Of a stretch of DNA of 64,000 nucleotides, positions 1-64,000 are shown one piece after another. The translations under genes and the position numbers were made by a program. Source of the stretch: Minisyncoccota bacterium. Its GTDB lineage: Bacteria > Patescibacteriota > Microgenomatia > UBA1400 > UBA12028. The notes beneath the pieces are model-generated. The model was not told the DNA's origin and did no database searches. It worked only from the letters and a program-made list of their open reading frames with translations. How positions within the stretch are numbered: position 1 is the first letter of the stretch; the number at the start of each line of letters is the position of its first letter. Location of the stretch: the NCBI GenBank assembly GCA_016211945.1, contig JACRHV010000006.1, positions 46,723 to 110,722 on the forward strand, given 5' to 3'.

Positions 1-25
1 GAAGAATCATAATAATTAGGCATCG

Positions 26-748
26 TTAATAAAACTTCTCGTGATGAATATACTCTTTTCCAACTCCCTTATTCAACAAGAGTGTTTTAACGTCATCAAT
101 CATTGCATTGTTCCCACAGACGTAATACCCCGCATCAAGTGGTATCTTGTGAATACTCAGACAGTCTGTCACTCTTCCTCTGCACAATGACCATTCTTCC
201 TGCGATTGCGAGAGAACAAGATGTAAGGAAAAATTTGGAAATGATCGACCAAGATCCTCAAAATCATCAAGCCAGCAGAGATCTGCCTCGTATCGTAGTC
301 CCCAATACAATGTCATTAACCGCTGATCCTTTTTCTGTTGAAGTTGATCCAAAATCATGCTTCGAATTGGGGTAATTCCCGATCCCGTCGCAATAAAAAG
401 GAGAGCTTTTTCATGCGTACCAATCTCCGATTCTTGCGAGGCCACAACAAACTGACCAACTGGAGCCCGAAACGAAATGATATCTCCAGGCTTTAAGTTT
501 TTAATATAGGTTGTTCCGGCGCCTTGTGGAGAAATATCCACAAGTAACTCTATGGCGTGATCCATTGTTGGTGAGGACGCAATAGAGTAACTTTTTTTCT
601 GTTCGGTTCCTGGCACATCCAAAAGGATATACTGCCCCGCCTGAAACTCTATACGATGAGGTTCAACAAGTTCGATATGGAGATAATGAAACTTCGGCGT
701 GAGTTCTAAAGACTCGGAAATTCTTGCGGAAAATTGGAGTATTGCCAT
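26..748 (-). CDS. FAD/NAD(P)-binding oxidoreductase (ferredoxin-NADP reductase-like module, PyrK/FNR family)
   Basis: 240-aa ORF; FAD-binding 'KSYSIAS' (R/KxYS-type) and NAD-binding 'ATGSGITP' (GTGxxP-type) motifs in correct order; stand-alone FNR module without ferredoxin domain. Confidence 0.55.
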   Translation of the reverse strand: MAILQFSARISESLELTPKFHYLHIELVEPHRIEFQAGQYILLDVPGTEQKKSYSIASSPTMDHAIELLVDISPQGAGTTYIKNLKPGDIISFRAPVGQFVVASQESEIGTHEKALLFIATGSGITPIRSMILDQLQQKKDQRLMTLYWGLRYEADLCWLDDFEDLGRSFPNFSLHLVLSQSQEEWSLCRGRVTDCLSIHKIPLDAGYYVCGNNAMIDDVKTLLLNKGVGKEYIHHEKFY

Positions 749-772
749 GCGGGAAGTATATCAGAAAAGCAT

Positions 773-1639
773 CTAGAGTTCTTCGATTTTCATGGTCGAT
801 GTATCGAGTGATCCGCCCAAAAATTGAAGATATTTCTCTGTCGTTGTAATGCGCTTGTGTCCCACAAGTTGGCTGACATAGACAAGGGGCGTCCCCGCCG
901 CCAATTGTTCGACAATAAACGTGTGACGAAGATCATTCACTTTTGCTTTTGTGATACCAGCGATTCTAAAATACCGATCGATTGCGGATCGAATATTTCG
1001 AATCAAAAAAGGTTTGCATGTTTTTGTGATAAATAGCGTTTTCTCTCGAGTTTTTGGACGAATTGTCAAATATTCTTGGAGTACTCTACTTGCTGCGTTG
1101 TTCATAGGAATTGTTCGCATCATCCCAGTCTCCTCATCCTTGATTGTAAGTGTGCGTTTGTCGAGATCGCATCCATCAATTTTTAATCCCGCTAGCTCGC
1201 TAATGCGCATGCCTGTTTGCAAAAGAAGCTCGACAACCGCAGACATTCTTTTATCGCCACGACATGCATCACGAAGTGAACGATACTCCGTCTTGGTTAA
1301 GATGCGAGGAGCCGATGATTCATATTTTGGTTTTATAACACGAGAGACCGGATTTTTTTCAATGACTCCAGTTTCACGAAGGTAGGTGAAGAATGCTTTG
1401 AGCGAGTTTAATTTCCTCACAATAGATTTGTTTGTATATCTCTTTTGTTGAAGATTTTCGCTGAAGCTCTCGACGAGTTCGAGTGATACCTGAGAAGGTA
1501 GTTCGTTATTACTTTTCTCTGCTATTTCAATGAATTGGTCAACGTCTTTTCCATATGCAAGAACCGTTGAATGTGCTTTTTTCTGTTTTCGAAGTTCCTC
1601 TAAAAAGAGGGTATGATATTCTCGAAGTGTTTGTGCCAT
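773..1639 (-). CDS. tyrosine site-specific recombinase, XerC/XerD family
   Basis: 288 aa; C-terminal catalytic signature 'LRHTF...LVGHKRITTTEKYLQ' (R..HxxR..Y of tyrosine recombinases); N-terminal SAM-like core-binding domain. Confidence 0.75.
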   Translation of the reverse strand: MAQTLREYHTLFLEELRKQKKAHSTVLAYGKDVDQFIEIAEKSNNELPSQVSLELVESFSENLQQKRYTNKSIVRKLNSLKAFFTYLRETGVIEKNPVSRVIKPKYESSAPRILTKTEYRSLRDACRGDKRMSAVVELLLQTGMRISELAGLKIDGCDLDKRTLTIKDEETGMMRTIPMNNAASRVLQEYLTIRPKTREKTLFITKTCKPFLIRNIRSAIDRYFRIAGITKAKVNDLRHTFIVEQLAAGTPLVYVSQLVGHKRITTTEKYLQFLGGSLDTSTMKIEEL

Positions 1640-1718
1640 AGTATGTAATCGTTTTACGAGCAGTCACGTCCGGCAGGAGATACATGAGTATCCGAGATAA
1701 TACAATGTATAGGATAGT

Positions 1719-2114
1719 TTGTCAATGAAAAATCATCGAGTATCCCCAATATATATAGGATTATGGATTATCCTTTGTACTGCAGTTAGTGTATCGCTCA
1801 TAAAGCATTTGTATGATATTTCTCAAGTGTATCGACGCGTACAAACAATCGAAGAAAAAAACGAGGTAGTACAAAGAGAAAATGCAGAAAAGAAAAAGAA
1901 AATTGATGAGTCAAAAACTCCATTTGTTCGAGAACAAATGATCCGAGATGAACTTGGTATGCAAAAACCCAATGAAAAGATTGTGCAGATTATCCAAACG
2001 CCCGAGCTCGCACCGTCTCAATCACCCACTGTTATAGCGCAACAAAAGATTTCACTGTGGGACAAAATTTCTCTCGTATTTTCCAAAATTCGAGGTTTCT
2101 TTTCCAGACGTTGA
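1719..2114 (+). CDS. FtsB/DivIC-like septum formation initiator (single TM + coiled coil)
   Basis: 131 aa; N-terminal TM 'IYIGLWIILCTAVSV', Lys/Glu-rich coiled coil, then 'IRDELGM' motif typical of FtsB/DivIC. Confidence 0.5.
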   Translation: MSMKNHRVSPIYIGLWIILCTAVSVSLIKHLYDISQVYRRVQTIEEKNEVVQRENAEKKKKIDESKTPFVREQMIRDELGMQKPNEKIVQIIQTPELAPSQSPTVIAQQKISLWDKISLVFSKIRGFFSRR

Positions 2115-2125
2115 GGTGTATACTC

Positions 2126-2382
2126 CTCCCTATCGCGCGGGGTAGTGTACGGCTGCACGTGAGGCTCAATATGGGCCATCAACCTCTGGTTGATGAATTC
2201 TGGCTATATCGGTGAAACCCCTCTGGGGCAATACCGAGGAAAGATCTTCACTTTTGTGAAGAAATCCGTAGAGACTATACGCCAGATCCGTTACAACGGA
2301 AAGATATAGTCCGACACTCTTAGTAATAGGAGAAACAGGTGCATAATCTCGCAGACAAGGTTCGACTCCTTGCCCCGCAACA
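2126..2382 (+). ncRNA. ssrA: tmRNA (ssrA) candidate, unusually short (~257 nt)
   Basis: 5' 'GCGGGGUAGUGUACGGCUGCAC' resembles tmRNA 5' acceptor/D-analog (GGGGxxGUUACGGAUUCGAC); 3' end has T-arm 'CAAGG-UUCGACU-CCUUG' matching the tmRNA T-loop consensus GGUUCGACUCC, followed by acceptor 3' strand 'GCCCCGC' complementary to 5' 'GCGGGGU' and discriminator A; terminator immediately downstream; tag ORF not confidently identified (triple stop UAGUAAUAG at ~2330). Confidence 0.45.
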
Positions 2383-2389
2383 CGATAAG

Positions 2390-2411
2390 ACCGCCCGAGA
2401 GGGCGGTTTTT
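2390..2411 (+). terminator. rho-independent terminator after tmRNA candidate
   Basis: hairpin CCGCCC-GAGA-GGGCGG followed by TTTTT. Confidence 0.6.
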
Positions 2412-2449
2412 AAATTATTAATGCTGTAAAATACTATATCGACCAGCAT

Positions 2450-2522
2450 GCCAGGGTAGCTCAGTGGTAGATGCAATCGTCTCATAAGCGATAGGCCGGG
2501 AGTTCGAGTCTCCCCCCTGGCA
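2450..2522 (+). tRNA. tRNA-Met (anticodon CAT; could be initiator, elongator or tRNA-Ile2-lysidine type)
   Basis: acceptor GCCAGGG/CCCTGGC 7 bp, anticodon stem ATCGT/GCGAT with loop CTCATAA (CAT at 2483-2485), T-arm GGGAG-TTCGAGT-CTCCC, discriminator A; D-stem imperfect; CCA not encoded. Confidence 0.8.
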
Positions 2523-2791
2523 CATTTCTGAACCATAGCATTTTTCTTGCTCGCTCTGTTGTTTTCACCCCTCCATCCCACCAAACCCCACCTCCACTTT
2601 TGTAAGCTATTTGTAAGATTCGCACGATACCATATACACATGATCAAATTCCTTTCCTCCCCCAACCCATTACTCGCTAGCATCGCGGTACTTGTCATAC
2701 CGTGGTTCTCTATTCTGAAGGCGCTCATCACTGCAGCGTACTTCTTCATGCAAGCCTACAGAGGCTAAACCAAAAAAGCCGCTGGATGAGC

Positions 2792-2822
2792 CAAAAAGCC
2801 CCGGACTTGCCGGGGCTTTTTT
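2792..2822. terminator. bidirectional rho-independent terminator (serves groEL on minus strand and the tRNA on plus strand)
   Basis: AAAAAGCCCCGG-ACTTG-CCGGGGCTTTTTT: GC hairpin flanked by A-run and T-run. Confidence 0.6.
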
Positions 2823-2845
2823 CTATTTTCGTATGTAAGAAAGCA

Positions 2846-4480
2846 TTACATATCCATGCCGCCCATACCTGGAGCACCACCTCCCATACCAACCTTCTTG
2901 TCTTCCTTAATATCGGTAATCAGACAGCGTGTTGTCAAGATCATGCCTGCCACACTTGCCGCATTCTTCAATGCATGCTTTGCAACCTTGGCTGGATCAA
3001 TCACGCCCATCTTGAGCATGTCGCCAAACTCCAATGTTTGTGCGTTAAATCCATAGGTTGGACTTTCCTGCGAAAGCACTTGGTACAACACCTTTCCGCC
3101 GTCAGCTCCGGAGTTTTCCGCAAGTTTGCGCAAAGGCATTGCCAAGACATCGCGGACAATCTTAATACCTGCCACAACATCCTCATCTTTTTCCTTCAAA
3201 ACATCCAATGCTTTGACTGCGCGCAGGTAGGTCACACCACCACCCGGGATTACCCCTTCCTCAATCGCGGCCTTGGTCGCTTCCTTTGCATCCTTGACGC
3301 GCTCTTGAAGCTCCTTTAGTTCAATCTCTGTTGCAGCGCCAACCTTAATGACCGCAACACCACCGGATAGCTTCGCCAACCGCTCCTGCAACTTCTCTTT
3401 GTCAAAATCAGAAGTCGTGATATCGATTTCTTTTTTGATCTGCGCGACTCGTCCGTTGATGTCGGCCTTTGTTCCTTTGCCTCCAACAATTGTGGTTGTA
3501 TCCTTGGTCGAACGTACGCTGTCGGCATGTCCGCAGTCTTCCGGTGTCACCGAGTCCAACTTGCGACCCGTATCACTGGAAATAAATTGGCCACCCGTTA
3601 ACACTGCGATATCCTGCAACATCGCCTTGCGTCGATCACCAAATCCTGGGGCTTTGACCGCCAACACATTAAACACTCCACGAAGCTTGTTCACGACCAA
3701 TGTCGCAAGCGCCTCGCCATCAACATCGTCAGCAATCAACACAAAATTCTTGGAAATCTTCATGAGTTTTTCCAAAAATGGGAGGAGATCTTGAATTGAG
3801 CTGATCTTTTGATCGGTAATCAAGATGTATGGATTCTCCATAACGGCTTCCATGCTATCTGAGTTCGTCACAAAATACGGAGACACGTAACCTTTATCGA
3901 AGGCCATGCCCTCGGTATGCTCGATCTCGATATCCATGGTCTTGCCTTCCTCAACCTCGACCACTCCATTCTTTCCCACGAGTTTTAATGCCTCAGCAAT
4001 TTTTTCGCCGATCGCGGCATTTTGCGCAGAAATAGTGGCAACCTTCACCCAATCTTCTTCTTTCACCGGCTTCGCCAACTTGCTAATCTGTTCGACCACC
4101 GCGGAAACCGCAAGGTCAATGCCTTTTTTCACCATCATTGGGTTTGCACCAGCAGCAATATTCTTCATACCCATAGCGGTTAAATGATGCGCTAATAGTG
4201 TGGCCGTGGTTGTTCCATCACCAGCAACATCGTTTGTTTTTGAGGCCGCTTCCTTGACAAGTTGCGCACCCATATTTTCATACGGATCTTCCAAGTTCAC
4301 TTCTTTTGCAACGCTGACACCATCATGCAGAACCGCTGGGGCTCCCCAAGATTTGTCGATCGCGACATTTCCACCACGCGGACCTAATGTGGTTACCACT
4401 GCCGCGGAAAGTTTAGCGATACCTGCAAGCATTTTTTGCTGCGCTTCATCGTTAAACACCATTTGTTTTGCTGTTGCCAT
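2846..4480 (-). CDS. groL: chaperonin GroEL (Cpn60)
   Basis: 544 aa; 'AAVEEGVIPGGGV' and other GroEL signatures; C-terminal GGM repeat tail 'GMGGGAPGMGGMDM'; immediately downstream of groES. Confidence 0.97.
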   Translation of the reverse strand: MATAKQMVFNDEAQQKMLAGIAKLSAAVVTTLGPRGGNVAIDKSWGAPAVLHDGVSVAKEVNLEDPYENMGAQLVKEAASKTNDVAGDGTTTATLLAHHLTAMGMKNIAAGANPMMVKKGIDLAVSAVVEQISKLAKPVKEEDWVKVATISAQNAAIGEKIAEALKLVGKNGVVEVEEGKTMDIEIEHTEGMAFDKGYVSPYFVTNSDSMEAVMENPYILITDQKISSIQDLLPFLEKLMKISKNFVLIADDVDGEALATLVVNKLRGVFNVLAVKAPGFGDRRKAMLQDIAVLTGGQFISSDTGRKLDSVTPEDCGHADSVRSTKDTTTIVGGKGTKADINGRVAQIKKEIDITTSDFDKEKLQERLAKLSGGVAVIKVGAATEIELKELQERVKDAKEATKAAIEEGVIPGGGVTYLRAVKALDVLKEKDEDVVAGIKIVRDVLAMPLRKLAENSGADGGKVLYQVLSQESPTYGFNAQTLEFGDMLKMGVIDPAKVAKHALKNAASVAGMILTTRCLITDIKEDKKVGMGGGAPGMGGMDM

Positions 4481-4489
4481 AAATCCTCC

Positions 4490-4798
4490 TTATTTCACTG
4501 TCGCTAAAATATCTTCAAATTTTAAAAATTGATACTCTATGTCACCGATCTTGACCTCATTTCCACCCCACTTTTTGTAGATCACCGTATCTTTAGCTTT
4601 ACACGGAGCCTTGACTGTTGCGCCGTGTTCTGTCACCCAGTCCGCACCAACCGCCAATACCGTCCCATACTGTGGTTTTTCGTCGTGCGAATCGGGGAGA
4701 TAAATACCGCTTGTTGTTTTTGTTTGCTTTGCCGCCGGCTCAACGAGCACGTATCCCGGCATGGGTTGAAGTTTTGAGACAGAAACTGACATTGCCAT
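4490..4798 (-). CDS. groS: co-chaperonin GroES (Cpn10)
   Basis: 102 aa; 'LQPMPGYVLVEP...TTSGIYLPD...GTVLAVG' GroES pattern; GGAGG RBS. Confidence 0.95.
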   Translation of the reverse strand: MAMSVSVSKLQPMPGYVLVEPAAKQTKTTSGIYLPDSHDEKPQYGTVLAVGADWVTEHGATVKAPCKAKDTVIYKKWGGNEVKIGDIEYQFLKFEDILATVK

Positions 4799-4835
4799 AG
4801 TTCCTCCTTATTTTTGAATATACATACAAACGAAG

Positions 4836-4862
4836 TTAGCAGTAACTTATCAGAAGTGCTAA
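4836..4862. promoter_or_regulatory. CIRCE-like inverted repeat (HrcA operator) upstream of groES
   Basis: TTAGCAGTA-N9-AAGTGCTAA on plus strand (reverse complement TTAGCACTT-N9-TACTGCTAA) vs consensus TTAGCACTC-N9-GAGTGCTAA; located 38-64 nt upstream of groES start. Confidence 0.65.
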
Positions 4863-4927
4863 TTTGTGTCAAGGGGCAGAGCTGAATAAATTTTCACCCT
4901 TCTTTTCTATGCAGTATAATAACTCCT

Positions 4928-6124
4928 ATGTCTTCTCGCCCCACCGTCGCAGTTCTCTTTGGCAGCCGCAGCGTTGAGCATGAAGTATCTGTGGTTACCG
5001 CAATGCAGATTCTCGCGAACATTGATCGCAATAAATACAATGTTGTTCCCGTGTATATTGATAAACAGGGACGATGGCTCACAGGAAAAGGACTGGAAAA
5101 CCTCGAATCATTTAAGTCTCTCGCGCTTCGCGACGCATCCAAGTTTTTGGAAATTTCTCCATCGGCAACGCCAACACGCGCGATGATAGAACCACTCCGC
5201 AGTGGACTGCTTTCACCAAAAATTCCAAGAATCGATGTTGTGTTTCCCGCACTCCACGGAACATTCGGCGAGGATGGAACGGTTCAGGGTCTCTTGGAAC
5301 TCGCAAACATCCCGTATGTGGGATGCGGCGTTACCGCGAGTGCGGTTGGAATGGATAAAGTCCTTCAAAAGGCCATCTTCAAGCAGGTGGGACTAAACGT
5401 CGTCAAACACAGTTGGTTTTTCCGCGAAACATATCAACAAAATCCAGAGTCCATTATCAAAAACCTCGAAAAAGAACTCCCCTACCCCATGATCGTCAAA
5501 CCAGCGAACTTGGGTTCCAGCGTTGGCATTACACTCGCAAAAAATCGAGAAACATTACAGGAGGCCATTGAGGTCGCACAAGCGTTCGATCGAAAGATTC
5601 TTGTTGAGGAAGTAGTACAAGATATGATCGAGATCAATTGTTCGGTTCTTGGGTGGAAAACACTTGAGGCCTCTGTGTGTGAGCAGCCGGTTAAACACGA
5701 CGAGTTTCTCTCGTATAAAGACAAATACATGGGCGGCGGGAAAAAGGCCGGGACAAAAGATGCTCCCGCAAAAGGTTCATCCAAAGGAATGGCAAGTTTG
5801 GCGCGCCTTGTTCCAGCACCAATCCCGGAACCACTCGCAAAACAGATTCAAGAAATGGCAAAGGTTGCGTTCCGATCCATTGACGGTTCCGGCATTGCCC
5901 GCATTGACTTCATGGTGACCACCACAAGAGGAAAAGTTACACCACAATCTAAAGTCTATATCAACGAGATCAATACGCTCCCTGGTTCGTTCTCGTTTTA
6001 CCTCTGGGAAGCTACCGGTGTGCAGTTTGTGACATTAATTGACAAACTTATCGATATAGCAATAGAACGGCAGCATGATAAAAATACAACGACGTTTAGT
6101 ATTGATTCGAAATTGCTCGGATAA
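4928..6124 (+). CDS. ddl: D-alanine--D-alanine ligase (ATP-grasp) with Lys/Gly-rich insertion
   Basis: 398 aa; 'VAVLFGSRSVEHEVS', 'FPALHGTFGEDGTVQGLLELANIPYVGCGV..SAVGMDK' Ddl signatures; ~40-aa insertion 'KDKYMGGGKKAGTKDAPAKGSSKGMASLARLVPAPIP'. Confidence 0.9.
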   Translation: MSSRPTVAVLFGSRSVEHEVSVVTAMQILANIDRNKYNVVPVYIDKQGRWLTGKGLENLESFKSLALRDASKFLEISPSATPTRAMIEPLRSGLLSPKIPRIDVVFPALHGTFGEDGTVQGLLELANIPYVGCGVTASAVGMDKVLQKAIFKQVGLNVVKHSWFFRETYQQNPESIIKNLEKELPYPMIVKPANLGSSVGITLAKNRETLQEAIEVAQAFDRKILVEEVVQDMIEINCSVLGWKTLEASVCEQPVKHDEFLSYKDKYMGGGKKAGTKDAPAKGSSKGMASLARLVPAPIPEPLAKQIQEMAKVAFRSIDGSGIARIDFMVTTTRGKVTPQSKVYINEINTLPGSFSFYLWEATGVQFVTLIDKLIDIAIERQHDKNTTTFSIDSKLLG

Positions 6125-6172
6125 TCTCCGTTTATTGAAACAACGAATAAAACACGATATAATCCGGCAAAT

Positions 6173-7558
6173 ATGAAGATTTTTCAATCATTTTTTTCAA
6201 TCCTACTCTTCGCCTTTGTTGTCCTCATTTTTGCAACCCAAGTGTATGCAAATCTCAAGTACGGAAGTGGCGAGTATGTAAATATTTGCGGAACAGGTCT
6301 TGCGGCAACGGAAAACAAATGTAATAAAGGTTGTGATACGTCCTCTGGGACCTGTTCTGCGAGTGGAAACTATGTCGTGAAGTTTACGTGTAACGGACGA
6401 ACAAGTGATGGCGAATGCCGAAGCAATGAAACATCTTTCTCCACCTCGCAATCTCTATCTGGAACAACCTGCGGAAAAACCGTACAAATCGATGTCTTTG
6501 ATCGAACTTGCCGTAATCAATATGGCCAATGGGAAACCTGCGCATTACAAGACTACATTGTGTGGTATTCCGGCGACTGCTCAACAACAACCACACAACG
6601 ATCGTGCAACGAATCGTGTTCGGCAAATAGCGACTGCGGTTCCGGACTGACGTGTTATTCCGGTTCTTGCCGTAATCCATCATGTGCTTCTCAATCTTCT
6701 TGCCAATGCTCTCCGCCCACACCAAGCGCATGCAACGGATCGTGTGCAACAAATAGCGACTGTGCGAGTGGTCTTGTGTGCCGATCCGGATACTGCAGAA
6801 ACTCAATATGTGATTGGAAAACAAGTTGCCAGTGTGATGGTCCAACGCCAACACCAACCCCAACGCCTGAGTATAAAAGTTCATGTGACTCGCTCCAAGT
6901 CGTTGGCGGTAATAACTCCAATGTTCCATCAACTGTGACATTGAGAGCTCGGGCATCGGACAATAAGGGTTCAATTCAACGATATCGTTATTATTTTGGT
7001 GACGGAAAACAAGAAGAGATAACAAGTGTCGAGATTCAGCATAAATATGAAACATCCGGAAGTTTCTTAGCGCGCGTTGATGCGCAAGATAGCCGGGGAA
7101 ATTGGAAAAGCAGTAGTTCGTGTGAGGCCTGGGTGTATGTCAACTCTTCTCCAGTCGAATCATTCAAGTCAGATTGTTCAAACTTATTCGTCAATGGCGG
7201 GAATAACAACCAACCACCAACAACCGTTCAATTTACCTTAACGGGGTACGACAACAAGGGCGGGATTAATAAATACAAGCTCGATTTTGGGAATGGCATA
7301 GTCAAGGAAACAGATGGCAACACATTCGAACAGCGATATGACATAGCGGGAACATATGTTGCACGTGGATATATCAGAGACAATAAAGGAACCTGGAAGG
7401 GTGGAACTGGAAGCTGTTCACAAACGGTGTATGTCAACACGAAGCCACTCACACAACAACCAAAGACCGGTACCCCAACACTTTTGACCCTTGGTGCGAT
7501 TGGGAGTGGATTCATGGGAGTTCTTCTGCTTACATTGAAAAAGCGATTTGTCGCATAA
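6173..7558 (+). CDS. secreted cysteine-rich surface protein with two PKD-like repeats and C-terminal sortase-type sorting signal
   Basis: signal peptide 'ILLFAFVVLIFATQVYA'; two 42-aa 8-Cys modules; PKD-like repeats with 'YRYYFGDG' and 'YKLDFGNG'; C-terminus 'QQPKTGT' + hydrophobic 'PTLLTLGAIGSGFMGVLLLTL' + 'KKRFVA' resembles LPXTG-type sorting signal (non-canonical PKTG). Confidence 0.65.
   Translation: MKIFQSFFSILLFAFVVLIFATQVYANLKYGSGEYVNICGTGLAATENKCNKGCDTSSGTCSASGNYVVKFTCNGRTSDGECRSNETSFSTSQSLSGTTCGKTVQIDVFDRTCRNQYGQWETCALQDYIVWYSGDCSTTTTQRSCNESCSANSDCGSGLTCYSGSCRNPSCASQSSCQCSPPTPSACNGSCATNSDCASGLVCRSGYCRNSICDWKTSCQCDGPTPTPTPTPEYKSSCDSLQVVGGNNSNVPSTVTLRARASDNKGSIQRYRYYFGDGKQEEITSVEIQHKYETSGSFLARVDAQDSRGNWKSSSSCEAWVYVNSSPVESFKSDCSNLFVNGGNNNQPPTTVQFTLTGYDNKGGINKYKLDFGNGIVKETDGNTFEQRYDIAGTYVARGYIRDNKGTWKGGTGSCSQTVYVNTKPLTQQPKTGTPTLLTLGAIGSGFMGVLLLTLKKRFVA
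6605..6856 (+). repeat. in-frame tandem duplication (2 x 126 nt) encoding Cys-rich modules CN(E/G)SC(S/A)(A/T)NSDC(G/A)SGL(T/V)C(Y/R)SG(S/Y)CRN
   Basis: module 1 starts at Cys codon 6605, module 2 at 6731; period exactly 42 codons. Confidence 0.6.
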
Positions 7559-7561
7559 CTC

Positions 7562-8221
7562 ATGAAACACATATCTCGGCCAAATATTCCACGATTTGCA
7601 TTCTTTATTCTTCCCATTCTTTTTCTTGGGTTTTCACTGTATTGGTTTGCAACAGTATTTTTGCCTGTTGTATTTTTGGAAACACAATACCAATATCGAC
7701 AGGTTCTGCTTGAGGTTTTTCATACAACATCCCTGCGTGGTATTTTCATTCCAGAATTTCGCGTTGATCTCCGCGGCCGAGCTGCACAACATAATGTGAA
7801 CGGAATTTATATTCCAAAAGTCCAAGTTGATGCGGAAATTATTTACAATGTTGATCCAAATGATCAGAACGCCTACACTGCGGCACTCAAGAAGGGGATC
7901 GCCCACGCCTCCGGGACTGCGTTACCGGATAGTGGCGGACTTGGGTATTATTTTGCACACTCTACCACTCCGAATCTTGTGGCACAATATAATGCCGTGT
8001 TTTATTTACTTGGCAAGCTTGAAAAAGGCGACGATGTTTTTGTATGGCATCAAGGAAAACGGTTCATGTATAAGGTAACTGAAAAATCGCTTACCGATCC
8101 TAGTGATGTGAGCTTTCTTCAAAAAACATATGAGGAAGAAACCATTGTCCTGCAGACCTGTTGGCCGCCGGGGACGACGGTAAAACGGATGTTGGTGTTT
8201 GCGGAAAGAGTAGAAGAGTAA
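7562..8221 (+). CDS. sortase family transpeptidase
   Basis: 219 aa; N-terminal TM anchor; His in 'YYFAHSTT'; active-site 'IVLQTCWPPGT' (TLxTC motif); conserved Arg 'TVKRMLV'; directly downstream of candidate substrate. Confidence 0.65.
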   Translation: MKHISRPNIPRFAFFILPILFLGFSLYWFATVFLPVVFLETQYQYRQVLLEVFHTTSLRGIFIPEFRVDLRGRAAQHNVNGIYIPKVQVDAEIIYNVDPNDQNAYTAALKKGIAHASGTALPDSGGLGYYFAHSTTPNLVAQYNAVFYLLGKLEKGDDVFVWHQGKRFMYKVTEKSLTDPSDVSFLQKTYEEETIVLQTCWPPGTTVKRMLVFAERVEE

Positions 8222-8298
8222 GTAGGATTTTGTGCGATTTGTCAATGATAGTAGAAAGGTTTATACTGCGAATAACCCATACATAAAGAAGGAAACAT

Positions 8299-8610
8299 AT
8301 GCGACATTTAAGTCCTACGATTGTTATAGAACGCGGTGATTTTAGTGATCTTGGCGTTACCGTCGAGGCTCTTGCGAAAGAAATGATGAGTATTTTAAGC
8401 ACAGCCGCAACAACCGCCATCAGAGAACATTCTAAAGAAGACCCTAGGGGGCAGGTTATTACTATTATTAAGGTAAATCCAGAACAAGAGATTTCGGTAT
8501 CTTATAGAAATAACTATACTCCAAATTTAGGAGATGAAGATTTTCTCGATTCCCTTCTTTTGCGTGCTGCCGGCGAAGTAAAGTCACGCACCAATGTTGT
8601 TTCGGCTTAA
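8299..8610 (+). CDS. hypothetical protein
   Basis: 103-aa ORF with AAGGAAA RBS-like sequence 8 nt upstream; no recognisable motif. Confidence 0.4.
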   Translation: MRHLSPTIVIERGDFSDLGVTVEALAKEMMSILSTAATTAIREHSKEDPRGQVITIIKVNPEQEISVSYRNNYTPNLGDEDFLDSLLLRAAGEVKSRTNVVSA

Positions 8611-8611
8611 A

Positions 8612-9808
8612 TTAAAAATACTGATCTGTCAAATCATTCTCAAATAATATGGCACTACCGGGTTTTGCTAAAACTCTTAGTTGTTGTTGTACCTCCACCA
8701 AATCAGGAACCCAAACCGTCTTCTTTGCTCCACGCGCACCCTCAACCAGTGCTTTCTTATTCTCTTCCCCTACAACAATGATAACGTCGCAGACTTTTGC
8801 CGCTTCTTGCGCCGCCTCCCTATTTTCCTTCTCTTGAACAGCTCCAAGCTCTATCATCCCCGGTGTAACGATAATCCGCATTGTTGCTTTCGTATTTTTC
8901 AATGTCTGCAGCGCCCGTCGGAATCCAGTCGGATTGGAGTTGTATGCATCGTCGATAATGATAAGTCCATTCACCACACTTACCTCATTGCGGTGTTCAA
9001 CGCGCGCCAATTGTATCTGAGACAGAGCTACATCAAAATATTTCGCAACTTCTCGCACGCCATCCTCAACTTCTTTAAATTTCTTCATTGATTGGATAGC
9101 GACTCCCTTTGGAATCTGAATGTCTTCTTGAATAAAAAAGACTCCCTCCTTCTTCACATATTCTGGCAACTCAAACTGTGCCCGCACCAATGCGTTCATA
9201 TCATCATGAAATCTTTCGAGGTGCATCGGCCCCACTGCCGTCAATACCCCAACCTCCGGCTGAATCAACTGGCACACTCGTGCTATTTCTCCTCGATAAA
9301 ATGCGTCCATCTCGCAGATAAAAATTTCAGTACCTACGGGTAATCGCAAAACAGACAACGCCACTCCCATTATTGTATTGATGTTTCCTTCCGTAGTAAT
9401 GACACGATATTTTGAGTTCAATGTCGCAGCCAATGACATTTTCATGGTCGTCTTCCCCCACGACCCCGCAACACCAATCACGCGCATCTTTGGATGCAAT
9501 ATTCGTCTTACTGCCCAAGCGCATCCATACACAACACTCTTCACAAACACATCAAATGGGGTAAGACAATAAAGACTTACAAATAATGCTTTTTCTTTTG
9601 AAACGAACAACGAGATAACAGTAATGAGAACAAAAAGAACTCGAACCTTCATCGTCCACACTAAACGATGTTTTTTTTCTTCCACACCACGACCTGGATT
9701 TTTCATAAACCACGTGCGTAAACACGTAACATCATAGTTTTCGAGCTGTGCCAAATACAAAAGTTGACGAGTCGTCATGATAAAAATCTCCGAAGGTGCG
9801 CACAACAT
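8612..9808 (-). CDS. Mur ligase family protein, MurF-like (UDP-MurNAc-tripeptide--D-Ala-D-Ala ligase); start uncertain
   Basis: P-loop 'RVIGVAGSWGKTTMK'; 'IIDDAYNSNP' matching MurF DDxYNANP motif; short or degenerate N-terminal domain. Confidence 0.6.
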   Translation of the reverse strand: MLCAPSEIFIMTTRQLLYLAQLENYDVTCLRTWFMKNPGRGVEEKKHRLVWTMKVRVLFVLITVISLFVSKEKALFVSLYCLTPFDVFVKSVVYGCAWAVRRILHPKMRVIGVAGSWGKTTMKMSLAATLNSKYRVITTEGNINTIMGVALSVLRLPVGTEIFICEMDAFYRGEIARVCQLIQPEVGVLTAVGPMHLERFHDDMNALVRAQFELPEYVKKEGVFFIQEDIQIPKGVAIQSMKKFKEVEDGVREVAKYFDVALSQIQLARVEHRNEVSVVNGLIIIDDAYNSNPTGFRRALQTLKNTKATMRIIVTPGMIELGAVQEKENREAAQEAAKVCDVIIVVGEENKKALVEGARGAKKTVWVPDLVEVQQQLRVLAKPGSAILFENDLTDQYF

Positions 9809-10527
9809 ACCTCCACATCTTCAAGATACGCAAAATGTGATTTTCCGCGAAACACGAAAAGTTCAGACTGAGGAATAAGTGTGTGCATGCGCTCACCGTC
9901 TGAGAGAGGGGTATCACGATCCTCACTTCCCCACAATATCAGTGTTGGGCACACAATTTTTACAAGAAGATCAGAAATATCTTCACGCAATATATAGACA
10001 AATGTTTTTTGTTTTATGGGATCATTCAACGCCGAATAATCAGATGAGCGCAAAGGACCAAAAGAATAGAGTAATTTTCGTACGTGCGGGAACATCTTCT
10101 TGAGTCCCGGAAGTTGAAATATTTCTTTTCCCACTCCAACCGCCCCCTCAAAAACCTGTTGAATTATATGGCGTGTTGGCCGAATTCCAGAAGCGTCAAT
10201 GAGCACAAGTTTCTCTACATAATCCGGATAGGTTGAGGCGATGACCGCGGAAACAGCCCCGCCAAAAGAGTGACCAACGAACACCGCTTTTTTGATGGCA
10301 TGCGCCTTCAAAAAAAGAACGATATCTTCTGCATAGTCATGCAGTGTGGAGATACGCTCTAATGGGCTCTCTCCAAATCCCGGCAAATCAATTGCATATC
10401 CATAAAACGAGGTTTTAAGGCGCTCAATGACAGGAAGCCAAGAACGCTTGTCCCCACCCCACCCGTGTAAAAAAATCACCGGCGTTTGTCTGCGCTTTTT
10501 TACTCCAAATGTCTCGAATGAAAGCAT
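9775..10527 (-). CDS. alpha/beta hydrolase fold protein
   Basis: 'VIFLHGWGGDKRSW' and nucleophile elbow 'VGHSFGG'. Confidence 0.75.
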   Translation of the reverse strand: MLSFETFGVKKRRQTPVIFLHGWGGDKRSWLPVIERLKTSFYGYAIDLPGFGESPLERISTLHDYAEDIVLFLKAHAIKKAVFVGHSFGGAVSAVIASTYPDYVEKLVLIDASGIRPTRHIIQQVFEGAVGVGKEIFQLPGLKKMFPHVRKLLYSFGPLRSSDYSALNDPIKQKTFVYILREDISDLLVKIVCPTLILWGSEDRDTPLSDGERMHTLIPQSELFVFRGKSHFAYLEDVEVCCAHLRRFLS

Positions 10528-10969
10528 GAGGATAGTATATCAGGCCATAAATACACACATGGGGGCTATCGAGAAAAAGAGCAAAATTTATTTCCTCTTT
10601 TTATGCTCACTAAGTTGTCCATCTTTCCATAACACGTAAATAAGAATCGAGCCGGCGAGGGCAAAAATTGCCCCAGTAAGGTAAAACAACATAAAATATT
10701 CTGGATGAAAAATCATATCCTCCTTTCATCAAGTATTACGCTCATTATCCAAAGAAATCCTGATGATAGTAGACCAAATCCTATCATAAAAAGATTTCTC
10801 GAGTCAAGAAAACCTGGAATTGTAACGGACGCAAAAAAGACTTGAGCAACATCAGAAAAAATTGATGAAATTCTTTGTATTCTTCGTGAAGTAAAAAATC
10901 GCTGTCTCCTCATCATATTCACAAGAATACTACGCAAATCTTACAATAACCTTACAAAAAGGGAACTCT

Positions 10970-11518
10970 TTATTTTTCCACATTTTCTTCGAGGCATTCC
11001 AGCGCAATCTGATGTACCTTTCCATAATACGCACCGTAATCGCTCCACCGGAATGGGTTGCCACCGTCACCAATATCAACAATTTCCTTAGGAAGATGTG
11101 CGTAACGATCAATCAACTGCTCCATTTCTTCGCGCGAAAAGCGCACGATACCATCAAGGTCATCCGCAGGATGTAATTCCTCGGCTCCAATCTCATACAA
11201 AAATAAAAACGTCGTAAATCGTGTTGTGCGTTCCAGCGACGTAATATCCGCCTCAATCACCGCAAGAGGTTTGAGGTATGCGGGATTCACTCGAACCCCC
11301 ACCTCCTCCTCTACCTCACGCGTAGCCCCAACATCTGCGGGTTCGGCCTCGTCCAAACCACCACCAATAAACCGCACAATTTTATCTGGATAAATGTTTT
11401 TTGCTCCCAAAATAAACTTGCCATTCGCATCGCGCAAAACAACCAGCGCGTGGCGACCTCGCTGCAAAACAGGAGGTATGACATCAAACGAAAATGAAAA
11501 ATGATAGTGGCGAACCAT
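10970..11518 (-). CDS. NUDIX hydrolase
   Basis: Nudix box 'GGGLDEAEPADVGATREVEEEVGV' (Gx5Ex7REUxEExGU). Confidence 0.8.
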   Translation of the reverse strand: MVRHYHFSFSFDVIPPVLQRGRHALVVLRDANGKFILGAKNIYPDKIVRFIGGGLDEAEPADVGATREVEEEVGVRVNPAYLKPLAVIEADITSLERTTRFTTFLFLYEIGAEELHPADDLDGIVRFSREEMEQLIDRYAHLPKEIVDIGDGGNPFRWSDYGAYYGKVHQIALECLEENVEK

Positions 11519-11532
11519 TCTCGCCCCCCAAC

Positions 11533-12144
11533 CTATTCTTTGCGACCCTTGAACACACTAAAAATGGACTTTGCTTCGCCTGATTCCTTCACAATCTTCA
11601 CCTCAGACAAAAGAACACCCTCACAGTTTAATCCTTTATCATGGAACTGAATGTTAAGTTCGTCTTTTAACTGCTTTTCCAGCTCTGTGCGATGTGACAT
11701 AACATCGTCCAGCTTAATTGTGGACAGCGCTGCAGAAACGCGAGATCTGGCAAGTGGCCGCACTAGCTTCGACACAAAATGTTCACCAATGTTTTCCCAA
11801 AGTTCTGGGGCATTCTGTTTGTCTATTCTGAAGAGAATTGATCCTTCAACACTTATTGCTTTGTTATCACCGGTGGTGGTGTGGATCGGTTCGTCACCAA
11901 GTGCCTCTGGATTTAATGAGAGATCGAATCCCTTGCGGATCGTATACTCGAGCATTTGGGCGTTAAACAACTTGGCAATCTGCCAGAAAGGAATCTTGAG
12001 GTGGAGACCTGGGCCCCAAACGCGCGGAAGCACCCCGCGGCCGCGGTCATAGACGCAGGCGATATGCCCAGGAGGAACCGAGATAAAAAACCCACCAACA
12101 ACCTCGTCCGCCAAGAATGAAACAACCAATCTATCGAACTCCAT
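11533..12144 (-). CDS. SPFH/band-7 (prohibitin/HflK-like) domain protein
   Basis: 203 aa with N-terminal hydrophobic segment and SPFH-like core 'TTGDNKAISVEGSILFRI'. Confidence 0.65.
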   Translation of the reverse strand: MEFDRLVVSFLADEVVGGFFISVPPGHIACVYDRGRGVLPRVWGPGLHLKIPFWQIAKLFNAQMLEYTIRKGFDLSLNPEALGDEPIHTTTGDNKAISVEGSILFRIDKQNAPELWENIGEHFVSKLVRPLARSRVSAALSTIKLDDVMSHRTELEKQLKDELNIQFHDKGLNCEGVLLSEVKIVKESGEAKSIFSVFKGRKE

Positions 12145-12198
12145 AGCCGATATTGTAACACTTAGAGAAATGAAAGTCGAAGAAGGTACCAGGCTTTA

Positions 12199-13035
12199 CT
12201 ATTCACGTAATTCTTGCGATTGAGATGATGTGGTTGAAGAAATGGGCTGGTCTATTTTTGCCGGATTTTCCGCCACATTTTCATGTGGTCCAAAAAAGCG
12301 CTGGAGCGTTGTGTAAATGAGACGAAGCAAGGAGTACACAATACTGAAACAGAGTGCGGTAATGACAAAAAGCTTCTTCCCTGCTGGGAGAAATATAAAA
12401 ATGAGAAACGAAAAAATAGGCAGGGTAAACTGCATGCGTACTACTTCACGACGCGTCACTTTGTATGGCGAGGCCAATGAGTTAATAACCTCCAAAATAA
12501 AGATTAAAATTGACTGCAGAAGGTTAAGCGACATATGTGGATGTGTCAAGTCGTATTTCCCTAAAAATATGAGGTTAAATGGCTGCTGCACTTTTGGCAT
12601 CCACGAATAAATTAAATGAAGATCCTCTCCAAGTAGTCCTTTTGCAAAAATGCGCCACAGCATGAGTGCGATGATGACTTGGATAAAAAGATCGAGTAAA
12701 GACGAGTTTACAACGCGTTTATTACTTTGTAAAAGTTTCTTAATTTCCTTGTCTTTTTGAATAGGGTCACCTGAAAGTCTCTTCTCTATCTCATCGATTT
12801 TTTCCTCAATTTCTCTGCGTTCTTTTTCAGACCGTTCTGCAGAAAACGTAAGTGGGAGCATAAGTAAACGAACAATGATGGTAAAAATAATGACGGCAAC
12901 ACCCATGTCTGCCGGAGGTGGGTGCGCAACCGCTGTTCCCGCGGTTGAGGCTAAAGAAAGCACCCAATAAATTCCAACCAAAATGTTGAGAAATGGCTGG
13001 TAAATAATGAGTGTATAAATCTCGGTGATGCTCAT
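12199..13035 (-). CDS. YidC/Oxa1-family membrane insertase paralog (divergent)
   Basis: 'YQPFLNILVGIY' and 'VAVIIFTIIVRLLMLPLT' followed by Lys/Glu-rich coiled region as in YidC TM1-loop; second YidC-like gene besides 25545..26336. Confidence 0.55.
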   Translation of the reverse strand: MSITEIYTLIIYQPFLNILVGIYWVLSLASTAGTAVAHPPPADMGVAVIIFTIIVRLLMLPLTFSAERSEKERREIEEKIDEIEKRLSGDPIQKDKEIKKLLQSNKRVVNSSLLDLFIQVIIALMLWRIFAKGLLGEDLHLIYSWMPKVQQPFNLIFLGKYDLTHPHMSLNLLQSILIFILEVINSLASPYKVTRREVVRMQFTLPIFSFLIFIFLPAGKKLFVITALCFSIVYSLLRLIYTTLQRFFGPHENVAENPAKIDQPISSTTSSQSQELRE

Positions 13036-13050
13036 GACATGGGTATTGTA

Positions 13051-14403
13051 CTATACGTTTTTACTTCTTTGTTTTTCTTTAAGGCTTCGTGTTGTTGATA
13101 CATACGGATTGTGCGTGTGCACAACAACTAATTCCCCTCCGTATCTCTTCATAAGTCGTTGCTTGTTTTCTTGATGAAGAGTGTGTGATGAACAAGCATA
13201 GATCTGTGGATGCATATACCGCAAGAGATATTCATAGTCTTCCTGCGTATTGAAGTTTTCTGGGAGAATAAACGCAAAGTCTATAAAAGACAGTTCTTTA
13301 AGTTTTTTCAATCGAATGTTCTGCGGTTCTTTTGGCCTTCCTTCCCCCTTCAGTTCTCTCGCCCTTTTGTCTGATTCTACTCCAACAACCAGCACATCTC
13401 CCGCTCGTTTTGCCGCCATGAGAAAATTTCTATGCTCGTCATGGAGGAGATCAAAAACCCCCGTTGCAAGGACAATTGTCTTTCCGTCTTTTCGCAGTCT
13501 TCCTAAACGATCAATCACTTGCTTGATCTTTGGCTGAGTATAAAAATAAGGTATGGGTTGCGCATATCTTTGCATATATGTTTGATACAAACGTAGGACA
13601 TCATTACTTGTATGCATTGGGTGAAAAAAGGCGAATGATCGAGAAATTTTTTCATGAGTCATTGAGTGTTTCATGTACTGATACTGCATCCAAAAACAAA
13701 AATTTTCGATCAAAGATCTTGAAGTTATTTTCTGTTCCGGTAAATTGTTTCTTGGCAAAATCCGAGGTGCAATGTAGTCAGACGCCCATCGATTTTTAGA
13801 GAGGAATTCGTCCGCAATGGCGTGACGATCAAATAATGGAACTGCTTGGATGACTTCGTGTGCTGTATATAAATTTCTCTGTTCTTTTGGAACTTCTAAT
13901 GCAGTTTCGTCGAGCCAAAGATTAAGACACCACGTGTTCGCGTCATGCTGTGTAGACTCGCTCCTCAACACGCGCTTGTGCGTGTACACTCCCAACATTT
14001 TACTGAGAAGTACAACGACACACCGCGTTGTCCACAACCACCCAGGTTTTGTGATGATCATGAAATCGATATCATCATTCTCCTGGGCGTTTCCAACCGC
14101 CACTCCGCCGGTTAGAAATAGTGCAGAAATTGTCGGAATTTTGCTTAAAAATTGAGCGCCCCTTTTTGCCCTATTCAGTTTTTCTTCATTTGTCTTTTTT
14201 CTTTTGAGTCTTTCGTAAACAAGATGTTCTCTCCCGCGAAGAAAAAGATATCCTCCTTGTTCTTGTATCTCGTTTTGAATGTGAATCCGTGAAAGTGGCG
14301 TTCCAACAACAATCGCGGACTCTTTTGCTTCCCGTAATGTGAGTGGAAAGTCGAATATATCCGCATAACATACTGCACGGAACAACGAAAAAGGGAGGTT
14401 CAT
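13051..14403 (-). CDS. two-domain protein: N-terminal Pol-beta-type nucleotidyltransferase + C-terminal cytidylyltransferase-like (HIGH-type) domain
   Basis: 'GGVAVGNAQENDDIDFMII' NTase motif; C-terminal 'VLATGVFDLLHDEHRNFLMAAKRAGDVLVVGVESD' (G-FD-LH-GH, CTP_transf_like as in TagD/RfaE domain II). Confidence 0.55.
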   Translation of the reverse strand: MNLPFSLFRAVCYADIFDFPLTLREAKESAIVVGTPLSRIHIQNEIQEQGGYLFLRGREHLVYERLKRKKTNEEKLNRAKRGAQFLSKIPTISALFLTGGVAVGNAQENDDIDFMIITKPGWLWTTRCVVVLLSKMLGVYTHKRVLRSESTQHDANTWCLNLWLDETALEVPKEQRNLYTAHEVIQAVPLFDRHAIADEFLSKNRWASDYIAPRILPRNNLPEQKITSRSLIENFCFWMQYQYMKHSMTHEKISRSFAFFHPMHTSNDVLRLYQTYMQRYAQPIPYFYTQPKIKQVIDRLGRLRKDGKTIVLATGVFDLLHDEHRNFLMAAKRAGDVLVVGVESDKRARELKGEGRPKEPQNIRLKKLKELSFIDFAFILPENFNTQEDYEYLLRYMHPQIYACSSHTLHQENKQRLMKRYGGELVVVHTHNPYVSTTRSLKEKQRSKNV

Positions 14404-14420
14404 ACTATGCAGATTGTACG

Positions 14421-16385
14421 CTACTGTTGGGCAGTTTGAAGTACCTGTTGCACACCGAGTTCTGTCGTCTTGAGTAACTCCTCTAGAGATGTTTGACTCG
14501 TGTTTGCACCGTTCACAGCATCCTCGTAATACTTAATAATCTTGTCATTAATCCCGTTATCAAATGTTCTGGAGGCCATAAACCACGACGTCGCTTTTGG
14601 TGCATCGGAAAGATACGCACCGGCGTACGGATCGTTCACAAGGAGACTCGCCATATCGGTACGTGGATAGATCTCACCGAAAAGGCGCGGAGATTTGGTG
14701 ACGGCAGAATCATGCAGTTTCTGTAAAACTTCCTTACTGCTCATGTACTTTACAAGTTTCCACGCAAGATCCTGTTGCTTGCTCGATTTTGATACTCCCT
14801 CGGCCCAATACGTTGCCCAAGCCACACTCGTTCCTTGGAGTTGTGGAGTCGGAGCAATCCGAAACTGCACGTTTGGATTAATTGCTTTTACCTCAAATGC
14901 TCTCCAAGAGGGGGCGATCATCATCGCAACTTTTTCTGTTGCAAATGCGTACGTTGAGTTAGGTAATGTTTCATCCCAGACCCGAAGTGCCTTATAAAAA
15001 TTCGTGTAGTACTTCACGCTTTCAAGCACCAATTTTGATGAAGGTTTTGCGGGATCACCGCCATTTTGCAAAATAAGAAGGGCGAGTATGTCGGAGAAAT
15101 TGTCGACGTTTGTTGTTGTGCCTAACGCTATTCCAGCACGCTCTATTTTTTTGTCTTTTGATCTTACGGTAAGCGCCTTTGCGGCATTTTCAACGTCGGC
15201 CCACTGTGTTGGCGGGGTAAGGTTTGCTGTTTGGAAAATAGAGGTGTTGTAGTACAAACCTAGTCCGTCATACATCAGGGGAATACCAACATATCCGTCC
15301 GTTGTTTTTAGTTGTTTTGACACAACTGGGTAAAACGTTTTTTCGTAATCTATCGCGGTCATGACTGATGAAGGCATCACTGCTAAAGAGTTCTTCAACA
15401 CTGGAGTCCATGTTGCGTGGAAGCGGAATAAATCGGGTCCTTGTCCTTTTTTCAATGCATCCTGTAACCGTTCTCTGTATTCCTTTGGAGACTGTTGAAC
15501 ATACTCCACAACAATTCCTGGATTCTGCGATTGAAAATCCTTAAGAACCTGATCCATCACGGGACTTGGTTCCCACAGTCCCCAGTATGTGAGCGTTGTT
15601 TGCTTCACTGGCTGTTCTTGTGCTTTTTGCGTCCCCGTTGTTTTCGTGGTCGTTTGTGCTGGAGTTCCTCCTCCAAAAAGTTTTGAAACAATGAGCCACA
15701 CGATACCCAAAATCGCAAGAGCCCCGACAATAAGCGGGAGAAATCGAAATGGAGACTGCTTAATATCAGACGCGTTTGCGGGTTTCATGAGAGGTTGCTC
15801 TTTTTGCGGCGGTTTTGGCGGCGATTGCCCCACATCCGACGTTGGGGTTGGAATCGAGACTGTTTGCGGTTTTTGTGCAAGCGGCGGTATGGTGGGCAGT
15901 GGAGTCACAAAGGGTTTTGGAGATGTTGGAGGCGTTGAAGATACGGGAGCCGTTGGGATGTTTCCCTGTGTTTGTCCCATGACAACCGGTTTCATTGGAG
16001 TCTGTGGGGGTGGAACAACAGGTTTGATCTGCGGCAACGGCGACTGAGGGGGCAAGGGTTGTGATTGTGGCGCCTGTGTTACTGGGAGAGGAGGAGTAGA
16101 TCCTGCTGGTTTTGGCAAACTACCCTGTGTGGACGGAGGAAGACTTTGGGGTGCGGACGACGTTGATTGGGTCATAATTTTTTGTTGAGGTAGTTGTGTT
16201 TGCGCTACAACTCCGGAAGAAGGCAGCGGCCGTGCTTGTTGCGATGGTTGTGGTACTTGCGGTTTTGGTTGCACGAGTGGCTGAGGGGGTGCTAAAACGA
16301 CACCCTTGGGCGGTGCGCTCATTGGTGGTTGTGCAGAGGGCTGGGCTGGCGTAACCCCGGGAATGGGTTGAACCGAATCTGCCAT
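14421..16385 (-). CDS. ABC transporter substrate-binding protein (family 1, sugar-type) with ~200-aa Pro/Gln-rich N-terminal extension and TM anchor
   Basis: low-complexity PQ-rich N-terminus, TM 'LPLIVGALAILGIVWLIV', then SBP_bac_1-like domain 'LTYWGLWEPSPVMDQVLKDFQSQNPGI'. Confidence 0.7.
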   Translation of the reverse strand: MADSVQPIPGVTPAQPSAQPPMSAPPKGVVLAPPQPLVQPKPQVPQPSQQARPLPSSGVVAQTQLPQQKIMTQSTSSAPQSLPPSTQGSLPKPAGSTPPLPVTQAPQSQPLPPQSPLPQIKPVVPPPQTPMKPVVMGQTQGNIPTAPVSSTPPTSPKPFVTPLPTIPPLAQKPQTVSIPTPTSDVGQSPPKPPQKEQPLMKPANASDIKQSPFRFLPLIVGALAILGIVWLIVSKLFGGGTPAQTTTKTTGTQKAQEQPVKQTTLTYWGLWEPSPVMDQVLKDFQSQNPGIVVEYVQQSPKEYRERLQDALKKGQGPDLFRFHATWTPVLKNSLAVMPSSVMTAIDYEKTFYPVVSKQLKTTDGYVGIPLMYDGLGLYYNTSIFQTANLTPPTQWADVENAAKALTVRSKDKKIERAGIALGTTTNVDNFSDILALLILQNGGDPAKPSSKLVLESVKYYTNFYKALRVWDETLPNSTYAFATEKVAMMIAPSWRAFEVKAINPNVQFRIAPTPQLQGTSVAWATYWAEGVSKSSKQQDLAWKLVKYMSSKEVLQKLHDSAVTKSPRLFGEIYPRTDMASLLVNDPYAGAYLSDAPKATSWFMASRTFDNGINDKIIKYYEDAVNGANTSQTSLEELLKTTELGVQQVLQTAQQ

Positions 16386-16426
16386 ATTTCTTCTCTTTCC
16401 GTATACTTCACCTTATACTACAACAC

Positions 16427-18193
16427 ATGGGACTGCCGAGACAAGCAACGAAGAAAAAAAACAAACTCCAATACGTCTGGATTGTCGCGATTGCAATGGT
16501 TGTTCTCCCTTTGCTCTATCGAGATTACCGCACGCACATTCTTCCAAATGTTTTCATTGAGAATGTTTCTGTGAGTGGTCTTTCTTTTGAACAAACAGAA
16601 AGGCTCATCCGAGAAAATCTAGATTTTGCTCCCCCAACACTCATCACCCTTTCTCTTGAGGGAAAACAGTACATCCTTCCTACATCAGACATTTCTCTCC
16701 ACTACTATCCTGATGCTGCTGTAAAGTCCGCATTCACACTCGGAAAAACCGGTTCATTGTGGGAAATGATTCTCACTTTGCGAAAACAGAATTCGCGGTC
16801 CGTTGTTTTTCGCATACCAATGACATATGACGAAGGAAGACTACAGACTTGGATTCAGACCATCGCAGATGAACTCGACCGCCCAGGTAAAATCCCAACC
16901 GCTACCCTCCGAGCGCAAGGAAATCTTCAATCGCTCGTGATATATCCTGGAAAACTAGGAAGAGTTGTAGATAAAACAGCACTCAAAGAACAGATCGTTG
17001 ATGCGCTCTCACATCCCCCATTCACATCCGAAATTTCACGAGATATTCCTCTTATTGTTTCCGTTCCACTCACAAAGAATGAAGAACTTGGCGTAAAACA
17101 GCGCGTCTCCTCACTTCTTGGACGTGTGGTGCAGTTCTCTGCAAACGGAAAAGTCTTTACATGGAACGATCAGTCTCTTGTTTCCTTTCTCTCTCTCCCT
17201 CATGGATACAACCAAGAAGCGGTAAAGAAAGAGGTTGGACGGTGGGTAGAGTCCGTAGATCAACCACTGCAAGAACCAGAGATGCATGTTGAGCAAGGAA
17301 GAGTGACCTCATTTGTTCCTCCACAGCAAGAAATAAAGCTTCAACTCGATCAATCACTCCTTTTGGCAAAAGAAGCACTCCATTCACTCGAGGGGTTCGG
17401 AGAAAAAAAAGAACACACCCTCATTCAACTCCCCTTCTCTTCTGTTGATCCAAAACAAAAACTCGAAGACATAAATATCTTGGGAATACGAGAGAGGGTT
17501 GGGTTTGCAGAATCGTATTTCCATCATTCCATTCCACAACGTGTAGACAATGTTAAGCTCACCGCTCAGCGCATGAATCTTACTCTCATTCCTCCAGGGG
17601 GGACGTTTAGTTATAACGCGATAGTTGGCGAGGTATCCGGAAGAACAGGTTTTAAGCCCGCATACATCATTAAAGACGGGAGGACAATTCTTGGCGACGG
17701 CGGGGGCCTTTGCCAAGGTTCAACAACAATGTTTCGCGCCGCGCTGAATGCCGGACTTCCTATTATTGAGCGTCGAGGTCATAGTTATCGCGTGAGTTAT
17801 TATGAGGAGAACGCGCTTCCGGGAATAGATGCAACGGTGTACGCACCGTCTGTTGATTTTAAGTTTAAGAACGACACCCCATCAAATCTCCTTATTACTG
17901 TTGATGTTGATCCAAAAAACTATCATATGGTTATCCAATTTTGGGGAACATCTGACGGAAGAAAATCAGAGATACTTAATCATGTTGTTTATGACAAAAC
18001 TCCCCCACTGCCAACACGGTATGAAGACGATCCAACTCTACCCCCGGGCAAGATGAAACAAATTGATTGGTCTGCCCCAGGAGCAAAAACGAGTTTTGTG
18101 TACAAAGTGACACGTGGAAATGAGGTACTTCAGAATCGAGAGTTCAAAACAACATACCAACCATGGGCTGCGGTATATTTGAGAGGGATATGA
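16427..18193 (+). CDS. VanW-family protein with N-terminal TM and putative peptidoglycan-binding region
   Basis: 'GDGGGLCQGSTTMFRAALNAGLPIIERRGHS' matches VanW core (GGGVCQVSTTLYNA). Confidence 0.7.
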   Translation: MGLPRQATKKKNKLQYVWIVAIAMVVLPLLYRDYRTHILPNVFIENVSVSGLSFEQTERLIRENLDFAPPTLITLSLEGKQYILPTSDISLHYYPDAAVKSAFTLGKTGSLWEMILTLRKQNSRSVVFRIPMTYDEGRLQTWIQTIADELDRPGKIPTATLRAQGNLQSLVIYPGKLGRVVDKTALKEQIVDALSHPPFTSEISRDIPLIVSVPLTKNEELGVKQRVSSLLGRVVQFSANGKVFTWNDQSLVSFLSLPHGYNQEAVKKEVGRWVESVDQPLQEPEMHVEQGRVTSFVPPQQEIKLQLDQSLLLAKEALHSLEGFGEKKEHTLIQLPFSSVDPKQKLEDINILGIRERVGFAESYFHHSIPQRVDNVKLTAQRMNLTLIPPGGTFSYNAIVGEVSGRTGFKPAYIIKDGRTILGDGGGLCQGSTTMFRAALNAGLPIIERRGHSYRVSYYEENALPGIDATVYAPSVDFKFKNDTPSNLLITVDVDPKNYHMVIQFWGTSDGRKSEILNHVVYDKTPPLPTRYEDDPTLPPGKMKQIDWSAPGAKTSFVYKVTRGNEVLQNREFKTTYQPWAAVYLRGI

Positions 18194-18224
18194 CAACACA
18201 TCTTCCCCTGGTATAATTCCTCAT

Positions 18225-20504
18225 ATGGACAAAGCTTTTCTTCATCAAGAGTACGAACAGAAACTGTACGCGTTGTGGGATAAACACCACACATTCCAAC
18301 CAAATATGAAGAATAAGAAGCCTCCGTTTTCTATTCTTCTCCCTCCTCCAAACGCAAATGCATCACTCCATGCGGGTCATGCAATGTTTGTTATCGAGGA
18401 TATTTTAATTCGATGGAAGAGAATGCAGGGGCACCCGACGGTGTGGATTCCCGGAACGGATCACGCAGGATATGAGTCACAGTACGTCTATGAAAAACAT
18501 TTAGCAAAACAGGGGAAGTCTCGGTTTGATTTTGATCGTGAAACACTCTACAACGACATTTATTCTTTCGTGCAACAAAACTCCGGTTTGATTGAAGAAC
18601 AACTCAAACTCTTAGGTTTTTCGCTTGATTGGTCGCGTAAAACATTTATGTTGGATGACCACGTTGTTTCCACAGTCTATGATACCTTTGCGAAAATGGT
18701 GAAAGATGGACTTGTCTATCGAGACCATTACATTGTGAACTTCTGTCCAAAATGTGGAACAACCTTTGCTGACCTCGAAGTAAAACACGAGGAGCGAAAA
18801 GACCCCCTGTACTACATCAAGTACGGCCCATTCGTTGTCGCAACCGTCCGACCAGAAACAAAGTTTCGTGACGCCGCACTTGCTGCGAATCCAAAAGATA
18901 AGAGATATAAAGACTGGATTGGAAAAACGATTGAGGTTCAAGGGGTACTGGGTATGGTAAAGATGACTGTCATTGCAGACGAGGAGGTCGATCCTGAGTT
19001 TGGAACCGGCATTATGAAGGTGACTCCCGCACATGATGCGCACGATTTTGCGCTAGGCCGTCGATACAATCTTCCAGTTACCCCAATCATTGATACGCAT
19101 GGAAAAATGGATTTTTCATGGTTTTTACAAAGCGAAAAAACAAAATCAACCGAACCAAAACACCTTGAACGCGTACAAAAATACCACAATAAATCTGTTC
19201 GCGATGTTCGCGCGCTTATGGTTGAGGATATGAAAGCGGATGGCCTCATAGAAAAGGTTGATGAGAACTATACACACAATGTAACGGTGTGTTATAAATC
19301 TGGCCACGATATTGAGCCGCTCGTACTCCCCAACTGGTTTGTCCGAATGAAACCGCTCGCAAAACCCGCCATCGAAGCAGTAAAGAAAAAACGTATTCAA
19401 TTTGTGCCAAAACGATTCGAGAAACAATATTACCAATGGATGGAACACATTCTGGATTGGCCGATCTCGCGGCAAATTGTGTGGGGTATTCGAATTCCTG
19501 TGTGGTATAGCGTACAAGAAAATCCGAATATTCAGGTAACATTTTTAGATTCTGAACACATTCGAGTCACCGGAACAGTACAAGAAGTACTCAATCAGGG
19601 TTACGTTCTCGAAGAAATTCAAAAAGGTCTCCAGTCACTCCGCGCGCCAGTTGATGCGACATACGTTGTGAGCGATAAAGCTCCGGGACCAGATTATCTT
19701 CCGGAGACCGATACGTTTGACACTTGGTTTAGTTCCGGTCAATGGCCGCTTACCACACTCCACTATCCAGAGAGCAAAGATTTTAAAATGTTCTACCCCA
19801 CCGCCGTACTGGACACCATGTGGGATATTCTTTTTTTCTGGGTTGCACGCATGATCATGTTTGGCCTCTATCTAACAAAAGATGTTCCATTCAAAGCAGT
19901 CTACCTTCACTCCATGGTCACCGATGAAAAAGGACAAAAAATGAGCAAGTCTAAGGGAAATGTTATTAATCCCATAGACATTGCACATGAATTTGGCGCA
20001 GATGCGCTTCGTATCGCGCTTGTCGCCGGATGTGCGCCTGAAAATCCAATCGCACTAAGTAAAGAAAAGGTGAAAGGGTACAGAAATTTTGGAAACAAGT
20101 TGTGGAACATTGGGCGGTTTATCGTGATGATGAAGGAGCAGGGCGCAGAAAATTCAACGGATCAGGTCCTTACAAAAGATGATCAATCACTCCTCACTGG
20201 CGTCCAATTGCTCACCAAACAAACACAAAAATATCTAGATGAGTATCGTTTCTCCGATGCCGCGCTTGGTCTCTACGATTTTGTTTGGAATACTCTCGCA
20301 AATACCTACCTTGAACACACAAAATCACGTGAAGATAAGGATTGTGTATTCTCAACGCTGTTGCTTGCTTTCACATCTTGTCTCAAGCTCATTCATCCAT
20401 TTATGCCTTTTGTCACAGAGGCAATTTGGCAAGAGTTCGTTAAAGAAAAACTTGTCGATGATCCCCTCCTGATTACCGCAGCTTGGCCACGAGCAGAACA
20501 TTGA
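18225..20504 (+). CDS. valS: valyl-tRNA synthetase (short form lacking C-terminal coiled coil)
   Basis: HIGH region 'PPPNANASLHAGHA' and 'KMSKSKGN' KMSKS motif; 759 aa. Confidence 0.85.
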   Translation: MDKAFLHQEYEQKLYALWDKHHTFQPNMKNKKPPFSILLPPPNANASLHAGHAMFVIEDILIRWKRMQGHPTVWIPGTDHAGYESQYVYEKHLAKQGKSRFDFDRETLYNDIYSFVQQNSGLIEEQLKLLGFSLDWSRKTFMLDDHVVSTVYDTFAKMVKDGLVYRDHYIVNFCPKCGTTFADLEVKHEERKDPLYYIKYGPFVVATVRPETKFRDAALAANPKDKRYKDWIGKTIEVQGVLGMVKMTVIADEEVDPEFGTGIMKVTPAHDAHDFALGRRYNLPVTPIIDTHGKMDFSWFLQSEKTKSTEPKHLERVQKYHNKSVRDVRALMVEDMKADGLIEKVDENYTHNVTVCYKSGHDIEPLVLPNWFVRMKPLAKPAIEAVKKKRIQFVPKRFEKQYYQWMEHILDWPISRQIVWGIRIPVWYSVQENPNIQVTFLDSEHIRVTGTVQEVLNQGYVLEEIQKGLQSLRAPVDATYVVSDKAPGPDYLPETDTFDTWFSSGQWPLTTLHYPESKDFKMFYPTAVLDTMWDILFFWVARMIMFGLYLTKDVPFKAVYLHSMVTDEKGQKMSKSKGNVINPIDIAHEFGADALRIALVAGCAPENPIALSKEKVKGYRNFGNKLWNIGRFIVMMKEQGAENSTDQVLTKDDQSLLTGVQLLTKQTQKYLDEYRFSDAALGLYDFVWNTLANTYLEHTKSREDKDCVFSTLLLAFTSCLKLIHPFMPFVTEAIWQEFVKEKLVDDPLLITAAWPRAEH

Positions 20505-20535
20505 GTTATTTTCCTGCACGCTCAATAATGAACGC

Positions 20536-21093
20536 GTGAGAACATATCATCGATGTGTCATTGTTGGAAGACGTTTTGCTGAGTTTGCGTTGGCATATAT
20601 TCTTTTCATCTTTGAAACCGTCGCCCAAGCGCCCTTATACTTTTTTATCTCTCTTACTCTTCTTCTCTCTATCGTTGGAACACTTCTTCGTCCTGATCCT
20701 TTTTTTTGGCAAAAGATTGCGTTAGGCGTGCAAAAATATTCAATCTCCACGATTGAAAACGCGCTTCGCGTTGCGCAAGACAATGGTGATCCGATCCTTG
20801 CAAAGAATCTTTATCTTCATTCTGTATCATTTGATCAAAATCGAAGACTTTACGCCGTAGCGTTTCCACATGAAAAACTAAAAGAGATGCGCATGTTTTG
20901 GGGGGATATACGTGAAAAACAACCAACAAGCCGCGAAGCAATCGCGGCGCTTGCGATCATCGAATATAGTGCGAAACAGGAAGAACTTTTTGCGACGCGC
21001 GTGCATGAGTGGAAAATAATTGAGCCAAACGACAAAAGAATTACTTCTCTTCTTTTTTCGACTCGGTCTTCGTCGCCCTATCAGCAACAGTAG
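20536..21093 (+). CDS. hypothetical membrane protein
   Basis: 185 aa, N-terminal hydrophobic segments; no motif; overlaps 3' end of rplY by 53 nt on opposite strand. Confidence 0.4.
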   Translation: MRTYHRCVIVGRRFAEFALAYILFIFETVAQAPLYFFISLTLLLSIVGTLLRPDPFFWQKIALGVQKYSISTIENALRVAQDNGDPILAKNLYLHSVSFDQNRRLYAVAFPHEKLKEMRMFWGDIREKQPTSREAIAALAIIEYSAKQEELFATRVHEWKIIEPNDKRITSLLFSTRSSSPYQQQ

Positions 21094-21745
21094 CTTCGCC
21101 TTCAGCGGTCTCTTTTTCTGCTTTGCCTTGTTTCGTGAGTTCGACCTCAACCGGCTCCACTGTGACTACGGGCTCAACCTCAACCTTTGGCTCTGCAATA
21201 AGGACCAAAACTTCTTCGGGCCTAAGAAAGACTTCAACTTTCGATTGATCGTACTTCAAATCAGAAACTTTTAGTTCGTTTCCTATTGCCATAAGCGTTG
21301 AAATATCTAACAAAAACTTCTCCGGCAAGTCTGTTGGGAGCGCCTCCACCTCAATCTCGTTATACAGCGTAATAAGTACTCCGCCAGCTTTTACCGCCTC
21401 CGACTCTCCAACAACATCCAAAGGAACATGTGCTTTTACCTTTACATTTAAGTTCACCTGACGAAGATCGATGTGTGTAATAACTCCGGAAACAGGATCA
21501 ACCATATAATCCGCGACAAGCACCGGACGCGAGTCTTTCTCACCCTCAACTTGGACATATAACACGCTTGTCTCACCAGCCTCTTCAAATACAGTAAGAA
21601 ACTCCTTTTCCTCAAGTTCAATATTGAGTGGTTCGGTGTTTCCGTAAATATGTGCCGGCAAAATGTGGTGCGCTCGAAGCGTTTTCACTTTCTTCCCAAG
21701 GACAGTTCTTTTTTTCGCGTGCAAAAGATGTTTCGTCGCGGTCAT
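21041..21745 (-). CDS. rplY: 50S ribosomal protein L25 (Ctc/general stress form) with Lys/Glu-rich C-terminal tail
   Basis: 'LGKKVKTLRAHHILPAHIYG' and beta-barrel L25 pattern; long C-terminal extension. Confidence 0.8.
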   Translation of the reverse strand: MTATKHLLHAKKRTVLGKKVKTLRAHHILPAHIYGNTEPLNIELEEKEFLTVFEEAGETSVLYVQVEGEKDSRPVLVADYMVDPVSGVITHIDLRQVNLNVKVKAHVPLDVVGESEAVKAGGVLITLYNEIEVEALPTDLPEKFLLDISTLMAIGNELKVSDLKYDQSKVEVFLRPEEVLVLIAEPKVEVEPVVTVEPVEVELTKQGKAEKETAEGEATVADRATKTESKKEEK

Positions 21746-21792
21746 AACATTCCTTCCTGAGTCAATTCAGAATGCTGATTCTACCATCCGGA

Positions 21793-24462
21793 TCACCGAA
21801 CTTCAACCGCCAGGTATTGGTGTCGGTCCATCGTCGCGTCAAACTGGATAATGTTCCCCGCAACCGCGCCCTCTGGCGCTAACTTTGTTGTGCGAAGTGG
21901 TTTTTGAATGTTCAACGAAAAAGAAACGGAATCCTCCCCTGTTCCAGGCTGTTTTTGCGTAAACAACGCATATGAAAAAGGTGCTTGTTGTGTAAAAAGC
22001 GTCACATAGTTTACCTGAACATCAACGGTCTTCCCTACCGGAACTTCCATGACGAACCCAACCTCCCGCTTTCCATATCGAATATCCTGTGCGATACGCA
22101 TAGATGAAAGCGGTTGTTTATCAATAACAACACTGTTGAGTTGTGTGAAGTCCGGAATGAGGAGACGAACATAGTTTTTATATGTTCCCGCAGGCCACGC
22201 TGTTGAGGGAGATGTGTTCGAGTAATGGAGTGTAAGCGCGTGAACTGCGGTTGACGAAGATAAGACGACGTTGTGTTCCGCATATCTTTGCAGATAATAG
22301 TTTGCTCTGTTGATGCCAACATTTGAGTCGACTTGATATATCGTGTCAACGACGCATGATGTTTCGGTAAACGCCTGAGGACAAGGCGGCGTCATCACTC
22401 CCCCATTGATGCCCAAAAGAGAAAATGTCTGCTCAATCCCCGGATCGCGGAGACTTACGATCATGTTTCCAGAATCAAGCGCTGCATATAATGCGGATCC
22501 TACTTTTTTTGCCCCAACAGCATCTTGTTTTTGCAAAGACTGAAAAACCGCGTCCGCAACGCTACTTAAATACCCACGTTTGTGTTGATCCCCAGACTGA
22601 AAAAGAGTTTCACTCTTCACAAACATGCGCTCGATCATGTTGTCTGCTGTGATCTCCTCATTTTGTTGTGACTGTAGCGTTACCGGCCCCGTTGCTCGCA
22701 ATAAGTCTTGAAGAACAAAGGCGTTTATCGCCACCGTCCCGTCCACTTTTCTTCCCATCTCCTTTTCAATAAACCACTCTGCTTGTCTTGCTATTGACGG
22801 AAACTGCGGACTCCAGTTACTGTCTCGAAAAAACCATTGTGTTTCACCTAAATAATCCTGGAGGTCTTGCGGTGGATCAACCTTTCCCTTGAGTAAATTA
22901 TCGGCCTCGGCGACGTCGCGAACCTGCACATCAAGAAGCCTTCCCCGATCAAATGTGAGAACTGCAAACGACTCTAAAAATCCACCAGAGGATCGGAGTT
23001 CCAGGGGATTTTGAATAAGAATAAGATAATTCTTTTTTTGTTTATCTCCCAAGATATCCGGCAAAACCGACAAGAGGTGTTGGAGTTTGACAAGCGCTTT
23101 TCGCGTTCCTCCGACGTTTTTTTCCAGATCGGCAGCGCGTGTTTGCGGCAAAAGCGGAAGATGTTCCCCGCCACGCGCCAGTTCTGAAGAAAAAAGTGCC
23201 AGATCTTTGCTTGTTTGCTCGATTTGCGATGATGCTGTGTCCAGTAAAGTGATTGGATCCTCAGACGAGTTCTGTGTTACCGCCGCGTATGTACGTGTCA
23301 GGAGCTCTATCATTTTTCTCTCTGACTCAATCGCCGTCATTCCTCGATTCGCCAAACTGACGACGTTTTTTGGCTGTTCCATTTCCGTTGCAAACCCCAA
23401 AGGAGAAAGAAATGAGTCGACGACCTGAACTCCAATGGCATAGAAGGAAACTGCTGTTTTTGTGTGAAGGAGGATCGAGTTATCCTGAGATAACGACATC
23501 CCCACTCCCCCAGCTTGACCCAGAGACTCATAGAGTTGGCGTGTGTATCTTATAACAGACATCCGAAGAAATCCAAAAATCAGAAATGGAATACAAAGAA
23601 TGCTCATAAACACCCCACTCCATACAACGATTTTTTTTGTTTTCGCTCCTGGAATTTTTGAGTTTTTCCACGGCTCTTTTACTCGAATTTTTTTCTCTTC
23701 TCTCACTTTTTGTGCCGGTTGTGCATGTGATGAAGAAAAGATGTTATTCAACCGTTCCCCCACTCCTTTTTCTTGGTCTGTTCTCTTGTGTGTGTATGGA
23801 ATATCTTGAAAGATTTTTTCCTCGGGTAAATGAGAGAAGAGGCTTTGCAGTGGCTTACTGCGCTCAAGTATTCTTGTTTGTACTATGGGTTTTACGCGAA
23901 TGGGTTCGTGGTGTATGACTTCCCTTTTTTTGATTAGTTGCGGTTCTTGTCGACGATCCAGCTCATTTTTGTCCGTGTCATCTTCCTTGTCTTTGAGTTG
24001 TCTCGAAAATTCTCCTTCCCTTCCAATATTTCTTTCGACTCCCCCCCTCTTATCTGAAAAGACGTACCGAACAACATCTTTTGCAACATTTTTTTCATCA
24101 CCAGACTCAGCTTGGATATAGAAAACAGAGGTTTGTGGGTATGTTTTATGAATCTCAAGACCAAGCTCCTTTCCCCTACTCCCAAGTACACAGGCGGTAA
24201 CGATCACCCCACGCTGTATCCCGTAGATGCATGCCTTCTCCCAATCCTCTTCTCCACTCATCACCCATATTACGCGGTACGGCGTTTCTTCAAATCCCTG
24301 CACCATCCTTTCATCCGAAATTCCTATAAATCCGTCGTGGTGGTTTGTTATTTCCTCAATAATCTGCTTTTTTAGAGGTGTTTCGCCTCCAAAAACGACT
24401 AGAGGTGTGGGACTCGCAATGACTTCTGTGATAAAACGTCGGCCTTGGGCAGAAGGACTCAT
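21793..24462 (-). CDS. large membrane-anchored protein, DUF4012-like C-terminal region
   Basis: 889 aa; TM 'VWSGVFMSILCIPFLIFGFL' ~aa 270; downstream 'LELRSSGGFLESFAVLTFDRGRLLDV' resembles DUF4012 proteins of Actinobacteria/CPR. Confidence 0.5.
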   Translation of the reverse strand: MSPSAQGRRFITEVIASPTPLVVFGGETPLKKQIIEEITNHHDGFIGISDERMVQGFEETPYRVIWVMSGEEDWEKACIYGIQRGVIVTACVLGSRGKELGLEIHKTYPQTSVFYIQAESGDEKNVAKDVVRYVFSDKRGGVERNIGREGEFSRQLKDKEDDTDKNELDRRQEPQLIKKREVIHHEPIRVKPIVQTRILERSKPLQSLFSHLPEEKIFQDIPYTHKRTDQEKGVGERLNNIFSSSHAQPAQKVREEKKIRVKEPWKNSKIPGAKTKKIVVWSGVFMSILCIPFLIFGFLRMSVIRYTRQLYESLGQAGGVGMSLSQDNSILLHTKTAVSFYAIGVQVVDSFLSPLGFATEMEQPKNVVSLANRGMTAIESERKMIELLTRTYAAVTQNSSEDPITLLDTASSQIEQTSKDLALFSSELARGGEHLPLLPQTRAADLEKNVGGTRKALVKLQHLLSVLPDILGDKQKKNYLILIQNPLELRSSGGFLESFAVLTFDRGRLLDVQVRDVAEADNLLKGKVDPPQDLQDYLGETQWFFRDSNWSPQFPSIARQAEWFIEKEMGRKVDGTVAINAFVLQDLLRATGPVTLQSQQNEEITADNMIERMFVKSETLFQSGDQHKRGYLSSVADAVFQSLQKQDAVGAKKVGSALYAALDSGNMIVSLRDPGIEQTFSLLGINGGVMTPPCPQAFTETSCVVDTIYQVDSNVGINRANYYLQRYAEHNVVLSSSTAVHALTLHYSNTSPSTAWPAGTYKNYVRLLIPDFTQLNSVVIDKQPLSSMRIAQDIRYGKREVGFVMEVPVGKTVDVQVNYVTLFTQQAPFSYALFTQKQPGTGEDSVSFSLNIQKPLRTTKLAPEGAVAGNIIQFDATMDRHQYLAVEVR

Positions 24463-24656
24463 ATCCCCTATGCTATATCACCCTGGGAAACAGATCAAGT
24501 TTTGTTCAATCTACATATACTACAATCACTTCATTTCACGCATGTTCAGATGTAATATTTTCACGTTTTTGCGCAATGTATCTCAATGTTCCAATAATTT
24601 CCGCATATTTACCGCATTATTACTGCAAAGGGATGCGAAAAGAGAAGTTCTCACTC

Positions 24657-25082
24657 TTAAAAAGAATGGAGAAAAGAATCGAGCGCTTGATTGACGAGTG
24701 CATCGGCGCGCGCGTTTTCGCTTCGAGGAATGTGCGTGAAGGTAACAGGATAACCCAAAGAGGTGAGCACATCTTGTATCTTCTTCACATATGCAAGAAT
24801 GTGGGGCTGCTTTATTTTGTACCTTCCATTAAGTTGTTCCACAACGAGCTGAGAGTCCAAACGAAACTCAAGTGTCTGGGGGGTGGGGAAGTGTCCTAAC
24901 TCTTTTTCTTTCGCTACCCAGGAAAGGGCTCGAAGTACCGCCTCATACTCAGCAACATTATTTGTTGCGATCCCAAGATATACCCCGGACTCAAAAAGAA
25001 TAGTTTCTCCGTCAAGTACAACAACTCCTGTTGCGGCGTGGCCGGGATTTCCGCGCGATCCGCCATCAGTAAAAATACGCAT
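24657..25082 (-). CDS. rnhA: ribonuclease H (RNase HI-like)
   Basis: 141 aa; 'MRIFTDGGSRGNPG' (DEDD first Asp), 'NNVAEYEAV', C-terminal 'ENARADALVN'. Confidence 0.75.
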   Translation of the reverse strand: MRIFTDGGSRGNPGHAATGVVVLDGETILFESGVYLGIATNNVAEYEAVLRALSWVAKEKELGHFPTPQTLEFRLDSQLVVEQLNGRYKIKQPHILAYVKKIQDVLTSLGYPVTFTHIPRSENARADALVNQALDSFLHSF

Positions 25083-25083
25083 A

Positions 25084-25548
25084 CTACGCTTCTTCCTGTT
25101 GGGGAAGAGATCCTACTGGATACACCGTAAGTCGTCGGTCTCTTCCAATCCCGTCTGATTTTGTCTCAACTCCGGCTTCTTTGAGAAGAGTATGAACGAT
25201 GCGTCGTTCCTCGCTTGAGAGATAGGGGAGCGTTGTTGGTGCGTTGGTCGCTCGCACTCGCTCCAATGCCTCGTCTGCAATACGTTGAACAACCTCTTGT
25301 CTTCGATCAAGATAGTCGTTCACCTCAACCGTCAGGCGTTTATCGGCTAAATCATCTCTGTATGTCAATGTTAGTATCCGCTGTAACGCCTCTAGTGTTT
25401 CGCCTCTATGTCCTATGAGCATTCCTGAGTCTTCTTCTGGGACACGAAAAACAACTCGTGTTTCACTATCTTTTTCCTCGATCTCAACAGTAACATTCTG
25501 ACACCCCATGTGGGCGAGTAACATTGTCACATACTCATGCATTGTCAT
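25084..25548 (-). CDS. jag: Jag/KhpB-like KH + R3H domain RNA-binding protein
   Basis: 154 aa; position downstream of yidC; R3H-like 'ERRIVHTLLKEAGVETKSDG'. Confidence 0.8.
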   Translation of the reverse strand: MTMHEYVTMLLAHMGCQNVTVEIEEKDSETRVVFRVPEEDSGMLIGHRGETLEALQRILTLTYRDDLADKRLTVEVNDYLDRRQEVVQRIADEALERVRATNAPTTLPYLSSEERRIVHTLLKEAGVETKSDGIGRDRRLTVYPVGSLPQQEEA

Positions 25549-26336
25549 AGAAACTCCTTATTTCCTGCTTGCCATCCTAGCCGATGGCGAATCCAAGAAT
25601 ACGCTTGTTTTGTATACGACGTAAGTCCTCCCGGACCGGAGAGGAGCCATTGTTGGCCTATGCTAAAAACGGTTGAGATAACCCAGTACATCGCCAGGCC
25701 TGCGGGGAAACGTGTTGCAGCGATTCCTGTTACAACAGGCATCATGAACACCATTTGCTTCTGCATTGCCTCTGCCATCTCCTGCACGTTTTCTTCTTTT
25801 TTATTCTCTTGTTGAATCTTCTTTGATTTTGCGTTGTTAGGAATCAAGTCGTGTCCCTCAACACCAGGCAAGATCATAACAGAAAGGATGAGTTGTGTGA
25901 TGCCGGAAAGAATGGGAAGGATGTATGTTCCGTCTGGTTGTGCAAGATTCATCCCAAAAAACTGCGTATTTATCACGATTCCGTTTATTTCATTTGATGT
26001 GAGAAAGGTGTTGAGAACTTGATACAGCGCAATGAGCACAACAAATTGAAGAATGTAGGGGAGACACCCAGCGGCCGGGTTGATGTTGTGCTTTTTGTAG
26101 AGATTCATCTGCTCTTGCTGGAGAAGTTTTTGATCATGCCCATGCGTTTTTTTGAGCCTATCCAACTCTGGCTTTAATGATTGAATCTTCTTTTGGGACT
26201 TGATTGCTGGGACAGAGAGGGGGGCTAAAACTAATCGAAGAATCAGTGTAAAAATGATAATGGCGAGTCCAAAATTCCCAACGGTTGTATAAAGAAAAAT
26301 AAGAAACTGCAAAAGCGGCGCTGTAAGAAAATTCAT
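25545..26336 (-). CDS. yidC: membrane protein insertase YidC (short Gram-positive/CPR type)
   Basis: 'AIIIFTLILRLVLAPLS', 'NPAAGCLPYILQFVVLIALY' YidC signatures; rnpA-yidD-yidC-jag synteny. Confidence 0.9.
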   Translation of the reverse strand: MNFLTAPLLQFLIFLYTTVGNFGLAIIIFTLILRLVLAPLSVPAIKSQKKIQSLKPELDRLKKTHGHDQKLLQQEQMNLYKKHNINPAAGCLPYILQFVVLIALYQVLNTFLTSNEINGIVINTQFFGMNLAQPDGTYILPILSGITQLILSVMILPGVEGHDLIPNNAKSKKIQQENKKEENVQEMAEAMQKQMVFMMPVVTGIAATRFPAGLAMYWVISTVFSIGQQWLLSGPGGLTSYTKQAYSWIRHRLGWQAGNKEFL

Positions 26337-26342
26337 ATATCC

Positions 26343-26546
26343 TCATCTACATGAGAGTATCCGTCTCAATCCCATGAATAATCCCCGCATTGTACCATAC
26401 TTCTCGATACACGAGATTGCATAATCACTACAGGTGGGGGAGTGTTTACACTGTGGAACATACCCAAAAATAGTTTTCTGCATCGCATCAATTCCAGGAC
26501 GAATGAATTGATAGATACGAATAAGAAGAACGAAGAAGGTTTTCAT
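26343..26546 (-). CDS. yidD: membrane protein insertion efficiency factor YidD
   Basis: 67 aa; 'CKHSPTCSDYA' YidD Cys motif. Confidence 0.85.
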   Translation of the reverse strand: MKTFFVLLIRIYQFIRPGIDAMQKTIFGYVPQCKHSPTCSDYAISCIEKYGTMRGLFMGLRRILSCR

Positions 26547-26859
26547 GATTGAAATACTTGGAACTCTGCGATAAGTTCGCGAATAATTTTTCTTTTGTCT
26601 TGTGAATAGAGAACGAGAACAATCTCTTTGTTTTGTTGAGTTGTGAGGAGCGGAAGGAGTGCCGCCCGAATAGCCCTTTTTAATGCGTTTCTTTTTGTGG
26701 AAAGAGGGACAACTTGAGAAGAAACAATAATGGCGGCCCGGGAAGTTCCTTCTCTCTCTTTCCAGTACATCTGAAAAGATTCTTTTCTTTTTTTGTGCGC
26801 TCCGCGAAAAAAAGAAGACTGTGTTCTGAGTGGAAATCTGTAACGTAAGGGAAGCATTC
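26543..26859 (-). CDS. rnpA: RNase P protein component (start placed at internal Met downstream of rpmH)
   Basis: 'FFRGAHKKRKESF...RAAIIVSS...STKRNALKRAIRAAL' RnpA pattern; the longer ORF (to 27001) would overlap rpmH. Confidence 0.7.
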
Positions 26860-26877
26860 TTCTATTGTACGCGCGTA

Positions 26878-27021
26878 CTACACCGTTAGTTTTTTGCGGC
26901 CTTTTGCTCTTCGGCGGGCGAGAACTTTGCGACCGAGTCGTGTTGCCATGCGTTGGAGAAATCCATGTACGCGTGCGCGTTTTTTCTTTTTTGGTTGCCA
27001 AGTTCTGAATGTCTTTGCCAT
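26878..27021 (-). CDS. rpmH: 50S ribosomal protein L34
   Basis: 47 aa '[47 protein letters not shown]'; embedded in a longer spurious ORF in the track. Confidence 0.9.
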
Positions 27022-27086
27022 AGTGCGGGGATTGTAGCAGAGGAAAGAATGTATTGCAAATGAGTCTTGCGCAAAAAATAAAAGGT

Positions 27087-27149
27087 CGTTATGATTGTGG
27101 ATAAGTCTCTTTCCCCTGCCTGAAAATAAATAAGATATCCACATTTTTC
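27087..27149. promoter_or_regulatory. cluster of three DnaA boxes between rpmH and dnaA
   Basis: TGTGGATAA (27087-27095, perfect reverse-complement TTATCCACA), ATATCCACA (27125-27133, 8/9), TGTGGACAA (27141-27149, 8/9). Confidence 0.6.
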
Positions 27150-27170
27150 TGTGGACAAAAGGCGCTCTAT

Positions 27171-28628
27171 ATGGATCTTGATCGAGAAAAACTTTGGAAT
27201 ACTGCTTTGTCAGATTTAGAAAACTCTTTTTCTCCTGGAACGTTTTCAACCTGGATTAAACCTCTTCGTATTCGCGAAATAAAGGGTGTTGGAGATGATC
27301 ACCTTATGATAACGTTTGTCTGTCCCAACACATTTCACATCCGCATGATCGAGGATCGATACTATGCGCTCATTAAGGAGGCGCTCGACAGGATTACAAA
27401 AAAGAAAAACAATCTCCAATTTGAGATTAAAATTATTAACACAGAACCTCAAAAAGTGGTGGGGGAGAATCGCGACGAAGCCACTATTACACCACAAGAA
27501 AAAAAGGCAGTGCCCCAAACGCTTTTCCAGTCTCAACCCTACTCACAACCCATACAGCACCATCAAGATCAAGTGTTTCGCTCCTCTCTCCATAGGGCTG
27601 GTCTGCGCGAGGACTACACTTTCGAGACCTTCGCTGTTTCTACGAGTAATGAAATGGCACACGCCGCCGCGATCGCTGTTTCTCAAAATCCAGGAACCGC
27701 ATACAACCCCCTTTTTCTTTATGGTGGTGTCGGAGTGGGGAAGACCCATCTCATGCAGGCAATTGGAAATAATATTTTGAGGAAAAATGCTGATACATCG
27801 ATTTACTACACCACAGGAGAACAGTTTACGAATGAAATTGTCGCCGCAATACAACAGAAAAAAACCATACAACTTAAACAGAAGTTTCGCACATACAAAA
27901 TATTGTTGGTTGACGACATTCAGTTTTTGGCGGGAAAAACATCTGTTCAGGAGGAATTTTTTCACACCTTTAACGCCATTACCCCGGCGGGAGGACAGAT
28001 TATTCTTACCTCAGATCGTCCTCCGCATGAGATCAATCCACTGGAAGACCGACTAAAATCGCGATTTGAGGCGGGGCTCATTATTGATATTCAGCAACCA
28101 ACCTTCGAGCTGCGCACCGCAATCATTCTTATTAAGGCAAAAAAACTCGGCCTCCAGGTTCCTATGGATCTCGCACAGAAGATCGCAAGTGAGGTGGAAA
28201 GTACAAGAAAACTTGAGGGAATTCTCGTAAAACTTCACTCGGAAATTTCATTGTTCCACAGAGAACTCACTCCCGACCTCGTTTCTACCATGCTCGGCAA
28301 AACAGAACAGACAGAGTTTCCGCAAAACACAATTCGCCCCGCTGAGGTTATCAAGACCGTCGCAAACCATTTTCACGTTTCCACCGCCGCACTCAAGGGC
28401 CCCTCCAGAGTAAAACACCTAGTTGAGGCGAGACATGTCGCAATGTACATCCTCCATAACCAACTCAAGGTTCAACTCGAGGAGGTTGGAGGGATGTTTG
28501 GGGGAAGAGATCACACGAGCATCCTTCACGCCTCAAACAAAATACGAGACCTTATTGGAACAGATGAAACGACGCGGACAAACGTGAATGCCATCAAGAC
28601 AAGTCTTCTTTTTTCCACAACAGTGTAG
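27171..28628 (+). CDS. dnaA: chromosomal replication initiator DnaA
   Basis: 485 aa; Walker A '[10 protein letters not shown]', '[12 protein letters not shown]', C-terminal DNA-binding domain 'HVAMYILHN'. Confidence 0.95.
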
Positions 28629-28906
28629 GTATTTTTGGGGATAACGAGGGAAAACCTCTCTTCATATTGTGTATATGTGCATATCGCACGAGGAGATATC
28701 CACTTATACACATTTTCCGAGAGTTTTCCACAAACTTTTCCACATTTTTACGGCAGTAATCAACACGAAGGTATCCCACACTAGTCGGTTCTCTCTCCAA
28801 AAGTTTTCCTCTTTTCCCCAACACTACTACATACTACTACTATCTTAAGATATATATTAGAGAAACAAACTTTGCTTTTTTTCTTTTTCCACATACAATA
28901 TCGACT
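28629..28906. other. candidate oriC segment (DnaA-box-like motifs + AT-rich unwinding element) between dnaA and dnaN
   Basis: 278-nt non-coding spacer with ATATCCACT, TTTTCCACA (x2), TATCCCACA-like motifs and AT-rich 'TCTTAAGATATATATTAGAG' near dnaN start. Confidence 0.5.
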
Positions 28907-30007
28907 ATGAAGATAAAGGTACTTCAAGAGAATCTTTTGCGTGCTGCACAGGATGTTGGTAGGGGGATCTCCACAAAACCTCCTCTCCCCATATTATCAT
29001 GCATTCTTCTCGAGACAAAACAAGGGAAACTCTCATTAAAAGCCACAGATCTCTCCGTGGGGATTCAGGCGGAGGTGGGGTGCAAGGTGGAGGAGGAAGG
29101 GATTGTTGCTGTTTCAGGGAGAACGCTTATTGAACTTCTCTCAACATTTTCCGCAGGATCGATGGAGATTGAATCTCAAGAGGGGAAAATGGTTTTACGG
29201 TCGCAAAAAACTATGTCTTCAATACAGACAGTTGACTCAAAAGACTTTCCGCCTTTTCCTGAAAGAGACAATGATGGAGTAGTTCTATCGAGCGATCAAT
29301 TTATTAGCCTTATTGAAAGAGGGGGGGTGGCGGCGGGCGTTGATGAGACGCGCCCCGTTTTTTCCTCAATGCTCTTCGAGTGTTCAATCTCTCATATTGC
29401 CGTTGTGGCGACAGACGGCTATAGATTAAGTAAAGAGGTTGTGGATGTTGCAAGTGCAAAAGAGTGTATTGCACTTGTCCCTGCAAAAATTATGAGGGAG
29501 GTTGTGCGCATTGCACAAAAACAGGGGGGAGAAGTTTCCATGGTAGTCTCAGGCCAATTGGGGCAGGTGTTTTTCGGCCTTAAAGAGTATGAGATTATAG
29601 TTCGTCTTGTTGATGCTGAGTTTCCTCAATACAGCGCCATTGTTCCCCGTGAGACACAGCTCAACATCCAAGCAGAGGCGTCGGAATTGTTGTCTGCCGC
29701 AAAAACAGCAATGGTTTTTAGCAAAGAAGTCTCTGGAATTATTCAGATGAAGATAGAAAAAAGTATCCTTATAATCTCCTCTGCCGCCGCAACAGGAGAA
29801 AGTTCTGTCGAGGTTGAGACAAAGAAAGTAAGGGGGGTTGAAGGGGAAATTTCATTTAATGGGAAATATCTCATTGAGTTCCTCTCGCTTGTAAAAACAG
29901 GAGAGATAGAGTTTGGAATGAATGAGTCGCTCAAACCGGGGATCTTTACAATCCCATCACAGAAGAATTTTTATTATGTTGTTATGCCGTTTCGGGTGCA
30001 GAAGTAG
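28907..30007 (+). CDS. dnaN: DNA polymerase III beta sliding clamp
   Basis: 366 aa; 'MKIKVLQENLLRAAQDV...LPILSCILLE' DnaN N-terminus; dnaA-dnaN synteny. Confidence 0.9.
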   Translation: MKIKVLQENLLRAAQDVGRGISTKPPLPILSCILLETKQGKLSLKATDLSVGIQAEVGCKVEEEGIVAVSGRTLIELLSTFSAGSMEIESQEGKMVLRSQKTMSSIQTVDSKDFPPFPERDNDGVVLSSDQFISLIERGGVAAGVDETRPVFSSMLFECSISHIAVVATDGYRLSKEVVDVASAKECIALVPAKIMREVVRIAQKQGGEVSMVVSGQLGQVFFGLKEYEIIVRLVDAEFPQYSAIVPRETQLNIQAEASELLSAAKTAMVFSKEVSGIIQMKIEKSILIISSAAATGESSVEVETKKVRGVEGEISFNGKYLIEFLSLVKTGEIEFGMNESLKPGIFTIPSQKNFYYVVMPFRVQK

Positions 30008-31844
30008 GTTGATTTTTTTGTCGATCTAAAATTTCCTGTGGATTGGTTGTAATAAGCTCATGCTCCTCTGGCGACGCAATCACGCGTAGAGCAACGTGAT
30101 TTTGACCCGCAAAAAAGAGACCCTCCCCAACATCGCTTGCCATGAGGAATCTTTTCTCTCCTTCACTAAGGAAGAACACTTGTGAAAGATAGGGGATTGC
30201 GGCGCTGGACTGCTTCATTAAAAATTGTAATGAGGAGTTTGTGACAATAGCCTTTCCAAAATCGTTATTCAAGAAATCCTCAACGTCCTGGGTGATTGTT
30301 GTGATGCCTAAGAAATATTTTCGCGCGCGCTTCGCCATGGAATGAAGGAAGTTTGCACTGTCTCGATACTTCATGAAGTACCAGGCCTCATCAACAATGA
30401 GAATGCGCTTCTTTAGTTTTTTTCTAATGCGCGTCCAGATGAAATCGAGGATAAGAAACATGGCAATAGGACGAAGCTCCTCCTCCATCTCTTTAACAGA
30501 GAACACGGTGAATTGGTTCTTAATATCAAAGCTCGATTTTTGGTCAAAAATGCCGCGGAACGATCCTTTAATATATTTTTCAAGGCGTGCCGCCAGATTT
30601 TGTGCATCCTGATTTTCCATACCAATAAGTGATTTATATAAATCCTCCATAAGTGGAGGCTCGTTCGCCTGCGTTGCAGGATCCGGCGTAATCCCTTTTG
30701 CTTTGTATGCCGCGATGAGTGCGCGATCAAGCATTGCGTCTTCTGTGGGGGAGAGATCTCCCATCATGATTTTGAGCAGCGTATGAATGGAAATAATCTT
30801 CATGCCGAGTTCATTCTCGCCCTCTTCATAGACAGAGCTTAGGTCAAACGGATTGATTTTTTTGGGCGAATCAAAAGTAAAGTTGATGTACTCCCCACCA
30901 ACAGAGGAACAGAGGTCTTCATACTCGTGTTCAGGGTCAAGAATAATAACCTCTGCGTCAAACATGAGTTGGCGTAGCGCCTCAAGTTTTACGGCGTACG
31001 ATTTTCCAGCACCGGACTTTGCAAACACCACCATGTTCGCGTTTTCCATACTGAATCGGTCAAACACTACGAGGGATTCGTTGTGTTCATTGATTCCATA
31101 TAAAATTCCCGTATCACTCGTCAATTCTGCAGAAGTAAATGGAAAGGTTGTTGCGAGAGAGGTGGTGTCCATGTTTCTCGTAATGAGCAACTTGTCTAGA
31201 CCAATGGGGAGTGTGGTTTTAAATCCATCCTCCATCTGCAACCCAGCGACCTTGCTCACGATAAGGAGAGAGCCAAGAAGTGACCGAATTTGATTAGTAA
31301 CTTTATTGAGTTCCTCAACAGATTCTGCTGAAAGTGTGATGTAGAGGCCAAATTGATAAAACCGCTCCGCCCCTTTTGCGAGCTGTTCTTGGATGGATCG
31401 CGCGTCCTCCAGCTTAATCTCGGTATTAATGTTGCTGAGTTTTCCCTGTTTAATATCAGAACTAATCTCTGCCTCCATCTCGGTAATTTTTCTTCGAAGG
31501 TCGTCCAAGATTTTTTTCACCTCCACGGGGAAAATATGCATTGAGATATCAAGCGAGTGTGGAAAGTTAATGAGAGGGGAAAGCCAGTTTGCGGGAACGG
31601 TTCGCGGATACCCAGCAACAAAAAGTGTGCGCGTATAAATATCATTGATTTTTTGATATGAAAAATCGACCTCAATAGCTTCTGGAGAGATGATATCTTG
31701 AATACTCACAAGGCCGGAAGAAAAAGACTGAAGTTCTTGTGGGGGTTGAGCGGACGAGGCTGACGTGGGAGTGGAGGGATTTCCGCCAGAGTCAGTCTGT
31801 TTTTTTTGGAATGGGAATGAAAAGGTGGGCAGTGCGAAAGGCAT
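29982..31844 (-). CDS. VirB4/TrbE/CagE-family type IV secretion ATPase (core + ATPase domains)
   Basis: 620 aa; Walker A 'VVFAKSGAGKSYAV'; upstream VirB4 central-domain pattern 'IEVDFSYQKINDIYTRTLFVAGYPRTV..NWL'; Pro/Ser/Gln-rich N-terminal linker. Confidence 0.75.
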   Translation of the reverse strand: MPFALPTFSFPFQKKQTDSGGNPSTPTSASSAQPPQELQSFSSGLVSIQDIISPEAIEVDFSYQKINDIYTRTLFVAGYPRTVPANWLSPLINFPHSLDISMHIFPVEVKKILDDLRRKITEMEAEISSDIKQGKLSNINTEIKLEDARSIQEQLAKGAERFYQFGLYITLSAESVEELNKVTNQIRSLLGSLLIVSKVAGLQMEDGFKTTLPIGLDKLLITRNMDTTSLATTFPFTSAELTSDTGILYGINEHNESLVVFDRFSMENANMVVFAKSGAGKSYAVKLEALRQLMFDAEVIILDPEHEYEDLCSSVGGEYINFTFDSPKKINPFDLSSVYEEGENELGMKIISIHTLLKIMMGDLSPTEDAMLDRALIAAYKAKGITPDPATQANEPPLMEDLYKSLIGMENQDAQNLAARLEKYIKGSFRGIFDQKSSFDIKNQFTVFSVKEMEEELRPIAMFLILDFIWTRIRKKLKKRILIVDEAWYFMKYRDSANFLHSMAKRARKYFLGITTITQDVEDFLNNDFGKAIVTNSSLQFLMKQSSAAIPYLSQVFFLSEGEKRFLMASDVGEGLFFAGQNHVALRVIASPEEHELITTNPQEILDRQKNQPTSAPETA

Positions 31845-31908
31845 AGCGTTTTTATCTTAACATAAAAATATAGATGCCTTTTTTCGCAACGAAGGACTAC
31901 ATCACTGC

Positions 31909-32793
31909 TCACGATGGAGATTGGGATGGTTGGGAATCAGAAAAAACCTCAACGGGAACCTTTGGCTCCGCGGAAGGTTGTTGTGCCGGAGTAAAAGACG
32001 CGGATTCTTGAAGAACAGTTTGTGGCAGAGCCTCAGTTTTTACCGGCAATGAAGGCCGTTCCTCTTCGCGCGTGCTGGCAGAGTCTTTTGTAAACTCCTG
32101 TAGAGCTGGTTGGTTCATCACGCCACTTAAACTTGCCTCAACCACGGCCGTCGTGTAACTTTTTGTGTCTCCCATTTTTTGCCCCTCATATGAGCCTGGA
32201 TTGTAAATGGTGTACAAAAGCTGGATGAGCTCTTGTGTGTTCAACTGTCTTGCTTGTAGTCCAATGCGACCAAACTGTGCAGTAAGGTGATCTCTCTTAG
32301 GCTCAAGGTCGGTGAGCGCTCTTTCCAGAATGTACGCGCGGTCCAACTGAAAAGAATCTTTCTTTTTAATGGAGGGAATTGCTGACGCTGCCTCAAGAGA
32401 GGTTGCTCGAAAAGGAATGACGACATAGAACTTTTTATCTAAGATGCGTCGCTCCTTTACGAGCTCGCCAACAAACTCCCGATATCGGCGAATCTGCGTT
32501 TTACGGAGAGGGGAAAGTGTTTTATCTTCCCACTCTTTGACATAGCGAAGATATGTTGTTACGTCTTTTTTTTGAGATCGGACAACTATTTCTATGGGGA
32601 AGGTGAGAGAGTTGAGGAGGCCTGCATAGGAATAGATGATCGCATCCTGCTCTTCTTCTGCGAGAAGTCCGAAGTTCAGTGATCCAACAGAAAGAACCAT
32701 CGCGACAGAACCATCTTTCAAGATAATAATGTCGTTTGTGATGTCGAAAATCTCAAGGTAGTTTTGTGTGGTAGATTGAATATGGTTTGTCAT
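31909..32793 (-). CDS. VirB4 N-terminal-domain-like protein (separate ORF preceding the ATPase)
   Basis: 294 aa; 'DIIILKDGSVAMVLSVGSLNFGLLAEEEQDAI..LLNSLTFPIEIVV' resembles extreme N-terminus of VirB4/TraC; ends in Pro/Ser/Gln-rich low complexity; 64-nt AT-rich spacer before next ORF. Confidence 0.45.
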   Translation of the reverse strand: MTNHIQSTTQNYLEIFDITNDIIILKDGSVAMVLSVGSLNFGLLAEEEQDAIIYSYAGLLNSLTFPIEIVVRSQKKDVTTYLRYVKEWEDKTLSPLRKTQIRRYREFVGELVKERRILDKKFYVVIPFRATSLEAASAIPSIKKKDSFQLDRAYILERALTDLEPKRDHLTAQFGRIGLQARQLNTQELIQLLYTIYNPGSYEGQKMGDTKSYTTAVVEASLSGVMNQPALQEFTKDSASTREEERPSLPVKTEALPQTVLQESASFTPAQQPSAEPKVPVEVFSDSQPSQSPS

Positions 32794-32807
32794 GATCGCG
32801 CCCGTAT

Positions 32808-33914
32808 TTATAATGGAGAAACAATTGCTCCATGAAGAGACAGTCTCATTGTATCAAAGGAATACCCATCTTTTTCTACGACAATGTTGTATTCGCCGGA
32901 GGGAAGCGGGGTTGAGACGAAAAATTGACCAAGCTTGTTCGATCGCAGTGCGCGAAGAGGCATTCCTAGATGGTCTTGAATTTCTATAATACACTGATCA
33001 ATCATCTTTCCGGATTGGTCAAGAATCATGCCAACCACAAGATTTGGAGTAGTTGGTGTTTTGGGGAAGGGAAGTGCAGTATTTGTTTGCACTTGAGCAA
33101 GATTTTCTCCAACACGAAGTGTGGGTTGCTGAACCGTTATGGGTCGTATAGAAGAAATATTTTCATCGATAAGATGTTGTGGAGCAATACTCTCTTCTTT
33201 CTGTAATTCAACATGAATGGGATGTTGTGAGGGAATTGCCACAGGCCCTTCGTATGTTGATTGACCAAACGTTTTTGCGGCATCAAATATTGTTTTGTTT
33301 TGTTGTTTGTCTTCGTCAACAGTGATAGAAATTGGTGATTGTGCGAAGGCGTGGAGGTTGTGCATCTCAACATGAAGCGATGGTTTTTCCGGTGCAATTT
33401 TTGTAGATGATGGACGAATGTTTGTGGACGCCGGCACAGAATCATACAACGAAATGACCGATGCTGCCTGGTAAAACAGGTCAGTTTCATCTTGAGATGG
33501 AAGCGAATTTTGTGTTATAGACTGGAAATACGCGGCCGCTCGCGCGCGTTTCCTCGGAAGCGTTGTTTCTGGTGTGTTTGGAAGTGTAGAAGAAAGCGTT
33601 GAATAGGAGAAGGCCTCGGGAATTCTCGCGGTTTTTTTCCAGTAAAATTTTGTTGGATTGTAAATCGCTCGAAGAAAAGCAAGAAACCAATGGTCAAGTG
33701 GGCGCTCCTCCAGTGGGATGAACGCAAACGCTACTCCCAAGAGGACGAAGAAGATCGTGAGCGGCCACTTCAATATGCCCGGGAGATTGGAGGAGTATGA
33801 CATGAATGCGAGAAGGCCTCCGGCACCCAACTCGAAAAACTGCTTGATTGTCATGTTGCCAATAAGGTGAAATTCGTACGAGGTAATATTCTGCGGGACA
33901 GGATGCTCTTGCAT
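32808..33914 (-). CDS. VirB3-like membrane protein fused to C-terminal Ig-like (carboxypeptidase-regulatory-like) domain
   Basis: N-terminal 2 TMs with 'FFELGAGGLLAF' and 'IPLEERPLDHWF' (VirB3/PrgI-like, immediately upstream of VirB4); C-terminal beta-sandwich-like 'LGQFFVSTPLPSGEYNIVVEKDGYSF'. Confidence 0.4.
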   Translation of the reverse strand: MQEHPVPQNITSYEFHLIGNMTIKQFFELGAGGLLAFMSYSSNLPGILKWPLTIFFVLLGVAFAFIPLEERPLDHWFLAFLRAIYNPTKFYWKKTARIPEAFSYSTLSSTLPNTPETTLPRKRARAAAYFQSITQNSLPSQDETDLFYQAASVISLYDSVPASTNIRPSSTKIAPEKPSLHVEMHNLHAFAQSPISITVDEDKQQNKTIFDAAKTFGQSTYEGPVAIPSQHPIHVELQKEESIAPQHLIDENISSIRPITVQQPTLRVGENLAQVQTNTALPFPKTPTTPNLVVGMILDQSGKMIDQCIIEIQDHLGMPLRALRSNKLGQFFVSTPLPSGEYNIVVEKDGYSFDTMRLSLHGAIVSPL

Positions 33915-34022
33915 GATTTTATTGTAGCAGGAAAACGAAGATATCCTTTCTACATAACAAAGAACTGTATTGCCTAAAAAAGAGCAACTTCGTTTTTTCT
34001 TCTCATGTCCAAATACAAAAAC

Positions 34023-34994
34023 CTATGGTTGGACCGCGGGAACAATAACCTCCATTGTTGAAGTATAGTTTTGGGGAGTTGTGGCGGTTCCGACAAATCG
34101 AAAATACGGGAAATATGTTTGATCAACGCTTCGGTACTCCAAGGATACCTGGGTAAAAATGATTGAGGAGAAATCCTGGACAGAAACATCAATAGGGGTT
34201 TGTGCGCGATTATTCACACCAATAGTGAGAAAAGTACCACCCCCACTTTTGATTTCCTGGAGAGCGTTTTCTACTGGACGCGTGGAATATGTTTTCTCAA
34301 CTTGCGCTTGTGTGTATTGATACGGAAGAAAACGAGCAGCCTCTATCCCACGAGAGGAAAGAGTAATAAGCGCGACAGGAAGAGAAGAATTTTCAGCGTA
34401 GAGGGGAAATCCATCGACGGTTAATGTAAAGGGAATAATAATAATGGCGGAGGCGCTCACATTTTGAAGAGGCGCACCATGAAGGTCATTAAAATATAGA
34501 ACTTGATCCTTTTGTGGTGAGAGGGAAGAAAAACCAAGTGAATCGAGAAAATCTTGTGCGGGAACGAGCGCTGTTTCGTAAGAAAGAGGAGTTTCAACTT
34601 CAGGGGAAGCTTGAACAGTATATGTGACGGCCTGCGAAACTTCATCAATGAGGAGGAATGATGTCTTATTTTCTCGCACCCAATATCCCTCAACACCACT
34701 TTCTTTTAACTGTAGTTTTTGTGCGAGTTTTGTAGAGAACTCACGTAGATCTGAAGTAAGAGGTGTTGAGGAATAAAGAGGAAGAACTTGTGGGAAACTT
34801 GGGAGAGATCCAGAGAATTCAACAGATTGAAAACGCGTTGTTGTTCCAGTCGGACTCGTGAGAACAGAAGGTGATTGTTTTTTTTGTAACGCAAATTGAA
34901 GTATAAAAAGGACAAAAACAAGAAGGGCAAGAAAAAGAAGGAAAAATAAAAGAGGATGTTTTTTTATTTTGGAAACAGCAAGAAACATTTTCAT
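34023..34994 (-). CDS. membrane-anchored extracytoplasmic protein of the T4SS-like operon (VirB8-like topology?)
   Basis: single N-terminal TM 'LLFFLLFLALLVFVLFILQF' then ~280-aa Ser/Thr-rich domain; start at internal Met gives 4-nt overlap with upstream gene. Confidence 0.45.
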   Translation of the reverse strand: MKMFLAVSKIKKHPLLFFLLFLALLVFVLFILQFALQKKQSPSVLTSPTGTTTRFQSVEFSGSLPSFPQVLPLYSSTPLTSDLREFSTKLAQKLQLKESGVEGYWVRENKTSFLLIDEVSQAVTYTVQASPEVETPLSYETALVPAQDFLDSLGFSSLSPQKDQVLYFNDLHGAPLQNVSASAIIIIPFTLTVDGFPLYAENSSLPVALITLSSRGIEAARFLPYQYTQAQVEKTYSTRPVENALQEIKSGGGTFLTIGVNNRAQTPIDVSVQDFSSIIFTQVSLEYRSVDQTYFPYFRFVGTATTPQNYTSTMEVIVPAVQP

Positions 34995-37900
34995 GGTGTA
35001 GGTCCTCCCGCACATTCTGATTTTACAGGGTCATTAACTTTCGGAAGTGTGGGGAAAATAGGAAGATTTGTGTAAATATGCCCCTTAGCCTTCTGGTTCT
35101 GCCTTTCATAGTGTAGGTGTATTCCAAAAGAAAACCCAGTATTTCCCGTTAGACCAAGATGGCTTCCGGGATTCACGCGAACCCTTTGGGAGATGTTTCC
35201 GGGATTTAAATTCCCATTGAACGCGGACATATGACCAAAAATAAACACAATTCCTTCGTCTGTATGCAAAACAACATGGTTGCCATAAAGCACGTAAGCA
35301 AGCGGAGAAGACGTCATGGGCACAAAGTATGCGTATCCACCAAATGGAGAGTATATGGGGGTTGGCCCGGTGGCCGCGGTACCAATGTCTATCGCGTTTC
35401 CAGACAGATCCCAAGTTGCGTGACCGGGATCAGCAAGTTGTGTAATAACACCCGTCGTTGGCCAGCAGCCCTTATGAGCCACGCCATCCAACCCCTCAAC
35501 GTTCACGTTATTTACACTGCTTATATTTGCCACAGCATCTCGGTTGGTCACAAATGGCCCCAAATTCAGAATATTCGCAACTCCCCCTATCGTTAACGCC
35601 CCCATCGCTGTCCAGGCGATTGTTGTTCCGCTAATAGTGGTACTTGCTAAGGTACTCAGTGATTGAATCCCGTTCGAGAGAACAGCAGATCCTGCGCGTA
35701 AACCGCTTATTATCTGCTGTCCAACTCCTTTGGCAAGCAGCTTTATTCCAGATAAAGCGGAAGAAAATGCGTGTGAGAAAAAAGAAAAAACACCCTGAAA
35801 AGATTGAAAGAGTTTAAAAATTTGCACAAGAGATGCGATAAGTGACGCAAAACCCGCAAGTAGGGAGAGGATCCCGAGTCCGATGAGAAAGTTGACAAAC
35901 TTACCAAGATACTCGATTCCTTTGAGGTTTTGTTCGATAATTCCATCAAGAAAACCTCCAATAATGGGAATACTTGCGATCCATGACTTAATCGCCATCG
36001 CGGTGTCGAACGCGACGTCCCAAGCCTGTCCAGCTTCGGGGCCGGCAAATAACGTTAATAATGCGCCAATTGCTTGTTTTCCTCGTTCGATATCGGCAGA
36101 CCTGTCGGAGTTTCCTAAAAACTGTTGATGTTGAGCTTCGCCGCTGAACTCAGATATCTCGAGAATATATGATGGGGCCGTAAAAAGAAGTTCGAACTCA
36201 TCTGTTCCAAATCCGCGCATCATGTACTCGAAAAAAACAGCCTCATTACCCCACGCATCAGCATTACCATGAATAAAGTCTTGAATTTCTCCTGCGCTCC
36301 AAATCTGTGAGGCAAGGTATTGAAAAAATCCCCGTTTCGCATGAATCCTTCGGGCAGTTTGTTGCGCCTCATTTTTCTGATCAAGCGCTTTCTGTATAAA
36401 AGCAGACTGTTTATGAAGCTCTCCGTCTGTAATCTTTCCGTTTTTATGCTGTTGTTTCAGGACGGCTAACTGGTTTGCGAGCGCAGTTTTTGGCGAAAAC
36501 AAACTATGAGACATGACCTTGTGACCGTTGATGTGCTGTCCTTGTTCATCAACATCGCTCATATCCTCAAGGAGTTTTTGTAGAAGCGGGTTTACGGATG
36601 AAGATTTTAGGCTGAGCGGATCTGCATAGAGGGCTGCAGGATTGTCTGACGCAAGATATGCTTCATATGCCAGCGCATCCATATATTGGGTAAGCAATAT
36701 GGCAAAAGCGACATTGTCGTTATGGAACGCTCGACGAATACGCTCTTGTGTTTGTGGTTCTGTACGAAATTCGTTGAGGACTGCTTGAGCAAAATCTTCT
36801 AAGTCTTTTGAGGTGAGATTGGTGGAGTTTTGTCGCAAAAGCGATTTTGCTTGCAGAGAGAGAAGGAGTTTGTCTATTTGTGAGTAGGTTAGCCCTTCTT
36901 TTTGTAAGGACTCGCGAAGAAAATCCTCAAAAGATCGCGAAGATATGTCTTTTATTTGTGAAGCCTCTTGGAGAGAAGAAAGACGTTCTTCTTTTTGTAC
37001 ACCATCTTGCTCAAGGGCATTCCAGTATTGCGCGTCAGCCGCAAGCGCAAGATTATCTGGAGTAATCCCATGCTTCTCACTGAACGCACGGAGATTCTCA
37101 AGAGATTCTCCTTTTTTGATGAGCCTATTGGAGATGAGGTGTTGTTCGAGCGCCGCCTGAAAAGATGGATTGTGCTGTAGACTGATAAGAGTACTAATAT
37201 AAAGATTTATTCTTGCAGAGCCTTCACCCCCAGTTGAAGTTAAAAATGCGGAAAGACGCGTAGAATCAAGCCTTTGGAGTTCGTAAAGAATGGTAGGAGT
37301 GATGTGTCGAGAAATTTGTGACTCAAGCGCTTGGAATCCTTTTGGATTTTTATCAGGATTGATTCCGGCTTGGGCGGCAACAGCGTAAAGAATGGCGTGT
37401 CGAATCCGCGCGACTTCATCGCTTAATGCGCGATCCTGAACAACAAGTTTTTCGATGGAGATTTGCTGATCTACAGGTTTTTTTGTCTCTATTTTCTCTT
37501 TTTCTTCACGAAGAACTTCTTCTGCGGCGTCAGAGTCAGTTTCTTGCGTTGATGAAGTAGAGAATGTGGCTCCGGCTGTTTGTTTTGGAGCGGAAGCCGC
37601 CTTTTCCTGCGGTATTGGCTCTGGCTCTTCTGCTTTTTTTGTTGCTGTAACCTCTTGTTTTACTCCGTATGAGCTAAACTCCAACAAGATTTCCGTTAGA
37701 GTAAGTGCGGCCTCAATAGACTCAATGACTCTAGATTTTTTGTCCGCCCTGTTTATGCCGAAAAAATATTCGCGTTGGATATAGTCCCAAAGATGTGTAT
37801 TGTATGATGTTTCATCTCGATGAAGAAAAAGAAACTCATCAACTGTAGCAAGCCAAATGATTAATGCATGGAATTCCACCTCTTCTTTTCTTGGATGAGG

Positions 37901-38161
37901 ATTGAGATGGGGGTAGAGGTGATAAATAACCGCACTTTTTGTGAGTCCTACAAGCGTTTTTCCTTCAGATTCTGAAACAAAGCTATCGGCGCTGTATGTT
38001 CCGTCACTAAAAAGATAGAAAAAAACGGTATCATTGCGATACCGCTCAAGCATCTCAAGAACATCTCTTCCTTTGATCGCGTATTGGCGGTCTATGGCGT
38101 TTTTTAGAGCATCAGATATCGTGTGTTCCGTCTGGATATGAGCCATGAATGTATTGTACAT
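34991..38161 (-). CDS. 1056-aa protein: large N-terminal domain, TM cluster, C-terminal M23 (LytM-type) peptidoglycan endopeptidase
   Basis: TM 'FLIGLGILSLLAGFASLIASLV'; C-terminal 'GNHVVLHTDEGIVFIFGHMS...LGLTGNTGFSFGIHLHYE' (M23 HxxxD...HxH motifs). Confidence 0.65.
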   Translation of the reverse strand: MYNTFMAHIQTEHTISDALKNAIDRQYAIKGRDVLEMLERYRNDTVFFYLFSDGTYSADSFVSESEGKTLVGLTKSAVIYHLYPHLNPHPRKEEVEFHALIIWLATVDEFLFLHRDETSYNTHLWDYIQREYFFGINRADKKSRVIESIEAALTLTEILLEFSSYGVKQEVTATKKAEEPEPIPQEKAASAPKQTAGATFSTSSTQETDSDAAEEVLREEKEKIETKKPVDQQISIEKLVVQDRALSDEVARIRHAILYAVAAQAGINPDKNPKGFQALESQISRHITPTILYELQRLDSTRLSAFLTSTGGEGSARINLYISTLISLQHNPSFQAALEQHLISNRLIKKGESLENLRAFSEKHGITPDNLALAADAQYWNALEQDGVQKEERLSSLQEASQIKDISSRSFEDFLRESLQKEGLTYSQIDKLLLSLQAKSLLRQNSTNLTSKDLEDFAQAVLNEFRTEPQTQERIRRAFHNDNVAFAILLTQYMDALAYEAYLASDNPAALYADPLSLKSSSVNPLLQKLLEDMSDVDEQGQHINGHKVMSHSLFSPKTALANQLAVLKQQHKNGKITDGELHKQSAFIQKALDQKNEAQQTARRIHAKRGFFQYLASQIWSAGEIQDFIHGNADAWGNEAVFFEYMMRGFGTDEFELLFTAPSYILEISEFSGEAQHQQFLGNSDRSADIERGKQAIGALLTLFAGPEAGQAWDVAFDTAMAIKSWIASIPIIGGFLDGIIEQNLKGIEYLGKFVNFLIGLGILSLLAGFASLIASLVQIFKLFQSFQGVFSFFSHAFSSALSGIKLLAKGVGQQIISGLRAGSAVLSNGIQSLSTLASTTISGTTIAWTAMGALTIGGVANILNLGPFVTNRDAVANISSVNNVNVEGLDGVAHKGCWPTTGVITQLADPGHATWDLSGNAIDIGTAATGPTPIYSPFGGYAYFVPMTSSPLAYVLYGNHVVLHTDEGIVFIFGHMSAFNGNLNPGNISQRVRVNPGSHLGLTGNTGFSFGIHLHYERQNQKAKGHIYTNLPIFPTLPKVNDPVKSECAGGPTP

Positions 38162-38166
38162 GAAAA

Positions 38167-39978
38167 CTACGACACAAGCCGCGCAGGACTTCCAACGAGC
38201 GCTGAATATGTCATTTCAAATACACCAAATCGCATGCCACCCGCATATGCGATTGAAAGCCAGGAGGGTAGATGTTCAGTATCGTGCGTGTAAGAAGTTG
38301 GTTTTTCTGATGACGCATTTTTTTCTTCAGAATGGCGCACAAGCGATTTTAAGGTATCTTTTGCTTCACAAAAATAACAAATTCCGCACTCGCCAACCCA
38401 ATCGCCAACATGTTTTCCCGCATGTTTTTTTTCACGTTTACGCTCACACAGAGGATTTTTACACCCCTCATCAGAGAACTTCCACGCTGTGTCAAATCGG
38501 TGCGCACCAATGAAGGAACGGAGCTGTTCTTGCGTAAAATCTTGACTACGAAAAAATGAAAGAAGTGCATCAGAAGTTCCAAAAGATTGTAGGTCTGGGA
38601 TGCCTAAAGAGGAGGCAAATGAAGGTTGTGATAACACCGTTCGTATGCCGCCGAACGGAGTTCCCGCTGCGCAGTCGACGACTGACAAAAAGTCAAACTG
38701 TAGAGAACCCATGGTTGGTGCTTTTTTAATAATGTGGGACAAAAATGTTTCTCGTACTTCCGGAAGTTTTTCTGAAGCAAGAGTTTTTCGCCGTTTTGGA
38801 TGCAGAAATTGTTTGTATGCATCCCACACCGCATTTGAATTAAAATCGCCATCGTCAAATCCAAGACCATTCATAGCAACCTCGTTTGCGATGCTCAGCG
38901 CAGCTTCTGAATACGCGTCGTGGTGAAGATATTCTTCAATCAGAACAGAGGTCATGGTCTCCACAACCCTCCTCATTCTTTTTTCGCGAGTATTGAATCG
39001 CGCAATTGCTGTTTGGTGTTCTGTAAGAATAGTTTGAATCTGAGGGGAATCAAGAGAAGCTTTGTGGAGAAGCGCCGTGAAGAATGATTGTGTGTCCAAA
39101 TGTTGAAACATGAAATCAACAGGAAGAATCTGTTGCATTAGTTCCGGTTCTGTTTGGGGGAGAGGGGGTTGGGAGGTATGGAGAGATGCATGTTCCATGA
39201 GATGTGAGAGCTCAGACAAAGGAAGAGCGGCCTTGTACTGATGAAGAAACACAAAGAATTGGTGGCCTTCCGGTAAATAGGGGTTGTATGCGAGCTGGAC
39301 GGCCTCAAGAAATGATTCTCTGTCTGGATGATATACTTGGTGATCTGGCATCGCAAAAATATATTTTTGACCAACAGATGTCGCCCTATCAGCTTCTTTT
39401 CGCATGTGCGGAGGAATAGTCTTTCGGATGTCCTGAGGAAGAGAACCTGAATATGAAATAAATCCTTCAGGAGGAGTGTGTGCGATGTGTTCAATAAGCA
39501 TGTGTGGCGCTGTATGAGAAAGTTCGGAGCTCATAAGAGTCATCACTTCCTTAAGTTGAGCTGCTTCTCTTGCATACCGCTGTGCTCGTTCTAGGTCATG
39601 ATTCTTCATGGCAAGCATCATCGCTTTGCGCTGCTGATCCATAAGACCTTGGTGTGCGTATTGAACTCCCACCAAATCGTCGATATGCAATGTTTGTGCT
39701 GTATGCCACAGAGGAGTGACGACGTTGCAGTAAAAACGAAAACGCATTTCTTCTTGGAGATACGTCGCGTACTCTTTGTGTAAAAGTTCCGAAACGTGCG
39801 GTCGAACGCGCTTTTTTGTAATGAATGAAGGAGTGTTTCCGTAGTGCTGAAAAAGAGATTCAATGGGACCACGGAGTGTGTGGTAGAGATTGAATCGAGG
39901 AACAGGTATGCCAGTGCGTTGTTGAATATATTCTTTGGTTGGAGAACGTCTGGTACGAGTTTCGGCTGCAACGGCCAT
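38167..39978 (-). CDS. hypothetical 603-aa protein (first gene of the minus-strand T4SS-like operon)
   Basis: long ORF, no TM or P-loop, Cys cluster 'CERKREKKHAGKHVGDWVGECGICYFCEAKD'; no family recognised. Confidence 0.5.
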   Translation of the reverse strand: MAVAAETRTRRSPTKEYIQQRTGIPVPRFNLYHTLRGPIESLFQHYGNTPSFITKKRVRPHVSELLHKEYATYLQEEMRFRFYCNVVTPLWHTAQTLHIDDLVGVQYAHQGLMDQQRKAMMLAMKNHDLERAQRYAREAAQLKEVMTLMSSELSHTAPHMLIEHIAHTPPEGFISYSGSLPQDIRKTIPPHMRKEADRATSVGQKYIFAMPDHQVYHPDRESFLEAVQLAYNPYLPEGHQFFVFLHQYKAALPLSELSHLMEHASLHTSQPPLPQTEPELMQQILPVDFMFQHLDTQSFFTALLHKASLDSPQIQTILTEHQTAIARFNTREKRMRRVVETMTSVLIEEYLHHDAYSEAALSIANEVAMNGLGFDDGDFNSNAVWDAYKQFLHPKRRKTLASEKLPEVRETFLSHIIKKAPTMGSLQFDFLSVVDCAAGTPFGGIRTVLSQPSFASSLGIPDLQSFGTSDALLSFFRSQDFTQEQLRSFIGAHRFDTAWKFSDEGCKNPLCERKREKKHAGKHVGDWVGECGICYFCEAKDTLKSLVRHSEEKNASSEKPTSYTHDTEHLPSWLSIAYAGGMRFGVFEMTYSALVGSPARLVS

Positions 39979-40103
39979 ATAATGTCCTTACTCGTTCCTG
40001 ACTTTCTCCATGGAGGAGTTCACAGTTGCGGCACAGTCCACGATTTCCACGTGGTTCCGAGTTGGATTATGGTAGCAGAGAATATGATGGTTGTGAAGAT
40101 TGA

Positions 40104-41444
40104 ATGTGGAGTGTGGGTGGCGAATACATTATTGATGGATCATTGCGTTTTTATAGAGTGGTAGGTAGGATGGAGCATATGGGATTTGATACATCAATGC
40201 TCGGTGTGGAAGGGGTGGAGGCATTTACTTCTCAGCCCGCTTCAGCTCATACGACAGCTGATGCAGTAGCAGATGAAGGTGTTGTAGATGGTGGAGCCGC
40301 AACGTGGATGCCAACCGCAGACGCCGCCACTAAAAACGTGGCCCCAGAAGATGAGAAAAAACAAAAGAAAGAGTTAAAGGAAGAAGACTACGATCTACTT
40401 GCCGCACTCGTTCGACAGCTCAACGAAGCAAATACCGCCTTTTATATAGAGGAGGCGAAAGCTCCAGAAAATCTCGAGGAGCTTAGAAAAGAACATAAAA
40501 AGAACATGCAAACACTTCATGAGCCCATTCTCCTTACGTTAGGAAATTCCGAGCAAAAAGTAGCCCACATTCTTACTAGAGATTTATTTGATCTTTCCCA
40601 ATCTGCAAAAGTTTTTTTTGAGATTACTCGCGTGCTTCAGGATTCTCCCTCAGAGGAGAAACTTACATATAGACTGGAGTTGGAGCATGTAGTTTCTGAG
40701 GGACTTACTCGAGAAATCGTGCGAAAAACACAAGAAAGTCAGAGAGCTTCTAAAGAAGAACCGCAAACAGAGGAAGAGATAAAAAAGGAAGATGCTAGTA
40801 AGGTTCTTGACAAGATTATTGAGAATCCAAATTTGGACGAAGAAAAGAAAAGCCATTTTCGAAAGCTAAAAGAGGCTTTGTTAGCCCTGCCCGGTGAGTT
40901 CTCAGAACACGTTATACAGGGGACCCATATTGATCAACTTATCGAATTTCTTCTAGTGGGAGGATCGTACGGATCATCCTCTGGAAGTTTTGAACATATG
41001 AAGAAAAAAGGGGAGGATTGGTTGGTTGGACACACACATATCGTAGAAGTTTTTGGCCAGCCACCAGAAGGAAATAATCGATGTTTCCACGCCATGGAGG
41101 AAACACTGTTAGAAATTGGCGACACCGATGTTCAAAACAATATACAGAATAAAAATACAGCAAAAGAATTTCTCGATGAAGAAAAAAAGTTTGATTTTAG
41201 CAAATATAAAATGTGGCTTATCTCAAAATATAAACTCTTTTTTGCCATACAGCGCGATGCTGTGGTGAAAAAACTGAAAGAACAGTTATGTGATGGTCTG
41301 GAAGGAAGAAGAGGGATAAAGGTGAAGGTTAAAGATGAACAAAAAGAAGTAGATGAACGAGAATCAAAAGAACTCAGACTCTCGCAAGACGCTCTAGATT
41401 TATTTTTAGAGATGGCGATGGATGCTACGGAGAAGGAAAAATAA
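40104..41444 (+). CDS. hypothetical acidic Glu/Lys-rich protein (start uncertain)
   Basis: 446-aa ORF, highly charged, predicted helical; divergent from 38167..39978. Confidence 0.45.
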   Translation: MWSVGGEYIIDGSLRFYRVVGRMEHMGFDTSMLGVEGVEAFTSQPASAHTTADAVADEGVVDGGAATWMPTADAATKNVAPEDEKKQKKELKEEDYDLLAALVRQLNEANTAFYIEEAKAPENLEELRKEHKKNMQTLHEPILLTLGNSEQKVAHILTRDLFDLSQSAKVFFEITRVLQDSPSEEKLTYRLELEHVVSEGLTREIVRKTQESQRASKEEPQTEEEIKKEDASKVLDKIIENPNLDEEKKSHFRKLKEALLALPGEFSEHVIQGTHIDQLIEFLLVGGSYGSSSGSFEHMKKKGEDWLVGHTHIVEVFGQPPEGNNRCFHAMEETLLEIGDTDVQNNIQNKNTAKEFLDEEKKFDFSKYKMWLISKYKLFFAIQRDAVVKKLKEQLCDGLEGRRGIKVKVKDEQKEVDERESKELRLSQDALDLFLEMAMDATEKEK

Positions 41445-41558
41445 TCGCTTACTTTTGTAGTAAGACAACTCGATGCCTCTCAGACCAGTAAATCTCTGGT
41501 AATAGAAATGTAAAAATAAAGACAACGCTCCCGCCAATCTCGTGTTAAAATAAGTACC

Positions 41559-44450
41559 ATGGTTACTAGATTAGAAACGCCAGCACAAGTAATAGAGGAA
41601 GTTTCAGAGGAGAGGGTTGGGCCACAAGAAATAAAAAATTTCCCGGAATTTTATGCATTCAATAGAGCACGGGGGACATTATATGACAAAATGCGCGCTG
41701 TTCGTGGAGCTCCCCCAGCAACACCAATTCTTTTGGAGGAACACGCAGCCCTAAGAGTTTTTTTGGACGACATTGAAGCATATACAGACGCGAGCATCTC
41801 TCTTTATGAGAGATTGAAACGTGATGGATATGTCCGTGCAGACGAACTTATGAAGGCGGTGCGTGACGAACTTCGTGTGAAAACGGAATCATTATTTGAG
41901 CGGCCGAATTGTCAAATAGAAATAACCGGTACACAATATCCAGCTGAACAAGTGAAATTAGGATTGTACGCTGCGTCTCGGCTTAAGTTAAGACAGATAT
42001 TATCTCAAGGACTTACCCCATCAAATCTCCGTGAAGCACGGGTGTTGTATCGCGCAATGTTTACTTCGCCCGCCGGGCAAATATCGCTCCAGTCTCATAC
42101 CTTTTTTTCTCAAGAACTTCAAGGGGTTTTACAAGCATATCCAGAATTAATGATGGAAGAACCAGAACCAGTAGACATGAAGGATATTACTGATGCAACA
42201 GTAGAAAATAATGTAAGACTAGAAATTGAACAAATATTGGGACAGTTGGGTATAAGAGTAAGCGTTGATCAAGTGCTCCAAACGATAAATGATTGGCAAC
42301 AACGACTTATAGCGTACGATGATAGTCCTTCTGAAAGGGGAGTTATAAATAACGTTCCAATGCTTTCTAGCCTCGAAGGTGAATTGAGAAAAAAGGGAGA
42401 TGCCTTAACCGCCTTTGATCGAGTAAACAAGGTAGGATTAAAACTAAGATCAATAGCAGATGTATTAGCACAAATCATTCAAGACTCACAAACATTAGAC
42501 AACATCGATGAACGAAGAAGAATGGATGTGTGGGTTGATGCGGAGTTGCGCAATTTAGAAAACTCTATAATCACAAGAACTGGAATAGACTTTAAAACAT
42601 ACATTGAGATGATTTTGGATCCAAATTTTGATCCAAACGCAGCAGATGATGATGCGGACACAAATCTTCAAGATATTATTACGAAACTTGAGGCAGAAAG
42701 AAATAGACTTCTTCAACGAAGAGGAAACAGTCCTGTTGCAAGTAGAGTAGCAAATCAACTCAATGAAGATACTTTAGCGAAGATAGTTGGAGAGTGGATT
42801 GTAAAGGCGCGCGATGCGAAAAGAAAAGTGGGGACGCGGACACCCGCAATACCCCTCGTTGATGAGGATGCGCCTCCTAATGTAGCAAAACCCGACATTA
42901 TAAGAATGTATGAAAAAAGAGGATTATCTCAAAATGAACTTATGATGGAGGCAGATAAATACTTATCTGCATTAGAAAGTTCTGAAGAGGGAACAGGAAA
43001 CATAAAAAATAGAGAAACCGTTGTATATCTTGACGCACTACAAGAACTACTTCAAGGAGAAAAGCGTGAATATGTAAGAAGGCGCATAAGATTGTATGAT
43101 GCAGCATCATATGCTGGTGCAAGTAAATCAATGATTGTATCCTATGATGTCCTAATAAAAGGACAAGATAAAAGTGGGGACATATGGGGGGGGAATGGAT
43201 CAAATAAATTTGACGAAAAGGACTATGATTTCTTTTTAAGAGAATGGGACAAACGTGATCAAGTATCTAGAGTTCTTGATGCATTTGCTTATCTTTTCAG
43301 TACCAAACAAATAAATAATGCACCAAATGAATTTTATGCTCCTAATTATCGAGAAGATGAACCTACAAGGAATAAGTTGTGGGCTGAGGCTGGGAGAATT
43401 TCTGGAGTACAGGGAGACGCACTCACGATAGGAATTTATTTAGCAATCTGTTTGGATATGCGAAGGTATTTTGCTATGGCAGAGTATGCAAGAGGATGGT
43501 CTCCTAGGCATGATTTTGCCGCAACAATTGAATGTGTTCAAAAACATAATCCTAATGTTTCGGCGGCATATAAAATTTCTGGAAAAGGAGAAGAACCTGT
43601 TAATTTTGCATTAACATTTGCAGCGATGCCCCCACAATGGACCAGGCTAGCAGAATTCGATATAGGAGCTCATACATCTCAGGACGTGGCTAGACGAAAA
43701 TTAGATAACCTGCTTTTAGCAGATCGCGCAACGAAATTATACTTAGATACCTATGCCCCCATAAGGCAAAAGAGATATCAATTAATAGACGGGAAAAACC
43801 CATGTCCAACTCTTTATGAATTTTTTGTATTAAGACAAGCGGATAGGCTAAGGGGCAAACCCATGACTCTTAAAGACTATTTCAAGGGATATGACTCATT
43901 TGGGAAACTTTATGAAGAATGTGCAAAAACTATTTCGTTTACCGGTGACGCAAAAAAGGACATGGATATTATTTTAAAAGATGTGAGAAATATTCGTGAG
44001 AATTTGTTTTCAGGAACAAAAGCGCTTCCAATGATTGATGCAGAGTATAGAGCACAGATGATTTTATCCCATATATTTATGTTATTTAAAGAATATAATT
44101 TGAAACATCCAGATGGAGCGAATCTTGACAGTTTGAAAGTTGCTGTAAGAAAACTTCTTGAAGAAGGTGCAACATTTTCCACAGGAGGCTTCGAAGATGA
44201 AGACGGACAACAAGTAAATACACAACAGTTTTTTGTAAGAAGATTTCCAGATTACGTTGCACCGGGACTTGCTGGAAGGGGAACTATTGTTACCTATGCA
44301 TTTCCCGGTACTCTTGCGCGAAAGTATGCGCCCATTTTATCTCCACACAGTTTAGATAGAACTTGGGCGAGAACAACCTGGGCCGAATTTAGAAGACAAA
44401 ATGCGCAGATCGAGCTTCCTGAAGCCCCAATGGAAGAGAAGAAAAAATAA
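41559..44450 (+). CDS. hypothetical 963-aa protein (candidate secreted substrate/effector; no motif)
   Basis: long uninterrupted ORF with normal codon usage; no Walker A, no TM; no relaxase motifs found. Confidence 0.55.
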   Translation: MVTRLETPAQVIEEVSEERVGPQEIKNFPEFYAFNRARGTLYDKMRAVRGAPPATPILLEEHAALRVFLDDIEAYTDASISLYERLKRDGYVRADELMKAVRDELRVKTESLFERPNCQIEITGTQYPAEQVKLGLYAASRLKLRQILSQGLTPSNLREARVLYRAMFTSPAGQISLQSHTFFSQELQGVLQAYPELMMEEPEPVDMKDITDATVENNVRLEIEQILGQLGIRVSVDQVLQTINDWQQRLIAYDDSPSERGVINNVPMLSSLEGELRKKGDALTAFDRVNKVGLKLRSIADVLAQIIQDSQTLDNIDERRRMDVWVDAELRNLENSIITRTGIDFKTYIEMILDPNFDPNAADDDADTNLQDIITKLEAERNRLLQRRGNSPVASRVANQLNEDTLAKIVGEWIVKARDAKRKVGTRTPAIPLVDEDAPPNVAKPDIIRMYEKRGLSQNELMMEADKYLSALESSEEGTGNIKNRETVVYLDALQELLQGEKREYVRRRIRLYDAASYAGASKSMIVSYDVLIKGQDKSGDIWGGNGSNKFDEKDYDFFLREWDKRDQVSRVLDAFAYLFSTKQINNAPNEFYAPNYREDEPTRNKLWAEAGRISGVQGDALTIGIYLAICLDMRRYFAMAEYARGWSPRHDFAATIECVQKHNPNVSAAYKISGKGEEPVNFALTFAAMPPQWTRLAEFDIGAHTSQDVARRKLDNLLLADRATKLYLDTYAPIRQKRYQLIDGKNPCPTLYEFFVLRQADRLRGKPMTLKDYFKGYDSFGKLYEECAKTISFTGDAKKDMDIILKDVRNIRENLFSGTKALPMIDAEYRAQMILSHIFMLFKEYNLKHPDGANLDSLKVAVRKLLEEGATFSTGGFEDEDGQQVNTQQFFVRRFPDYVAPGLAGRGTIVTYAFPGTLARKYAPILSPHSLDRTWARTTWAEFRRQNAQIELPEAPMEEKKK

Positions 44451-44465
44451 AAAATCAAAGGGAAA

Positions 44466-46154
44466 TTAACTCTTCTTTGTGGCGTCTTTCTTATCTGCGA
44501 AAGTTGTATCTCCAACTTTATTTGCAGCCCAATGACCGCCTTTTTTAAATTCTTCTTGGATAGGAACAAACGGGTCCGTTCCTGTTCCGCGAACAAAGTT
44601 TCCAGCGCTAATAAATGCACCTTTGCCAGCATCTGCAGCGGCACCAACTCCAACAGCCCCCTTCTTCAAAATATTCTCTCCAGAAACTCCGCCATATGGC
44701 AACTTTGTTGTATCTGTCCAGTCCAACCCATCCACCAACTTGCCACCCTTCCACCCTTTTTGCAAGTTGGCACTGATCTTTGGTATATACTGGTCGAATG
44801 GGCTCTTCGGATTCCCCAACATCTTGAGAGATATATCGATCGCTTCTGGCATGAGCATGAGGATGCCAATAGCAATGAGGCCTTGGATAGCACCAATGCC
44901 CTTAGAGTCAGCCCAAAATGTACTAATTTGTGGAGCTTGAAATCCCGCAGCCTGACTTGAGTCTGTACCATCAATCCATTTATATCCAACCCCCTTTGTT
45001 TCGCTTTGACCCCCTAAAACCATGGCGAGAAATATCATTGTGATAACAACGGGAAACGGTAGAAGTGTGGCAAAAAGACTGCGCAGCCACTCACTAAAAT
45101 CAAGTTTTCCGGTAAAAAGGTTTAACAAAAGTAATATTGGTGAAAAAATAACACTGATAATAAACTTGACATAACTCATGAGCAGTTTAAAAAATGTTTG
45201 TGTGACAGAGAAGAAAATAACAATGGCAAAAACAAGCTCTGCAATGATAGCACCCGAAACATTCGCAATTTTCCCAAGTCCTTGAAGATAAATATTGCTG
45301 TCTTTGCTGGAGAAAAACCCTTCAACAAGTTTCCCAACAGACAGTGCAGCTCCAGCCGTTGGATTTCCACTTCCTCCACCGAATATGAGTTGTAGTCCAT
45401 TTGAAAAAATATTGTTCGAAAGTGCAATTTTTTCAAGCGTAATTGGTTGTCCAAGTGGATCGGTAAGCGTTGGAGGAAGCAAATTTTGTAACTTAAAGAT
45501 GCCTATGATGAGATATATCATCAAATACATGATATCGATAAGAAAACCACTAATTGCAAACGAAAAAGTAATAGCAAGCGCGGTCCAGAGAAAATTTGGG
45601 ATAGCACTCGTTATGGTTACCGCTGTCTGTCCTCCCCATTTTTGCCGGAACATAATCATAAACCCGATGTACATAAATGCCAGAACAAAGAAGATATACG
45701 CAATGTCGCGAAATGCCTTCCATACTTGAAGAATAGGGCTCAAACTTTTAAACCCAATACCTTGTGCATACGCTTGAGGAACAAAAGGAGAATGTTCTAA
45801 AAGATCTGCAATCCAAACACCAGTATTTGCCGGAGGATGTGTGATCATGGCGGCCATCATATTTCCCATTTGTGGGACAACCCCCTGAATAACACTCTCT
45901 CCATCAGTCGAACGACCTCCAATAAGGATATCGGTCCACGAATGACTATTTCGCACCCAAGTTCCCAGATTATATGCCTCATTGTTAATATTACCCGTAT
46001 CTTGTGTGTGTTTGACCGCGTCATTAAATTCTTCATTGCTTGGGGTTACGAGCGATCTTCGCAAGTCTTCTGAAGGCCTTTCTGCAACAGCAAACACGGT
46101 ATGGGGAGTAAAAAAAAGCACAATGATCACAAGAAAAGAGAAAACGCGTTTCAT
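44466..46154 (-). CDS. VirB6/TrbL-like polytopic membrane protein with signal peptide and Gly-rich C-terminal tail
   Basis: start placed at 'MKRVFSFLVIIVLFFTPHTVFAVA' signal peptide; ~120-aa extracytoplasmic N-domain then at least 6 TM segments ('IAYIFFVLAFMYIGFMIMF', 'LWTALAITFSFAISGFLIDIMYLMIYLIIGIF' ...). Confidence 0.5.
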   Translation of the reverse strand: MKRVFSFLVIIVLFFTPHTVFAVAERPSEDLRRSLVTPSNEEFNDAVKHTQDTGNINNEAYNLGTWVRNSHSWTDILIGGRSTDGESVIQGVVPQMGNMMAAMITHPPANTGVWIADLLEHSPFVPQAYAQGIGFKSLSPILQVWKAFRDIAYIFFVLAFMYIGFMIMFRQKWGGQTAVTITSAIPNFLWTALAITFSFAISGFLIDIMYLMIYLIIGIFKLQNLLPPTLTDPLGQPITLEKIALSNNIFSNGLQLIFGGGSGNPTAGAALSVGKLVEGFFSSKDSNIYLQGLGKIANVSGAIIAELVFAIVIFFSVTQTFFKLLMSYVKFIISVIFSPILLLLNLFTGKLDFSEWLRSLFATLLPFPVVITMIFLAMVLGGQSETKGVGYKWIDGTDSSQAAGFQAPQISTFWADSKGIGAIQGLIAIGILMLMPEAIDISLKMLGNPKSPFDQYIPKISANLQKGWKGGKLVDGLDWTDTTKLPYGGVSGENILKKGAVGVGAAADAGKGAFISAGNFVRGTGTDPFVPIQEEFKKGGHWAANKVGDTTFADKKDATKKS

Positions 46155-46218
46155 GTCTTCGTATTGTACAGAACAATCGAGAGAACAACAAGCATTTTCC
46201 TGGTACAATACCAGAGAT

Positions 46219-49200
46219 ATGGTTCCTCGATTTTCTCTCTTTATTACCTCTGTTATTTCCATTTTTGTTTTTCTGGCATTTCCTTCCGGTATTCGAGCGG
46301 TAGAGTTGGGAACGCATGTTGCCCATTTTGATCGTGGAGCGGAGATCGGTGTTTTAGGCCTTATTCGAAGCAAGTTGAGCAAACAAGATGGATATCCCGT
46401 TACCATCAACATTGATCCGCAATGGTCAACAGCAGAGATCCAAGAACTTGCCGACAAGGCAGAAGGCTTTCGTGTTGCTCTTCGTATTATTAGCGTTTCA
46501 AGCAAAGCAACCCCAGAAGAAATGCAAACGCTTGTTCAACAACTCAATGGTGTGCGTTGGAAGACTACAGGAAAACCTGTTGTTGTGTTGGGAAACGAAC
46601 TGAATAACTTAGTAGATGAATGGAAAAGTATTGCTGTTTCAGTTGAGGCTGCGGGAGCTGCGTACACACCACTTCATGATGTGATATGGTCAGGGTCGCC
46701 AAAATTAGACATGGGAAGGTACGACCTTGCTGCTGCAACCATTGACCCATACCATCCGAACAACTGGAAACTTTTTGTGTCAGGGGCGGGGAGGGCATAT
46801 ACACAGCACAATACAATCTTTGTAGCAAACATCTATGAAAACAGTGCAGAGGACACAAAAAAACGGATTGAAGAAATCAAATCGGGAATTTCCGGAGTAC
46901 CGTCAAAAACAATACTCACAGAGTATGGACCAAAAGACCCCAAATCGCCGCTTGCTGAGTACATGCGGTTCTATAAAGAGAACGCTCCGCCATCCAATGT
47001 GGAATATGCGACCGCACTACTCGCTAATTATTGTAAGAAAGATAAGGCAGTTTTTGGATATTTCTACTATATAGAAGGAAAAGTGTACACGATTGATGGT
47101 GATGAGGTGGACCCACAAACCTGTCTCGGGGCAAAATCACTCACTGATGAATCAAAAACCCCAGATGATGAGGTAGACGGCATCTATGTCTACAAAGATA
47201 TCTATAAAAATGTGCTGTTAAATGGGGAAAAAGGAGGGAAGGAAAGTGCGTCAAGATACGTCATGATGTGTGCTCCGCAATTTTGGACAGACGCTGAGAT
47301 TCAAGACCAAGATAAAAAAATCTATTGGGAAAAACTTGGCGACAAGGCAAAAACACTCAGCGAGTACTGCACAAGTGAGATAGGATCAAATACGAACGAA
47401 CCAAACTGCGTATTCGATCCTGTCACTGCAAACTTTACTGTTATTAATGATAATCTTACGGTTCCGTTGTATAGGAAGGCGACCTTTAATGATAAAGGTC
47501 AGCAAATGGACAATAACAGGGCAGAAAGCATTGAGTCGTTTTTTGGAACGAACACAAAAGAGGGAAGAAAAACAGGGGATCCGCTTTTATATTCACCCAA
47601 CGTCAAACTTCTTTCAAAGGCGCAGTACTGCACTCAAACAGTTCGATACTTAAAGGCAATTGAGATGATGTGCCAAGAACCGCAAGCACAGCAATCAACA
47701 ACAGACAAAGAAATAGTGCCTAGGGGAAAATGCACATTGAACAATGAATTCGAGAACAGTCGAAAACAAAAAGTGCGCTATTTGGATATTCTCAAACAAG
47801 TAAAAGACAACGCGGCTGCTCAGGGGCTACAGACACCAGAAGACTATTGTGATCTTGTAGTAAAAAAACAAGACCCCAATCTCATGAAGGACCTTGCCCA
47901 AGTCCAACCGCTCACAAAAAATGCGTTTAAAATTGGATACCTTGTCTATTACAATACCGGGAGGTATAAAAAAGACTCAAATGATCCGGAAGACAAAGCC
48001 GCTTTTCAGGATAGCTCAGAATATTTCCACCCGGTCTACAGAACATTGCGCGATTACTATGCCAATGTGACATTCCAAGTAATTCCCTTCTTAGTTCCTG
48101 CAAATGTATTTAGCACCTCGTCACAGGAAGACGTTGTTGGAAATTCGTTCGCCTCGTTTGATAGTCCGTACACAACAGTATTTCAAACACTCATGCCGCA
48201 AGCAAAGATAAACCAATTGGCAGAAAGTGAACAAAAAAGAAGAGTGATGATTGAGTCTCAACTCGATCAACCATGGAATGCATTCAATGACGCTAGTCAG
48301 GAAAAACCGTACATTCAATGTCCTGTTTGCGATGACAGTTATAACAAGAGAGGATATGTTCCGTCGGTGGGGTCTTTAGCGGCAAACAAAACGTATCTCG
48401 CTTTTGCAAAAACGATATGGAGACGCATCAATGCGGGAATCTACACAAAAGAATTTGTGCAAAATTTGGATGTAAAACAGGGAAATGAACTCGTGGCCCA
48501 ACCTCCTGATATTTGGAATAGTTGCAATGTGGCGCCGGAACTCGTCCGCGGTGAGTCTGCGCAAGCACTCCATTCACAGGGTGGCATTTCCTTGATAAAG
48601 GATGGAAAAGAAACGTTGTGGGGGAAGGTGAAGCAGTCGGCGACAGAGATTACATCGCTCATCCGTGCTCCTAAGGGTACTCGGAGAGATCCGTATGAAT
48701 ATTACGTTCGGGGATATCTCCTTTTACCGCAAGAATACGGATATCTTCTCTCGACAGAACAGGATTTTCTGCGAGCGTTGATCCCGTACTCTGCACAAAA
48801 AAATATTTTAGAGACAGAGCAAAAGAAGAACGACTTTAACGCATTTGGTAATATCGCAGGACTTGATCCGTCTAAAGCAGACTATGATAAACAAGTTCCG
48901 CTATGGAATCGTTTTCTTCGCTTAAACGGCCAGGTTTTTGGACTAAACGATCTGACCGCAGACTCTACGGGAAAGCACGGCAAAGATGGGAATCCGGACA
49001 CATATTACACAGAATCTAAAGATGAATATGAAGCACGCGTCGCAAAAGCAAGACAAGATTGTGCAAATAGAGGGATTTTGCCAAGAGACTGCTCAATTCC
49101 GGAGCGGAAGAAAACAGAGATTACAGCAAAGCAAACATCACAAAATCCAGGATATAAAGAGGGAAAAACCGATTTTCGTCCCATCCTTCCGGGAGGATGG

Positions 49201-50028
49201 TTAGCGCGGGGCATCTTTGAGTTGATGGCACACATTACTTCGAGTAAAGGAAGTGCCAACTTTCAAGATAAATATTGTGGACTGGAAGACTATTTATTGG
49301 GGACAAACTGTGCGGGTGCGGGAAGTACAAGTTCGATCAAAAATACAACAACCTCATCTACAAAGGGAGATATCGCGTGTATAAATGTATGGGTTGATGA
49401 AGCAACGGCACAGGCACACGCACAAGACATTTTAGCAAGTCTTCCTTCACGCGCAGATTGGGGGAAATATTTTTCTGGTTATTTGAGTGATCCGGTAAGG
49501 CAGTGCAAGGATCCAACCACAAACCCAAGTCCGAGTGAATACGATAGCGTGGCAAAGCAATATCTCTTTGAGTCTGTTCCTGAATGCGGTGGAGTGTCGT
49601 GCTATTCGTATATTGTTCAGCGCACATTATCTGCAAAGACATCGGACGGTAAGGTTGTTGATCCCTACATCGCAATTTCTATTGCATTAAATGAAAATGG
49701 TGGACTAAAAACAGCGAGGAAAGATCGGATGAGTCAACATTTTGGAGTGGTGACTCCTATTACGGGTCACTCAAAAGAATGTCCGGAGGATAACGAGTAC
49801 ATGGGCAGAATTGATGAGAAACTCGACATCATGCTCCAAACGCTCATCGCAGGATATAAGGGAAAGGATACTTTGGGTGCAGATGGTGTTGCGGCATTAG
49901 AGCGATATAAATCGGGAAGTAATGCAAGACCGCTTGAAGATCAAACGTATAGTCAGAAAATGATACAACTTACACAGATCATCAGCGGTAACGCATACTC
50001 ACCACTGTGTACAGGGAAAACTCTTTAA
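46219..50028 (+). CDS. giant (1269-aa) secreted protein; N-terminal region with GH-A-like 'VVVLGNELNN' motif
   Basis: start placed at 'MVPRFSLFITSVISIFVFLAFPSGIRA' signal peptide (track ORF start at 45982 would overlap divergent gene); 30+ Cys; no repeats. Confidence 0.6.
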   Translation: MVPRFSLFITSVISIFVFLAFPSGIRAVELGTHVAHFDRGAEIGVLGLIRSKLSKQDGYPVTINIDPQWSTAEIQELADKAEGFRVALRIISVSSKATPEEMQTLVQQLNGVRWKTTGKPVVVLGNELNNLVDEWKSIAVSVEAAGAAYTPLHDVIWSGSPKLDMGRYDLAAATIDPYHPNNWKLFVSGAGRAYTQHNTIFVANIYENSAEDTKKRIEEIKSGISGVPSKTILTEYGPKDPKSPLAEYMRFYKENAPPSNVEYATALLANYCKKDKAVFGYFYYIEGKVYTIDGDEVDPQTCLGAKSLTDESKTPDDEVDGIYVYKDIYKNVLLNGEKGGKESASRYVMMCAPQFWTDAEIQDQDKKIYWEKLGDKAKTLSEYCTSEIGSNTNEPNCVFDPVTANFTVINDNLTVPLYRKATFNDKGQQMDNNRAESIESFFGTNTKEGRKTGDPLLYSPNVKLLSKAQYCTQTVRYLKAIEMMCQEPQAQQSTTDKEIVPRGKCTLNNEFENSRKQKVRYLDILKQVKDNAAAQGLQTPEDYCDLVVKKQDPNLMKDLAQVQPLTKNAFKIGYLVYYNTGRYKKDSNDPEDKAAFQDSSEYFHPVYRTLRDYYANVTFQVIPFLVPANVFSTSSQEDVVGNSFASFDSPYTTVFQTLMPQAKINQLAESEQKRRVMIESQLDQPWNAFNDASQEKPYIQCPVCDDSYNKRGYVPSVGSLAANKTYLAFAKTIWRRINAGIYTKEFVQNLDVKQGNELVAQPPDIWNSCNVAPELVRGESAQALHSQGGISLIKDGKETLWGKVKQSATEITSLIRAPKGTRRDPYEYYVRGYLLLPQEYGYLLSTEQDFLRALIPYSAQKNILETEQKKNDFNAFGNIAGLDPSKADYDKQVPLWNRFLRLNGQVFGLNDLTADSTGKHGKDGNPDTYYTESKDEYEARVAKARQDCANRGILPRDCSIPERKKTEITAKQTSQNPGYKEGKTDFRPILPGGWLARGIFELMAHITSSKGSANFQDKYCGLEDYLLGTNCAGAGSTSSIKNTTTSSTKGDIACINVWVDEATAQAHAQDILASLPSRADWGKYFSGYLSDPVRQCKDPTTNPSPSEYDSVAKQYLFESVPECGGVSCYSYIVQRTLSAKTSDGKVVDPYIAISIALNENGGLKTARKDRMSQHFGVVTPITGHSKECPEDNEYMGRIDEKLDIMLQTLIAGYKGKDTLGADGVAALERYKSGSNARPLEDQTYSQKMIQLTQIISGNAYSPLCTGKTL

Positions 50029-50030
50029 CA

Positions 50031-50468
50031 TTATTTATCCGGAAGCTCAATCTGAAATGTTTTTATCGATTCTACGCCGGTAAAACTGGAAATAAAGTTC
50101 AGTGCAATAAAGCCGGAAACGGATAACGCGATCCCAATAAAAGCTGCGGTGATTGTTTTTTGTCCCGTTTCGGTTCCTTTGGGATTTCCGCCGGAAGTTG
50201 AGTACAAAAGTGCTCCAACAATAAGCATAACAAATGAGGCAACTCCTACGGCAGTGACCGCAATGGCAAGGATGTTCGAAACAACGCACTCTATACCAAC
50301 AAGCGTTGCGACGTCTTGTTCATTTGTGCCCTTTCCGACACATTTTGGATTAATCGTTGTCCACTCAGAAGTACTCTGAGCGTATACAGGAGAGGTAGAG
50401 ATGGAAAAAGCAATGAGAAACGAAAAAAGAAGAAACATTGTTCGAGAAAAAATCGAGTGTTTTTGCAT
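50031..50468 (-). CDS. VirB2/TrbC-like two-TM pilin candidate, paralog 1 (own transcription unit)
   Basis: signal-like N-term, TM1 'AVGVASFVMLIVGALLY', loop 'STSGGNPKGTETGQKTITAAF', TM2 'IGIALSVSGFIALNFI'. Confidence 0.55.
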   Translation of the reverse strand: MQKHSIFSRTMFLLFSFLIAFSISTSPVYAQSTSEWTTINPKCVGKGTNEQDVATLVGIECVVSNILAIAVTAVGVASFVMLIVGALLYSTSGGNPKGTETGQKTITAAFIGIALSVSGFIALNFISSFTGVESIKTFQIELPDK

Positions 50469-50500
50469 AAAAGAATTGTATCACACCAGGGAAAGTAAAC

Positions 50501-50526
50501 AAAAAGCCCCGGTTCCCCGGGGCCTT
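50501..50526 (-). terminator. rho-independent terminator downstream of pilin-like paralog 2
   Basis: minus-strand RNA: GCCCCGG-GGAA-CCGGGGC followed by UUUUU. Confidence 0.6.
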
Positions 50527-50545
50527 AACTTCAATAAAAAAAAGA

Positions 50546-50884
50546 TTAATACCCTTTTGGAAGCGTTGCTCCAATATTGAAGACATCAACTCCAAAGAAG
50601 TACGCAACAACCTGCATCAATGCATATGACGCTGCAACAATCGCCAAACCAACAAGTGCGGCGGTAATTTTGTTTCGCGCATTCTCTGTTTTTCCTTTAT
50701 CTCCACCCGATGTAATCCACTCAACGCCACCGAGAACGAGATATGCGAAAACAAGAATAGCAGAAACCAACAACGCGACGTTCAAGACGCGCGAGAAAAG
50801 AAGACCGATGTCGGTGATCTTGAACCCATTCGATTGGGGATCAATCGTGATTGGTGGTTTTGCTTGTGCGAGTAGGGCGAGCAT
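50546..50884 (-). CDS. VirB2/TrbC-like two-TM pilin candidate, paralog 2
   Basis: 'AYLVLGGVEWITSGGDKGKTENARNKITAALVGLAIVAASYAL'. Confidence 0.55.
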   Translation of the reverse strand: MLALLAQAKPPITIDPQSNGFKITDIGLLFSRVLNVALLVSAILVFAYLVLGGVEWITSGGDKGKTENARNKITAALVGLAIVAASYALMQVVAYFFGVDVFNIGATLPKGY

Positions 50885-50933
50885 ATTTCCTCCTTTTGTC
50901 CTAGATGTATTCTATATGTTCTTTCTCTGTATA

Positions 50934-51251
50934 TCAAGGGTTTACTATTGTAATGTCGAGTCCAAAGAAATAGTTGATAATGCGGAAGATTGCAAAGACA
51001 CTCACCATCACAGCCAAACCAATGAGCCCTTGTGTAATCATCTGTTTTGCGTTATCTATTTTTCCTTTATCGCCACTTGCAATAATCCACATGAATCCAC
51101 CAAGAACCATGTATGCCAAAGCGGCAACTGAAGCAACGGCCAGAGCCAGCCCAGCATATCGTCCAATCAATGTTCCCAAGTCCAGTTGAACTTTTGGTCC
51201 CAAATTCGATCGGATATCAACTTTTTGCGCAAGTAGTATTGGTAACGTCAT
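50934..51251 (-). CDS. VirB2/TrbC-like two-TM pilin candidate, paralog 3
   Basis: 'AYMVLGGFMWIIASGDKGKIDNAKQMITQGLIGLAVMVSVFAI'. Confidence 0.55.
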   Translation of the reverse strand: MTLPILLAQKVDIRSNLGPKVQLDLGTLIGRYAGLALAVASVAALAYMVLGGFMWIIASGDKGKIDNAKQMITQGLIGLAVMVSVFAIFRIINYFFGLDITIVNP

Positions 51252-51260
51252 ACTATTCCT

Positions 51261-51830
51261 TTATTTACATCCTCCGCGTCCGTCCGGATTTACCCCAGAG
51301 TCGCATGGAGCGTTTCCCGCATTACAGTTACAGGTGTCGCTAATCCCAAATCCACACATACCCTGATTTTTTCCACCGCATGTATTACAAATATTTGGAT
51401 TATTGAGAGTAATTGGAGTTTTCCCCTGACAATACGGATTCGAAGACCCCGTTCCAGTAGAGGAGGTTCCGCCAAGATCTCCAGAGATGCGTGTGAAATC
51501 TGGTGCCAAGAGATCAATTCCAAGTGCGGTGCCAAAGAATGTACTGATGGCCGCGACTGAGAATAATACAGCCAATCCAATAAGACCCTGTGTGATTCTA
51601 TCTTTTGCTTGCTCGATTTTCCCCTTATCACCTCCCGCAGAAATCCAGGTCAACCCACCCATAATCATGTATGCAACAACCGCCAATCCACCAAGAACGA
51701 GGGAAGTTTGCCACAGAATTCCAATATATTTCCCCAAACCTGTACCAGCAACATCGGGATTAGCTGCGTTTTGCAGTCCTGCAGGGAGAGCGGGATTTGA
51801 GATGTCGGCCAACATTGTAGATAACGTCAT
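51261..51830 (-). CDS. VirB2/TrbC-like two-TM pilin candidate, paralog 4, with Cys-rich C-terminal extension
   Basis: 'AYMIMGGLTWISAGGDKGKIEQAKDRITQGLIGLAVLFSVAAI' then 60-aa tail with 10 Cys ('CNTCGGKNQGMCGFGISDTCNCNAGNAPCDSG'). Confidence 0.55.
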   Translation of the reverse strand: MTLSTMLADISNPALPAGLQNAANPDVAGTGLGKYIGILWQTSLVLGGLAVVAYMIMGGLTWISAGGDKGKIEQAKDRITQGLIGLAVLFSVAAISTFFGTALGIDLLAPDFTRISGDLGGTSSTGTGSSNPYCQGKTPITLNNPNICNTCGGKNQGMCGFGISDTCNCNAGNAPCDSGVNPDGRGGCK

Positions 51831-51831
51831 A

Positions 51832-52209
51832 TTATTGCCACAACCCTTCCAACATTTTTACGGGACTGAGAATACTGATTCCCAACACACCACCAACAAT
51901 ACTAATGATAAACTGAGCAAGAATGACAATAATGAGTCCGATCGCAGCGTTCGTCATTTGAGTTCGAGCAGCCTCAACCTTTCCTTTATCCCCACTGGCG
52001 GAAAGCCAAGCCAACCCACCGAAAACGAAGTACATAAGAAACATAAGTCCGCCAATAATAGTGAAGAAACCCAGAAAAACAGAGAGAAATTTTTCAATTG
52101 CTCCGCCCCCTGCCTCGGCTCCAGTTCCATCTGCTGGTCGGAAATACGGACTCGTTCCCTGGATTGTTCCTTGAAGAGGGTTTTGCGCAAGTAAAGAGAG
52201 TACGTTCAT
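51832..52209 (-). CDS. VirB2/TrbC-like two-TM pilin candidate, paralog 5
   Basis: 'MYFVFGGLAWLSASGDKGKVEAARTQMTNAAIGLIIVILAQFI'. Confidence 0.55.
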   Translation of the reverse strand: MNVLSLLAQNPLQGTIQGTSPYFRPADGTGAEAGGGAIEKFLSVFLGFFTIIGGLMFLMYFVFGGLAWLSASGDKGKVEAARTQMTNAAIGLIIVILAQFIISIVGGVLGISILSPVKMLEGLWQ

Positions 52210-52718
52210 CGCGTTCTTCCCCCGTTATTGTTCCGATCTCGTAGTGAATCAGGTAGCGCTTTGAGAATAGCGTCAATGTCTCCATTGGATGAGGAACCGG
52301 AGTTTCTTCCCGGACCCCCCTCTGGACCACCGCCAGATGAAGCAGGAGCTCCCGGGCCTTGAATAACAGGACTCACAAAAAAAGTAGCATCCTTGAAGAG
52401 GAGAAATCCAGTCAAAGCCATAAGGGCAGGGGCAAGAATCATAATGACCAAACCCCACAGACTCATGTTTAATTTACTCATGACTTTCTCATGTGCTTTT
52501 GCATCTCCTGCTGAAGTAAGATAGGTATATCCAGCCATGACAATGTTATACAGAGCAATGAGTCCCCCTACAATAATTGCCATTCTTAACAGATTTGTTG
52601 TGAGAGTAATAAGTCCACCACTAGCACCGTAATCTGCAATCGCAGCTGGCGGTGTTATTGTTCCAAAAAATGTTGAGTCTGCCATTATTCTTTTTCCTAC
52701 ATTACTACGGACCACCAT
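52206..52718 (-). CDS. VirB2/TrbC-like two-TM pilin candidate, paralog 6 (divergent loop, Gly/Ser/Asn-rich C-terminal extension)
   Basis: 'LYNIVMAGYTYLTSAGDAKAHEKVMSKLNMSLWGLVIMILAPAL' then 'PGAPASSGGGPEGGPGRNSGSSSNGD'; real start possibly the internal Met of 'MADSTFF'. Confidence 0.5.
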   Translation of the reverse strand: MVVRSNVGKRIMADSTFFGTITPPAAIADYGASGGLITLTTNLLRMAIIVGGLIALYNIVMAGYTYLTSAGDAKAHEKVMSKLNMSLWGLVIMILAPALMALTGFLLFKDATFFVSPVIQGPGAPASSGGGPEGGPGRNSGSSSNGDIDAILKALPDSLRDRNNNGGRTR

Positions 52719-53037
52719 TCAATATGGGCTGTCCTATGACAATTTGTACAACTTGGATGATCCAATAAGCAGAAAGGATGACCAAAAAACCAATGACTGC
52801 AGTTTGAATAGTCTGCATTCCTTTCTCTGTTCCCTTAGGATCTCCTCCTGACATAAGTATAGTAAGTCCGCCGCCAATGAGCAAGCCAAAAATGATAATT
52901 CCAGCAAACACATACATGTTTGGAAGAACAACTTTATTTAAAAAATCTGCTGGAGTAGCAAAGACGTCTGCAACGGAAGAGGAGCTGTTCAATTTATATT
53001 TCTCACCCAAATCAATAGCAATAAGCGTGCCATTCAT
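52705..53037 (-). CDS. VirB2/TrbC-like two-TM pilin candidate, paralog 7
   Basis: 'IFGLLIGGGLTILMSGGDPKGTEKGMQTIQTAVIGFLVILSAYWIIQVVQIV'. Confidence 0.55.
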   Translation of the reverse strand: MNGTLIAIDLGEKYKLNSSSSVADVFATPADFLNKVVLPNMYVFAGIIIFGLLIGGGLTILMSGGDPKGTEKGMQTIQTAVIGFLVILSAYWIIQVVQIVIGQPILNGGP

Positions 53038-53060
53038 GATGGAAGTATTGTATCACAGGT

Positions 53061-53459
53061 TTATTGAGGAGTTGCAGACGATGTTCCGGTTTTTTGTGTC
53101 GCACTTTCTGTCGCTGTGCTTTCTTTTTTTGGTGTTCCTGCTTCTGCTGTAACCGCAGTCTTCTTTAATCCCTTTTCATCTGTCTCGGTAATTTCTTTGA
53201 TAATAGGGAAAGTTGACAGAACTTCATCGGGATACAACTTTCTTTGTCTCAAGTCTTGAAGCGTTTTTATATCAAGTACGGGGGTAAGCGGTTGAACTTG
53301 TCGCTGAACTGTTGGCGGAATAGACGATTTGTGAAGAGAAAAATATATTGTCATTCCGATCCAAACTCCAACAGCAACCAAGGATACGACAAAAATCGTC
53401 AGGATAATCTGTCTTCTAAAAAGCGATTTGATGAATGGTTGTTCCTGTGCTGCGTTCAT
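53061..53459 (-). CDS. hypothetical single-pass membrane protein (Thr/Ser-rich C-terminus)
   Basis: TM 'IILTIFVVSLVAVGVWIGMTIYF'; co-oriented between PilO-like gene and pilin-like array. Confidence 0.45.
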   Translation of the reverse strand: MNAAQEQPFIKSLFRRQIILTIFVVSLVAVGVWIGMTIYFSLHKSSIPPTVQRQVQPLTPVLDIKTLQDLRQRKLYPDEVLSTFPIIKEITETDEKGLKKTAVTAEAGTPKKESTATESATQKTGTSSATPQ

Positions 53460-54133
53460 GGTGTTTTTTCATCCTTCTTTGCAGAACTTCCTGGAAGTTG
53501 TATTGGAGTGCCATAGTATGCAACGCGAAAAGCAATAGTTGTAATGAGTGAGCTGGTTTTCTCAAATTCGTCTCGTTTCGCATTCATTACAAGCGAATCA
53601 ACCGAAACATACCGATCCATTGCCAACATCTCGGCAATAAACGCGCGGACGAGTGGGTATGGGGCCTTCAGATTGACGCTGATCAAATAACTTGTGAGCT
53701 GAGGAGCGGTGCTCGTTGCTTCTTTTGGAACTTGTGTGACCTGCAGCGAGTTAATGAGTACGGTATGTGCCGTTGCGACATACTCAAGACGTCGCATGAA
53801 TCCATCAAAATTTGGTGTGTTCGGTATTGCTTTATGAAGTAAGCTTACTTCATTCTTTAACGTCGGAAGCTCACTACTTAATGTAGAAAGTGAGGCTATT
53901 TTTTTTGAAAGTGCGTCGCTCGTTTTTCTCCGGTCCTCGATATCATGGAGCAGTTGTGACATGGTGAGCAACGTTGGACGAATGGCAAAAAGCGCGAGAA
54001 GGATGACCGCGAGAAGTGTTGCAATAAGCTCTGTGGAGACCTTTGCAATCGGTTTTTGATAAAACTGTTGCAGCTGCCTCACCGTTTGGTTGCGTGGTGC
54101 GGAGGGTATTGAAGAAAACGGTGAGTGTATCAT
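53456..54133 (-). CDS. PilO-like type IV pilus/secretion inner-membrane assembly protein
   Basis: 225 aa; short cytoplasmic N-term, TM 'LIATLLAVILLALFAI', coiled coil, then ~120-aa C-domain; overlaps PilN-like gene by 4 nt. Confidence 0.45.
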   Translation of the reverse strand: MIHSPFSSIPSAPRNQTVRQLQQFYQKPIAKVSTELIATLLAVILLALFAIRPTLLTMSQLLHDIEDRRKTSDALSKKIASLSTLSSELPTLKNEVSLLHKAIPNTPNFDGFMRRLEYVATAHTVLINSLQVTQVPKEATSTAPQLTSYLISVNLKAPYPLVRAFIAEMLAMDRYVSVDSLVMNAKRDEFEKTSSLITTIAFRVAYYGTPIQLPGSSAKKDEKTP

Positions 54134-54705
54134 GACGTTTTCCCTCCCGGTATGGGTTGTATTTGCACGCGAATAGAAAACTCTAGGCCGGCACCACCCT
54201 GCGTATTGCTTTTAATTTGATCGACATACAATGCTTTTGTTTGCGGTTGTTTTTGAAGTCTGCGCACAAGAACAGCCAACGATTCAGGAGTAAGTGCGTT
54301 CCCAGTAATCTGCACTTCCTGTGCGCGAATCTGAACAAGTGTATAGACCACATCTTTAGGAATGCTTTTTGCGAGAACATCAAGCGCACTCAACGGATCC
54401 TGTGTCCCTTTTTGTTGTTGGAGGAACTCCGTTTTTTTCTGGATGAGACGTACATCCGACTCTAATGTTCCGTACGAATCAACAATGTAGGACTTTTGTG
54501 TAATGGATGAGTTCAGATCAGTAAGATCGCGGTCGAGTTTAAAACGAGAGGCGAAACTGATAATGACAACAATTTCAGTAAAAATAACAAGGTAGCGACC
54601 AACAGTGGAGGCCCACGCCATAATGCGCCCAACGGGAGTCTCAAAAAAAGGATCCTGAGGAAGCAAATTTATCGACAGATGGCGGGGCTGGACGCTGGTC
54701 TGCAT
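54130..54705 (-). CDS. PilN-like assembly protein (INLLP motif)
   Basis: 191 aa; N-terminal 'LSINLLPQDPFF' (PilN INLLP PilM-binding motif) followed by TM 'YLVIFTEIVVIISFA' and periplasmic domain. Confidence 0.55.
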   Translation of the reverse strand: MQTSVQPRHLSINLLPQDPFFETPVGRIMAWASTVGRYLVIFTEIVVIISFASRFKLDRDLTDLNSSITQKSYIVDSYGTLESDVRLIQKKTEFLQQQKGTQDPLSALDVLAKSIPKDVVYTLVQIRAQEVQITGNALTPESLAVLVRRLQKQPQTKALYVDQIKSNTQGGAGLEFSIRVQIQPIPGGKTS

Positions 54706-54775
54706 AAAAATATGATAGCAGAAAAAGAAGATGGGAGGCTGGGAGTTCTGGTGAAAAGCGTAAAATAGAGGGGGT

Positions 54776-55309
54776 ATGAAATATAATTATTCTGAGGCAG
54801 ACGTTTTACTTCTTCAATCTGGTGATGTTCGTGCTGTAGAACGATGGTTTCGTACGTTTCAAAAACCACTGTTCGCCTTCATTCTTACTCGAGTATCTGA
54901 TCTGCATGATGCAGAAGAATTGTGTCAAAATACTTTTCTCTCTTGTCTTGAAACACTCCCGTTGTATAGAGGAACATCATCGCTTTTTACTTGGATGTGT
55001 GCGGTGGCAAAGCATGAGATTGCGGATTACTTTAGGAAAAAATATGCCAAACGCGCACTACAACTCATTCCATTTGGAGAAACATTGTTGCCCGAACATC
55101 TTCATACTATGCACGATGTTTCGGATACGGTTCGTAGGGTACTCAAGAAACTAACGCAAAAGGAGCGAGAACTTCTTTTTCTGAAATACATAGACAACGC
55201 AAGTGTAAAATCAATCGCGCATTCATTGGGGATGAGTATGAAAAGTATAGAGTCGATGTTATATAGGGCAAGAAAAGCGTTTCAAAGGATTTATGCAGAA
55301 CACATCTAG
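54776..55309 (+). CDS. RNA polymerase sigma factor, ECF (sigma-70 regions 2 and 4)
   Basis: region 2 'LSCLETLPLYRG...FTWMCAVAKHEIADYFRK'; region 4 HTH 'ASVKSIAHSLGMSMKSIESMLYRARKAF'. Confidence 0.8.
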   Translation: MKYNYSEADVLLLQSGDVRAVERWFRTFQKPLFAFILTRVSDLHDAEELCQNTFLSCLETLPLYRGTSSLFTWMCAVAKHEIADYFRKKYAKRALQLIPFGETLLPEHLHTMHDVSDTVRRVLKKLTQKERELLFLKYIDNASVKSIAHSLGMSMKSIESMLYRARKAFQRIYAEHI

Positions 55310-55532
55310 CAAAGATTTTCAATATCAGTTGTATACACTTGCTCGGGAGCAAAAAGAACTGATGGAAACGAGTTTTCTCCCAAGGTGGATGGGGGGTGGT
55401 GCGGTATGGTTTGCAACACACGCTTTTTTGAGTATTGTTAGTCTTGTTTTTTTTGTATGCGTCGTTATCATGTCGTTTTGGTTTCCAACATTCTTGCACT
55501 GGGCTGACCTGCTCATAGGGAGGCCGCAATGA
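55293..55532 (+). CDS. small membrane protein, possible anti-sigma factor
   Basis: 79 aa, overlaps sigma-factor stop; one TM 'AFLSIVSLVFFVCVVIMSFWF'. Confidence 0.35.
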   Translation: MQNTSSKDFQYQLYTLAREQKELMETSFLPRWMGGGAVWFATHAFLSIVSLVFFVCVVIMSFWFPTFLHWADLLIGRPQ

Positions 55533-55846
55533 TCTCGATAAAAAACATCTCATGGGCGTTGGTATACACGCTGTTTGAGATTACACAGGGATTTTTCTTG
55601 CATCCATATCAAACGATGCGACAAGTTATTCGCGATCGAGTGTTTGTGTGGACTATTGGAATGCCACTTGTGCTCTGGGCAGTACTCATTTTTGTCTGGA
55701 GAATAGGATGGAATCTCTTGTTTTCATTAATACCTTTTTCTGTCTTTTGGCTTTTTCTTGCACTGTGGATATCAGGATCAATACTTTTGTATCAACTCCT
55801 TCTCCTCTATCTTTTTTATCGATTCCTCCGGGCAAAAGTTGCGTGA
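55529..55846 (+). CDS. small polytopic membrane protein
   Basis: 105 aa with 3 hydrophobic segments; ATGA overlap with upstream ORF. Confidence 0.4.
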   Translation: MISIKNISWALVYTLFEITQGFFLHPYQTMRQVIRDRVFVWTIGMPLVLWAVLIFVWRIGWNLLFSLIPFSVFWLFLALWISGSILLYQLLLLYLFYRFLRAKVA

Positions 55847-56100
55847 TTTGTCGGGCAACTTGCGACTACATACATGTGTCGAACGAAGCGAATAGTCCAT
55901 CGAGATACTGGAGAAACCAGGGACAGGAGAGAAATCCCACAGGGTGGATCTGTCCTTCATGCGGAACTATCGTTTCTACACACAGGCGTTCATGTGTAAA
56001 AGAGGGATGTTGTGGAAGGAGAAAGAGTGAAGGATTTATATTATGGCCAACTCAAATAGGGTCACGAATAATAGAACTTATGAAGGAATATGAACAATGA
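55843..56100 (+). CDS. small zinc-ribbon protein (GTG start)
   Basis: 85 aa 'CRATC...CPSCG...CVKEGCCG'; GTGA overlap with upstream stop and ATGA overlap with idi start suggest translational coupling. Confidence 0.3.
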   Translation: MICRATCDYIHVSNEANSPSRYWRNQGQERNPTGWICPSCGTIVSTHRRSCVKEGCCGRRKSEGFILWPTQIGSRIIELMKEYEQ

Positions 56101-56654
56101 ACCACCAACACGATCAAGTTCAATGTGTTGATGAACACAATACTCCGACTAACGTTATGGATAAACTAGAAGCGCATCGAGGCGATGGAAAACGGCATCG
56201 TGCAGTTTCCGTATTTTTATTGAATAGTACGGGGGAGTTGCTCATTCAAAAGAGAAGTGCAAAAAAAATTGTCGGCGCCTTACAGTGGGCAAACACATGT
56301 TGCGGAAATGTATGGCCGGGAGAGACATATGAGCAATGCGCACAAAGACGTTTAAGAAAAGAACTCGGAATTACTCGGGCAAAAATAATGCCCGCTTATA
56401 CATTTGAATATCATCTGCGATGTAACGACAAATATAGTGAGTGGGAAATGGATAGAATATTTGTTGGTAGATACCGTGGAAAATTAACGCTGGATCCAGA
56501 AGAAGTTTTAGATGCTCTGTACATCTCCCAGGAAAAGTTAGAGATAAACATGCGGAATAATCCCGAAGATTTTAGCCCATGGTTTCACCTCATATTGAGA
56601 GATCCACGTTTACGTGAAGCAATAGGATGGAGAAGAGATGCAAAAATTCAGTGA
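56097..56654 (+). CDS. idi: isopentenyl-diphosphate delta-isomerase, type 1 (Nudix fold)
   Basis: 'HRAVSVFLLNSTGELLIQKRSAKK', 'WANTCCGNVWPGE' (Idi catalytic Cys region), 'EWEMD'. Confidence 0.7.
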   Translation: MNHQHDQVQCVDEHNTPTNVMDKLEAHRGDGKRHRAVSVFLLNSTGELLIQKRSAKKIVGALQWANTCCGNVWPGETYEQCAQRRLRKELGITRAKIMPAYTFEYHLRCNDKYSEWEMDRIFVGRYRGKLTLDPEEVLDALYISQEKLEINMRNNPEDFSPWFHLILRDPRLREAIGWRRDAKIQ

Positions 56655-57222
56655 GATGAGTTCACCAGAGCTTCTACGCTATGTAGAGAGAGCCACCAAA
56701 AAAAGAGGAGTAGTGGTAAAACTGTTGGTTGTTGGATGCTCAAACGATGTTCTTGTTATTCCTGTTCCTGTGGCAGATAAGGAGATATACGGAGCAGAAA
56801 AACACGATGTCGTAGTAAAAAATGGCGCAGTCTGTGTTCGTCAGGGTTTACGCCAAGCGAAATTTGGCACGGTTGGCGGTGGCGTTCATACTGATGAATC
56901 TATAAGTTTTGCGGCTACAAGGGAATGTATCGAGGAATTTGTTGAGTTGGGTCTTTCATTGGATGAAATAAAGGCATTTGCACATACGGTATTCTCTGTT
57001 TCACGCCCATTAGGTCTTACAGTGTTTCAGTGGATTACAAGTGAGACAGAAGAAGTGTTGCGAGGAGTTTTTGATCTGTACAGTGTAGATGTTCTGCTCA
57101 ATGGAGAACAATGTGGCATACTTGCAAGGCGTGGCGCGACTTTTCTTCAGGCAGTAGAAACAGAGTCTTTGCGATCATATATGCAGGTTTTACAAAAAGA
57201 ATGGAGGACGCATGCCAACTAG
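56638..57222 (+). CDS. hypothetical protein with degenerate Nudix-like box
   Basis: 'GGGVHTDESISFAATRECIEEFVELG' approximates Gx5Ex7REUxEExGU with Gly replaced. Confidence 0.35.
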   Translation: MQKFSEMSSPELLRYVERATKKRGVVVKLLVVGCSNDVLVIPVPVADKEIYGAEKHDVVVKNGAVCVRQGLRQAKFGTVGGGVHTDESISFAATRECIEEFVELGLSLDEIKAFAHTVFSVSRPLGLTVFQWITSETEEVLRGVFDLYSVDVLLNGEQCGILARRGATFLQAVETESLRSYMQVLQKEWRTHAN

Positions 57223-57481
57223 AGGAGAGGGTGTTTTTATTAATATTCATGGATTACATAATGAAGACCTCAATCGTTTATCAACTTTTCTCGCGCCAGA
57301 AGAAGTTGCGCGAGTTTTTCGTTTAATACATGGAGAGAGGTATGAATATTTTTCCTACGCTATGGAAGACACGCCGGCCGTTCTTCGTGCACTTCTTGAA
57401 GAAACTCTACAGAGGTACAACAAAGAACAGTATCCTGATTTGGTTTGGGAAATAAAAGAGTCAACGGGGGTTATCGCATGA
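57212..57481 (+). CDS. hypothetical small protein
   Basis: 89-aa ORF overlapping both neighbours by a few nt; no motif. Confidence 0.3.
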   Translation: MPTRGEGVFINIHGLHNEDLNRLSTFLAPEEVARVFRLIHGERYEYFSYAMEDTPAVLRALLEETLQRYNKEQYPDLVWEIKESTGVIA

Positions 57482-58290
57482 AATCATCTGTCGTCCTCAT
57501 AAAGCTGGGTGGGTCGATTATTACAAACAAGGATATTCCACTTTCTCTACGTTCAGATGTATTAAAGCGATTGGTACAAGAGATTGTCGACGCAAAACGT
57601 ACACTGAGCACAAAACGCCACGCCCCACTTTTTATTGTTGGGCATGGACAGGGGAGTTTTGCGCACGCGCCCGCAATGAAGTATCAAACAATGCAAGGAT
57701 TTGTGAATAATGAAAGTCGTATGGGAATGGCAATTGTCCAAGATACCGCAGCTCAGCTCAACAGACTTGTTATCCATGAATTTCTTGAGGCAGGAATTCC
57801 CGCAGTCTCTCTTTGTCCAAGCAACAGTTTAGTCACGGATAAAAGAAAAGCGACCTCGTACTTTTCTGATGTGTTTGAAGAATATCTTCGCAGAGGTCTT
57901 TTCCCAATTACCGGCGGTGATGTCATTGTGGATAAGACACAAGGATGCACGATCTGGTCAACAGAAGAAGTACTCGCTTTTTTTGCGCGTATTTTCGTGA
58001 AGCATGGATGGAGGGTTGAACAGATTATCCATGTTGTCGAGGTAGATGGAGTATATGATCTCAAGAAGCAAGTTGTCTCCGTGGTAACGAAAAAAGTGTG
58101 GGAAGAGCTCCAACACGCAGTCACCACAACAAAAGGGTTTGATGTTACTGGTGGTATGGCATTAAAAGTTCGAGAATCACTTGATTTAGCAAAACTTGGG
58201 ATTCATTCGCGCATTCTCTCTGGATTGAAAGAAAATAATTTGTATAACGCACTTACTGGACAGCGGTGGGAAGGAACAGAAATTCAATAA
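57478..58290 (+). CDS. isopentenyl phosphate kinase (amino-acid kinase family)
   Basis: 'MKSSVVLIKLGGSIITNKD' N-terminal Gly-rich loop of IPK/AAK family, 'FIVGHGQGSFAH'; start placed at internal Met giving ATGA overlap. Confidence 0.7.
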   Translation: MKSSVVLIKLGGSIITNKDIPLSLRSDVLKRLVQEIVDAKRTLSTKRHAPLFIVGHGQGSFAHAPAMKYQTMQGFVNNESRMGMAIVQDTAAQLNRLVIHEFLEAGIPAVSLCPSNSLVTDKRKATSYFSDVFEEYLRRGLFPITGGDVIVDKTQGCTIWSTEEVLAFFARIFVKHGWRVEQIIHVVEVDGVYDLKKQVVSVVTKKVWEELQHAVTTTKGFDVTGGMALKVRESLDLAKLGIHSRILSGLKENNLYNALTGQRWEGTEIQ

Positions 58291-58310
58291 GTTCTGGTAC
58301 AATACTCGAT

Positions 58311-59030
58311 ATGTCTGATGCGTCTTCTTCTTTAGTCACCCTCGCAAAAAATATCAAACATATTGCTATTCTTATGGATGGTAATCGCCGTTGGGCTAAG
58401 GCCAAAGGTTTGGGCGCGGTCAATGGACACGAATATGTAGTAAATCATGTTATTGAACCTCTTGTTGACCGTTGTATTGAGTTGGGTATTCCATACCTCA
58501 CAATGTGGGCGTTTAGTACGGAAAATTGGGATCGCGACAGAAACGAACTCGAAGCAATTATGCAGTTGTTCCGCATGGCCTTTGAAAAAAAAGTGGAGGA
58601 CCTTCATCGCAAAGGGGTGCGGTTGCGCATTTTGGGTGAAATCGAAAAGTTTCCAAAAGATATTGCGAAGCAGGCAAAACGGTGGGTGGAGATCTCCAAG
58701 AACAACACAAAGATTACCGTGAGTTTTGCCTTAAATTACGGGGGGCGCGACGAGATATTGCGGGCGGTGCGGAAGCTGGTGGCGAGTGGGGTAAATGCGG
58801 AGCAGGTAACAGAACAGGCAATTTCATTGAACCTTGATACCACAGATGTTCCTGATCCTGATCTTATCATTCGTCCCGGTGGCCAGTTCCGCCTTTCCGG
58901 TTTTATGGCGTGGCAGTCGGTTTACAGCGAGCTCTACTTTACGCCGGTCCTCATGCCGGACTTTACGATTACAGAGTTTGATAAAGCCCTTGAAGACTAC
59001 GGGAACAGGAAAAGAAGGTTTGGGAAGTAG
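58311..59030 (+). CDS. uppS: undecaprenyl diphosphate synthase (cis-prenyltransferase)
   Basis: 'HIAILMDGNRRWA', 'YLTMWAFSTENWDR', 'FALNYGGRDEI' UPPS motifs. Confidence 0.85.
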   Translation: MSDASSSLVTLAKNIKHIAILMDGNRRWAKAKGLGAVNGHEYVVNHVIEPLVDRCIELGIPYLTMWAFSTENWDRDRNELEAIMQLFRMAFEKKVEDLHRKGVRLRILGEIEKFPKDIAKQAKRWVEISKNNTKITVSFALNYGGRDEILRAVRKLVASGVNAEQVTEQAISLNLDTTDVPDPDLIIRPGGQFRLSGFMAWQSVYSELYFTPVLMPDFTITEFDKALEDYGNRKRRFGK

Positions 59031-59672
59031 CTAGAAAAGCGCTGTTCGAGTTTTTGGATCGGTTTTTCCACGGGGGTGAATAAGGTTTGGACTTTTTGCA
59101 ATCTGCGCCCCCTCAAGAGGAAATCGTGTGCAAAGAAGCATGACTGATTGTCCTGCTAATTTTGTTATAGGGGAGAGAGCAAAGAGAGGGATGGAATGTT
59201 CTTCATCAAAACCGGGTAATGTAATCTGCGCAACGTCTCTAGAGGTTGTTACAACATCACTTGGCGAAGGAAATGGGACTTGATTATTGAGGAAAACAGC
59301 AAACAAACCACTTTGTTTATGGACACGTGAGTATTCGGTGTCATCAAGATGTTGAATGTTCACCACAATACGCGCTTGGTGAGACATCGCTTTTATAAGA
59401 GTTGCGTTGGTTAACACACTAAATGTTACCTCAACACTCTTTCCTCGCTCTGGGAGAATTATTGCGCAGTGTATAGGTGTTGTTGGAACAAGCGGCTCTT
59501 TTGGTGATAATAAAGCTCTTTGAAGGCCTAGTAGAGTCTTGACGTCTGGAATCGCCGCGACTAATTTTTCGATTGGGAAAAAAACATGTGTAAATCGACC
59601 AAGATTCTCGCGAAGTACTTGTTCTGAAATTGTTACAGTATCTCCTGGTCGATCAAACCATGGTCTTGTCAT
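59031..59672 (-). CDS. hypothetical protein
   Basis: 213-aa ORF co-oriented with giant gene upstream; no motif. Confidence 0.45.
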   Translation of the reverse strand: MTRPWFDRPGDTVTISEQVLRENLGRFTHVFFPIEKLVAAIPDVKTLLGLQRALLSPKEPLVPTTPIHCAIILPERGKSVEVTFSVLTNATLIKAMSHQARIVVNIQHLDDTEYSRVHKQSGLFAVFLNNQVPFPSPSDVVTTSRDVAQITLPGFDEEHSIPLFALSPITKLAGQSVMLLCTRFPLEGAQIAKSPNLIHPRGKTDPKTRTALF

Positions 59673-59678
59673 GTGTTC

Positions 59679-62600
59679 CTATAGTACAGCTCCAACGATC
59701 TCGCGAACAAGAGCCTCTGCTTCGCGGGCAATGAAATCATGTTTAAGCAACATCTCTTTTCCACCGGTAATATCAGTTTGTGCTAACCTTAGTGTTTCAA
59801 TGTCAGCTGATAGTTGACGCAAACGCTCAATAAGGATATTCGCATATTGAATCGAAAGATTGTGTGCAGGATCGTCTGGAGACGTTTCTTTTTTCTCTTT
59901 GTCTTCTCGTATCGCCTTTGCAAGTTCACCAATCATGCGCTTTCTCATGTCCACACTAATCTGTTTTTGTGTTGTCGATAAATTTGCCGCGTCTTGAAGA
60001 AAAGTTGAGGTCAATGCAACTCCTTTATGTTCATTCAGAGCAGAAAGTTGAAGGGCGATATCAATAGGAATTTGTGCAGTAGGAGTGTGAGCTTGGCCCC
60101 TCAACGCCTCAACATCGAGAACAGTAAAAGAAACATTATGCAGAATGTTTTGAGCAATTTGTTGCGAAAATTCTGGAGAAATTTTAGAGTTGGGGGGATC
60201 AAGATAATGCAATGTTCCAGATTCTCCAAACCATTCGATTGCAAGATGTCCAACACTATCAAGGATTCCCGTACCGTCATTGTCGGTATGGACGCTCCGT
60301 ACTCTACATGGAATTCCAGCGTATCGGAGAAGCTCCAAGAGTGGGACAGCGCCAACCTGACAGTTTCCCTTGCCGGACTTTATAAGCGAAATGATACGAT
60401 CTGCGCCTTCAGGTTGAGGATCATAGAGGCGTCTTTTTTTCCAAAAGAGATAGATGATTGTGACTATTTGGTCCCGACTGAGCGCTGAGCCGCGACTATG
60501 AATGAGTTCAAGAACCCCTTTGGTCTCATCATCGAGCTCTTCATATTTGGTTATCGGAGTTTTCAACAACAGTTCATATGATTCTTTTCTATCTTCCAGT
60601 TGATGTTCAATAAATTCATTATTGTCCGCATTTGCCTCTTTTTTCTTGAGGTATATGCGTGTGCCTTTGGGAAGAATCGGTAACCTGTTTGCTTTTGCAG
60701 AATCCCCGCTACCCTGGAGATCTGGTGGAAATATGATGACGTAATGATTGTGAATAGCGTCAAACATGAGTGTGGGAACACTTGCAGAGTCAGAGCTTTT
60801 CCAAGGGAAGGAAATGTAAAGAATGGAGTACTCACCACTTACCGGTAAAATAATCTCACGATTTGTAGGAATGACATCTTTTTCTGTTTCTACAAGACCG
60901 TCGTCTTGCACATCCAAATATCCATTTTCATCTTTTGGATTATACGGAAGCCATCCTTGGAATCCAACAAAAGTTGCCGGAACAGGAACAATAGCTTCGC
61001 TTTCTAGAAGGATTCCATCAGTTGTCTCTTTTGCCGTATCGTAACAATTTGTTGGGTAGTAGGATGGTGCGTTTGTTCTCCAGTGGGCCTTCCACACCGT
61101 ATTCCCAAAACTCACACGCTCTCTCCCCTCTTCTTTGGCGATACTTGCATTGTCATAAGATGCTTGGTCAACAAGAAACGGCATGCTACTGTGTGCAAAA
61201 GCAGACTCGGTAAACAAAGCTTGAAGAAGTGGTCCTCTCCGTCCTACCCGACGGGACGTGATCCATTCGTTTGAACCGGTGAGATATGTACCTCCCGGCC
61301 CACTCATACGTTCTCGCCAGGGGAGTCTTGCCAAGATATCTGAAGATAATGATCTTTGGATTTGTTCTGCCTCTTTTTTTCTTCTCTCACTTTCTTTTAT
61401 GAATTCATCCAACTTCTCTTTCGCTCTATCTAAATCACGCAGTGCGACTTGACCCTTATCTGCCTGTTCACGCAAGTTTGTGAGAATAAGTTCTAAAGAA
61501 TCAGCCTCGGTCTTTCTTTTTGACCAATCTGGATTAATAGATTGTGTTTTCTCATCAAGTTTCCCAAGAATTCTCACAAGTTTTTCAACATTTCCTCGGA
61601 TAACAAGTTTACATTCTACGTGTGGTTTATCACGGTCTTCTTTCCTGTATTCTCGAGGAAAGAATCCGTAAGAATAACTTGCAGTTCCATATGAAAGAAA
61701 CGGTTGGTTATCATGGACACCAAACTCGGTACACCACTCATTTGCCCACAGCTGCGTTGAAAAACCTAGAGACTTCATCGACTGCATAAAAGAGAGAAAC
61801 TTGATCGTGCTGTTATCTTCTACTTTTTTACCATGATCAAAAGACCGTTGAAGGGATTGATGTGGGCCTTCGATAGGAACACTTTTCATGGTTATCTCTA
61901 AACGGCCATCGTTTGTGATGTAGTATGAAAGCCCTGTTTTTTCGAATGAAAGAGTGGTTAGCATGCAGTCAAGTACCATATCTTCTGGAGGCCTTTTTTC
62001 ATCCTCTCTCAGGGCGTGTTGTGGGATTTTAATCAGTCGAAGAAAGCCTTCATTTGATTTGATTGTTTGCCCGTTTTTTTTGAGTTCACTCTCAACCAAC
62101 GATTCAATGGGCAACACTTTTAGTGTGCTGCGGAGATACTCAACGAGAGGTCCTTTTGGAAAAAGAGGACACATGCAATCTTTTCCTGAGAGAAATTGAT
62201 AGGAATGAATTGCGTCAGCATTGTACGCAAAATGTCGTTCTGCTCGTGGAAAAACTTCGTTAAATGCATAAATTATTGTGTCTATCACTTGAGGCGAGAG
62301 AGCTTTATACTTTTCAAACAAGGGAGAAAATTCTGGATATCTTTGCTCATCATCCGTAGAGGTGATCCCATCAGAAGGGGCGTACTCTATATACGCCCGA
62401 AATATTTTTGCCCAAACTTTTGAATCACGACAAGAAGCAATACTTGCCCGAATCATGTCTGGAATAGGTCCTGATACTGCCGTACTATTAGATACTCGAT
62501 TTACCGTTCCAAACGTTTCTGGTCCCACGCTTGCAATATTGTATGAAAAACAAAAAAGCTTCATATCGCGTAAAGCCTGCGGAATCATGTGTGTTCCGCG

Positions 62601-63665
62601 GAAATATATTTTAGGGGATGATTCTTGCAGGATCTCTATAGACCATGAGCCTATCAAAGGTTTTGCCTCTGTTTTCTCGGATGAGATTGTTGTCATGAGC
62701 ATGGATTCAGAGCCTTCTTCTGGCTTTACAAGACTTGTTTCACTTGGATATTGCGGATGCACATCCAAAATGTTTTCTTGCGCATGTGAAAAAGCCTCTT
62801 GTATTTCTTTTGTTGGATGGTGGAGTGAGGTAATAACTGTATTCTTGTCTTCAGATGCAATTTTTGCGGGATCAAGTTGAACAACAAGGAACTTTAATGT
62901 CCAAAGCGGTCTTCTATCAAACTTCAATGATTCACGGTAACAGTACACGCGAAAATAATGCCCATCTTCATCACAGGCCTGAATTGTGGCAAAAAAAGGT
63001 GAATCTTCTTGTTGAAAATCTTCTTCTCGTTCGAGTTGTGTCTGATACTGGGACAACTCTCTTTTTTCTTCTTTTGTAAGTCCCGACTTAGGATCATTGA
63101 GAATGAGATCAATAACTTCTCGGCGATCTTGCGCGTTCGCTAGGAGTGCACACATCACAATTTTTGTTCCTTGACCATATCCGCCATCACGGACCTCATT
63201 GACACTCGCAAGTTCTTCAAACATTCCTGTGGCATTTCCAAACATTGTTACGGTGGCAAGATCGCGGAATCCAAAATTTCGAAATTGAATTTCATCCGCA
63301 TCAAAAAAATCCTCACGATGTTGAAAACGCGACCCTTCTCCATGTTTGATGATTTCTATAGATGGAGGTTTCCATCCCTTCCGATCCTTACCAATAAATC
63401 CAAAATCTCTCAACCCCTGCCAACATTCATAAAACGATCTCGCCATATGTTTAACATGATCAGCCCAGATCATTGTTCGCACAGCCTCATGCGCACCAGT
63501 CAGTGCGCTTTCTACCACACGCACTGAATTTGGAATTACCTCTGGAGATCGTGAGATGTGTTCCAATACAACGGGAGGTACGGACTCCCACCCAGAAGGC
63601 ATGTGTTTTCGTTCCGGAGGGGTAGCTGTTTTTGTCTCGGTATTGAGAAATGAAAAAAATCCCAT
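59679..63665 (-). CDS. giant (1328-aa) protein with C-proximal transglutaminase-like Cys-His-Asp core
   Basis: 'SGKGNCQVGAVPLLELLRYAGIPCRVRSVH...GHLAIEWF...HYLDPP' matches transglutaminase-like cysteine peptidase core (G-C...RxxGIPxRxV, HxWxE, D) at about 60.0-60.3 kb. Confidence 0.6.
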   Translation of the reverse strand: MGFFSFLNTETKTATPPERKHMPSGWESVPPVVLEHISRSPEVIPNSVRVVESALTGAHEAVRTMIWADHVKHMARSFYECWQGLRDFGFIGKDRKGWKPPSIEIIKHGEGSRFQHREDFFDADEIQFRNFGFRDLATVTMFGNATGMFEELASVNEVRDGGYGQGTKIVMCALLANAQDRREVIDLILNDPKSGLTKEEKRELSQYQTQLEREEDFQQEDSPFFATIQACDEDGHYFRVYCYRESLKFDRRPLWTLKFLVVQLDPAKIASEDKNTVITSLHHPTKEIQEAFSHAQENILDVHPQYPSETSLVKPEEGSESMLMTTISSEKTEAKPLIGSWSIEILQESSPKIYFRGTHMIPQALRDMKLFCFSYNIASVGPETFGTVNRVSNSTAVSGPIPDMIRASIASCRDSKVWAKIFRAYIEYAPSDGITSTDDEQRYPEFSPLFEKYKALSPQVIDTIIYAFNEVFPRAERHFAYNADAIHSYQFLSGKDCMCPLFPKGPLVEYLRSTLKVLPIESLVESELKKNGQTIKSNEGFLRLIKIPQHALREDEKRPPEDMVLDCMLTTLSFEKTGLSYYITNDGRLEITMKSVPIEGPHQSLQRSFDHGKKVEDNSTIKFLSFMQSMKSLGFSTQLWANEWCTEFGVHDNQPFLSYGTASYSYGFFPREYRKEDRDKPHVECKLVIRGNVEKLVRILGKLDEKTQSINPDWSKRKTEADSLELILTNLREQADKGQVALRDLDRAKEKLDEFIKESERRKKEAEQIQRSLSSDILARLPWRERMSGPGGTYLTGSNEWITSRRVGRRGPLLQALFTESAFAHSSMPFLVDQASYDNASIAKEEGRERVSFGNTVWKAHWRTNAPSYYPTNCYDTAKETTDGILLESEAIVPVPATFVGFQGWLPYNPKDENGYLDVQDDGLVETEKDVIPTNREIILPVSGEYSILYISFPWKSSDSASVPTLMFDAIHNHYVIIFPPDLQGSGDSAKANRLPILPKGTRIYLKKKEANADNNEFIEHQLEDRKESYELLLKTPITKYEELDDETKGVLELIHSRGSALSRDQIVTIIYLFWKKRRLYDPQPEGADRIISLIKSGKGNCQVGAVPLLELLRYAGIPCRVRSVHTDNDGTGILDSVGHLAIEWFGESGTLHYLDPPNSKISPEFSQQIAQNILHNVSFTVLDVEALRGQAHTPTAQIPIDIALQLSALNEHKGVALTSTFLQDAANLSTTQKQISVDMRKRMIGELAKAIREDKEKKETSPDDPAHNLSIQYANILIERLRQLSADIETLRLAQTDITGGKEMLLKHDFIAREAEALVREIVGAVL

Positions 63666-63692
63666 GCATTTACAATACCAGTTTTTTCTCTA

Positions 63693-64000
63693 TCAGAGTA
63701 TCTGGATTCCGAAGATGATCTGCACAATTTGAATGACCCAGTACGAAACAAATAAAAGAATAAATCCAATAGCTGCCGAAGTAATTTTTTGTTTTCCAGA
63801 CTCTTGCGATTTTGGTTCTGTAGCCCCAAACAACATCTCAAAACCACCAACGATAATCATCACAAAAAGAATAATTCCACTTGCGGTGTAAAGGTAGGGA
63901 AGGAGAGCGGTGAGGATTGCACCAAAAGTGATTACATTACTACTTGTCAAACCTCCTCCCAAGTTGATACCAATTGCATCATCAATATTCTTCCGAATTT
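63693..64000 (-). CDS. VirB2/TrbC-like two-TM pilin candidate, paralog 8 (5' end beyond window)
   Basis: 'IILFVMIIVGGFEMLFGATEPKSQESGKQKITSAAIGFILLFVSYWVIQIVQII'; C-terminus nearly identical in pattern to paralog 7 ('SAYWIIQVVQIV'); reading frame stays open to the window edge. Confidence 0.45.
   Translation of the reverse strand, partial: IRKNIDDAIGINLGGGLTSSNVITFGAILTALLPYLYTASGIILFVMIIVGGFEMLFGATEPKSQESGKQKITSAAIGFILLFVSYWVIQIVQIIFGIQIL

Follow-up and report, generated by a model that had tools for sequence, protein, structure and literature searches.

The window analysed here, a stretch of 64,000 nucleotides, carries seven back-to-back minus-strand genes for small membrane proteins, designated pilin types A to G (50031-53037), and an eighth, type H, from 63693 to the window end (Table 1). 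The open reading frames were found at the coordinates and on the strand given by the initial annotation, with gaps of -14 to +77 nt between adjacent array genes. The eighth copy is also real, although the window ends within it, with the frame open to base 63998. The full type H orthologue of a close relative (L085) comprises 145 aa with a signal peptide, and the partner of type H in relatives is a ninth pilin (type I), a fusion with a large N-terminal Cys-rich domain.

Table 1. Coordinates of the pilin array and of the surrounding features; dN/dS was estimated against a relative.
Feature	Position	Strand	Description	dN/dS
dnaA and dnaN	27171-30007
Core T4SS operon	29982-39978	-	Next to dnaN; PF19044, PF12846, PF03135, PF12666, PF01551; also encodes a 330-aa single-TM protein and a 603-aa protein
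VirB4	29982-31844	-	Core operon
TrsD/TraC-like	31909-32793	-	Core operon; NF041427 (TrsD)
PrgI/VirB3-like	32808-33914	-	Core operon
M23 peptidase protein	34991-38161	-	Core operon; 1056 aa
Divergent VirB6-like protein	44466-46154	-	562 aa, polytopic; signal peptide and ~6 TM segments
Secreted protein	46219-50028	+	1269 aa; signal peptide; convergent on the array, 2-nt gap	0.039
Pilin type G	50031-50468	-	145 aa; full Sec-type signal peptide; PF18895 E=0.002	0.076
Extended -10-like element	50475-50485	-	TGTGATACAAT; 6 nt before pilin G ATG
Intrinsic-terminator hairpin and T-run	50503-50526	-	Directly after pilin F; 10-bp stem, 7 G-C pairs
Pilin type F	50546-50884	-	112 aa, candidate major subunit; PF18895 27.3 bits	0.024
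Promoter-like site	50909-50937	-	Upstream of pilin F; TTGATA-17-TAGAAT (10/12 consensus matches), then ribosome-binding site AAAGGAGG
Pilin type E	50934-51251	-	105 aa; PF18895 E=2.7e-4	0.033
Pilin type D	51261-51830	-	189 aa; PF18895 30.4 bits	0.036
Pilin type C	51832-52209	-	125 aa; PF18895 39.1 bits	0.023
Pilin type B	52206-52718	-	170 aa; Gly/Ser-rich C-terminal tail; PF18895 E=9.2e-5	0.069
Pilin type A	52705-53037	-	110 aa, first gene of the array; two hydrophobic segments; PF18895 E=5.1e-5	0.037
Extended -10-like element	53047-53057	-	TGTGATACAAT; 9 nt before pilin A ATG
p132	53061-53459	-	132-aa single-TM protein; directly upstream of the array
pilO	53456-54133	-	PF04350 E=2.8e-7
pilN	54130-54705	-	PF05137 E=3.4e-12
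Pilin type H (eighth copy)	63693-64000	-	5' end beyond window end; PF18895 32.8 bits

In the Pfam search, all eight proteins matched PF18895 (T4SS_pilin), with E-values from 8e-10 to 2e-3; type C scored highest, and four exceeded the curated gathering cut-off of 26.6 bits. The same family was matched by 46 of 46 homologues and paralogues. Only one other family recurred across the copies in NCBIfam, NF045849; for seven of the eight it was the top match or the sole one (E 6e-6 to 4e-3), at scores of 17-26 bits that all fall under its 40-bit cut-off. Local pairwise alignments put the identity between paralogues at 17-47%; in the multiple alignment, identity to the first sequence was 17-26%. The eight reading frames are not chance, as shown by the PF18895 matches, the 853 homologues of type F and the low dN/dS of all of them. 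Additionally, the type IV prepilin signal G↓F-T-L-I-E was found in none of the eight, and their assignment as T4SS-type pilin candidates, not type IV pilins, is supported, as had been proposed.

Two Kyte-Doolittle hydrophobic segments flank a short charged loop in each protein; the loop is roughly [SA][GA][GT][DNE]-x-K-x2-[ED]-x6-[ILMT][TQN]. The loop motif first described, (S/A)GGD(K/P)(G/K)xExA(K/R)xxIT, approximates this pattern fairly, but it fits exactly only in types D-F. The expected two-helix hairpin was predicted by both hydropathy and AlphaFold2; the AF2 model of type F has helices at residues 25-58 and 63-97, joined by a 4-residue turn, with a core pLDDT of 85-95. Type G harbors a third, N-terminal hydrophobic segment, and the C-terminal tail of type D spans ~80 aa with 10 cysteines; the orthologues of L002 and L008 have a different tail, and that of L010 has none. 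The leader of type G ends in PVYA↓Q and that of type H in PVFA↓Q. The leaders of types A-F have only 5-9 residues, which counts against the explanation favored below, where the N-termini would cross the membrane.

The proposed match to VirB2/TrbC-type pilins stands as far as the T4SS pilin family and the T4SS context are concerned, but it was overstated as homology. The TrbC profile PF04956 matched none of the eight pilins and was reached by only one of 46 relatives, at 26.4 bits against a cut-off of 27.9; hhalign against a VirB2/TrbC alignment gave a probability of 2.5%, and fold searches returned generic helical hairpins only. Neither the profile nor the fold comparisons could demonstrate direct homology to VirB2/TrbC. 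The likeness to VirB2 (Ti plasmid), TrbC (RP4) and TraA (F) comprises two transmembrane helices with a short basic loop that is predicted to lie in the cytoplasm, an association with genes for VirB3, VirB4 and VirB6 homologues, and, in types G and H, a leader ending in Ala↓Gln (PAxAQ in VirB2; PMC4074166). In contrast, sequence and profile similarity to these pilins is not significant, each of them is encoded by one gene instead of many paralogues, and their leaders have 36-50 residues, far from the 5-9 of most array copies. The host here is also monoderm, without an outer-membrane core complex and without VirB5. The pilin-like conjugal transfer proteins Mbov_0395/MMCAP2_0565 of Mycoplasma ICEs (NF045849) are likewise small two-TM proteins of a wall-less/monoderm T4SS, although they are encoded by a single gene and not by an array.

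The core T4SS operon lies next to dnaN, with VirB4 18 kb from the array, and a 562-aa membrane protein is encoded ~4 kb from the array. This protein had no Pfam or NCBIfam match. When its AF2 model was submitted to Foldseek against the PDB, each of the top eight matches was a chain of the TrwJ/VirB5-TrwI/VirB6 stalk complex of R388 (best E=5e-3, probability 1.0; rank 9, E=1.7), and on this modeled fold we newly recognize it as a divergent VirB6-like protein. Linkage to T4SS genes recurs in distant genomes: the orthologous A-F array of L083 (Woesebacteria) is divergently adjacent to a VirB4-TraC-PrgI operon, and in L082 the distance from PrgI and TraC to the array is 9 kb. The 1269-aa secreted protein gave no family match in the profile search; in L002, L084, and L085 there is also a large convergent gene after the array. 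The 18 kb between virB4 and the array count against the explanation that we prefer, as does the location of the array right after pilN and pilO, two genes for type IV pilus components.

Type F stands out in conservation and in expression signals. Identity among its orthologues is 79-89%, against just 41-64% for PilO in the same comparison, its core is 86-99% identical, and 853 database homologues with 55-90% identity occur across Microgenomatia. Comparable -10 elements and AGGAGG sites precede F in L002, L083, L084, and L085. The terminator hairpin after F has a folding energy of -21.1 kcal/mol (z = -3.0), and the corresponding position in L002, L082, L083, L084, and L085 also has a GC hairpin with a T-run, though of other sequence. 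We regard type F as the likely major subunit because of this conservation, far above that of the other copies, and its own promoter-like site, strong Shine-Dalgarno sequence and conserved terminator. The promoter-like site is a consensus match only, and such matches are no commoner in the region than in shuffled sequence, which weighs against the preferred explanation. The extended -10-like element has exactly two copies in the window, before A and before G. Upstream of A, the genomes L002, L008, L010, L083, and L085 have a TGnTACAAT element at a distance of 6-9 nt, and the element before G is kept in L002, L008, and L085. One abundant conserved subunit with strong expression signals beside fixed minor paralogues resembles type IV pili and type II pseudopili by analogy only, as fold and assembly machine are unrelated and the array pilins have neither the class III signal peptide nor its G↓FxxxE.

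Taken together, we consider that A-H and the ninth gene just past the window probably form the VirB2-like pilin set (PF18895) of a chromosomal, monoderm-type T4SS in the ultrasmall genome of a Pacebacteria/Microgenomatia bacterium. Each pilin would sit in the cytoplasmic membrane as a helical hairpin, with the Lys/Arg-rich loop in the cytoplasm and both termini outward. The VirB4/VirB3/VirB6-type machine, encoded 4-20 kb away, would extract the subunits and polymerise a T4SS-associated filament or stalk, in which type F would be the abundant structural subunit. T4SS filaments have, to our knowledge, never been observed in Patescibacteria, which counts against this explanation.

The same family and context evidence would equally suit pilins that stay in or near the membrane as T4SS components without an extended pilus, for instance lining or gating the channel with VirB6; we rate this as the less likely course, though a serious one. 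Pili are normally absent from monoderm T4SSs (PMC12102498, PMC12857230), and VirB2 mutants that are T-pilus-minus yet virulence-plus are known (PMC4074166); in Gram-negative systems, VirB2 is likewise needed for transfer in pilus-minus "uncoupling" mutants. Nine distinct paralogues in a fixed stoichiometric set would also be no less expected of a defined complex than of a polymer. However, the separate, strong expression signals of F are as expected of a bulk polymer subunit, and the outward tails, one of them Cys-rich, as well as the Cys-rich domain of type I are easier to explain by surface display.

The orthology bears on a second alternative, in which the array would supply interchangeable major pilins for antigenic or host-range variation under the diversifying selection that the initial annotation raised. 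In four genomes, position-by-position best matches gave orthologues 48-89% identical (B 59-69%, C 69-77%, E 48-61%, G 52-63%), well apart from the paralogues. The best match of type A was always the first array gene in L002, L008, L010, L083, and L084. The A-to-G order is also kept in L083 and L084 and largely in L082, whose first two genes could not be typed. Each of the seven positions has a 1:1 orthologue in distant Microgenomatia (Pace-, Woese-, and Collierbacteria-type genomes), and the arrays are colinear. Purifying selection is strong on all eight genes, with dN/dS of 0.02-0.08 at an unsaturated dS of 0.44-1.07, the same as in pilN and pilO. Because every copy shows such low values, the diversifying-selection idea is not supported, and the 1:1 orthology and colinearity in distant genomes mark the array as an old fixed set, not a fast-turnover repertoire. 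The variability of the flanks was itself partly borne out: drift is confined to the tails, with orthologue identities of 47% in the N-tail and 27% in the C-tail (19-23% in that of type B) against 73% in the core. This faster tail divergence, the low identity between paralogues and the Cys-rich type D tail that is gained, lost or replaced between species speak for a repertoire, which was tentatively proposed in a 2025 survey by analogy with Bartonella and Anaplasma (PMC12102498). We find it improbable nonetheless, since across the compared genomes there is no recent duplication, loss or gene conversion, and copy F is nearly invariant. The virB2 families of Bartonella, Anaplasma, and Rickettsia likewise provide multiple divergent copies per T4SS; in those diderm pathogens they are read as antigenic or host-interaction variation, whereas the copies here were fixed long ago, are colinear and evolve under purifying selection.

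The genes upstream suggest a third possibility, namely that the PilN-PilO-p132 module helps to assemble the VirB2-like pilins, as a hybrid of a type IV alignment platform and a conjugative-type pilin. The module lies on the same strand, with just 23 nt from p132 to pilin A; no pilM, pilB, pilC or type IV pilin was present among the scanned ORFs of the window; and the adjacency is kept in six genomes, L002, L008, L010, L084, and L085 among them, with PilO identity down to 41% where measured. However, L082 and L083 have no pilN-pilO near their arrays, which sit with T4SS genes. From 74 PilO-anchored loci of species-representative genomes, 72 had no pilin within 10 kb and only two had one, with an HMM that detects every pilin of distant arrays at E≤1e-14. 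The pilN-pilO genes upstream are a clade-specific neighbourhood. Furthermore, the conserved extended -10 element between p132 and pilin A gives the array its own putative promoter, and PilN retains the INLLP motif, which binds PilM in type IV pilus systems. We thus hold the hybrid to be quite improbable.

That the proteins are unrelated small two-TM proteins (holins, bacteriocin immunity proteins or generic membrane peptides) under a misleading Pfam name is highly improbable: two-helix hairpins are structurally generic, four of the eight fall below the Pfam cut-off and homology to experimentally characterised pilins was not demonstrated by profile comparison, but a PHROG search gave no match, hence no holin or other phage family, the array has no phage or bacteriocin context in the window, the only other recurring NCBIfam family is the Mycoplasma one, a family member comes just below the TrbC/VirB2 cut-off, and the genes are repeatedly linked to VirB4, PrgI, and TraC in distant genomes.

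The tandem arrangement has already been published for these bacteria (PMC10633639, PMC12102498, PMC12857230). For Patescibacteria, 441 arrays with 2-11 pilins each have been reported, and they are especially common in Microgenomatia (PMC12102498); in Southlakia epibionticum a series of predicted pilins within the T4SS cluster is essential (PMC10633639); the present locus is thus an instance of a described arrangement. It fits the arrays of Quinonero-Coronel et al. 2025 (PMC12102498), with tandem PF18895 genes of ~25% paralogue identity and a monoderm-type VirB4 near dnaA/dnaN without a relaxase, except that the array here follows pilN-pilO. That study presents counts, together with the identity within arrays, and suggests versatility in host range; our analysis adds positional orthology, colinearity, purifying selection, and one distinctly conserved copy with separate predicted expression. 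S. epibionticum ML1 (Wang et al. 2023, PMC10633639; reviewed in PMC12857230) likewise has several VirB2-like pilins of similar structure and divergent sequence, and a Gram-positive-like T4SS without a recognisable coupling protein or relaxase. It belongs to the Saccharimonadia and has six copies inside the T4SS cluster, essential by Tn-seq, in contrast to the 7+2 copies described here from the sequence of a Microgenomatia genome, where VirB6 is encoded ~4 kb and VirB4 18 kb away from the array.

In the explanation that we prefer, a T4SS-associated pilin set with F as its main subunit, types A-E and G-I would be low-abundance minor subunits with fixed, non-redundant roles in initiation, at the tip, in adhesion or in anchoring, and their variable outward-facing tails would bear any lineage-specific contact surfaces.

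The region from 50031 to 53037 comprises seven contiguous minus-strand open reading frames (ORFs) of 105-189 aa, designated pilins A to G from the array end closest to pilO, where neighbours overlap by up to 14 nt or are separated by up to 77 nt. An eighth copy, pilin H, starts at 63693, and the window ends within its open reading frame; its orthologue in the closest relative harboring the whole locus (L085) has 145 aa and a signal peptide. Hydropathy analysis resulted in two strongly hydrophobic segments with a short charged loop between them in every pilin from A to H, which confirms the tandem array of genes with two transmembrane (TM) segments described by the initial annotation. The loop approximates SGGDKGKxExA(K/R)xxIT in D, E, and F, a looser version of it occurs in A, B, G, and H, and the array paralogues are only 17-47% identical in local pairwise alignments. 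In the AlphaFold2 model of pilin F, based on a 46-sequence alignment, helices 25-58 and 63-97 are joined by a four-residue SGGD turn, with a core pLDDT of 85-95.

Coordinates of the pilin genes and of the other features discussed (window positions unless a related locus is named)
Feature	Position	Strand	Remark
Pilin A	52705-53037	-	array end closest to pilO
Pilin B	52206-52718	-
Pilin C	51832-52209	-
Pilin D	51261-51830	-
Pilin E	50934-51251	-
Pilin F	50546-50884	-	ORF in array
Pilin G	50031-50468	-	opposite array end
Pilin H	63693 to window end		reading frame open
Pilin I (in relatives)	beyond >64000; L085:565-1650, L002:667-1545		adjoins H; also in L008 and L010
Short leaders of F, E, C	50884-50866, 51251-51225, 52209-52183	-	also in orthologues
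pilN (PF05137), pilO (PF04350), 132-aa single-TM protein	53061-54705	-	directly upstream of array, same strand
ECF-type sigma factor	54776-55309	+	divergent from pilN-pilO; synteny conserved
dnaA/dnaN and adjoining T4SS operon	27171-39978	- (T4SS genes)	adjoins dnaN directly
VirB4	29982-31844	-	T4SS operon member
562-aa VirB6-like candidate	44466-46154	-	signal peptide, about 6 TM segments
1269-aa secreted protein	46219-50028	+	converges on pilin G, 2-nt gap; conserved neighbour
YidC/Oxa1-family insertases	12199-13035, 25545-26336	-	two genes
213-aa and 1328-aa proteins	59034-63682	-	between uppS and pilin H
PKD-domain protein (461 aa), then sortase (219 aa)	6173-8221	+

PF18895 (T4SS_pilin) was the top Pfam match for all eight pilins, so the earlier assignment to a pilin family was essentially right. 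Against the gathering score of 26.6 bits, C (39.1), H (32.8), D (30.4), and F (27.3) were above the cutoff, whereas A (23.7), B (22.9), E (21.4), and G (18.6) were below it, with E-values of 5e-5 to 2e-3. The family was also matched by all 46 paralogues and homologues, and a search with pilin F gave 853 homologues (E<=1e-3), the majority annotated as PF18895, in Pace-, Woese-, and Collierbacteria and other Microgenomates. Seven of the eight pilins additionally matched NF045849, the NCBIfam model of a Mycoplasma ICE pilin-like protein (Mbov_0395), at 16.9-25.8 bits, under its 40-bit equivalog cutoff, which suggests remote similarity only.

The relation to classical VirB2/TrbC pilins was proposed by the initial annotation; the predicted architecture is similar, but profile similarity was not found. 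TrbC/VirB2 pilins have a long signal peptide cut at a conserved A-x-A↓Q (the arrow marks cleavage), followed by N-terminal modification or cyclisation. The pilins described here resemble VirB2 in a predicted leader ending in A↓Q (degenerate in A, B, and D), two predicted TM helices, and a basic loop, which by the positive-inside rule would be cytoplasmic. None of the eight matched PF04956 (TrbC/VirB2) at E<=1, and the best score among the 46 relatives, 26.4 bits for one protein against a cutoff of 27.9, is the only sequence bridge between the two families. An hhalign comparison of the CPR pilin alignment with seven VirB2/TrbC proteins (Agrobacterium VirB2, verified against annotated plasmid genes, and six more) gave a probability of 2.5% over ten columns only, at the Ala↓Gln leader-cleavage site, and a profile search of PDB sequences with the pilin family resulted in zero matches. 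A link by descent could not be demonstrated from these profiles.

Type IV pilins and T2SS pseudopilins have only one hydrophobic helix, at the N-terminus, and a class III signal peptide bearing G↓(F/M)xxxE. A regex scan found this prepilin motif in none of the eight pilins, each of which has two hydrophobic helices instead, in agreement with the earlier view that they are not type IV pilins. An ORF at 44466-46505 containing the string GVALLE was considered as type IV pilin-like and rejected, due to the string lying upstream of the real start. The initial annotation had named holins among the matches that would speak against pilins; a holin or phage origin was rejected, with no PHROG match at E<=0.01 for any of the eight.

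The window is chromosomal and covers the replication origin region (yidC, jag-like, dnaA, dnaN), and one of its proteins has a 100% identical match in a 'Candidatus Pacebacteria bacterium' MAG. The T4SS operon encodes VirB4, a TrsD/TraC-like protein, a PrgI/VirB3-like protein, a single-TM protein, a 1056-aa M23 peptidase, and a 603-aa protein; neither a coupling protein nor a relaxase was seen among the window ORFs scanned. This origin-adjacent placement is the one described for Patescibacteria (PMC12102498). In that survey, an array consists of at least two pilin genes in tandem or one gene apart with low paralogue identity, in a genome with a Patescibacteria-type VirB4 and pilins within about 20 coding sequences (PMC12102498); here, seven contiguous genes share 17-47% identity, and VirB4 lies about ten genes from pilin G. 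In the Woesebacteria locus L083, a VirB4-TraC-PrgI-347-707-607 operon divergently adjoins a six-gene pilin array, and on L082, a contig of Collierbacteria type, PrgI/TraC and a seven-gene array are 9 kb apart. Therefore, the physical link between array and T4SS recurs across the class.

The 562-aa protein matched no HMM family in Pfam or NCBIfam. When its AlphaFold2 model (mean pLDDT 69) was compared with the PDB using Foldseek, the top eight matches were all chains of the R388 stalk complex (TrwJ/VirB5-TrwI/VirB6), with E-values of 5e-3 to 0.29 and probabilities of 0.75-1.0, separated by a clear gap from the ninth (E=1.7); their TM-scores were low (0.32-0.41). VirB6 was described as 'scarce' in Microgenomatia in the 2025 survey (PMC12102498), and on the basis of this model, the 562-aa protein offers a candidate for a divergent VirB6 of the Microgenomatia T4SS.

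We compared the array with those of related loci. The best match of each window pilin was the pilin at the equivalent array position among the window, L002, L008, and L010, with orthologues 48-89% identical versus 17-47% for paralogues. Array typing recovered the A-to-F/G order also in L083 and L084, and the order C-D-(E/F-like)-F-G can be made out in L082, whose first two array genes were not typeable. The initial annotation had proposed diversifying selection and a dN/dS comparison to check it. Against L085 (amino acid identity 89-98%, dS 0.44-1.07), dN/dS was 0.023-0.076 in eight of eight pilins, which indicates purifying selection throughout and does not support the proposal. The three more distant orthologue sets were set aside in favor of L085 due to saturated dS (>1 or infinite), which gave only upper bounds of <=0.31. 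Neighbouring genes had similar values against L085: 0.026 for pilN, 0.040 for pilO, and 0.039 for the gene of the 1269-aa protein, which is likewise under purifying selection, has no detectable domains, and has a large convergent counterpart at the same position in several relatives.

Neither diversifying selection on whole genes nor recent duplication or gene conversion was evident from the orthologue and dN/dS comparisons. Pooled orthologue identity was highest in the cores (73%), lower in the N-tails (47%), and lowest in the C-tails (27%); other species lack the Cys-rich tail of pilin D or have a different one in its place, and L083 has a Cys-rich tail on E instead. A slow lineage-specific change of outward-facing tails is possible. 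The pilins form an ancient, ordered, and individually conserved ensemble, probably of one dominant and several specialised subunits, which points to a defined multi-subunit structure and not to an antigenic-variation repertoire.

The candidate for the dominant subunit is pilin F. Its orthologues are 79-89% identical where PilO is only 41-64% identical, and its core is 86-99% identical between orthologues. The gene is preceded by a promoter-like TTGATA-17-TAGAAT and a ribosome-binding site, AAAGGAGG, and followed by a 10-bp GC-rich hairpin with a T-run (-21.1 kcal/mol, z = -3.0). A hairpin with a T-run occupies the same post-F position in five relatives with a differing sequence, which speaks for a conserved terminator. 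Matches to the promoter consensus were not enriched relative to shuffled sequence; hence, the F promoter is called mainly from its position and conservation. From the conservation of F and its own expression signals, we therefore propose F as the bulk subunit and the remaining pilins as minor subunits. Elsewhere in the array, TGTGATACAAT lies 6-9 nt before the ATG of both A and G, its only two exact copies in the 64 kb. The TGnTACAAT element is kept before A and G in relatives, and its placement suggests extended -10 promoters yielding leaderless or near-leaderless mRNAs.

The signal peptides are normal in G, H, and the ninth pilin, I, whereas the leaders of A to F have only 5-9 residues, followed by the same (L/Y)A↓Q site that closes the full signal peptides. 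Pilin F, for example, starts with MLALLA↓Q, pilin E with MTLPILLA↓Q, and pilin C with MNVLSLLA↓Q. Pilins C, E, F, G, and H and most orthologues carry the A↓Q site, whereas A, B, and D of this genome have a degenerate form. The leaders of 120 F-type homologues fall into two length classes, 6-9 and 20-26 residues. Longer unannotated signal peptides for A to F were ruled out by in-frame stop codons 9-27 nt upstream of the starts. In VirB2, the PAxAQ leader site is required for processing and cyclisation (PMC4074166); the (L/Y)A↓Q site parallels this motif, and the G-type pilins read PVYAQ, PVFAQ, or PAHAQ. The window also encodes two YidC/Oxa1-family insertases, which may have a bearing on Sec-independent insertion of the short-leader pilins.

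The pilN-pilO-array neighbourhood is kept in L002, L008, L010, L084, and L085, and no pilM, pilB, pilC, or type IV pilin gene was found near pilN-pilO among the window ORFs scanned. A PilO-anchored scan of species-representative genomes, with a pilin HMM that gives E<=1e-14 for every pilin in the distant L082 and L083 arrays, found a pilin within 10 kb in 2 of 74 loci, even at E<=10, which ruled out pilN-pilO as a general partner of pilin arrays. In most Microgenomatia, the pilN-pilO-small-protein triplet occupies another site, such as the one behind rpsT/murJ. PilN has retained INLLP, the PilM-binding motif of type IV pilus systems, and the array has a promoter-like element of its own between the 132-aa protein gene and pilin A. 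We interpret the adjacency as a rearrangement specific to this clade, and a functional link to the pilins is quite improbable. In such a scenario, orphan PilN-PilO and the 132-aa protein would have been recruited to VirB2-like pilins in this Pacebacteria clade, so that a type IV pilus (T4P)-type platform would help assemble a conjugative-type, ordered heteropolymeric filament of nine fixed paralogues; we give this very little credence. To our knowledge, no T4P/conjugative hybrid pilus system has been described, and the recruitment, if true, would be a hybrid of two pilus worlds.

Further genes were noted in the window and in relatives. The type I pilin adjoining H in relatives combines a signal peptide with a cysteine-rich domain of 200-270 aa and, at the C-terminus, a pilin module; it is possibly an adhesin-pilin fusion or a tip subunit. 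The genes of the 213-aa protein and the 1328-aa protein, the latter with a transglutaminase-core domain, are absent from L085 (about 84% nucleotide identity), as a 4.65-kb strain-level insertion or deletion. The PKD-domain surface protein and the sortase are likely a sortase-substrate pair.

Patescibacteria represent a large share of bacterial diversity and spend their lives attached to other microbial cells. S. epibionticum is the only species tested so far, and there the T4SS is essential, including a series of predicted pilins in its cluster (Wang et al. 2023, PMC10633639). A survey reported 441 arrays, each with 2-11 VirB2-like pilins, across 383 Patescibacteria assemblies, with a mean identity of 25%, especially common in Microgenomatia and Saccharimonadia, and speculated on host-range versatility (Quinonero-Coronel et al. 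2025, PMC12102498); a 2025 review highlighted the possibility of a pilus in monoderm Patescibacteria (PMC12857230). The locus is thus not a new kind of system, and the comparative picture narrows the hypotheses by adding positional orthology with purifying selection, a candidate major subunit with expression signals, a VirB6-like neighbour, and truncated leaders. Type F is singled out as a target for antibodies, cryo-EM, and heterologous expression, and the truncated leaders are relevant to how the pilins of Patescibacteria are processed.

Follow-up and report, generated by a model that had tools for sequence, protein, structure and literature searches.

The minus-strand reading frames at 51261-51830 and 52206-52718 of the window, the 64,000-nucleotide stretch of DNA analyzed here, are two members, P4 and P6, of an array of seven genes for hairpin proteins of the PF18895 ("T4SS_pilin") family. 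It is rather probable that P4 is a minor subunit with an exchangeable module of eight cysteines (8-Cys module) exposed outside the cell, and that P6 belongs to an old family with a spacer tail. The host of the array is a groundwater ultra-small bacterium, represented by a Candidatus Pacebacteria MAG. Arrays of such hairpin proteins have already been published for Patescibacteria. The ancient collinear families, the bimodular P4, the swapping of modules, the occurrence of the 8-Cys module elsewhere in only two surface proteins, and the topology statistics appear to be new.

Composition and setting of the hairpin array

A Pfam HMM search matches all seven ORFs of the array to PF18895. P5, P4, and P2 score 39.1, 30.4, and 27.3 bits, respectively, above the gathering score of 26.6 bits. 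P6 falls below it (22.9 bits, E = 9e-5). P1, P3, and P7 also score under the threshold, yet they can be aligned with the other paralogs. In NCBIfam, all seven ORFs also match NF045849 weakly, the entry for a Mycoplasma ICE pilin-like protein.

The seven genes lie in tandem on the minus strand. P7 (52705..53037, 110 aa), assigned by its PF18895 match and by ortholog comparison, is followed by P6, by P5 (51832..52209, 125 aa), which is the best PF18895 match, and by P4. Next come P3 (50934..51251, 105 aa), P2 (50546..50884, 112 aa), and P1 (50031..50468, 145 aa). P2, P3, P5, P6, and P7 contain no cysteine. P1 contains two, both in its N-terminal ectodomain.

The array is preceded on the same strand by three genes. 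These encode a PilN-like protein with an INLLP motif at the N terminus (54130..54705; PF05137, E = 3.4e-12), a PilO-like protein (53456..54133; PF04350, E = 2.8e-7), and X132 (53061..53459), a small single-pass protein that is kept after pilO and has homologs in the related loci L001, L004, L005, and L013. pilN, pilO, X132, and P7 to P2 form a tightly packed unit with a single terminator at its end. The terminator is an intrinsic-terminator-like hairpin at 50503..50526 on the minus strand, with a 10-bp stem, seven GC pairs, and a T-run, and P1 lies downstream of it. The order of pilN, pilO, X, and array is kept in L001, L002, L004, and L013. A sigma-70-like promoter match (TTGATA-17-TAGAAT; 50909..50937, minus strand) is located just upstream of P2. 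It is a consensus match only, and such matches are no commoner in the P2 region than in shuffled sequence. P2 is the most conserved paralog, at 88-89% in L001 and L004. Because of this conservation and of its own promoter-like site and strong terminator, P2 rather than P4 is probably the major subunit.

Both flanks of the array hold plus-strand genes that recur beside such arrays. A divergent ECF-type sigma-70 factor (54776..55309) adjoins the arrays of other lineages too. On the opposite side, a convergent gene (45982..50028) encodes a large secreted protein of at most 1348 aa, as its true start is uncertain, with 25 cysteines; this gene is a conserved array neighbor. A T4SS cluster beside dnaA/dnaN contains a VirB4-like ATPase (29982..31844, minus strand), about 10-13 CDS from the array, and a PrgI (VirB3-like) family protein is encoded at 32808..33914 on the minus strand. 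Most Microgenomates lineages have no PilN or PilO upstream of this collinear array, which there directly adjoins the ECF sigma gene. The PilN-PilO-X linkage is thus lineage-specific.

The published VirB2-like arrays of Patescibacteria consist of 2-11 tandem small hairpin proteins with ~25% mutual identity and are abundant in Microgenomatia (PMC12102498, PMC10633639). They are recognized as tandem divergent copies (~25% identity) with VirB4 within +/-20 CDS, and a T4SS (VirB4, PrgI/VirB3) lies near dnaA in Patescibacteria (PMC12102498). The window displays the same tandem hairpins, with 16-25% identity among the seven ORFs, the VirB4-like ATPase at the distance given above, and the T4SS near dnaA. 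However, C-terminal Cys modules, linker tails, a linkage to PilN and PilO, and an adjacent ECF sigma gene are unmentioned in the published accounts consulted (PMC12102498, PMC10633639). A further difference lies in the evolution of the members. The published accounts propose a diversity resembling antigenic variation (PMC12102498, PMC10633639), whereas the members in the window are ancient collinear families with one-to-one orthologs that span Woese-, Collier-, Cerri-, and Pacebacteria. The "paralogs" of the preliminary description are thus not copies of recent date; the ortholog comparison shows seven collinear families of ancient origin.

Membrane topology and relation to known pilins

The hairpin core of P4 spans residues 34-106 (51513..51731, minus strand) and is sequentially composed of helix 1, a GGDKGK loop, and helix 2. 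Its hydropathy is highest over residues 45-63 and 82-100, and AlphaFold2 predicts helices at residues 25-64 and 69-103 with a pLDDT of 70-79. Together with the PF18895 matches, these features bear out the pilin-like, two-transmembrane hairpin that had been proposed for the array proteins.

The C-terminal extensions had also been placed on the extracytoplasmic face, which is very probably correct. Among about 443 family members, the inter-helix loop contains 18.1 K+R per 100 aa, versus 4.5 in the N-terminal and 5.1 in the C-terminal part. Cysteine accounts for none of 7531 loop residues, versus 1.2-1.5% of the two termini. P1 carries a true Sec signal peptide (..VYA/QS) before the same hairpin core. 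In addition, a Cys module homologous to that of P4 follows an N-in signal-anchor helix in P0046 and P0048. On account of the charge and cysteine statistics, the P1 signal peptide, and the two N-in anchors, a cytoplasmic tail is disfavored; both termini are very probably outside the cell, with the Lys-rich loop in the cytoplasm. The P4 module does contain one C-x2-C pair and one C-x-C pair, which could in principle bind zinc in a cytoplasmic tail. Such an inverted topology is highly improbable, as it would conflict with the positive-inside pattern, with the total exclusion of cysteine from the loop, and with the orientation of P1, P0046, and P0048.

Each array protein would accordingly insert as a helix-loop-helix hairpin, with the GGDKGK loop in the cytoplasm and both termini outside. 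The conserved core of P4 would serve as the anchoring or polymerizing part, and the linker that follows would hold the 8-Cys module on the extracellular face. That face would be the surface of the cell membrane or, should the array proteins polymerize like VirB2/TraA pilins, the exterior of a filament.

The array proteins resemble VirB2, TrbC, and TraA in having two hydrophobic helices and a short basic loop, with the termini outside and the loop inside. F-type pilins have both termini on the outside of the pilus, which displays peptides fused to the C terminus of F-pilin. Cys-rich domains at the C terminus are not known to occur naturally in VirB2/TrbC/TraA pilins. Unlike these pilins, P2 to P7 lack a long Sec signal peptide and instead possess a short MxxxLLAQ N terminus; P4 and P6 begin with the short sequences MTLSTMLAD.. 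and MADSTFF.., respectively. P1 alone has a long cleavable Sec signal peptide. No pilin is found among the PDB sequences matched by the seven-paralog profile, and hhalign of the paralog profile against A. tumefaciens VirB2, a weak test, gives a probability of 0.5%. In the PDB, Foldseek finds no match to the full P4 model at E <= 0.001; what it lists are helical hairpins of a generic kind, each with E > 1.

A class III leader with G/FxxxE is absent from all seven N termini, and the first hydrophobic helix starts at about residues 30-45. With no class III leader, no G/FxxxE, and no PilD site, the array proteins are not type IV pilins. Their core is a two-helix hairpin, in contrast to the α1 helix and β-sheet globular head of type IV pilins. 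The likeness to modular type IV pilins is one of concept. In these proteins, such as Streptococcus sanguinis PilB and PilC, a pilin moiety bears a grafted C-terminal functional module. Type IV pilins possess a disulfide-bonded D-region, and low-abundance modular subunits give binding specificity. P4 would similarly join a conserved anchoring or polymerizing part to a variable, Cys-containing exposed C terminus, and its array genes adjoin pilN and pilO.

The cysteine module of P4 and the tail of P6

P4 (51261..51830 including the stop codon, minus strand; MBI5151529.1, HZA34_03055) is a bimodular hairpin protein of 189 aa with an exact match in a public cluster. Both the ORF and the C-terminal peptide quoted in the preliminary description are present in the minus-strand translation. 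The description assigned 10 cysteines to a 60-aa extension. The actual number is eight, at residues 134, 148, 151, 159, 167, 169, 176, and 188, all within the last 56 residues. Given a cysteine background of 0.96% in the 24 long ORFs of the window, the probability of finding at least eight in 56 aa is ~7e-8. The extension is also longer than stated and reaches ~83 aa past the shared hairpin core. It is built from a ~24-aa segment, defined by alignment, that comprises an LLAPDF motif and a Gly/Ser/Thr-rich linker (residues 107-130; 51441..51512, minus strand), and from the 59-aa 8-Cys module (residues 131-189; 51264..51440, minus strand). The module is presumably disulfide-bonded.

The codon changes between the window and L006 comprise 13 synonymous and one non-synonymous change in the module, which points to strong purifying selection. 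Independent assemblies yield the 189-aa P4, tail included, in four sequence variants. An origin of the tails in frameshift, read-through, or mis-assembly is effectively refuted by this recurrence, by a ratio of synonymous to non-synonymous changes that is that of coding sequence, and by the distant protein homologs of the module. Gene calls are nevertheless sometimes broken, as illustrated by truncated orthologs and by a fused P6-P5 protein (P0044, 282 aa) in public data.

The homology of P4 to its orthologs stops at about residue 115-116. In orthologs with cores that are 72-84% identical, a Gly-rich linker leads to modules of four or six cysteines that are not homologous to the 8-Cys module. 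Some close orthologs (P0014-P0016, 121-124 aa) stop inside the linker and lack a module; the P4 module may be dispensable, or these gene calls may be broken. Among 465 array members from 65 loci, 35 have extensions of at least 30 aa, and the long ones consist of a linker and an even number of cysteines. The array position of the module carrier varies by lineage, and in more distant lineages another member carries the module.

The 8-Cys module family comprises three clusters among 1.8 billion representative proteins. Outside P4, the module occurs only in P0046 and P0048, two non-pilin single-pass surface proteins. In phmmer comparisons, the P4 tail matches P0046 with E = 4.7e-8 and 67% identity over 43 residues (69% over 42 by tblastn), and P0048 with E = 3.4e-4; the identity to P0048 is 58% over 43 residues (58% by tblastn). 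The alignment of the three modules has 28 invariant columns that include all eight cysteines. They share the core motif NQGxCGxGxSDTCNCN...PCD...GGC and the overall pattern C-x9-13-C-x2-CG-x2-NQG-x-CG-x-G-x-SDTCNCN-x2-3-N-x-PCD-x4-P-x-G-x-GGC. Like P4, P0046 and P0048 are encoded downstream of a homologous pilN-pilO-X triad, in other metagenomic genomes. However, they possess no hairpin core. A Pro-rich N terminus and one membrane helix precede the module, and further Cys-rich and Pro/Thr-linked domains follow it, so that the module is internal in these 377-aa and 451-aa proteins. These comparisons indicate that the 8-Cys module is a genuine domain.

The search for the Cys pattern in other genomes, which had been suggested earlier, was productive at the protein level through these phmmer matches, but a degenerate DNA pattern for CGxGxSDTCNCN finds no match in genome contigs and none in metagenome contigs. 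A word-indexed homolog search with the module alignment gives no match and misses the known members as well. Two apparent carriers were rejected. L065, the sole match of a related-locus search with the module in metagenome contigs, is spurious, being an antisense frame within the M3 peptidase gene of an organism with high GC content. P0047 (1786 aa), a Gly/Thr-rich repetitive protein the match of which covers query residues 24-48 only, was treated as a low-complexity artifact.

Relative to L005, the module is 61% identical in nucleotide sequence and only 24% identical at third-codon positions, which are saturated. The similarity is therefore old and maintained by selection. A recent horizontal transfer of the module is ruled out by these values and by its GC content of 0.448, versus 0.439 for the array.

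RP4 TrbC and Ti VirB2 lose residues from the C terminus as they mature, and the P4 tail might likewise be cleaved, with the Cys-rich peptide discarded or secreted. The conserved LLAPDF motif and flexible linker ahead of the module would suit such a cleavage, as would the orthologs that end within the linker. Release nevertheless seems decidedly unlikely. The mid-protein position of the module in P0046 and P0048 is ill-suited to it, and the purifying selection on the module speaks against a discarded peptide. A dedicated peptidase or RiPP-type maturation gene was not found in the annotated neighborhood of the array. A RiPP or lanthipeptide precursor was also ruled out: the module lies in the interior of large proteins, and the nearby genes encode no modification enzymes.

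The P4 module is similar to knottins, defensins, and EGF-like domains in its small size, even number of cysteines, and CxC pair. It differs from them in containing eight cysteines instead of six and in its lack of sequence matches: Pfam yields nothing at E <= 1, and the module profile has no match among PDB sequences at E <= 10. AlphaFold2 assigns a pLDDT of ~30 to the tail in full-length P4 (22-sequence alignment) and a mean pLDDT of 39 to the 61-aa module alone (4-sequence alignment), both too low for a comparison with knottin or defensin folds.

P6 (HZA34_03065) more likely starts at Met12, at 52685, than at 52718, where the longest ORF would begin. The Met12 start is favored by the NCBI call, an AGGA-type ribosome-binding site, and the orthologs, and yields a protein of 159 aa (52206..52685, minus strand). 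The divergent GDAKAH loop reported earlier is present in the translation as part of GDAKAHEK, and P6 probably represents a separate old family marked by this loop. The Gly/Ser/Asn-rich tail (52209..52355, minus strand) is likewise real and is Pro-rich too, with a short conserved DAILKALPDxLRD stretch. It does not, however, qualify as a "decoration" module, since it is of low complexity and under relaxed constraint. Its length and composition vary across 20 orthologs. Between the window and L006, the tail shows 15 synonymous to 9 non-synonymous changes, versus 35 to 5 in the P6 core. The P6 tail is thus best regarded as a fast-evolving, low-complexity, probably disordered spacer and not as a domain.

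Possible roles of the module and its carriers

The 8-Cys module is probably an exchangeable cassette: sister lineages retain the hairpin core but bear modules of four or six cysteines that are unrelated to it. It would then act as a specificity-determining surface element, for example in the recognition of a host, partner, or ligand. The retention of the core and the swapping of the module fit an exchangeable surface-recognition piece. The role as a tip or adhesin module suggested in the preliminary description may thus apply to P4, for which it is strengthened by module swapping.

Alternatively, P4 may stay in the membrane, where its module would dock to or recognize partners with the co-transcribed PilN-PilO-X (type IV pilus alignment proteins), without display on a T4SS-type pilus. 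The single transcription unit from pilN to P2 and its conserved synteny are consistent with this alternative. The only other carriers, P0046 and P0048, also follow pilN-pilO-X. Their module lies just outside the signal-anchor helix, only about 12-18 residues from the membrane, so a membrane-proximal role fits as well as distal display. In addition, the searches described above connect the array proteins to canonical VirB2 neither by structure nor by sequence. However, most Microgenomates arrays adjoin the ECF sigma gene with no PilN or PilO upstream, and co-occurrence with pilN and pilO in just two non-pilin carriers could be due to chance. The related arrays of Saccharibacteria, which encode predicted pilins, lie within a T4SS cluster and were shown to be essential there (PMC10633639). 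We consider a purely membrane-anchored role unlikely and favor P4 as a minor subunit that displays the module.

A broader reading can be drawn from the same observations, but is unlikely to hold as a whole. The PF18895 arrays of Microgenomates would not be sets of interchangeable antigenic variants but would form a fixed seven-part heteromeric surface apparatus under a dedicated ECF sigma factor, its target specificity being set by Cys cassettes that are mobile among array members and among lineages. The Pacebacteria version would work together with the PilN-PilO-X platform of type IV pili, instead of or besides the T4SS. As a domain for recognition or docking that is associated with PilN-PilO-X, the 8-Cys module would be common to non-pilin surface proteins.

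VirB2-like arrays are among the few surface features specific to Patescibacteria that an epibiotic lifestyle has been shown to require (PMC10633639). Collinear families with one-to-one orthologs speak for defined subunit roles and against the antigenic-variation analogy of the literature. That the module recurs in pilN-pilO operons points to a testable connection between the type IV pilus platform and the array proteins. At 59 aa, the module is short enough to be synthesized as a peptide, for use in binding, structural, and antibody studies of organisms that have not been cultivated. With a conserved core that exchanges Cys-rich modules between close species, P4 is a candidate determinant of host or partner specificity.

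An ordered array of hairpin proteins

Seven closely packed ORFs on the minus strand of the window encode the pilin-like proteins P1 (50031–50468), P2 (50546–50884), P3 (50934–51251), P4 (51261–51830), P5 (51832–52209), P6 (52206–52718), and P7 (52705–53037). All seven match Pfam family PF18895 (T4SS_pilin), P2, P4, and P5 above the gathering threshold and P1, P3, P6, and P7 with E values of 5e-5 to 2e-3, and by sequence they are members of this family. P2–P7, not P1, also give weak, sub-threshold matches to NCBIfam NF045849, a Mycoplasma ICE 'pilin-like conjugal transfer protein'. Their mutual identity is 16–25%. A profile search of PDB sequences, Foldseek against the PDB, and hhalign against VirB2 all failed to link the array proteins to canonical VirB2 or TraA. 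The array proteins are not type IV pilins, because they lack a prepilin leader. MBI5151529.1 (HZA34_03055) and HZA34_03065, both on a 228-kb contig of a 'Candidatus Pacebacteria bacterium' MAG, are identical to P4 and P6, respectively.

Many array members have no signal peptide and begin instead with the short conserved motif M-x(1-7)-hydrophobic-hydrophobic-A-[QEDA], exemplified by MLALLAQ, MTLPILLAQ, and MNVLSLLAQ. The motif is present in 122 of 450 family members versus 13 in shuffled controls. In P2–P5 (e.g. 50861–50884, 51227–51251, 51804–51830, and 52183–52209, minus strand), it lines up with P1's VYA/Q cleavage site in the paralogue alignment and may be a processing site.

P1–P7 are matched one to one by orthologues in L001 and in L004, two related loci from other genomes. 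The identity to these orthologues is 88–89% for P2, 74–79% for the P4 core, 69–70% for P5, 64–66% for P6 and P7, 57–68% for P3, and 58% for P1. The order P7-P6-P5-P4-P3-P2-P1 is kept across distant Microgenomates lineages, as judged by best-hit assignment between window positions 50031–53037 and loci L001–L064. At the sequence level, the array is an ordered set of collinear orthologue families rather than a swarm of variants. This collinear one-to-one orthology sits poorly with the antigenic-variation analogy proposed for such arrays (PMC12102498).

P2, the best-conserved member, is preceded by a promoter-like site (50909–50937, minus strand) and followed by the sole strong terminator in the region (50503–50526, minus strand), features that fit a major subunit. 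Beyond this terminator lies P1, which alone among the seven has a Sec signal peptide. Public data also contain a fused P6-P5 protein (P0044, 282 aa) and P4 orthologues that end in the linker (P0014–P0016, 121–124 aa), which reflect either natural variation or faulty gene calling in assemblies of low coverage.

Orientation of the hairpin

Searching GTDB species genomes with the P4 alignment gave 56 loci in MAGs of Woese-, Collier-, Cerri-, and Pacebacteria and of other members of the Microgenomates group. Together with the earlier loci, they contain 465 hairpin-core ORFs, and topology was deduced from charge and Cys distribution in 443 of these. The inter-helix loop contains 18.1 K+R per 100 aa, compared with 4.5 and 5.1 in the segments preceding helix 1 and following helix 2, respectively. 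None of the 7531 loop residues and very few helix residues are Cys, which makes up 1.2–1.5% of both termini. In P1, the canonical Sec signal peptide precedes the hairpin core. In P0046 and P0048, two non-pilin single-pass surface proteins, a P4-type Cys module sits after an N-in signal-anchor helix.

These observations point to a topology with the loop inside and both termini outside, and support the extracytoplasmic location that the preliminary description assigned to the C-terminal extensions. A cytoplasmic C-terminus is not borne out by the family statistics. A cytoplasmic zinc-binding function for the P4 tail, which would place its cysteines inside the cell, is much less likely than an exposed location.

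C-terminal tails of P4 and P6

The Cys-rich extension first described for P4 exists, but it contains eight cysteines (residues 134, 148, 151, 159, 167, 169, 176, and 188) instead of ten, and measures 83 aa rather than 60 when counted from the end of the common core. It is sequentially composed of an LLAPDF motif, a Gly/Ser/Thr-rich linker of ~24 aa, and a 59-aa Cys module. P2, P3, P5, P6, and P7 have no Cys, and P1 has two in the N-terminal region behind the signal peptide. At the background Cys frequency of 0.96%, the chance of eight Cys in 56 residues is ~7e-8. The module, a hypothetical knottin-like fold, has no match in Pfam or among PDB sequences, and AlphaFold2 yielded no usable model (pLDDT ~30 inside the full protein, 39 alone).

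Four P4 sequence variants exist across independent assemblies. Between the window and L006, 14 codons differ in the module, 13 of them synonymously, as do 29 of the 31 differing codons of the core. The P4 tail is thus a real feature under selection, and an assembly artefact is much less likely.

The GDAKAH loop and the Gly/Ser/Pro/Asn-rich tail reported for P6 are both present in the translation. The ORF (52206–52718) also exists, but translation probably begins at Met12 (52685), as indicated by the ribosome-binding site, the NCBI gene call, and the orthologues. The tail shows a coding substitution pattern and is not an artefact. There are 15 synonymous and 9 non-synonymous changes in the tail, compared with 35 and 5 in the core, so that on codon comparison the tail is coding and under relaxed constraint. 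All P6 orthologues keep the loop as GDAKAHEK, and their tails, runs of Gly, Ser, Pro or Asn, range in length from ~11 to 60 aa.

P4 orthologues with 72–84% identical cores all possess a Gly-rich linker followed by differing modules. These include a 4-Cys type (C..GEYGC..V.M.C..HW....C) and a related 6-Cys type (..GGYC..V[KR]C..H[WF]EPCxC..C), and some tails hold two Cys or none. In tblastn comparisons of the window with L001 or L004, P4 homology ends at residue 115–116 and restarts in the next gene. Among the 465 array members, 35 extend at least 30 aa past the core (median extension, 12). The long extensions are almost all composed of a linker and an even number of Cys (4, 6 or 8). A long 6-Cys tail is carried by P4 in relatives of the window, and by the next array position (best match P3 or P2) in Woesebacteria and others, whose P4 position bears a short tail containing 0–4 Cys. 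With the cores fixed and the tail carrier differing by lineage, both module type and carrier therefore change.

A phmmer search of 1.8 billion representative proteins with the 61-aa P4 tail returned its own cluster and three further proteins. Of these, P0046 (377 aa, E = 4.7e-8) and P0048 (451 aa, E = 3.4e-4) are genuine homologues, whereas P0047 was discounted as a low-complexity match. An alignment of four module sequences has 28 invariant columns, including all eight Cys. The P4 module and the P0046 gene share 61% nucleotide identity and 24% at third positions; the similarity is therefore old and kept by selection, and recent transfer was rejected. That the tail is a propeptide removed by cleavage, a fate that would separate the module from its hairpin core, is improbable.

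Genomic neighbourhood and possible role of P4

The genes pilN (INLLP motif), pilO, and X132, the last encoding a small single-pass protein, form a triad (53061–54705, minus strand) upstream of the array on the same strand, with intergenic distances of 0–25 nt. No pilM adjoins the triad. The same layout recurs in L001, L002, L004, and L013; most other lineages lack the triad, and the array there directly adjoins a divergent ECF-type sigma factor gene. In two other genomes, the triad (L005, 3283–4621; L008, 1550–3185) heads operons of unrelated surface proteins, in the order pilN-pilO-X, an fn3/Big_13 protein, the module protein (P0046 or P0048), and another surface protein. PilN and X of these operons are homologous to those of the window (31–33% identity). 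The protein 3' of P0046 (L005, 7106–8335) contains a second Cys-rich stretch, CGGTCGSNASCQSGMTCFEGFCRNPEC, followed by a C-terminal hydrophobic anchor, and its upstream neighbour ends in a sorting-signal-like hydrophobic tail.

The main alternative for P4 is that the array proteins remain in the membrane and the module acts with the PilN-PilO-X platform. The triad accompanies the module in these operons and is missing beside most other arrays, and we consider this alternative rather unlikely.

An ECF-type sigma-70 gene (54776–55309, plus strand) lies divergently and directly upstream of the array. Such genes take the same position at arrays of Woesebacteria and Pacebacteria, with examples in L027 (4779–5318), L012 (1799–2332), and L045 (3698–4294), suggesting a dedicated regulator. 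The gene for a large secreted protein (45982–50028, plus strand; up to 1348 aa with 25 Cys) is convergent with the array. No Pfam family matches this protein, and homologues (E 1e-17 to 0) are encoded beside arrays in L001, L010, L013, L032, L034, and L039. Woesebacteria arrays end with a protein of ~880–966 aa with a signal peptide, 22–27 Cys, and no Pfam domain (L027, 7894–10764; also L015, L018–L021, L026, L033, and L038). Its C-terminal ~75 residues constitute a hairpin pilin core with a P6-like loop, SSGDAKA. Decoration at the N-terminus thus exists too, and P4 is the C-terminally decorated counterpart.

The window also contains dnaA and dnaN, beside a T4SS-like cluster (29982–38161, minus strand) that encodes a VirB4-like ATPase (29982–31844), a PrgI/VirB3-like protein (32808–33914), and a protein of 1056 aa whose C-terminal domain is an M23 peptidase. 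Two further ORFs of the cluster carry no annotation and have the size of membrane proteins. The ORFs scanned included neither a relaxase nor a coupling protein. Four large ORFs between the cluster and the array (603, 446, 963, and 679 aa; 38167–46505) have no Pfam match at E ≤ 0.001. Elsewhere in the window are genes for a PKD-domain surface protein followed by a sortase (6173–8221, plus strand), two YidC/Oxa1-family insertases (12199–13035 and 25545–26336, minus strand), and a tyrosine recombinase (773–1639, minus strand).

The cluster reproduces the T4SS-next-to-origin layout of Patescibacteria, in which 441 VirB2-like arrays of 2–11 genes each are enriched in Microgenomatia (PMC12102498). 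In Southlakia, such arrays proved to be essential (PMC10633639); a review of them is also available (PMC12857230). These three accounts mention neither Cys-rich C-terminal modules and linker tails nor PilN-PilO linkage and the ECF sigma factor.

P4 is probably a bimodular minor subunit. Its hairpin core would anchor or polymerise, and the 8-Cys module, tethered by the linker, would be exposed extracellularly as an exchangeable specificity element. Surface display, disulfides, and recognition are the inferred steps of this proposal. Type IV pili contain 'modular pilins', and F-pilin can display C-terminal additions; these may be the closest functional analogues of P4. The P4 tail is of moderate interest, as a candidate specificity determinant and for its unexpected association with PilN-PilO.

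Follow-up and report, generated by a model that had tools for sequence, protein, structure and literature searches.

The PilN and PilO homologues encoded at the head of an array of VirB2-like pilin genes in the window (the whole stretch of DNA analysed, 64 kb in length) belong to a three-gene cassette, and the adjacency of this cassette to the array is read here as a lineage-specific joining of two modules in one monophyletic clade. The explanation that we favour, and judge to be the probable one, is an ordinary one: a T4P alignment cassette is detached from the other pilus genes, PilM is encoded elsewhere, and the cassette lies beside the pilins as one of two joined modules. The sequence-only reading had seen in the combination of alignment proteins and VirB2-like pilins a hybrid or unconventional assembly platform; the comparative evidence makes a hybrid T4P/T4SS machine unlikely.

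Features of the locus

Coordinates and the basis of each assignment are collected in Table 1. The gene upstream of PilN is a divergent ECF sigma gene and not pilM, as had been read from the sequence, and PilM is missing from more than the adjacent position. Pfam, phmmer and prepilin-motif scans found no PilM, PilB/PilT or prepilin genes in the 64-kb window; the Pfam scan covered all ORFs of ≥300 aa and most ORFs of ≥110 aa, and the phmmer queries for PilM and PilT were P. aeruginosa sequences that had been validated against the PDB. PilC and PilD were also not found in the window. When phmmer and the motif scan were applied to 166 fetched loci together with the window, no PilM, PilT or prepilin motif (G/FTLIE type) was detected.

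Table 1. Positions of the features discussed, numbered along the window
Feature	Position	Strand	Basis or remarks
Second small membrane protein after ECF sigma	55529-55846	+	
Small membrane protein after ECF sigma	55293-55532	+	
ECF sigma gene	54776..55309	+	TIGR02937, 76.5 bits (NCBIfam); Pfam sigma-70 ECF
Extended -10-like element TGCTATCAT	54712..54720	-	Ends 6 nt before PilN ATG; read directly
PilN homologue, 191 aa	54705..54130	-	PF05137 match, motif conservation, AF2/Foldseek, PDB profile match
PilO/GspM homologue, 225 aa	54133..53456	-	PF04350, T2SSM_b, NCBIfam GspM, PDB profile, AF2/Foldseek
Protein X, 132 aa	53459..53061	-	Third cassette member; ATGA overlap with PilO
Extended -10-like element TGATACAAT	53047..53055	-	Inside the 23-nt gap from X stop to pilin-1 ATG
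Seven-gene VirB2-like pilin array	53037..50031	-	Pfam; positional orthology across lineages
Pilin 1	53037-52705	-	PF18895
Pilin 2	52718-52206	-	PF18895
Pilin 3	52209-51832	-	PF18895
Pilin 4	51830-51261	-	PF18895
Pilin 5	51251-50934	-	PF18895
Pilin 6	50884-50546	-	PF18895
Terminator-like hairpin	50503..50526	-	10 pairs, 7 GC, then T-rich tract; between pilins 6 and 7
Pilin 7	50468-50031	-	PF18895

PilN, PilO and protein X

The window PilN and PilO are best regarded as genuine homologues of the T4P alignment-subcomplex proteins, and both are predicted to be bitopic inner-membrane proteins. Profile searches with PF05137 and PF04350, which the sequence-only reading had proposed, gave matches above the Pfam cut-offs for both, at 46.7 bits (E 3.4e-12) against a cut-off of 22.8 for PilN and 31.2 bits against 22 for PilO. 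The INLLP motif and single TM segment that had been noticed in PilN are confirmed. The N-terminus of the protein is MQTSVQPRHLSINLLPQDPF, followed by one hydrophobic helix; SINLLPQDPF occupies residues 11-20, and residues 11-16 (S-I-N-L-L-P) are the predicted cytoplasmic docking peptide. Across 48 diverse PilN homologues, the INLLP peptide shows little or no variation (N13 and D18 invariant; L14, P16 and F20 at least 90 % conserved), and in M. xanthus PilN the aligned stretch is IRINLLP. The TM segment carries a conserved Glu44 and is followed by a coiled coil and a ferredoxin-like C-terminal domain. The AF2 model (pLDDT 79) shows the N-terminal peptide as disordered, residues 24-99 as one long helix and residues 104-182 as a domain with the order alpha-beta-beta-alpha-beta-beta, and the top PDB folds returned by Foldseek are the periplasmic domains of EpsL, PulL and XcpY, PilO, and T. 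thermophilus PilN. A PDB profile search with the PilN family profile retrieved M. xanthus PilN (3jc8) with an E value of 9.5e-4.

The PilO-like architecture ascribed to the second gene was likewise found, the protein consisting of a conserved cytoplasmic LQQFYQKPIAKVS motif, a TM segment, a coiled coil and a ferredoxin-like domain. In addition to PF04350, T2SSM_b (PF10741) matches at 22.5 bits (cut-off 21.7), and the NCBIfam GspM model matches below the GspM cut-off. The PilO profile found PilO of M. xanthus (5.4e-10) and of P. aeruginosa (9e-6) in the PDB, and the AF2 model (pLDDT 74), with a helix at residues 28-102 and a ferredoxin-like domain, has 3jc8_O (1e-6) and 2rjz (5.5e-6) as its top Foldseek matches. 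The TM segments of both proteins are unusually conserved, with a Glu in each. The closest matches to the window proteins in the protein collection are 95 and 94 % identical.

The 4-nt overlap reported between the two genes consists of the sequence ATGA (54133-54130), shared by the PilN stop and the PilO start, and PilO is predicted to be translationally coupled to PilN through it. The PilO stop and the start of protein X overlap in the same way (ATGA, 53459-53456). Protein X has one TM segment, then a conserved segment of approximately 45 aa outside the membrane with the consensus ..LAKPLxPxID...L..kR.Ys.eEL..FPI, and then a Pro/Thr/Ser-rich tail; it has no match in Pfam or NCBIfam. It was considered as a PilP analogue and rejected, as it has no beta-sandwich domain and no family match, and the likeness is only positional.

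Because an extended -10-like element (TGCTATCAT) lies close to the PilN ATG and no Shine-Dalgarno sequence precedes that ATG, the cassette is probably transcribed from a promoter of its own into a leaderless mRNA. The element is identical upstream of PilN in two loci (L001 and L093) and similar in three (L007, L009 and L094).

Distribution of the cassette

The PilN-PilO-X genes form a stand-alone, translationally coupled three-gene cassette in the Microgenomatia. Relatives occur in 219 GTDB species genomes, and the family comprises 322 clusters at 50 % identity (E≤1e-30), all of approximately 100-255 aa, with no PilN-PilM fusion among the 150 best family representatives. Gene order is conserved over 86 loci (PilN in 86/86, PilO in 83/86 and X in 80/86, each time directly 3' of PilO). 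In most of these loci murJ, rpsT and lepA lie upstream, and in 66 the gene after the cassette encodes an Ig-domain surface protein of approximately 520 aa (Y) with Pur_ac_phosph_N/fn3 and Big_13 domains, cassette and Y making up a run of four genes on one strand (gaps of 9-287 nt). PilM/PilT scans and the prepilin motif revealed neither pilM nor any other T4P gene within 10 kb of the cassette in any of the 86 loci, and precomputed Pfam annotation of eight related cassette loci also has no PilM near the cassette. VirB2-like pilins accompany the cassette in only 6 of the 86 loci, even at E≤1; these six group with the truncated locus L006 as a single clade in the PilN tree, and in the remaining cassette loci no PF18895-like gene lies within 10 kb.

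As the cassette is never found within 10 kb of a T4P gene in the 86 loci, it is homology and the docking motif that carry the T4P assignment, and the main competitor to that assignment is a paralogous scaffold, specific to the Microgenomatia, that works with Y independently of T4P, for example by anchoring or exporting it, its INLLP peptide binding some actin-like protein other than PilM, perhaps FtsA or MreB. The separation from T4P genes, the four-gene run with Y, the housekeeping and cell-envelope character of the usual neighbours, the conserved, Glu-containing TM segments and the fact that X is not a recognised T4P component are all in keeping with such a module. We nevertheless think it rather unlikely, since the PilM-docking motif is intact, PilN and PilO score above curated cut-offs and match the structures of T4aP PilN and PilO best, and the clade that includes the window has lost the link to Y and kept the cassette. 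Moreover, alignment genes are split from ATPase and platform genes in other T4P systems too, Thermus pilMNOWQ being separate from pilF. Should the T4P loci of Microgenomatia be found to carry their own divergent PilN and PilO, the cassette would be paralogous to these and would serve another purpose.

The pilin array and its joining to the cassette

PF18895 (T4SS_pilin) matches all seven array genes, three of them above the cut-off, and no prepilin motif is present, in agreement with the earlier description of these pilins as VirB2-like and not type IV. The seven-gene array is a conserved module in its own right, outside the PilN/PilO cassette, and PilN/PilO-type proteins are not a conserved neighbour of VirB2-like arrays: 29 of 36 complete, non-redundant seven-gene arrays are without the cassette, 21 of these 29 having at least 2.5 kb of upstream sequence, and the linked arrays fall in a single clade, nested within the concatenated pilin tree.

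Of 37 non-redundant loci, 28 have a TG(n)TAnnAT element in the 28 nt before pilin 1 (background 1.1 %), including 7/8 linked and 21/29 unlinked loci, and in the window TGATACAAT is taken to be the array's own, ancestral promoter-like element. The cassette and pilins had been described as co-operonic. They are indeed on the same strand, with a 23-nt gap and no terminator between X and pilin 1; co-transcription is not established by this arrangement because pilin 1 keeps its conserved extended -10-like element in linked and unlinked loci alike. If the ordinary reading is right, the pilin "arrays" of Patescibacteria are made up of seven different paralogues in constant number and order, with a putative promoter of their own, and antigenic variation would explain this less well than a multi-subunit structure.

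The direction of the rearrangement can be read from the unlinked loci. In L143, L145 and L120, three of the unlinked outgroup loci of the linked clade, the ECF sigma gene is directly upstream of the array, and in L143 two small-protein genes follow the sigma gene in the order seen in the window; a divergent sigma gene lies within 300 nt of the array in seven unlinked loci. In the linked loci the sigma gene is 1.7-2.6 kb from the array, a distance that fits the length of the cassette, and the cassette is located exactly between the two. Since the sigma gene abuts the array in the outgroups, the cassette was inserted between sigma and array. Linkage persists in at least 10 distinct loci, among which PilN identity falls as low as about 42-55 %, and given this retention and the missing terminator between X and pilin 1, some functional or regulatory coupling is conceivable. 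The adjacency is, however, not evidence that PilN and PilO assemble VirB2-like pilins.

That is what a hybrid platform would entail. PilN, PilO and X would form a membrane scaffold that polymerises or presents the seven VirB2-like pilins belonging to the T4SS of Patescibacteria, a possibility to which we attach little credence. Beyond the close, terminator-free linkage and its retention, the observations in its favour are that the usual follower Y is absent from the whole window and that a VirB4- and PrgI-type T4SS cluster, in which VirB4-like and PrgI-like genes adjoin dnaA and dnaN, lies 18 kb away. We know of no described T4SS that uses PilN/PilO-type proteins. The cells are single-membrane and without a VirB7/9/10 core, and the assembly of VirB2-like pilins in Patescibacteria is unexplained (PMC12102498), so that a T4P/T4SS hybrid machine, if real, would matter much more than the ordinary reading. 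For the same cassette to have been recruited to the head of the array as physical support for assembling or anchoring a VirB2-type filament of seven subunits, making a T4P/T4SS chimera in a single-membrane cell devoid of all known factors for T4SS pilus biogenesis, seems to us similarly improbable. The linkage arose once and both modules are conserved separately elsewhere, the cassette as a stand-alone unit and most arrays without it; the array keeps its separate promoter-like element; the strictly conserved PilM-docking peptide points to a T4P-type cytoplasmic partner; and PilN/PilO-type proteins are not mentioned in PMC12102498. The hybrid or unconventional platform of the sequence-only reading is hence not supported.

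Purely regulatory coupling, in which the cassette serves T4P and settled at the head of the array owing to an advantage, during host contact, of expressing it together with the pilins under the neighbouring ECF sigma factor, would suit the divergent sigma gene directly upstream of seven unlinked arrays, the position of the cassette exactly between sigma and array and the missing terminator after X, but is unlikely given that both units have housekeeping-type extended -10-like elements and no obvious ECF-type promoter, only housekeeping-type elements being seen between the sigma gene and PilN.

Proposed role of the cassette

The most likely function of the cassette is that of a T4P alignment subcomplex, with PilM predicted to be encoded at another place in the genome; the continued presence of this partner is what the invariance of the INLLP peptide argues for. 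CPR genomes generally encode PilM, PilB, PilC and PilT (PMC6744442, PMC12206443), and a closed Microgenomates genome has PilM, PilB, PilT, PilC and PilD at one locus, PilN and PilO not being mentioned (PMC7143001). By analogy with the family, PilN and PilO would pair outside the membrane through coiled coils and ferredoxin-like domains, and the cytoplasmic INLLP peptide of PilN would dock onto an actin-like PilM, whose gene would most likely be found at the main T4P locus beside pilB, pilT, pilC and pilD. Protein X may act as a third membrane anchor in a PilN-PilO-X complex, and its long Pro/Thr-rich tail could reach into the wall. In the lineage represented by the window, the cassette moved into the gap between the ECF sigma operon and the seven-gene array, the array keeping its own promoter-like element after the cassette arrived, and the joining perhaps allows some co-expression by read-through. 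If this ordinary reading is right, the PilN and PilO genes of Microgenomatia travel with that of a new partner, X, in a three-gene cassette apart from the other pilus genes, and locus-based surveys of CPR pili may score PilN and PilO as missing.

Comparison with known systems

The closest known system is the T4aP alignment subcomplex PilM-PilN-PilO(-PilP-PilQ) of M. xanthus, P. aeruginosa and T. thermophilus (PDB 3jc8, 2rjz, 4bhq, 5eou and 2ych). The cassette shares with it a PilN with an INLLP peptide, one TM segment, a coiled coil and a ferredoxin-like domain, a PilO of the same architecture, adjacent and apparently translationally coupled pilN and pilO genes, and sequence-profile and fold matches to these proteins. 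It differs in having no pilM upstream, nor within 10 kb in the 86 loci, in having neither PilP nor PilQ, as expected for a single-membrane cell, in the unusual conservation of the TM segments, and in carrying X, a short bitopic protein with a disordered tail, at the position of pilP.

T4P loci of single-membrane and CPR cells in which pilM-pilN-pilO adjoin pilB and pilC, such as loci 1 and 2 of Nanosynbacter lyticus TM7x (PMC12206443), come from the same envelope type and the same superphylum, and their PilN and PilO are also short, divergent and weakly detected by standard models. In TM7x, however, pilM-pilN-pilO sit with pilB, pilC, pilT, pilD and pilin genes, whereas the window cassette is detached from every T4P gene. 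With the MPF-FATA-like T4SS of Patescibacteria (PMC12102498) the window shares VirB4-like and PrgI-like genes by dnaA/dnaN and seven PF18895 pilins, as described for Microgenomatia; that paper reports neither PilN nor PilO as a component or neighbour, and the array is normally not beside PilN/PilO.

There is also a resemblance to GspL and GspM of the T2SS (EpsL, PulL, XcpY and PulM), in that the fold of the PilN C-terminal domain best matches the periplasmic domains of GspL and the window PilO matches the T2SSM_b and GspM models. GspL, however, fuses a PilM-like cytoplasmic domain to its PilN-like part, whereas the window PilN is short (191 aa) and has the docking peptide only.

PilN, PilO and X

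By sequence, motif and fold, the two proteins at the head of the array are an ordinary PilN and PilO. The sequence-only reading had recognised a PilN with an INLLP peptide and one TM segment, overlapped by 4 nt by a gene for a protein of PilO-like architecture, and this was borne out: both score above their Pfam cut-offs (see table), with a further match of PilO to the NCBIfam GspM model that falls under the cut-off. The overlap is an ATGA shared by the PilN stop and PilO start codons, and a second ATGA joins PilO to X. A profile built from 48 PilN homologues matched Myxococcus xanthus PilN in the PDB (E 9.5e-4), and the PilO profile matched PilO of M. xanthus (5.4e-10) and Pseudomonas aeruginosa (9e-6). 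The AlphaFold models, for which homologue alignments were the input, predict that in PilN (pLDDT 79) a disordered peptide at the N-terminus is followed by a helix (24-99) and then a ferredoxin-like domain (104-182), and that PilO (pLDDT 74) has a helix (28-102) and ferredoxin-like domain (109-208), which is the architecture expected for these families. Foldseek searches of the PDB returned EpsL, PulL, XcpY, PilO and Thermus thermophilus PilN for the PilN model, and PilO of M. xanthus and P. aeruginosa for the PilO model. The INLLP motif of the PilN N-terminus (...HLSINLLPQDPF) is kept in the 48 homologues (34-94 % identity), with N13 and D18 invariant and L14, P16 and F20 conserved in at least 90 %. 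X is bitopic, with one TM segment, a conserved stretch of 45 aa and a tail rich in Pro and Thr, and matches no Pfam or NCBIfam family.

In PilN and PilO alike, conservation is highest in the TM and juxtamembrane segments (PilN 36-65, VGRYLVIFTE...SRFKLDRDLTDLN; PilO 21-59, LQQFYQKPIAKVS.EL...FAIRPTL). T43 of PilN is invariant and E44 nearly so, and E35 of PilO is highly conserved, being invariant in one PilO alignment (A5). A conserved Glu in the TM segment of each protein hints at a specific intramembrane partner.

Features of the window
Feature	Position	Strand	Length	Remarks
PilN	54705..54130	(-)	191 aa	Pfam PilN, 46.7 bits (cut-off 22.8)
PilO	54133..53456	(-)	225 aa	Pfam PilO, 31.2 bits (cut-off 22); T2SSM_b, 22.5
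X	53459..53061	(-)	132 aa	Third ORF of the cassette
VirB2-like array, seven genes	53037..50031	(-)		All match PF18895 (T4SS_pilin), three above cut-off
Extended -10-like element TGATACAAT	53047-53055	(-)		In the 23-nt gap between X and pilin 1; ends 9 nt before the pilin 1 ATG
Extended -10-like element TGCTATCAT	54712-54720	(-)		Ends 6 nt before the PilN ATG; common to close relatives
ECF sigma gene	54776..55309	(+)		Divergent, upstream of PilN
Two small membrane-protein genes	to 55846	(+)		After the sigma gene
dnaA, dnaN	in 27171-39978			Before the VirB4-like ATPase gene
VirB4-like ATPase	29982-31844			After dnaA and dnaN
PrgI-like protein	32808-33914
M23 peptidase protein	34991-38161		1056 aa
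PKD-domain protein gene, then sortase gene	6173-8221	(+)
Tyrosine recombinase (phage-integrase family)	773-1639	(-)		By the window start
Extra PF18895 pilin gene	63693-63962	(-)		32.8 bits; window edge

A stand-alone cassette

Database searches with PilN retrieved CPR proteins only, several bearing the NCBI or JGI name PilN, and relatives of PilN turned up in 219 of the GTDB species genomes scanned. ORFs (simple longest-ORF calls) from 86 cassette loci, comprising 80 loci of the GTDB relatives, five from metagenome assemblies and the window, were searched with HMMs made for this analysis. PilN-PilO-X is kept as a block (PilN in 86/86, PilO in 83/86 and X in 80/86 loci), and several of the missing PilO and X genes are accounted for by contig ends. 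The next same-strand gene in 66 of the 86 loci encodes Y, a surface protein of ~520 aa with Pur_ac_phosph_N/fn3 and Big_13 domains, and the usual upstream genes are murJ (75 loci), rpsT and lepA. In none of the 86 loci do genes for PilM, for an ATPase of the PilT/PilB type or for a prepilin lie within 10 kb; the PilM and PilT queries were checked afterwards and found valid. An exhaustive profile search of the PilN family gave 322 clusters at 50 % identity (E ≤1e-30), the best 150 of which include no PilM fusion, their lengths being too short, and the PilN-PilO-X-Y order holds even in a weak family member (E 1e-38).

Y (L002:11817-13370 (+) and 65 other loci) begins with a conserved K-x-I-P-T-x-x-G-L TM segment followed by P-R-A-x-P, and ends, after the Ig-type domains, with a P-x-S-G-S motif and TM segment resembling a sorting signal. 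There is no copy of Y anywhere in the 64-kb window. A block of SmpB, a ~650-aa protein, DUF5657 and a ~220-aa protein borders murJ-PilNOX-Y in some lineages and in others the stretch with SpoIID, the pilin pair and the array (L002, L003 and L118, SmpB of the last recognised by eye only), which hints that a single chromosomal site was rearranged repeatedly. Many contigs with CPR-type gene content are titled 'uncultured Pseudomonadales', 'TM6', 'Vitreimonas', 'Limisphaerales' or 'Lentimicrobiaceae' (L007, L011, L014, L018, L041, L042, L059 and others); these submitter labels, at odds with that content, look like mislabels or mis-binned contigs.

The pilin array

The VirB2-like genes reported after the cassette number seven. 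Metagenomes scanned with an alignment of pilins from the array yielded at least 80 loci around pilin 6 orthologues (50-90 % identity), among which the seven-gene array is widely conserved. When the window and 12 other diverse loci (L003, L008, L009, L100, L107, L112, L116, L118, L126, L133, L138 and L104) were compared, pilins at the same position averaged 44-65 % identity and those at different positions 28-41 %. Hence, the array is made up of seven distinct subunits in a fixed order, with positional orthologues over distant lineages. Such arrays have been suggested to be a fast-varying antigenic repertoire.

At many loci the pilins at positions 1-6 have just 6-14 residues before an AxA-like site (here a slash), as in pilins 1 and 3-6 of the window (ORF starts 53037, 52209, 51830, 51251 and 50884; MNVLSLLA/Q, MTLPILLA/Q, MLALLA/Q) and elsewhere (MSLIPQALA/A, MINSVYA/A). 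These ORFs cannot be extended upstream, and the hydrophobic core of a Sec signal peptide would not fit. Pilin 7 of the window's clade has a full signal peptide (...SPVYA/QST in the window). The leaders suggest either an unusual short leader or processing/cyclisation as in TrbC and VirB2. The C-terminal third of pilin 4 (51261-51830 (-)) includes a ~60-aa tail with 10 Cys (…NPYCQGKTPITLNNPNICNTCGGKNQGMCGFGISDTCNCNAGNAPCDSGVNPDGRGGCK) that is missing in the positional orthologues of L003, L008 and L009. Two or three PF18895 genes adjoin a SpoIID-domain gene in relatives, where they lie 3-8 kb upstream from the array.

Linkage of cassette and array

VirB2-like genes were found in only 6/86 cassette loci, even at E ≤1, and these six together with one truncated contig form exactly one clade in the PilN tree; two more members of this linked clade came from look-up. 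Conversely, the cassette lies upstream of the array only in the closest array loci (L091, L093 and L094 in full, L087 in part) and is missing from 29/36 non-redundant complete arrays, 21 of these 29 having at least 2.5 kb of upstream sequence. Both trees were midpoint-rooted neighbour-joining trees. In the one built from the seven concatenated pilins, the linked arrays group in a single clade, separated from the root by three nodes, and their nearest outgroups, L140, L164, L143 and L145, then L113, L128 and L120, are all unlinked. The divergent ECF sigma gene directly heads the array in L143 and L120, and L143 also shares with the window the two small membrane-protein genes and the NUDIX, mevalonate and UPP-synthase neighbourhood. 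Seven unlinked loci have the divergent sigma gene within 300 nt of the array, and in eight linked loci the distance is 1.7-2.6 kb, which fits the cassette length. The simplest history would be insertion of the cassette between sigma gene and array in an ancestor of the window's clade.

The ECF sigma gene recurs as a divergent array neighbour (54776-55846 (+) in the window with its followers; L143:7053-8120; L120:6914-7465; L167 and L168) and may regulate the array. The genes that follow it in the window's clade and L143 encode ~79 aa and then ~105 aa with an 'HPYQ' motif.

Transcription signals

Upstream of pilin 1, a TG(n)TAnnAT element within 28 nt is present in 28/37 non-redundant loci (7/8 linked, 21/29 unlinked), against a background of 1.1 % in the same DNA. 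As linked and unlinked loci share it, the array has retained its ancestral promoter-like element. Since the -10-like elements end 6-10 nt before the ATG and no Shine-Dalgarno sequence precedes PilN or pilin 1, leaderless mRNAs are possible, and the sequence suggests leaderless or near-leaderless mRNAs from both units. Pilins 6 and 7 are separated by a good terminator-like hairpin (10 pairs, 7 GC), and none was seen between X and pilin 1. The earlier proposal that cassette and array are co-operonic may hold by way of read-through but is not established.

Function and comparison with known systems

As the sequence-only reading had noted, an ECF sigma gene and not a PilM gene lies divergently upstream, and the 64-kb window includes no gene for PilM, PilB/PilT, PilC, PilD or a prepilin. 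The strictly conserved INLLP peptide of PilN, which is the PilM-docking element in solved PilM-PilN complexes (PDB 2ych, 5eou), for that reason implies a PilM-type partner, which would be encoded elsewhere and bind this peptide. PilM, PilB, PilC and PilT are generally encoded in CPR genomes (PMC6744442, PMC12206443), and a closed Microgenomates genome has PilM, PilB, PilT, PilC and PilD listed at a single locus without PilN/PilO (PMC7143001), as expected if the cassette supplies these two. Hence, an ordinary role in T4P alignment, with PilM encoded elsewhere, is the favoured and probable function. As T4P genes never occur close to the cassette, an envelope module working with Y independently of T4P stays a candidate, though we consider this rather unlikely. 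Pure regulatory coupling of the cassette to the array is improbable, and equally so the hybrid T4P/T4SS platform that the sequence-only reading drew from adjacency, given that most arrays lack the cassette and that linkage is confined to one clade. That reading was correct in every particular as observation and its interpretation is partly supported; the gene arrangement is uncommon but explicable.

An origin-proximal Patescibacteria T4SS with the same layout as the window has been published, together with "VirB2 arrays", which comprise 2-11 genes and abound in Microgenomatia; PilN and PilO go unmentioned there (PMC12102498). Several large genes in 38167-50028 have no Pfam match. The unusual point about PilN and PilO is their genomic organisation in Microgenomatia, where PilN-PilO is detached and joined with a third bitopic protein, X.
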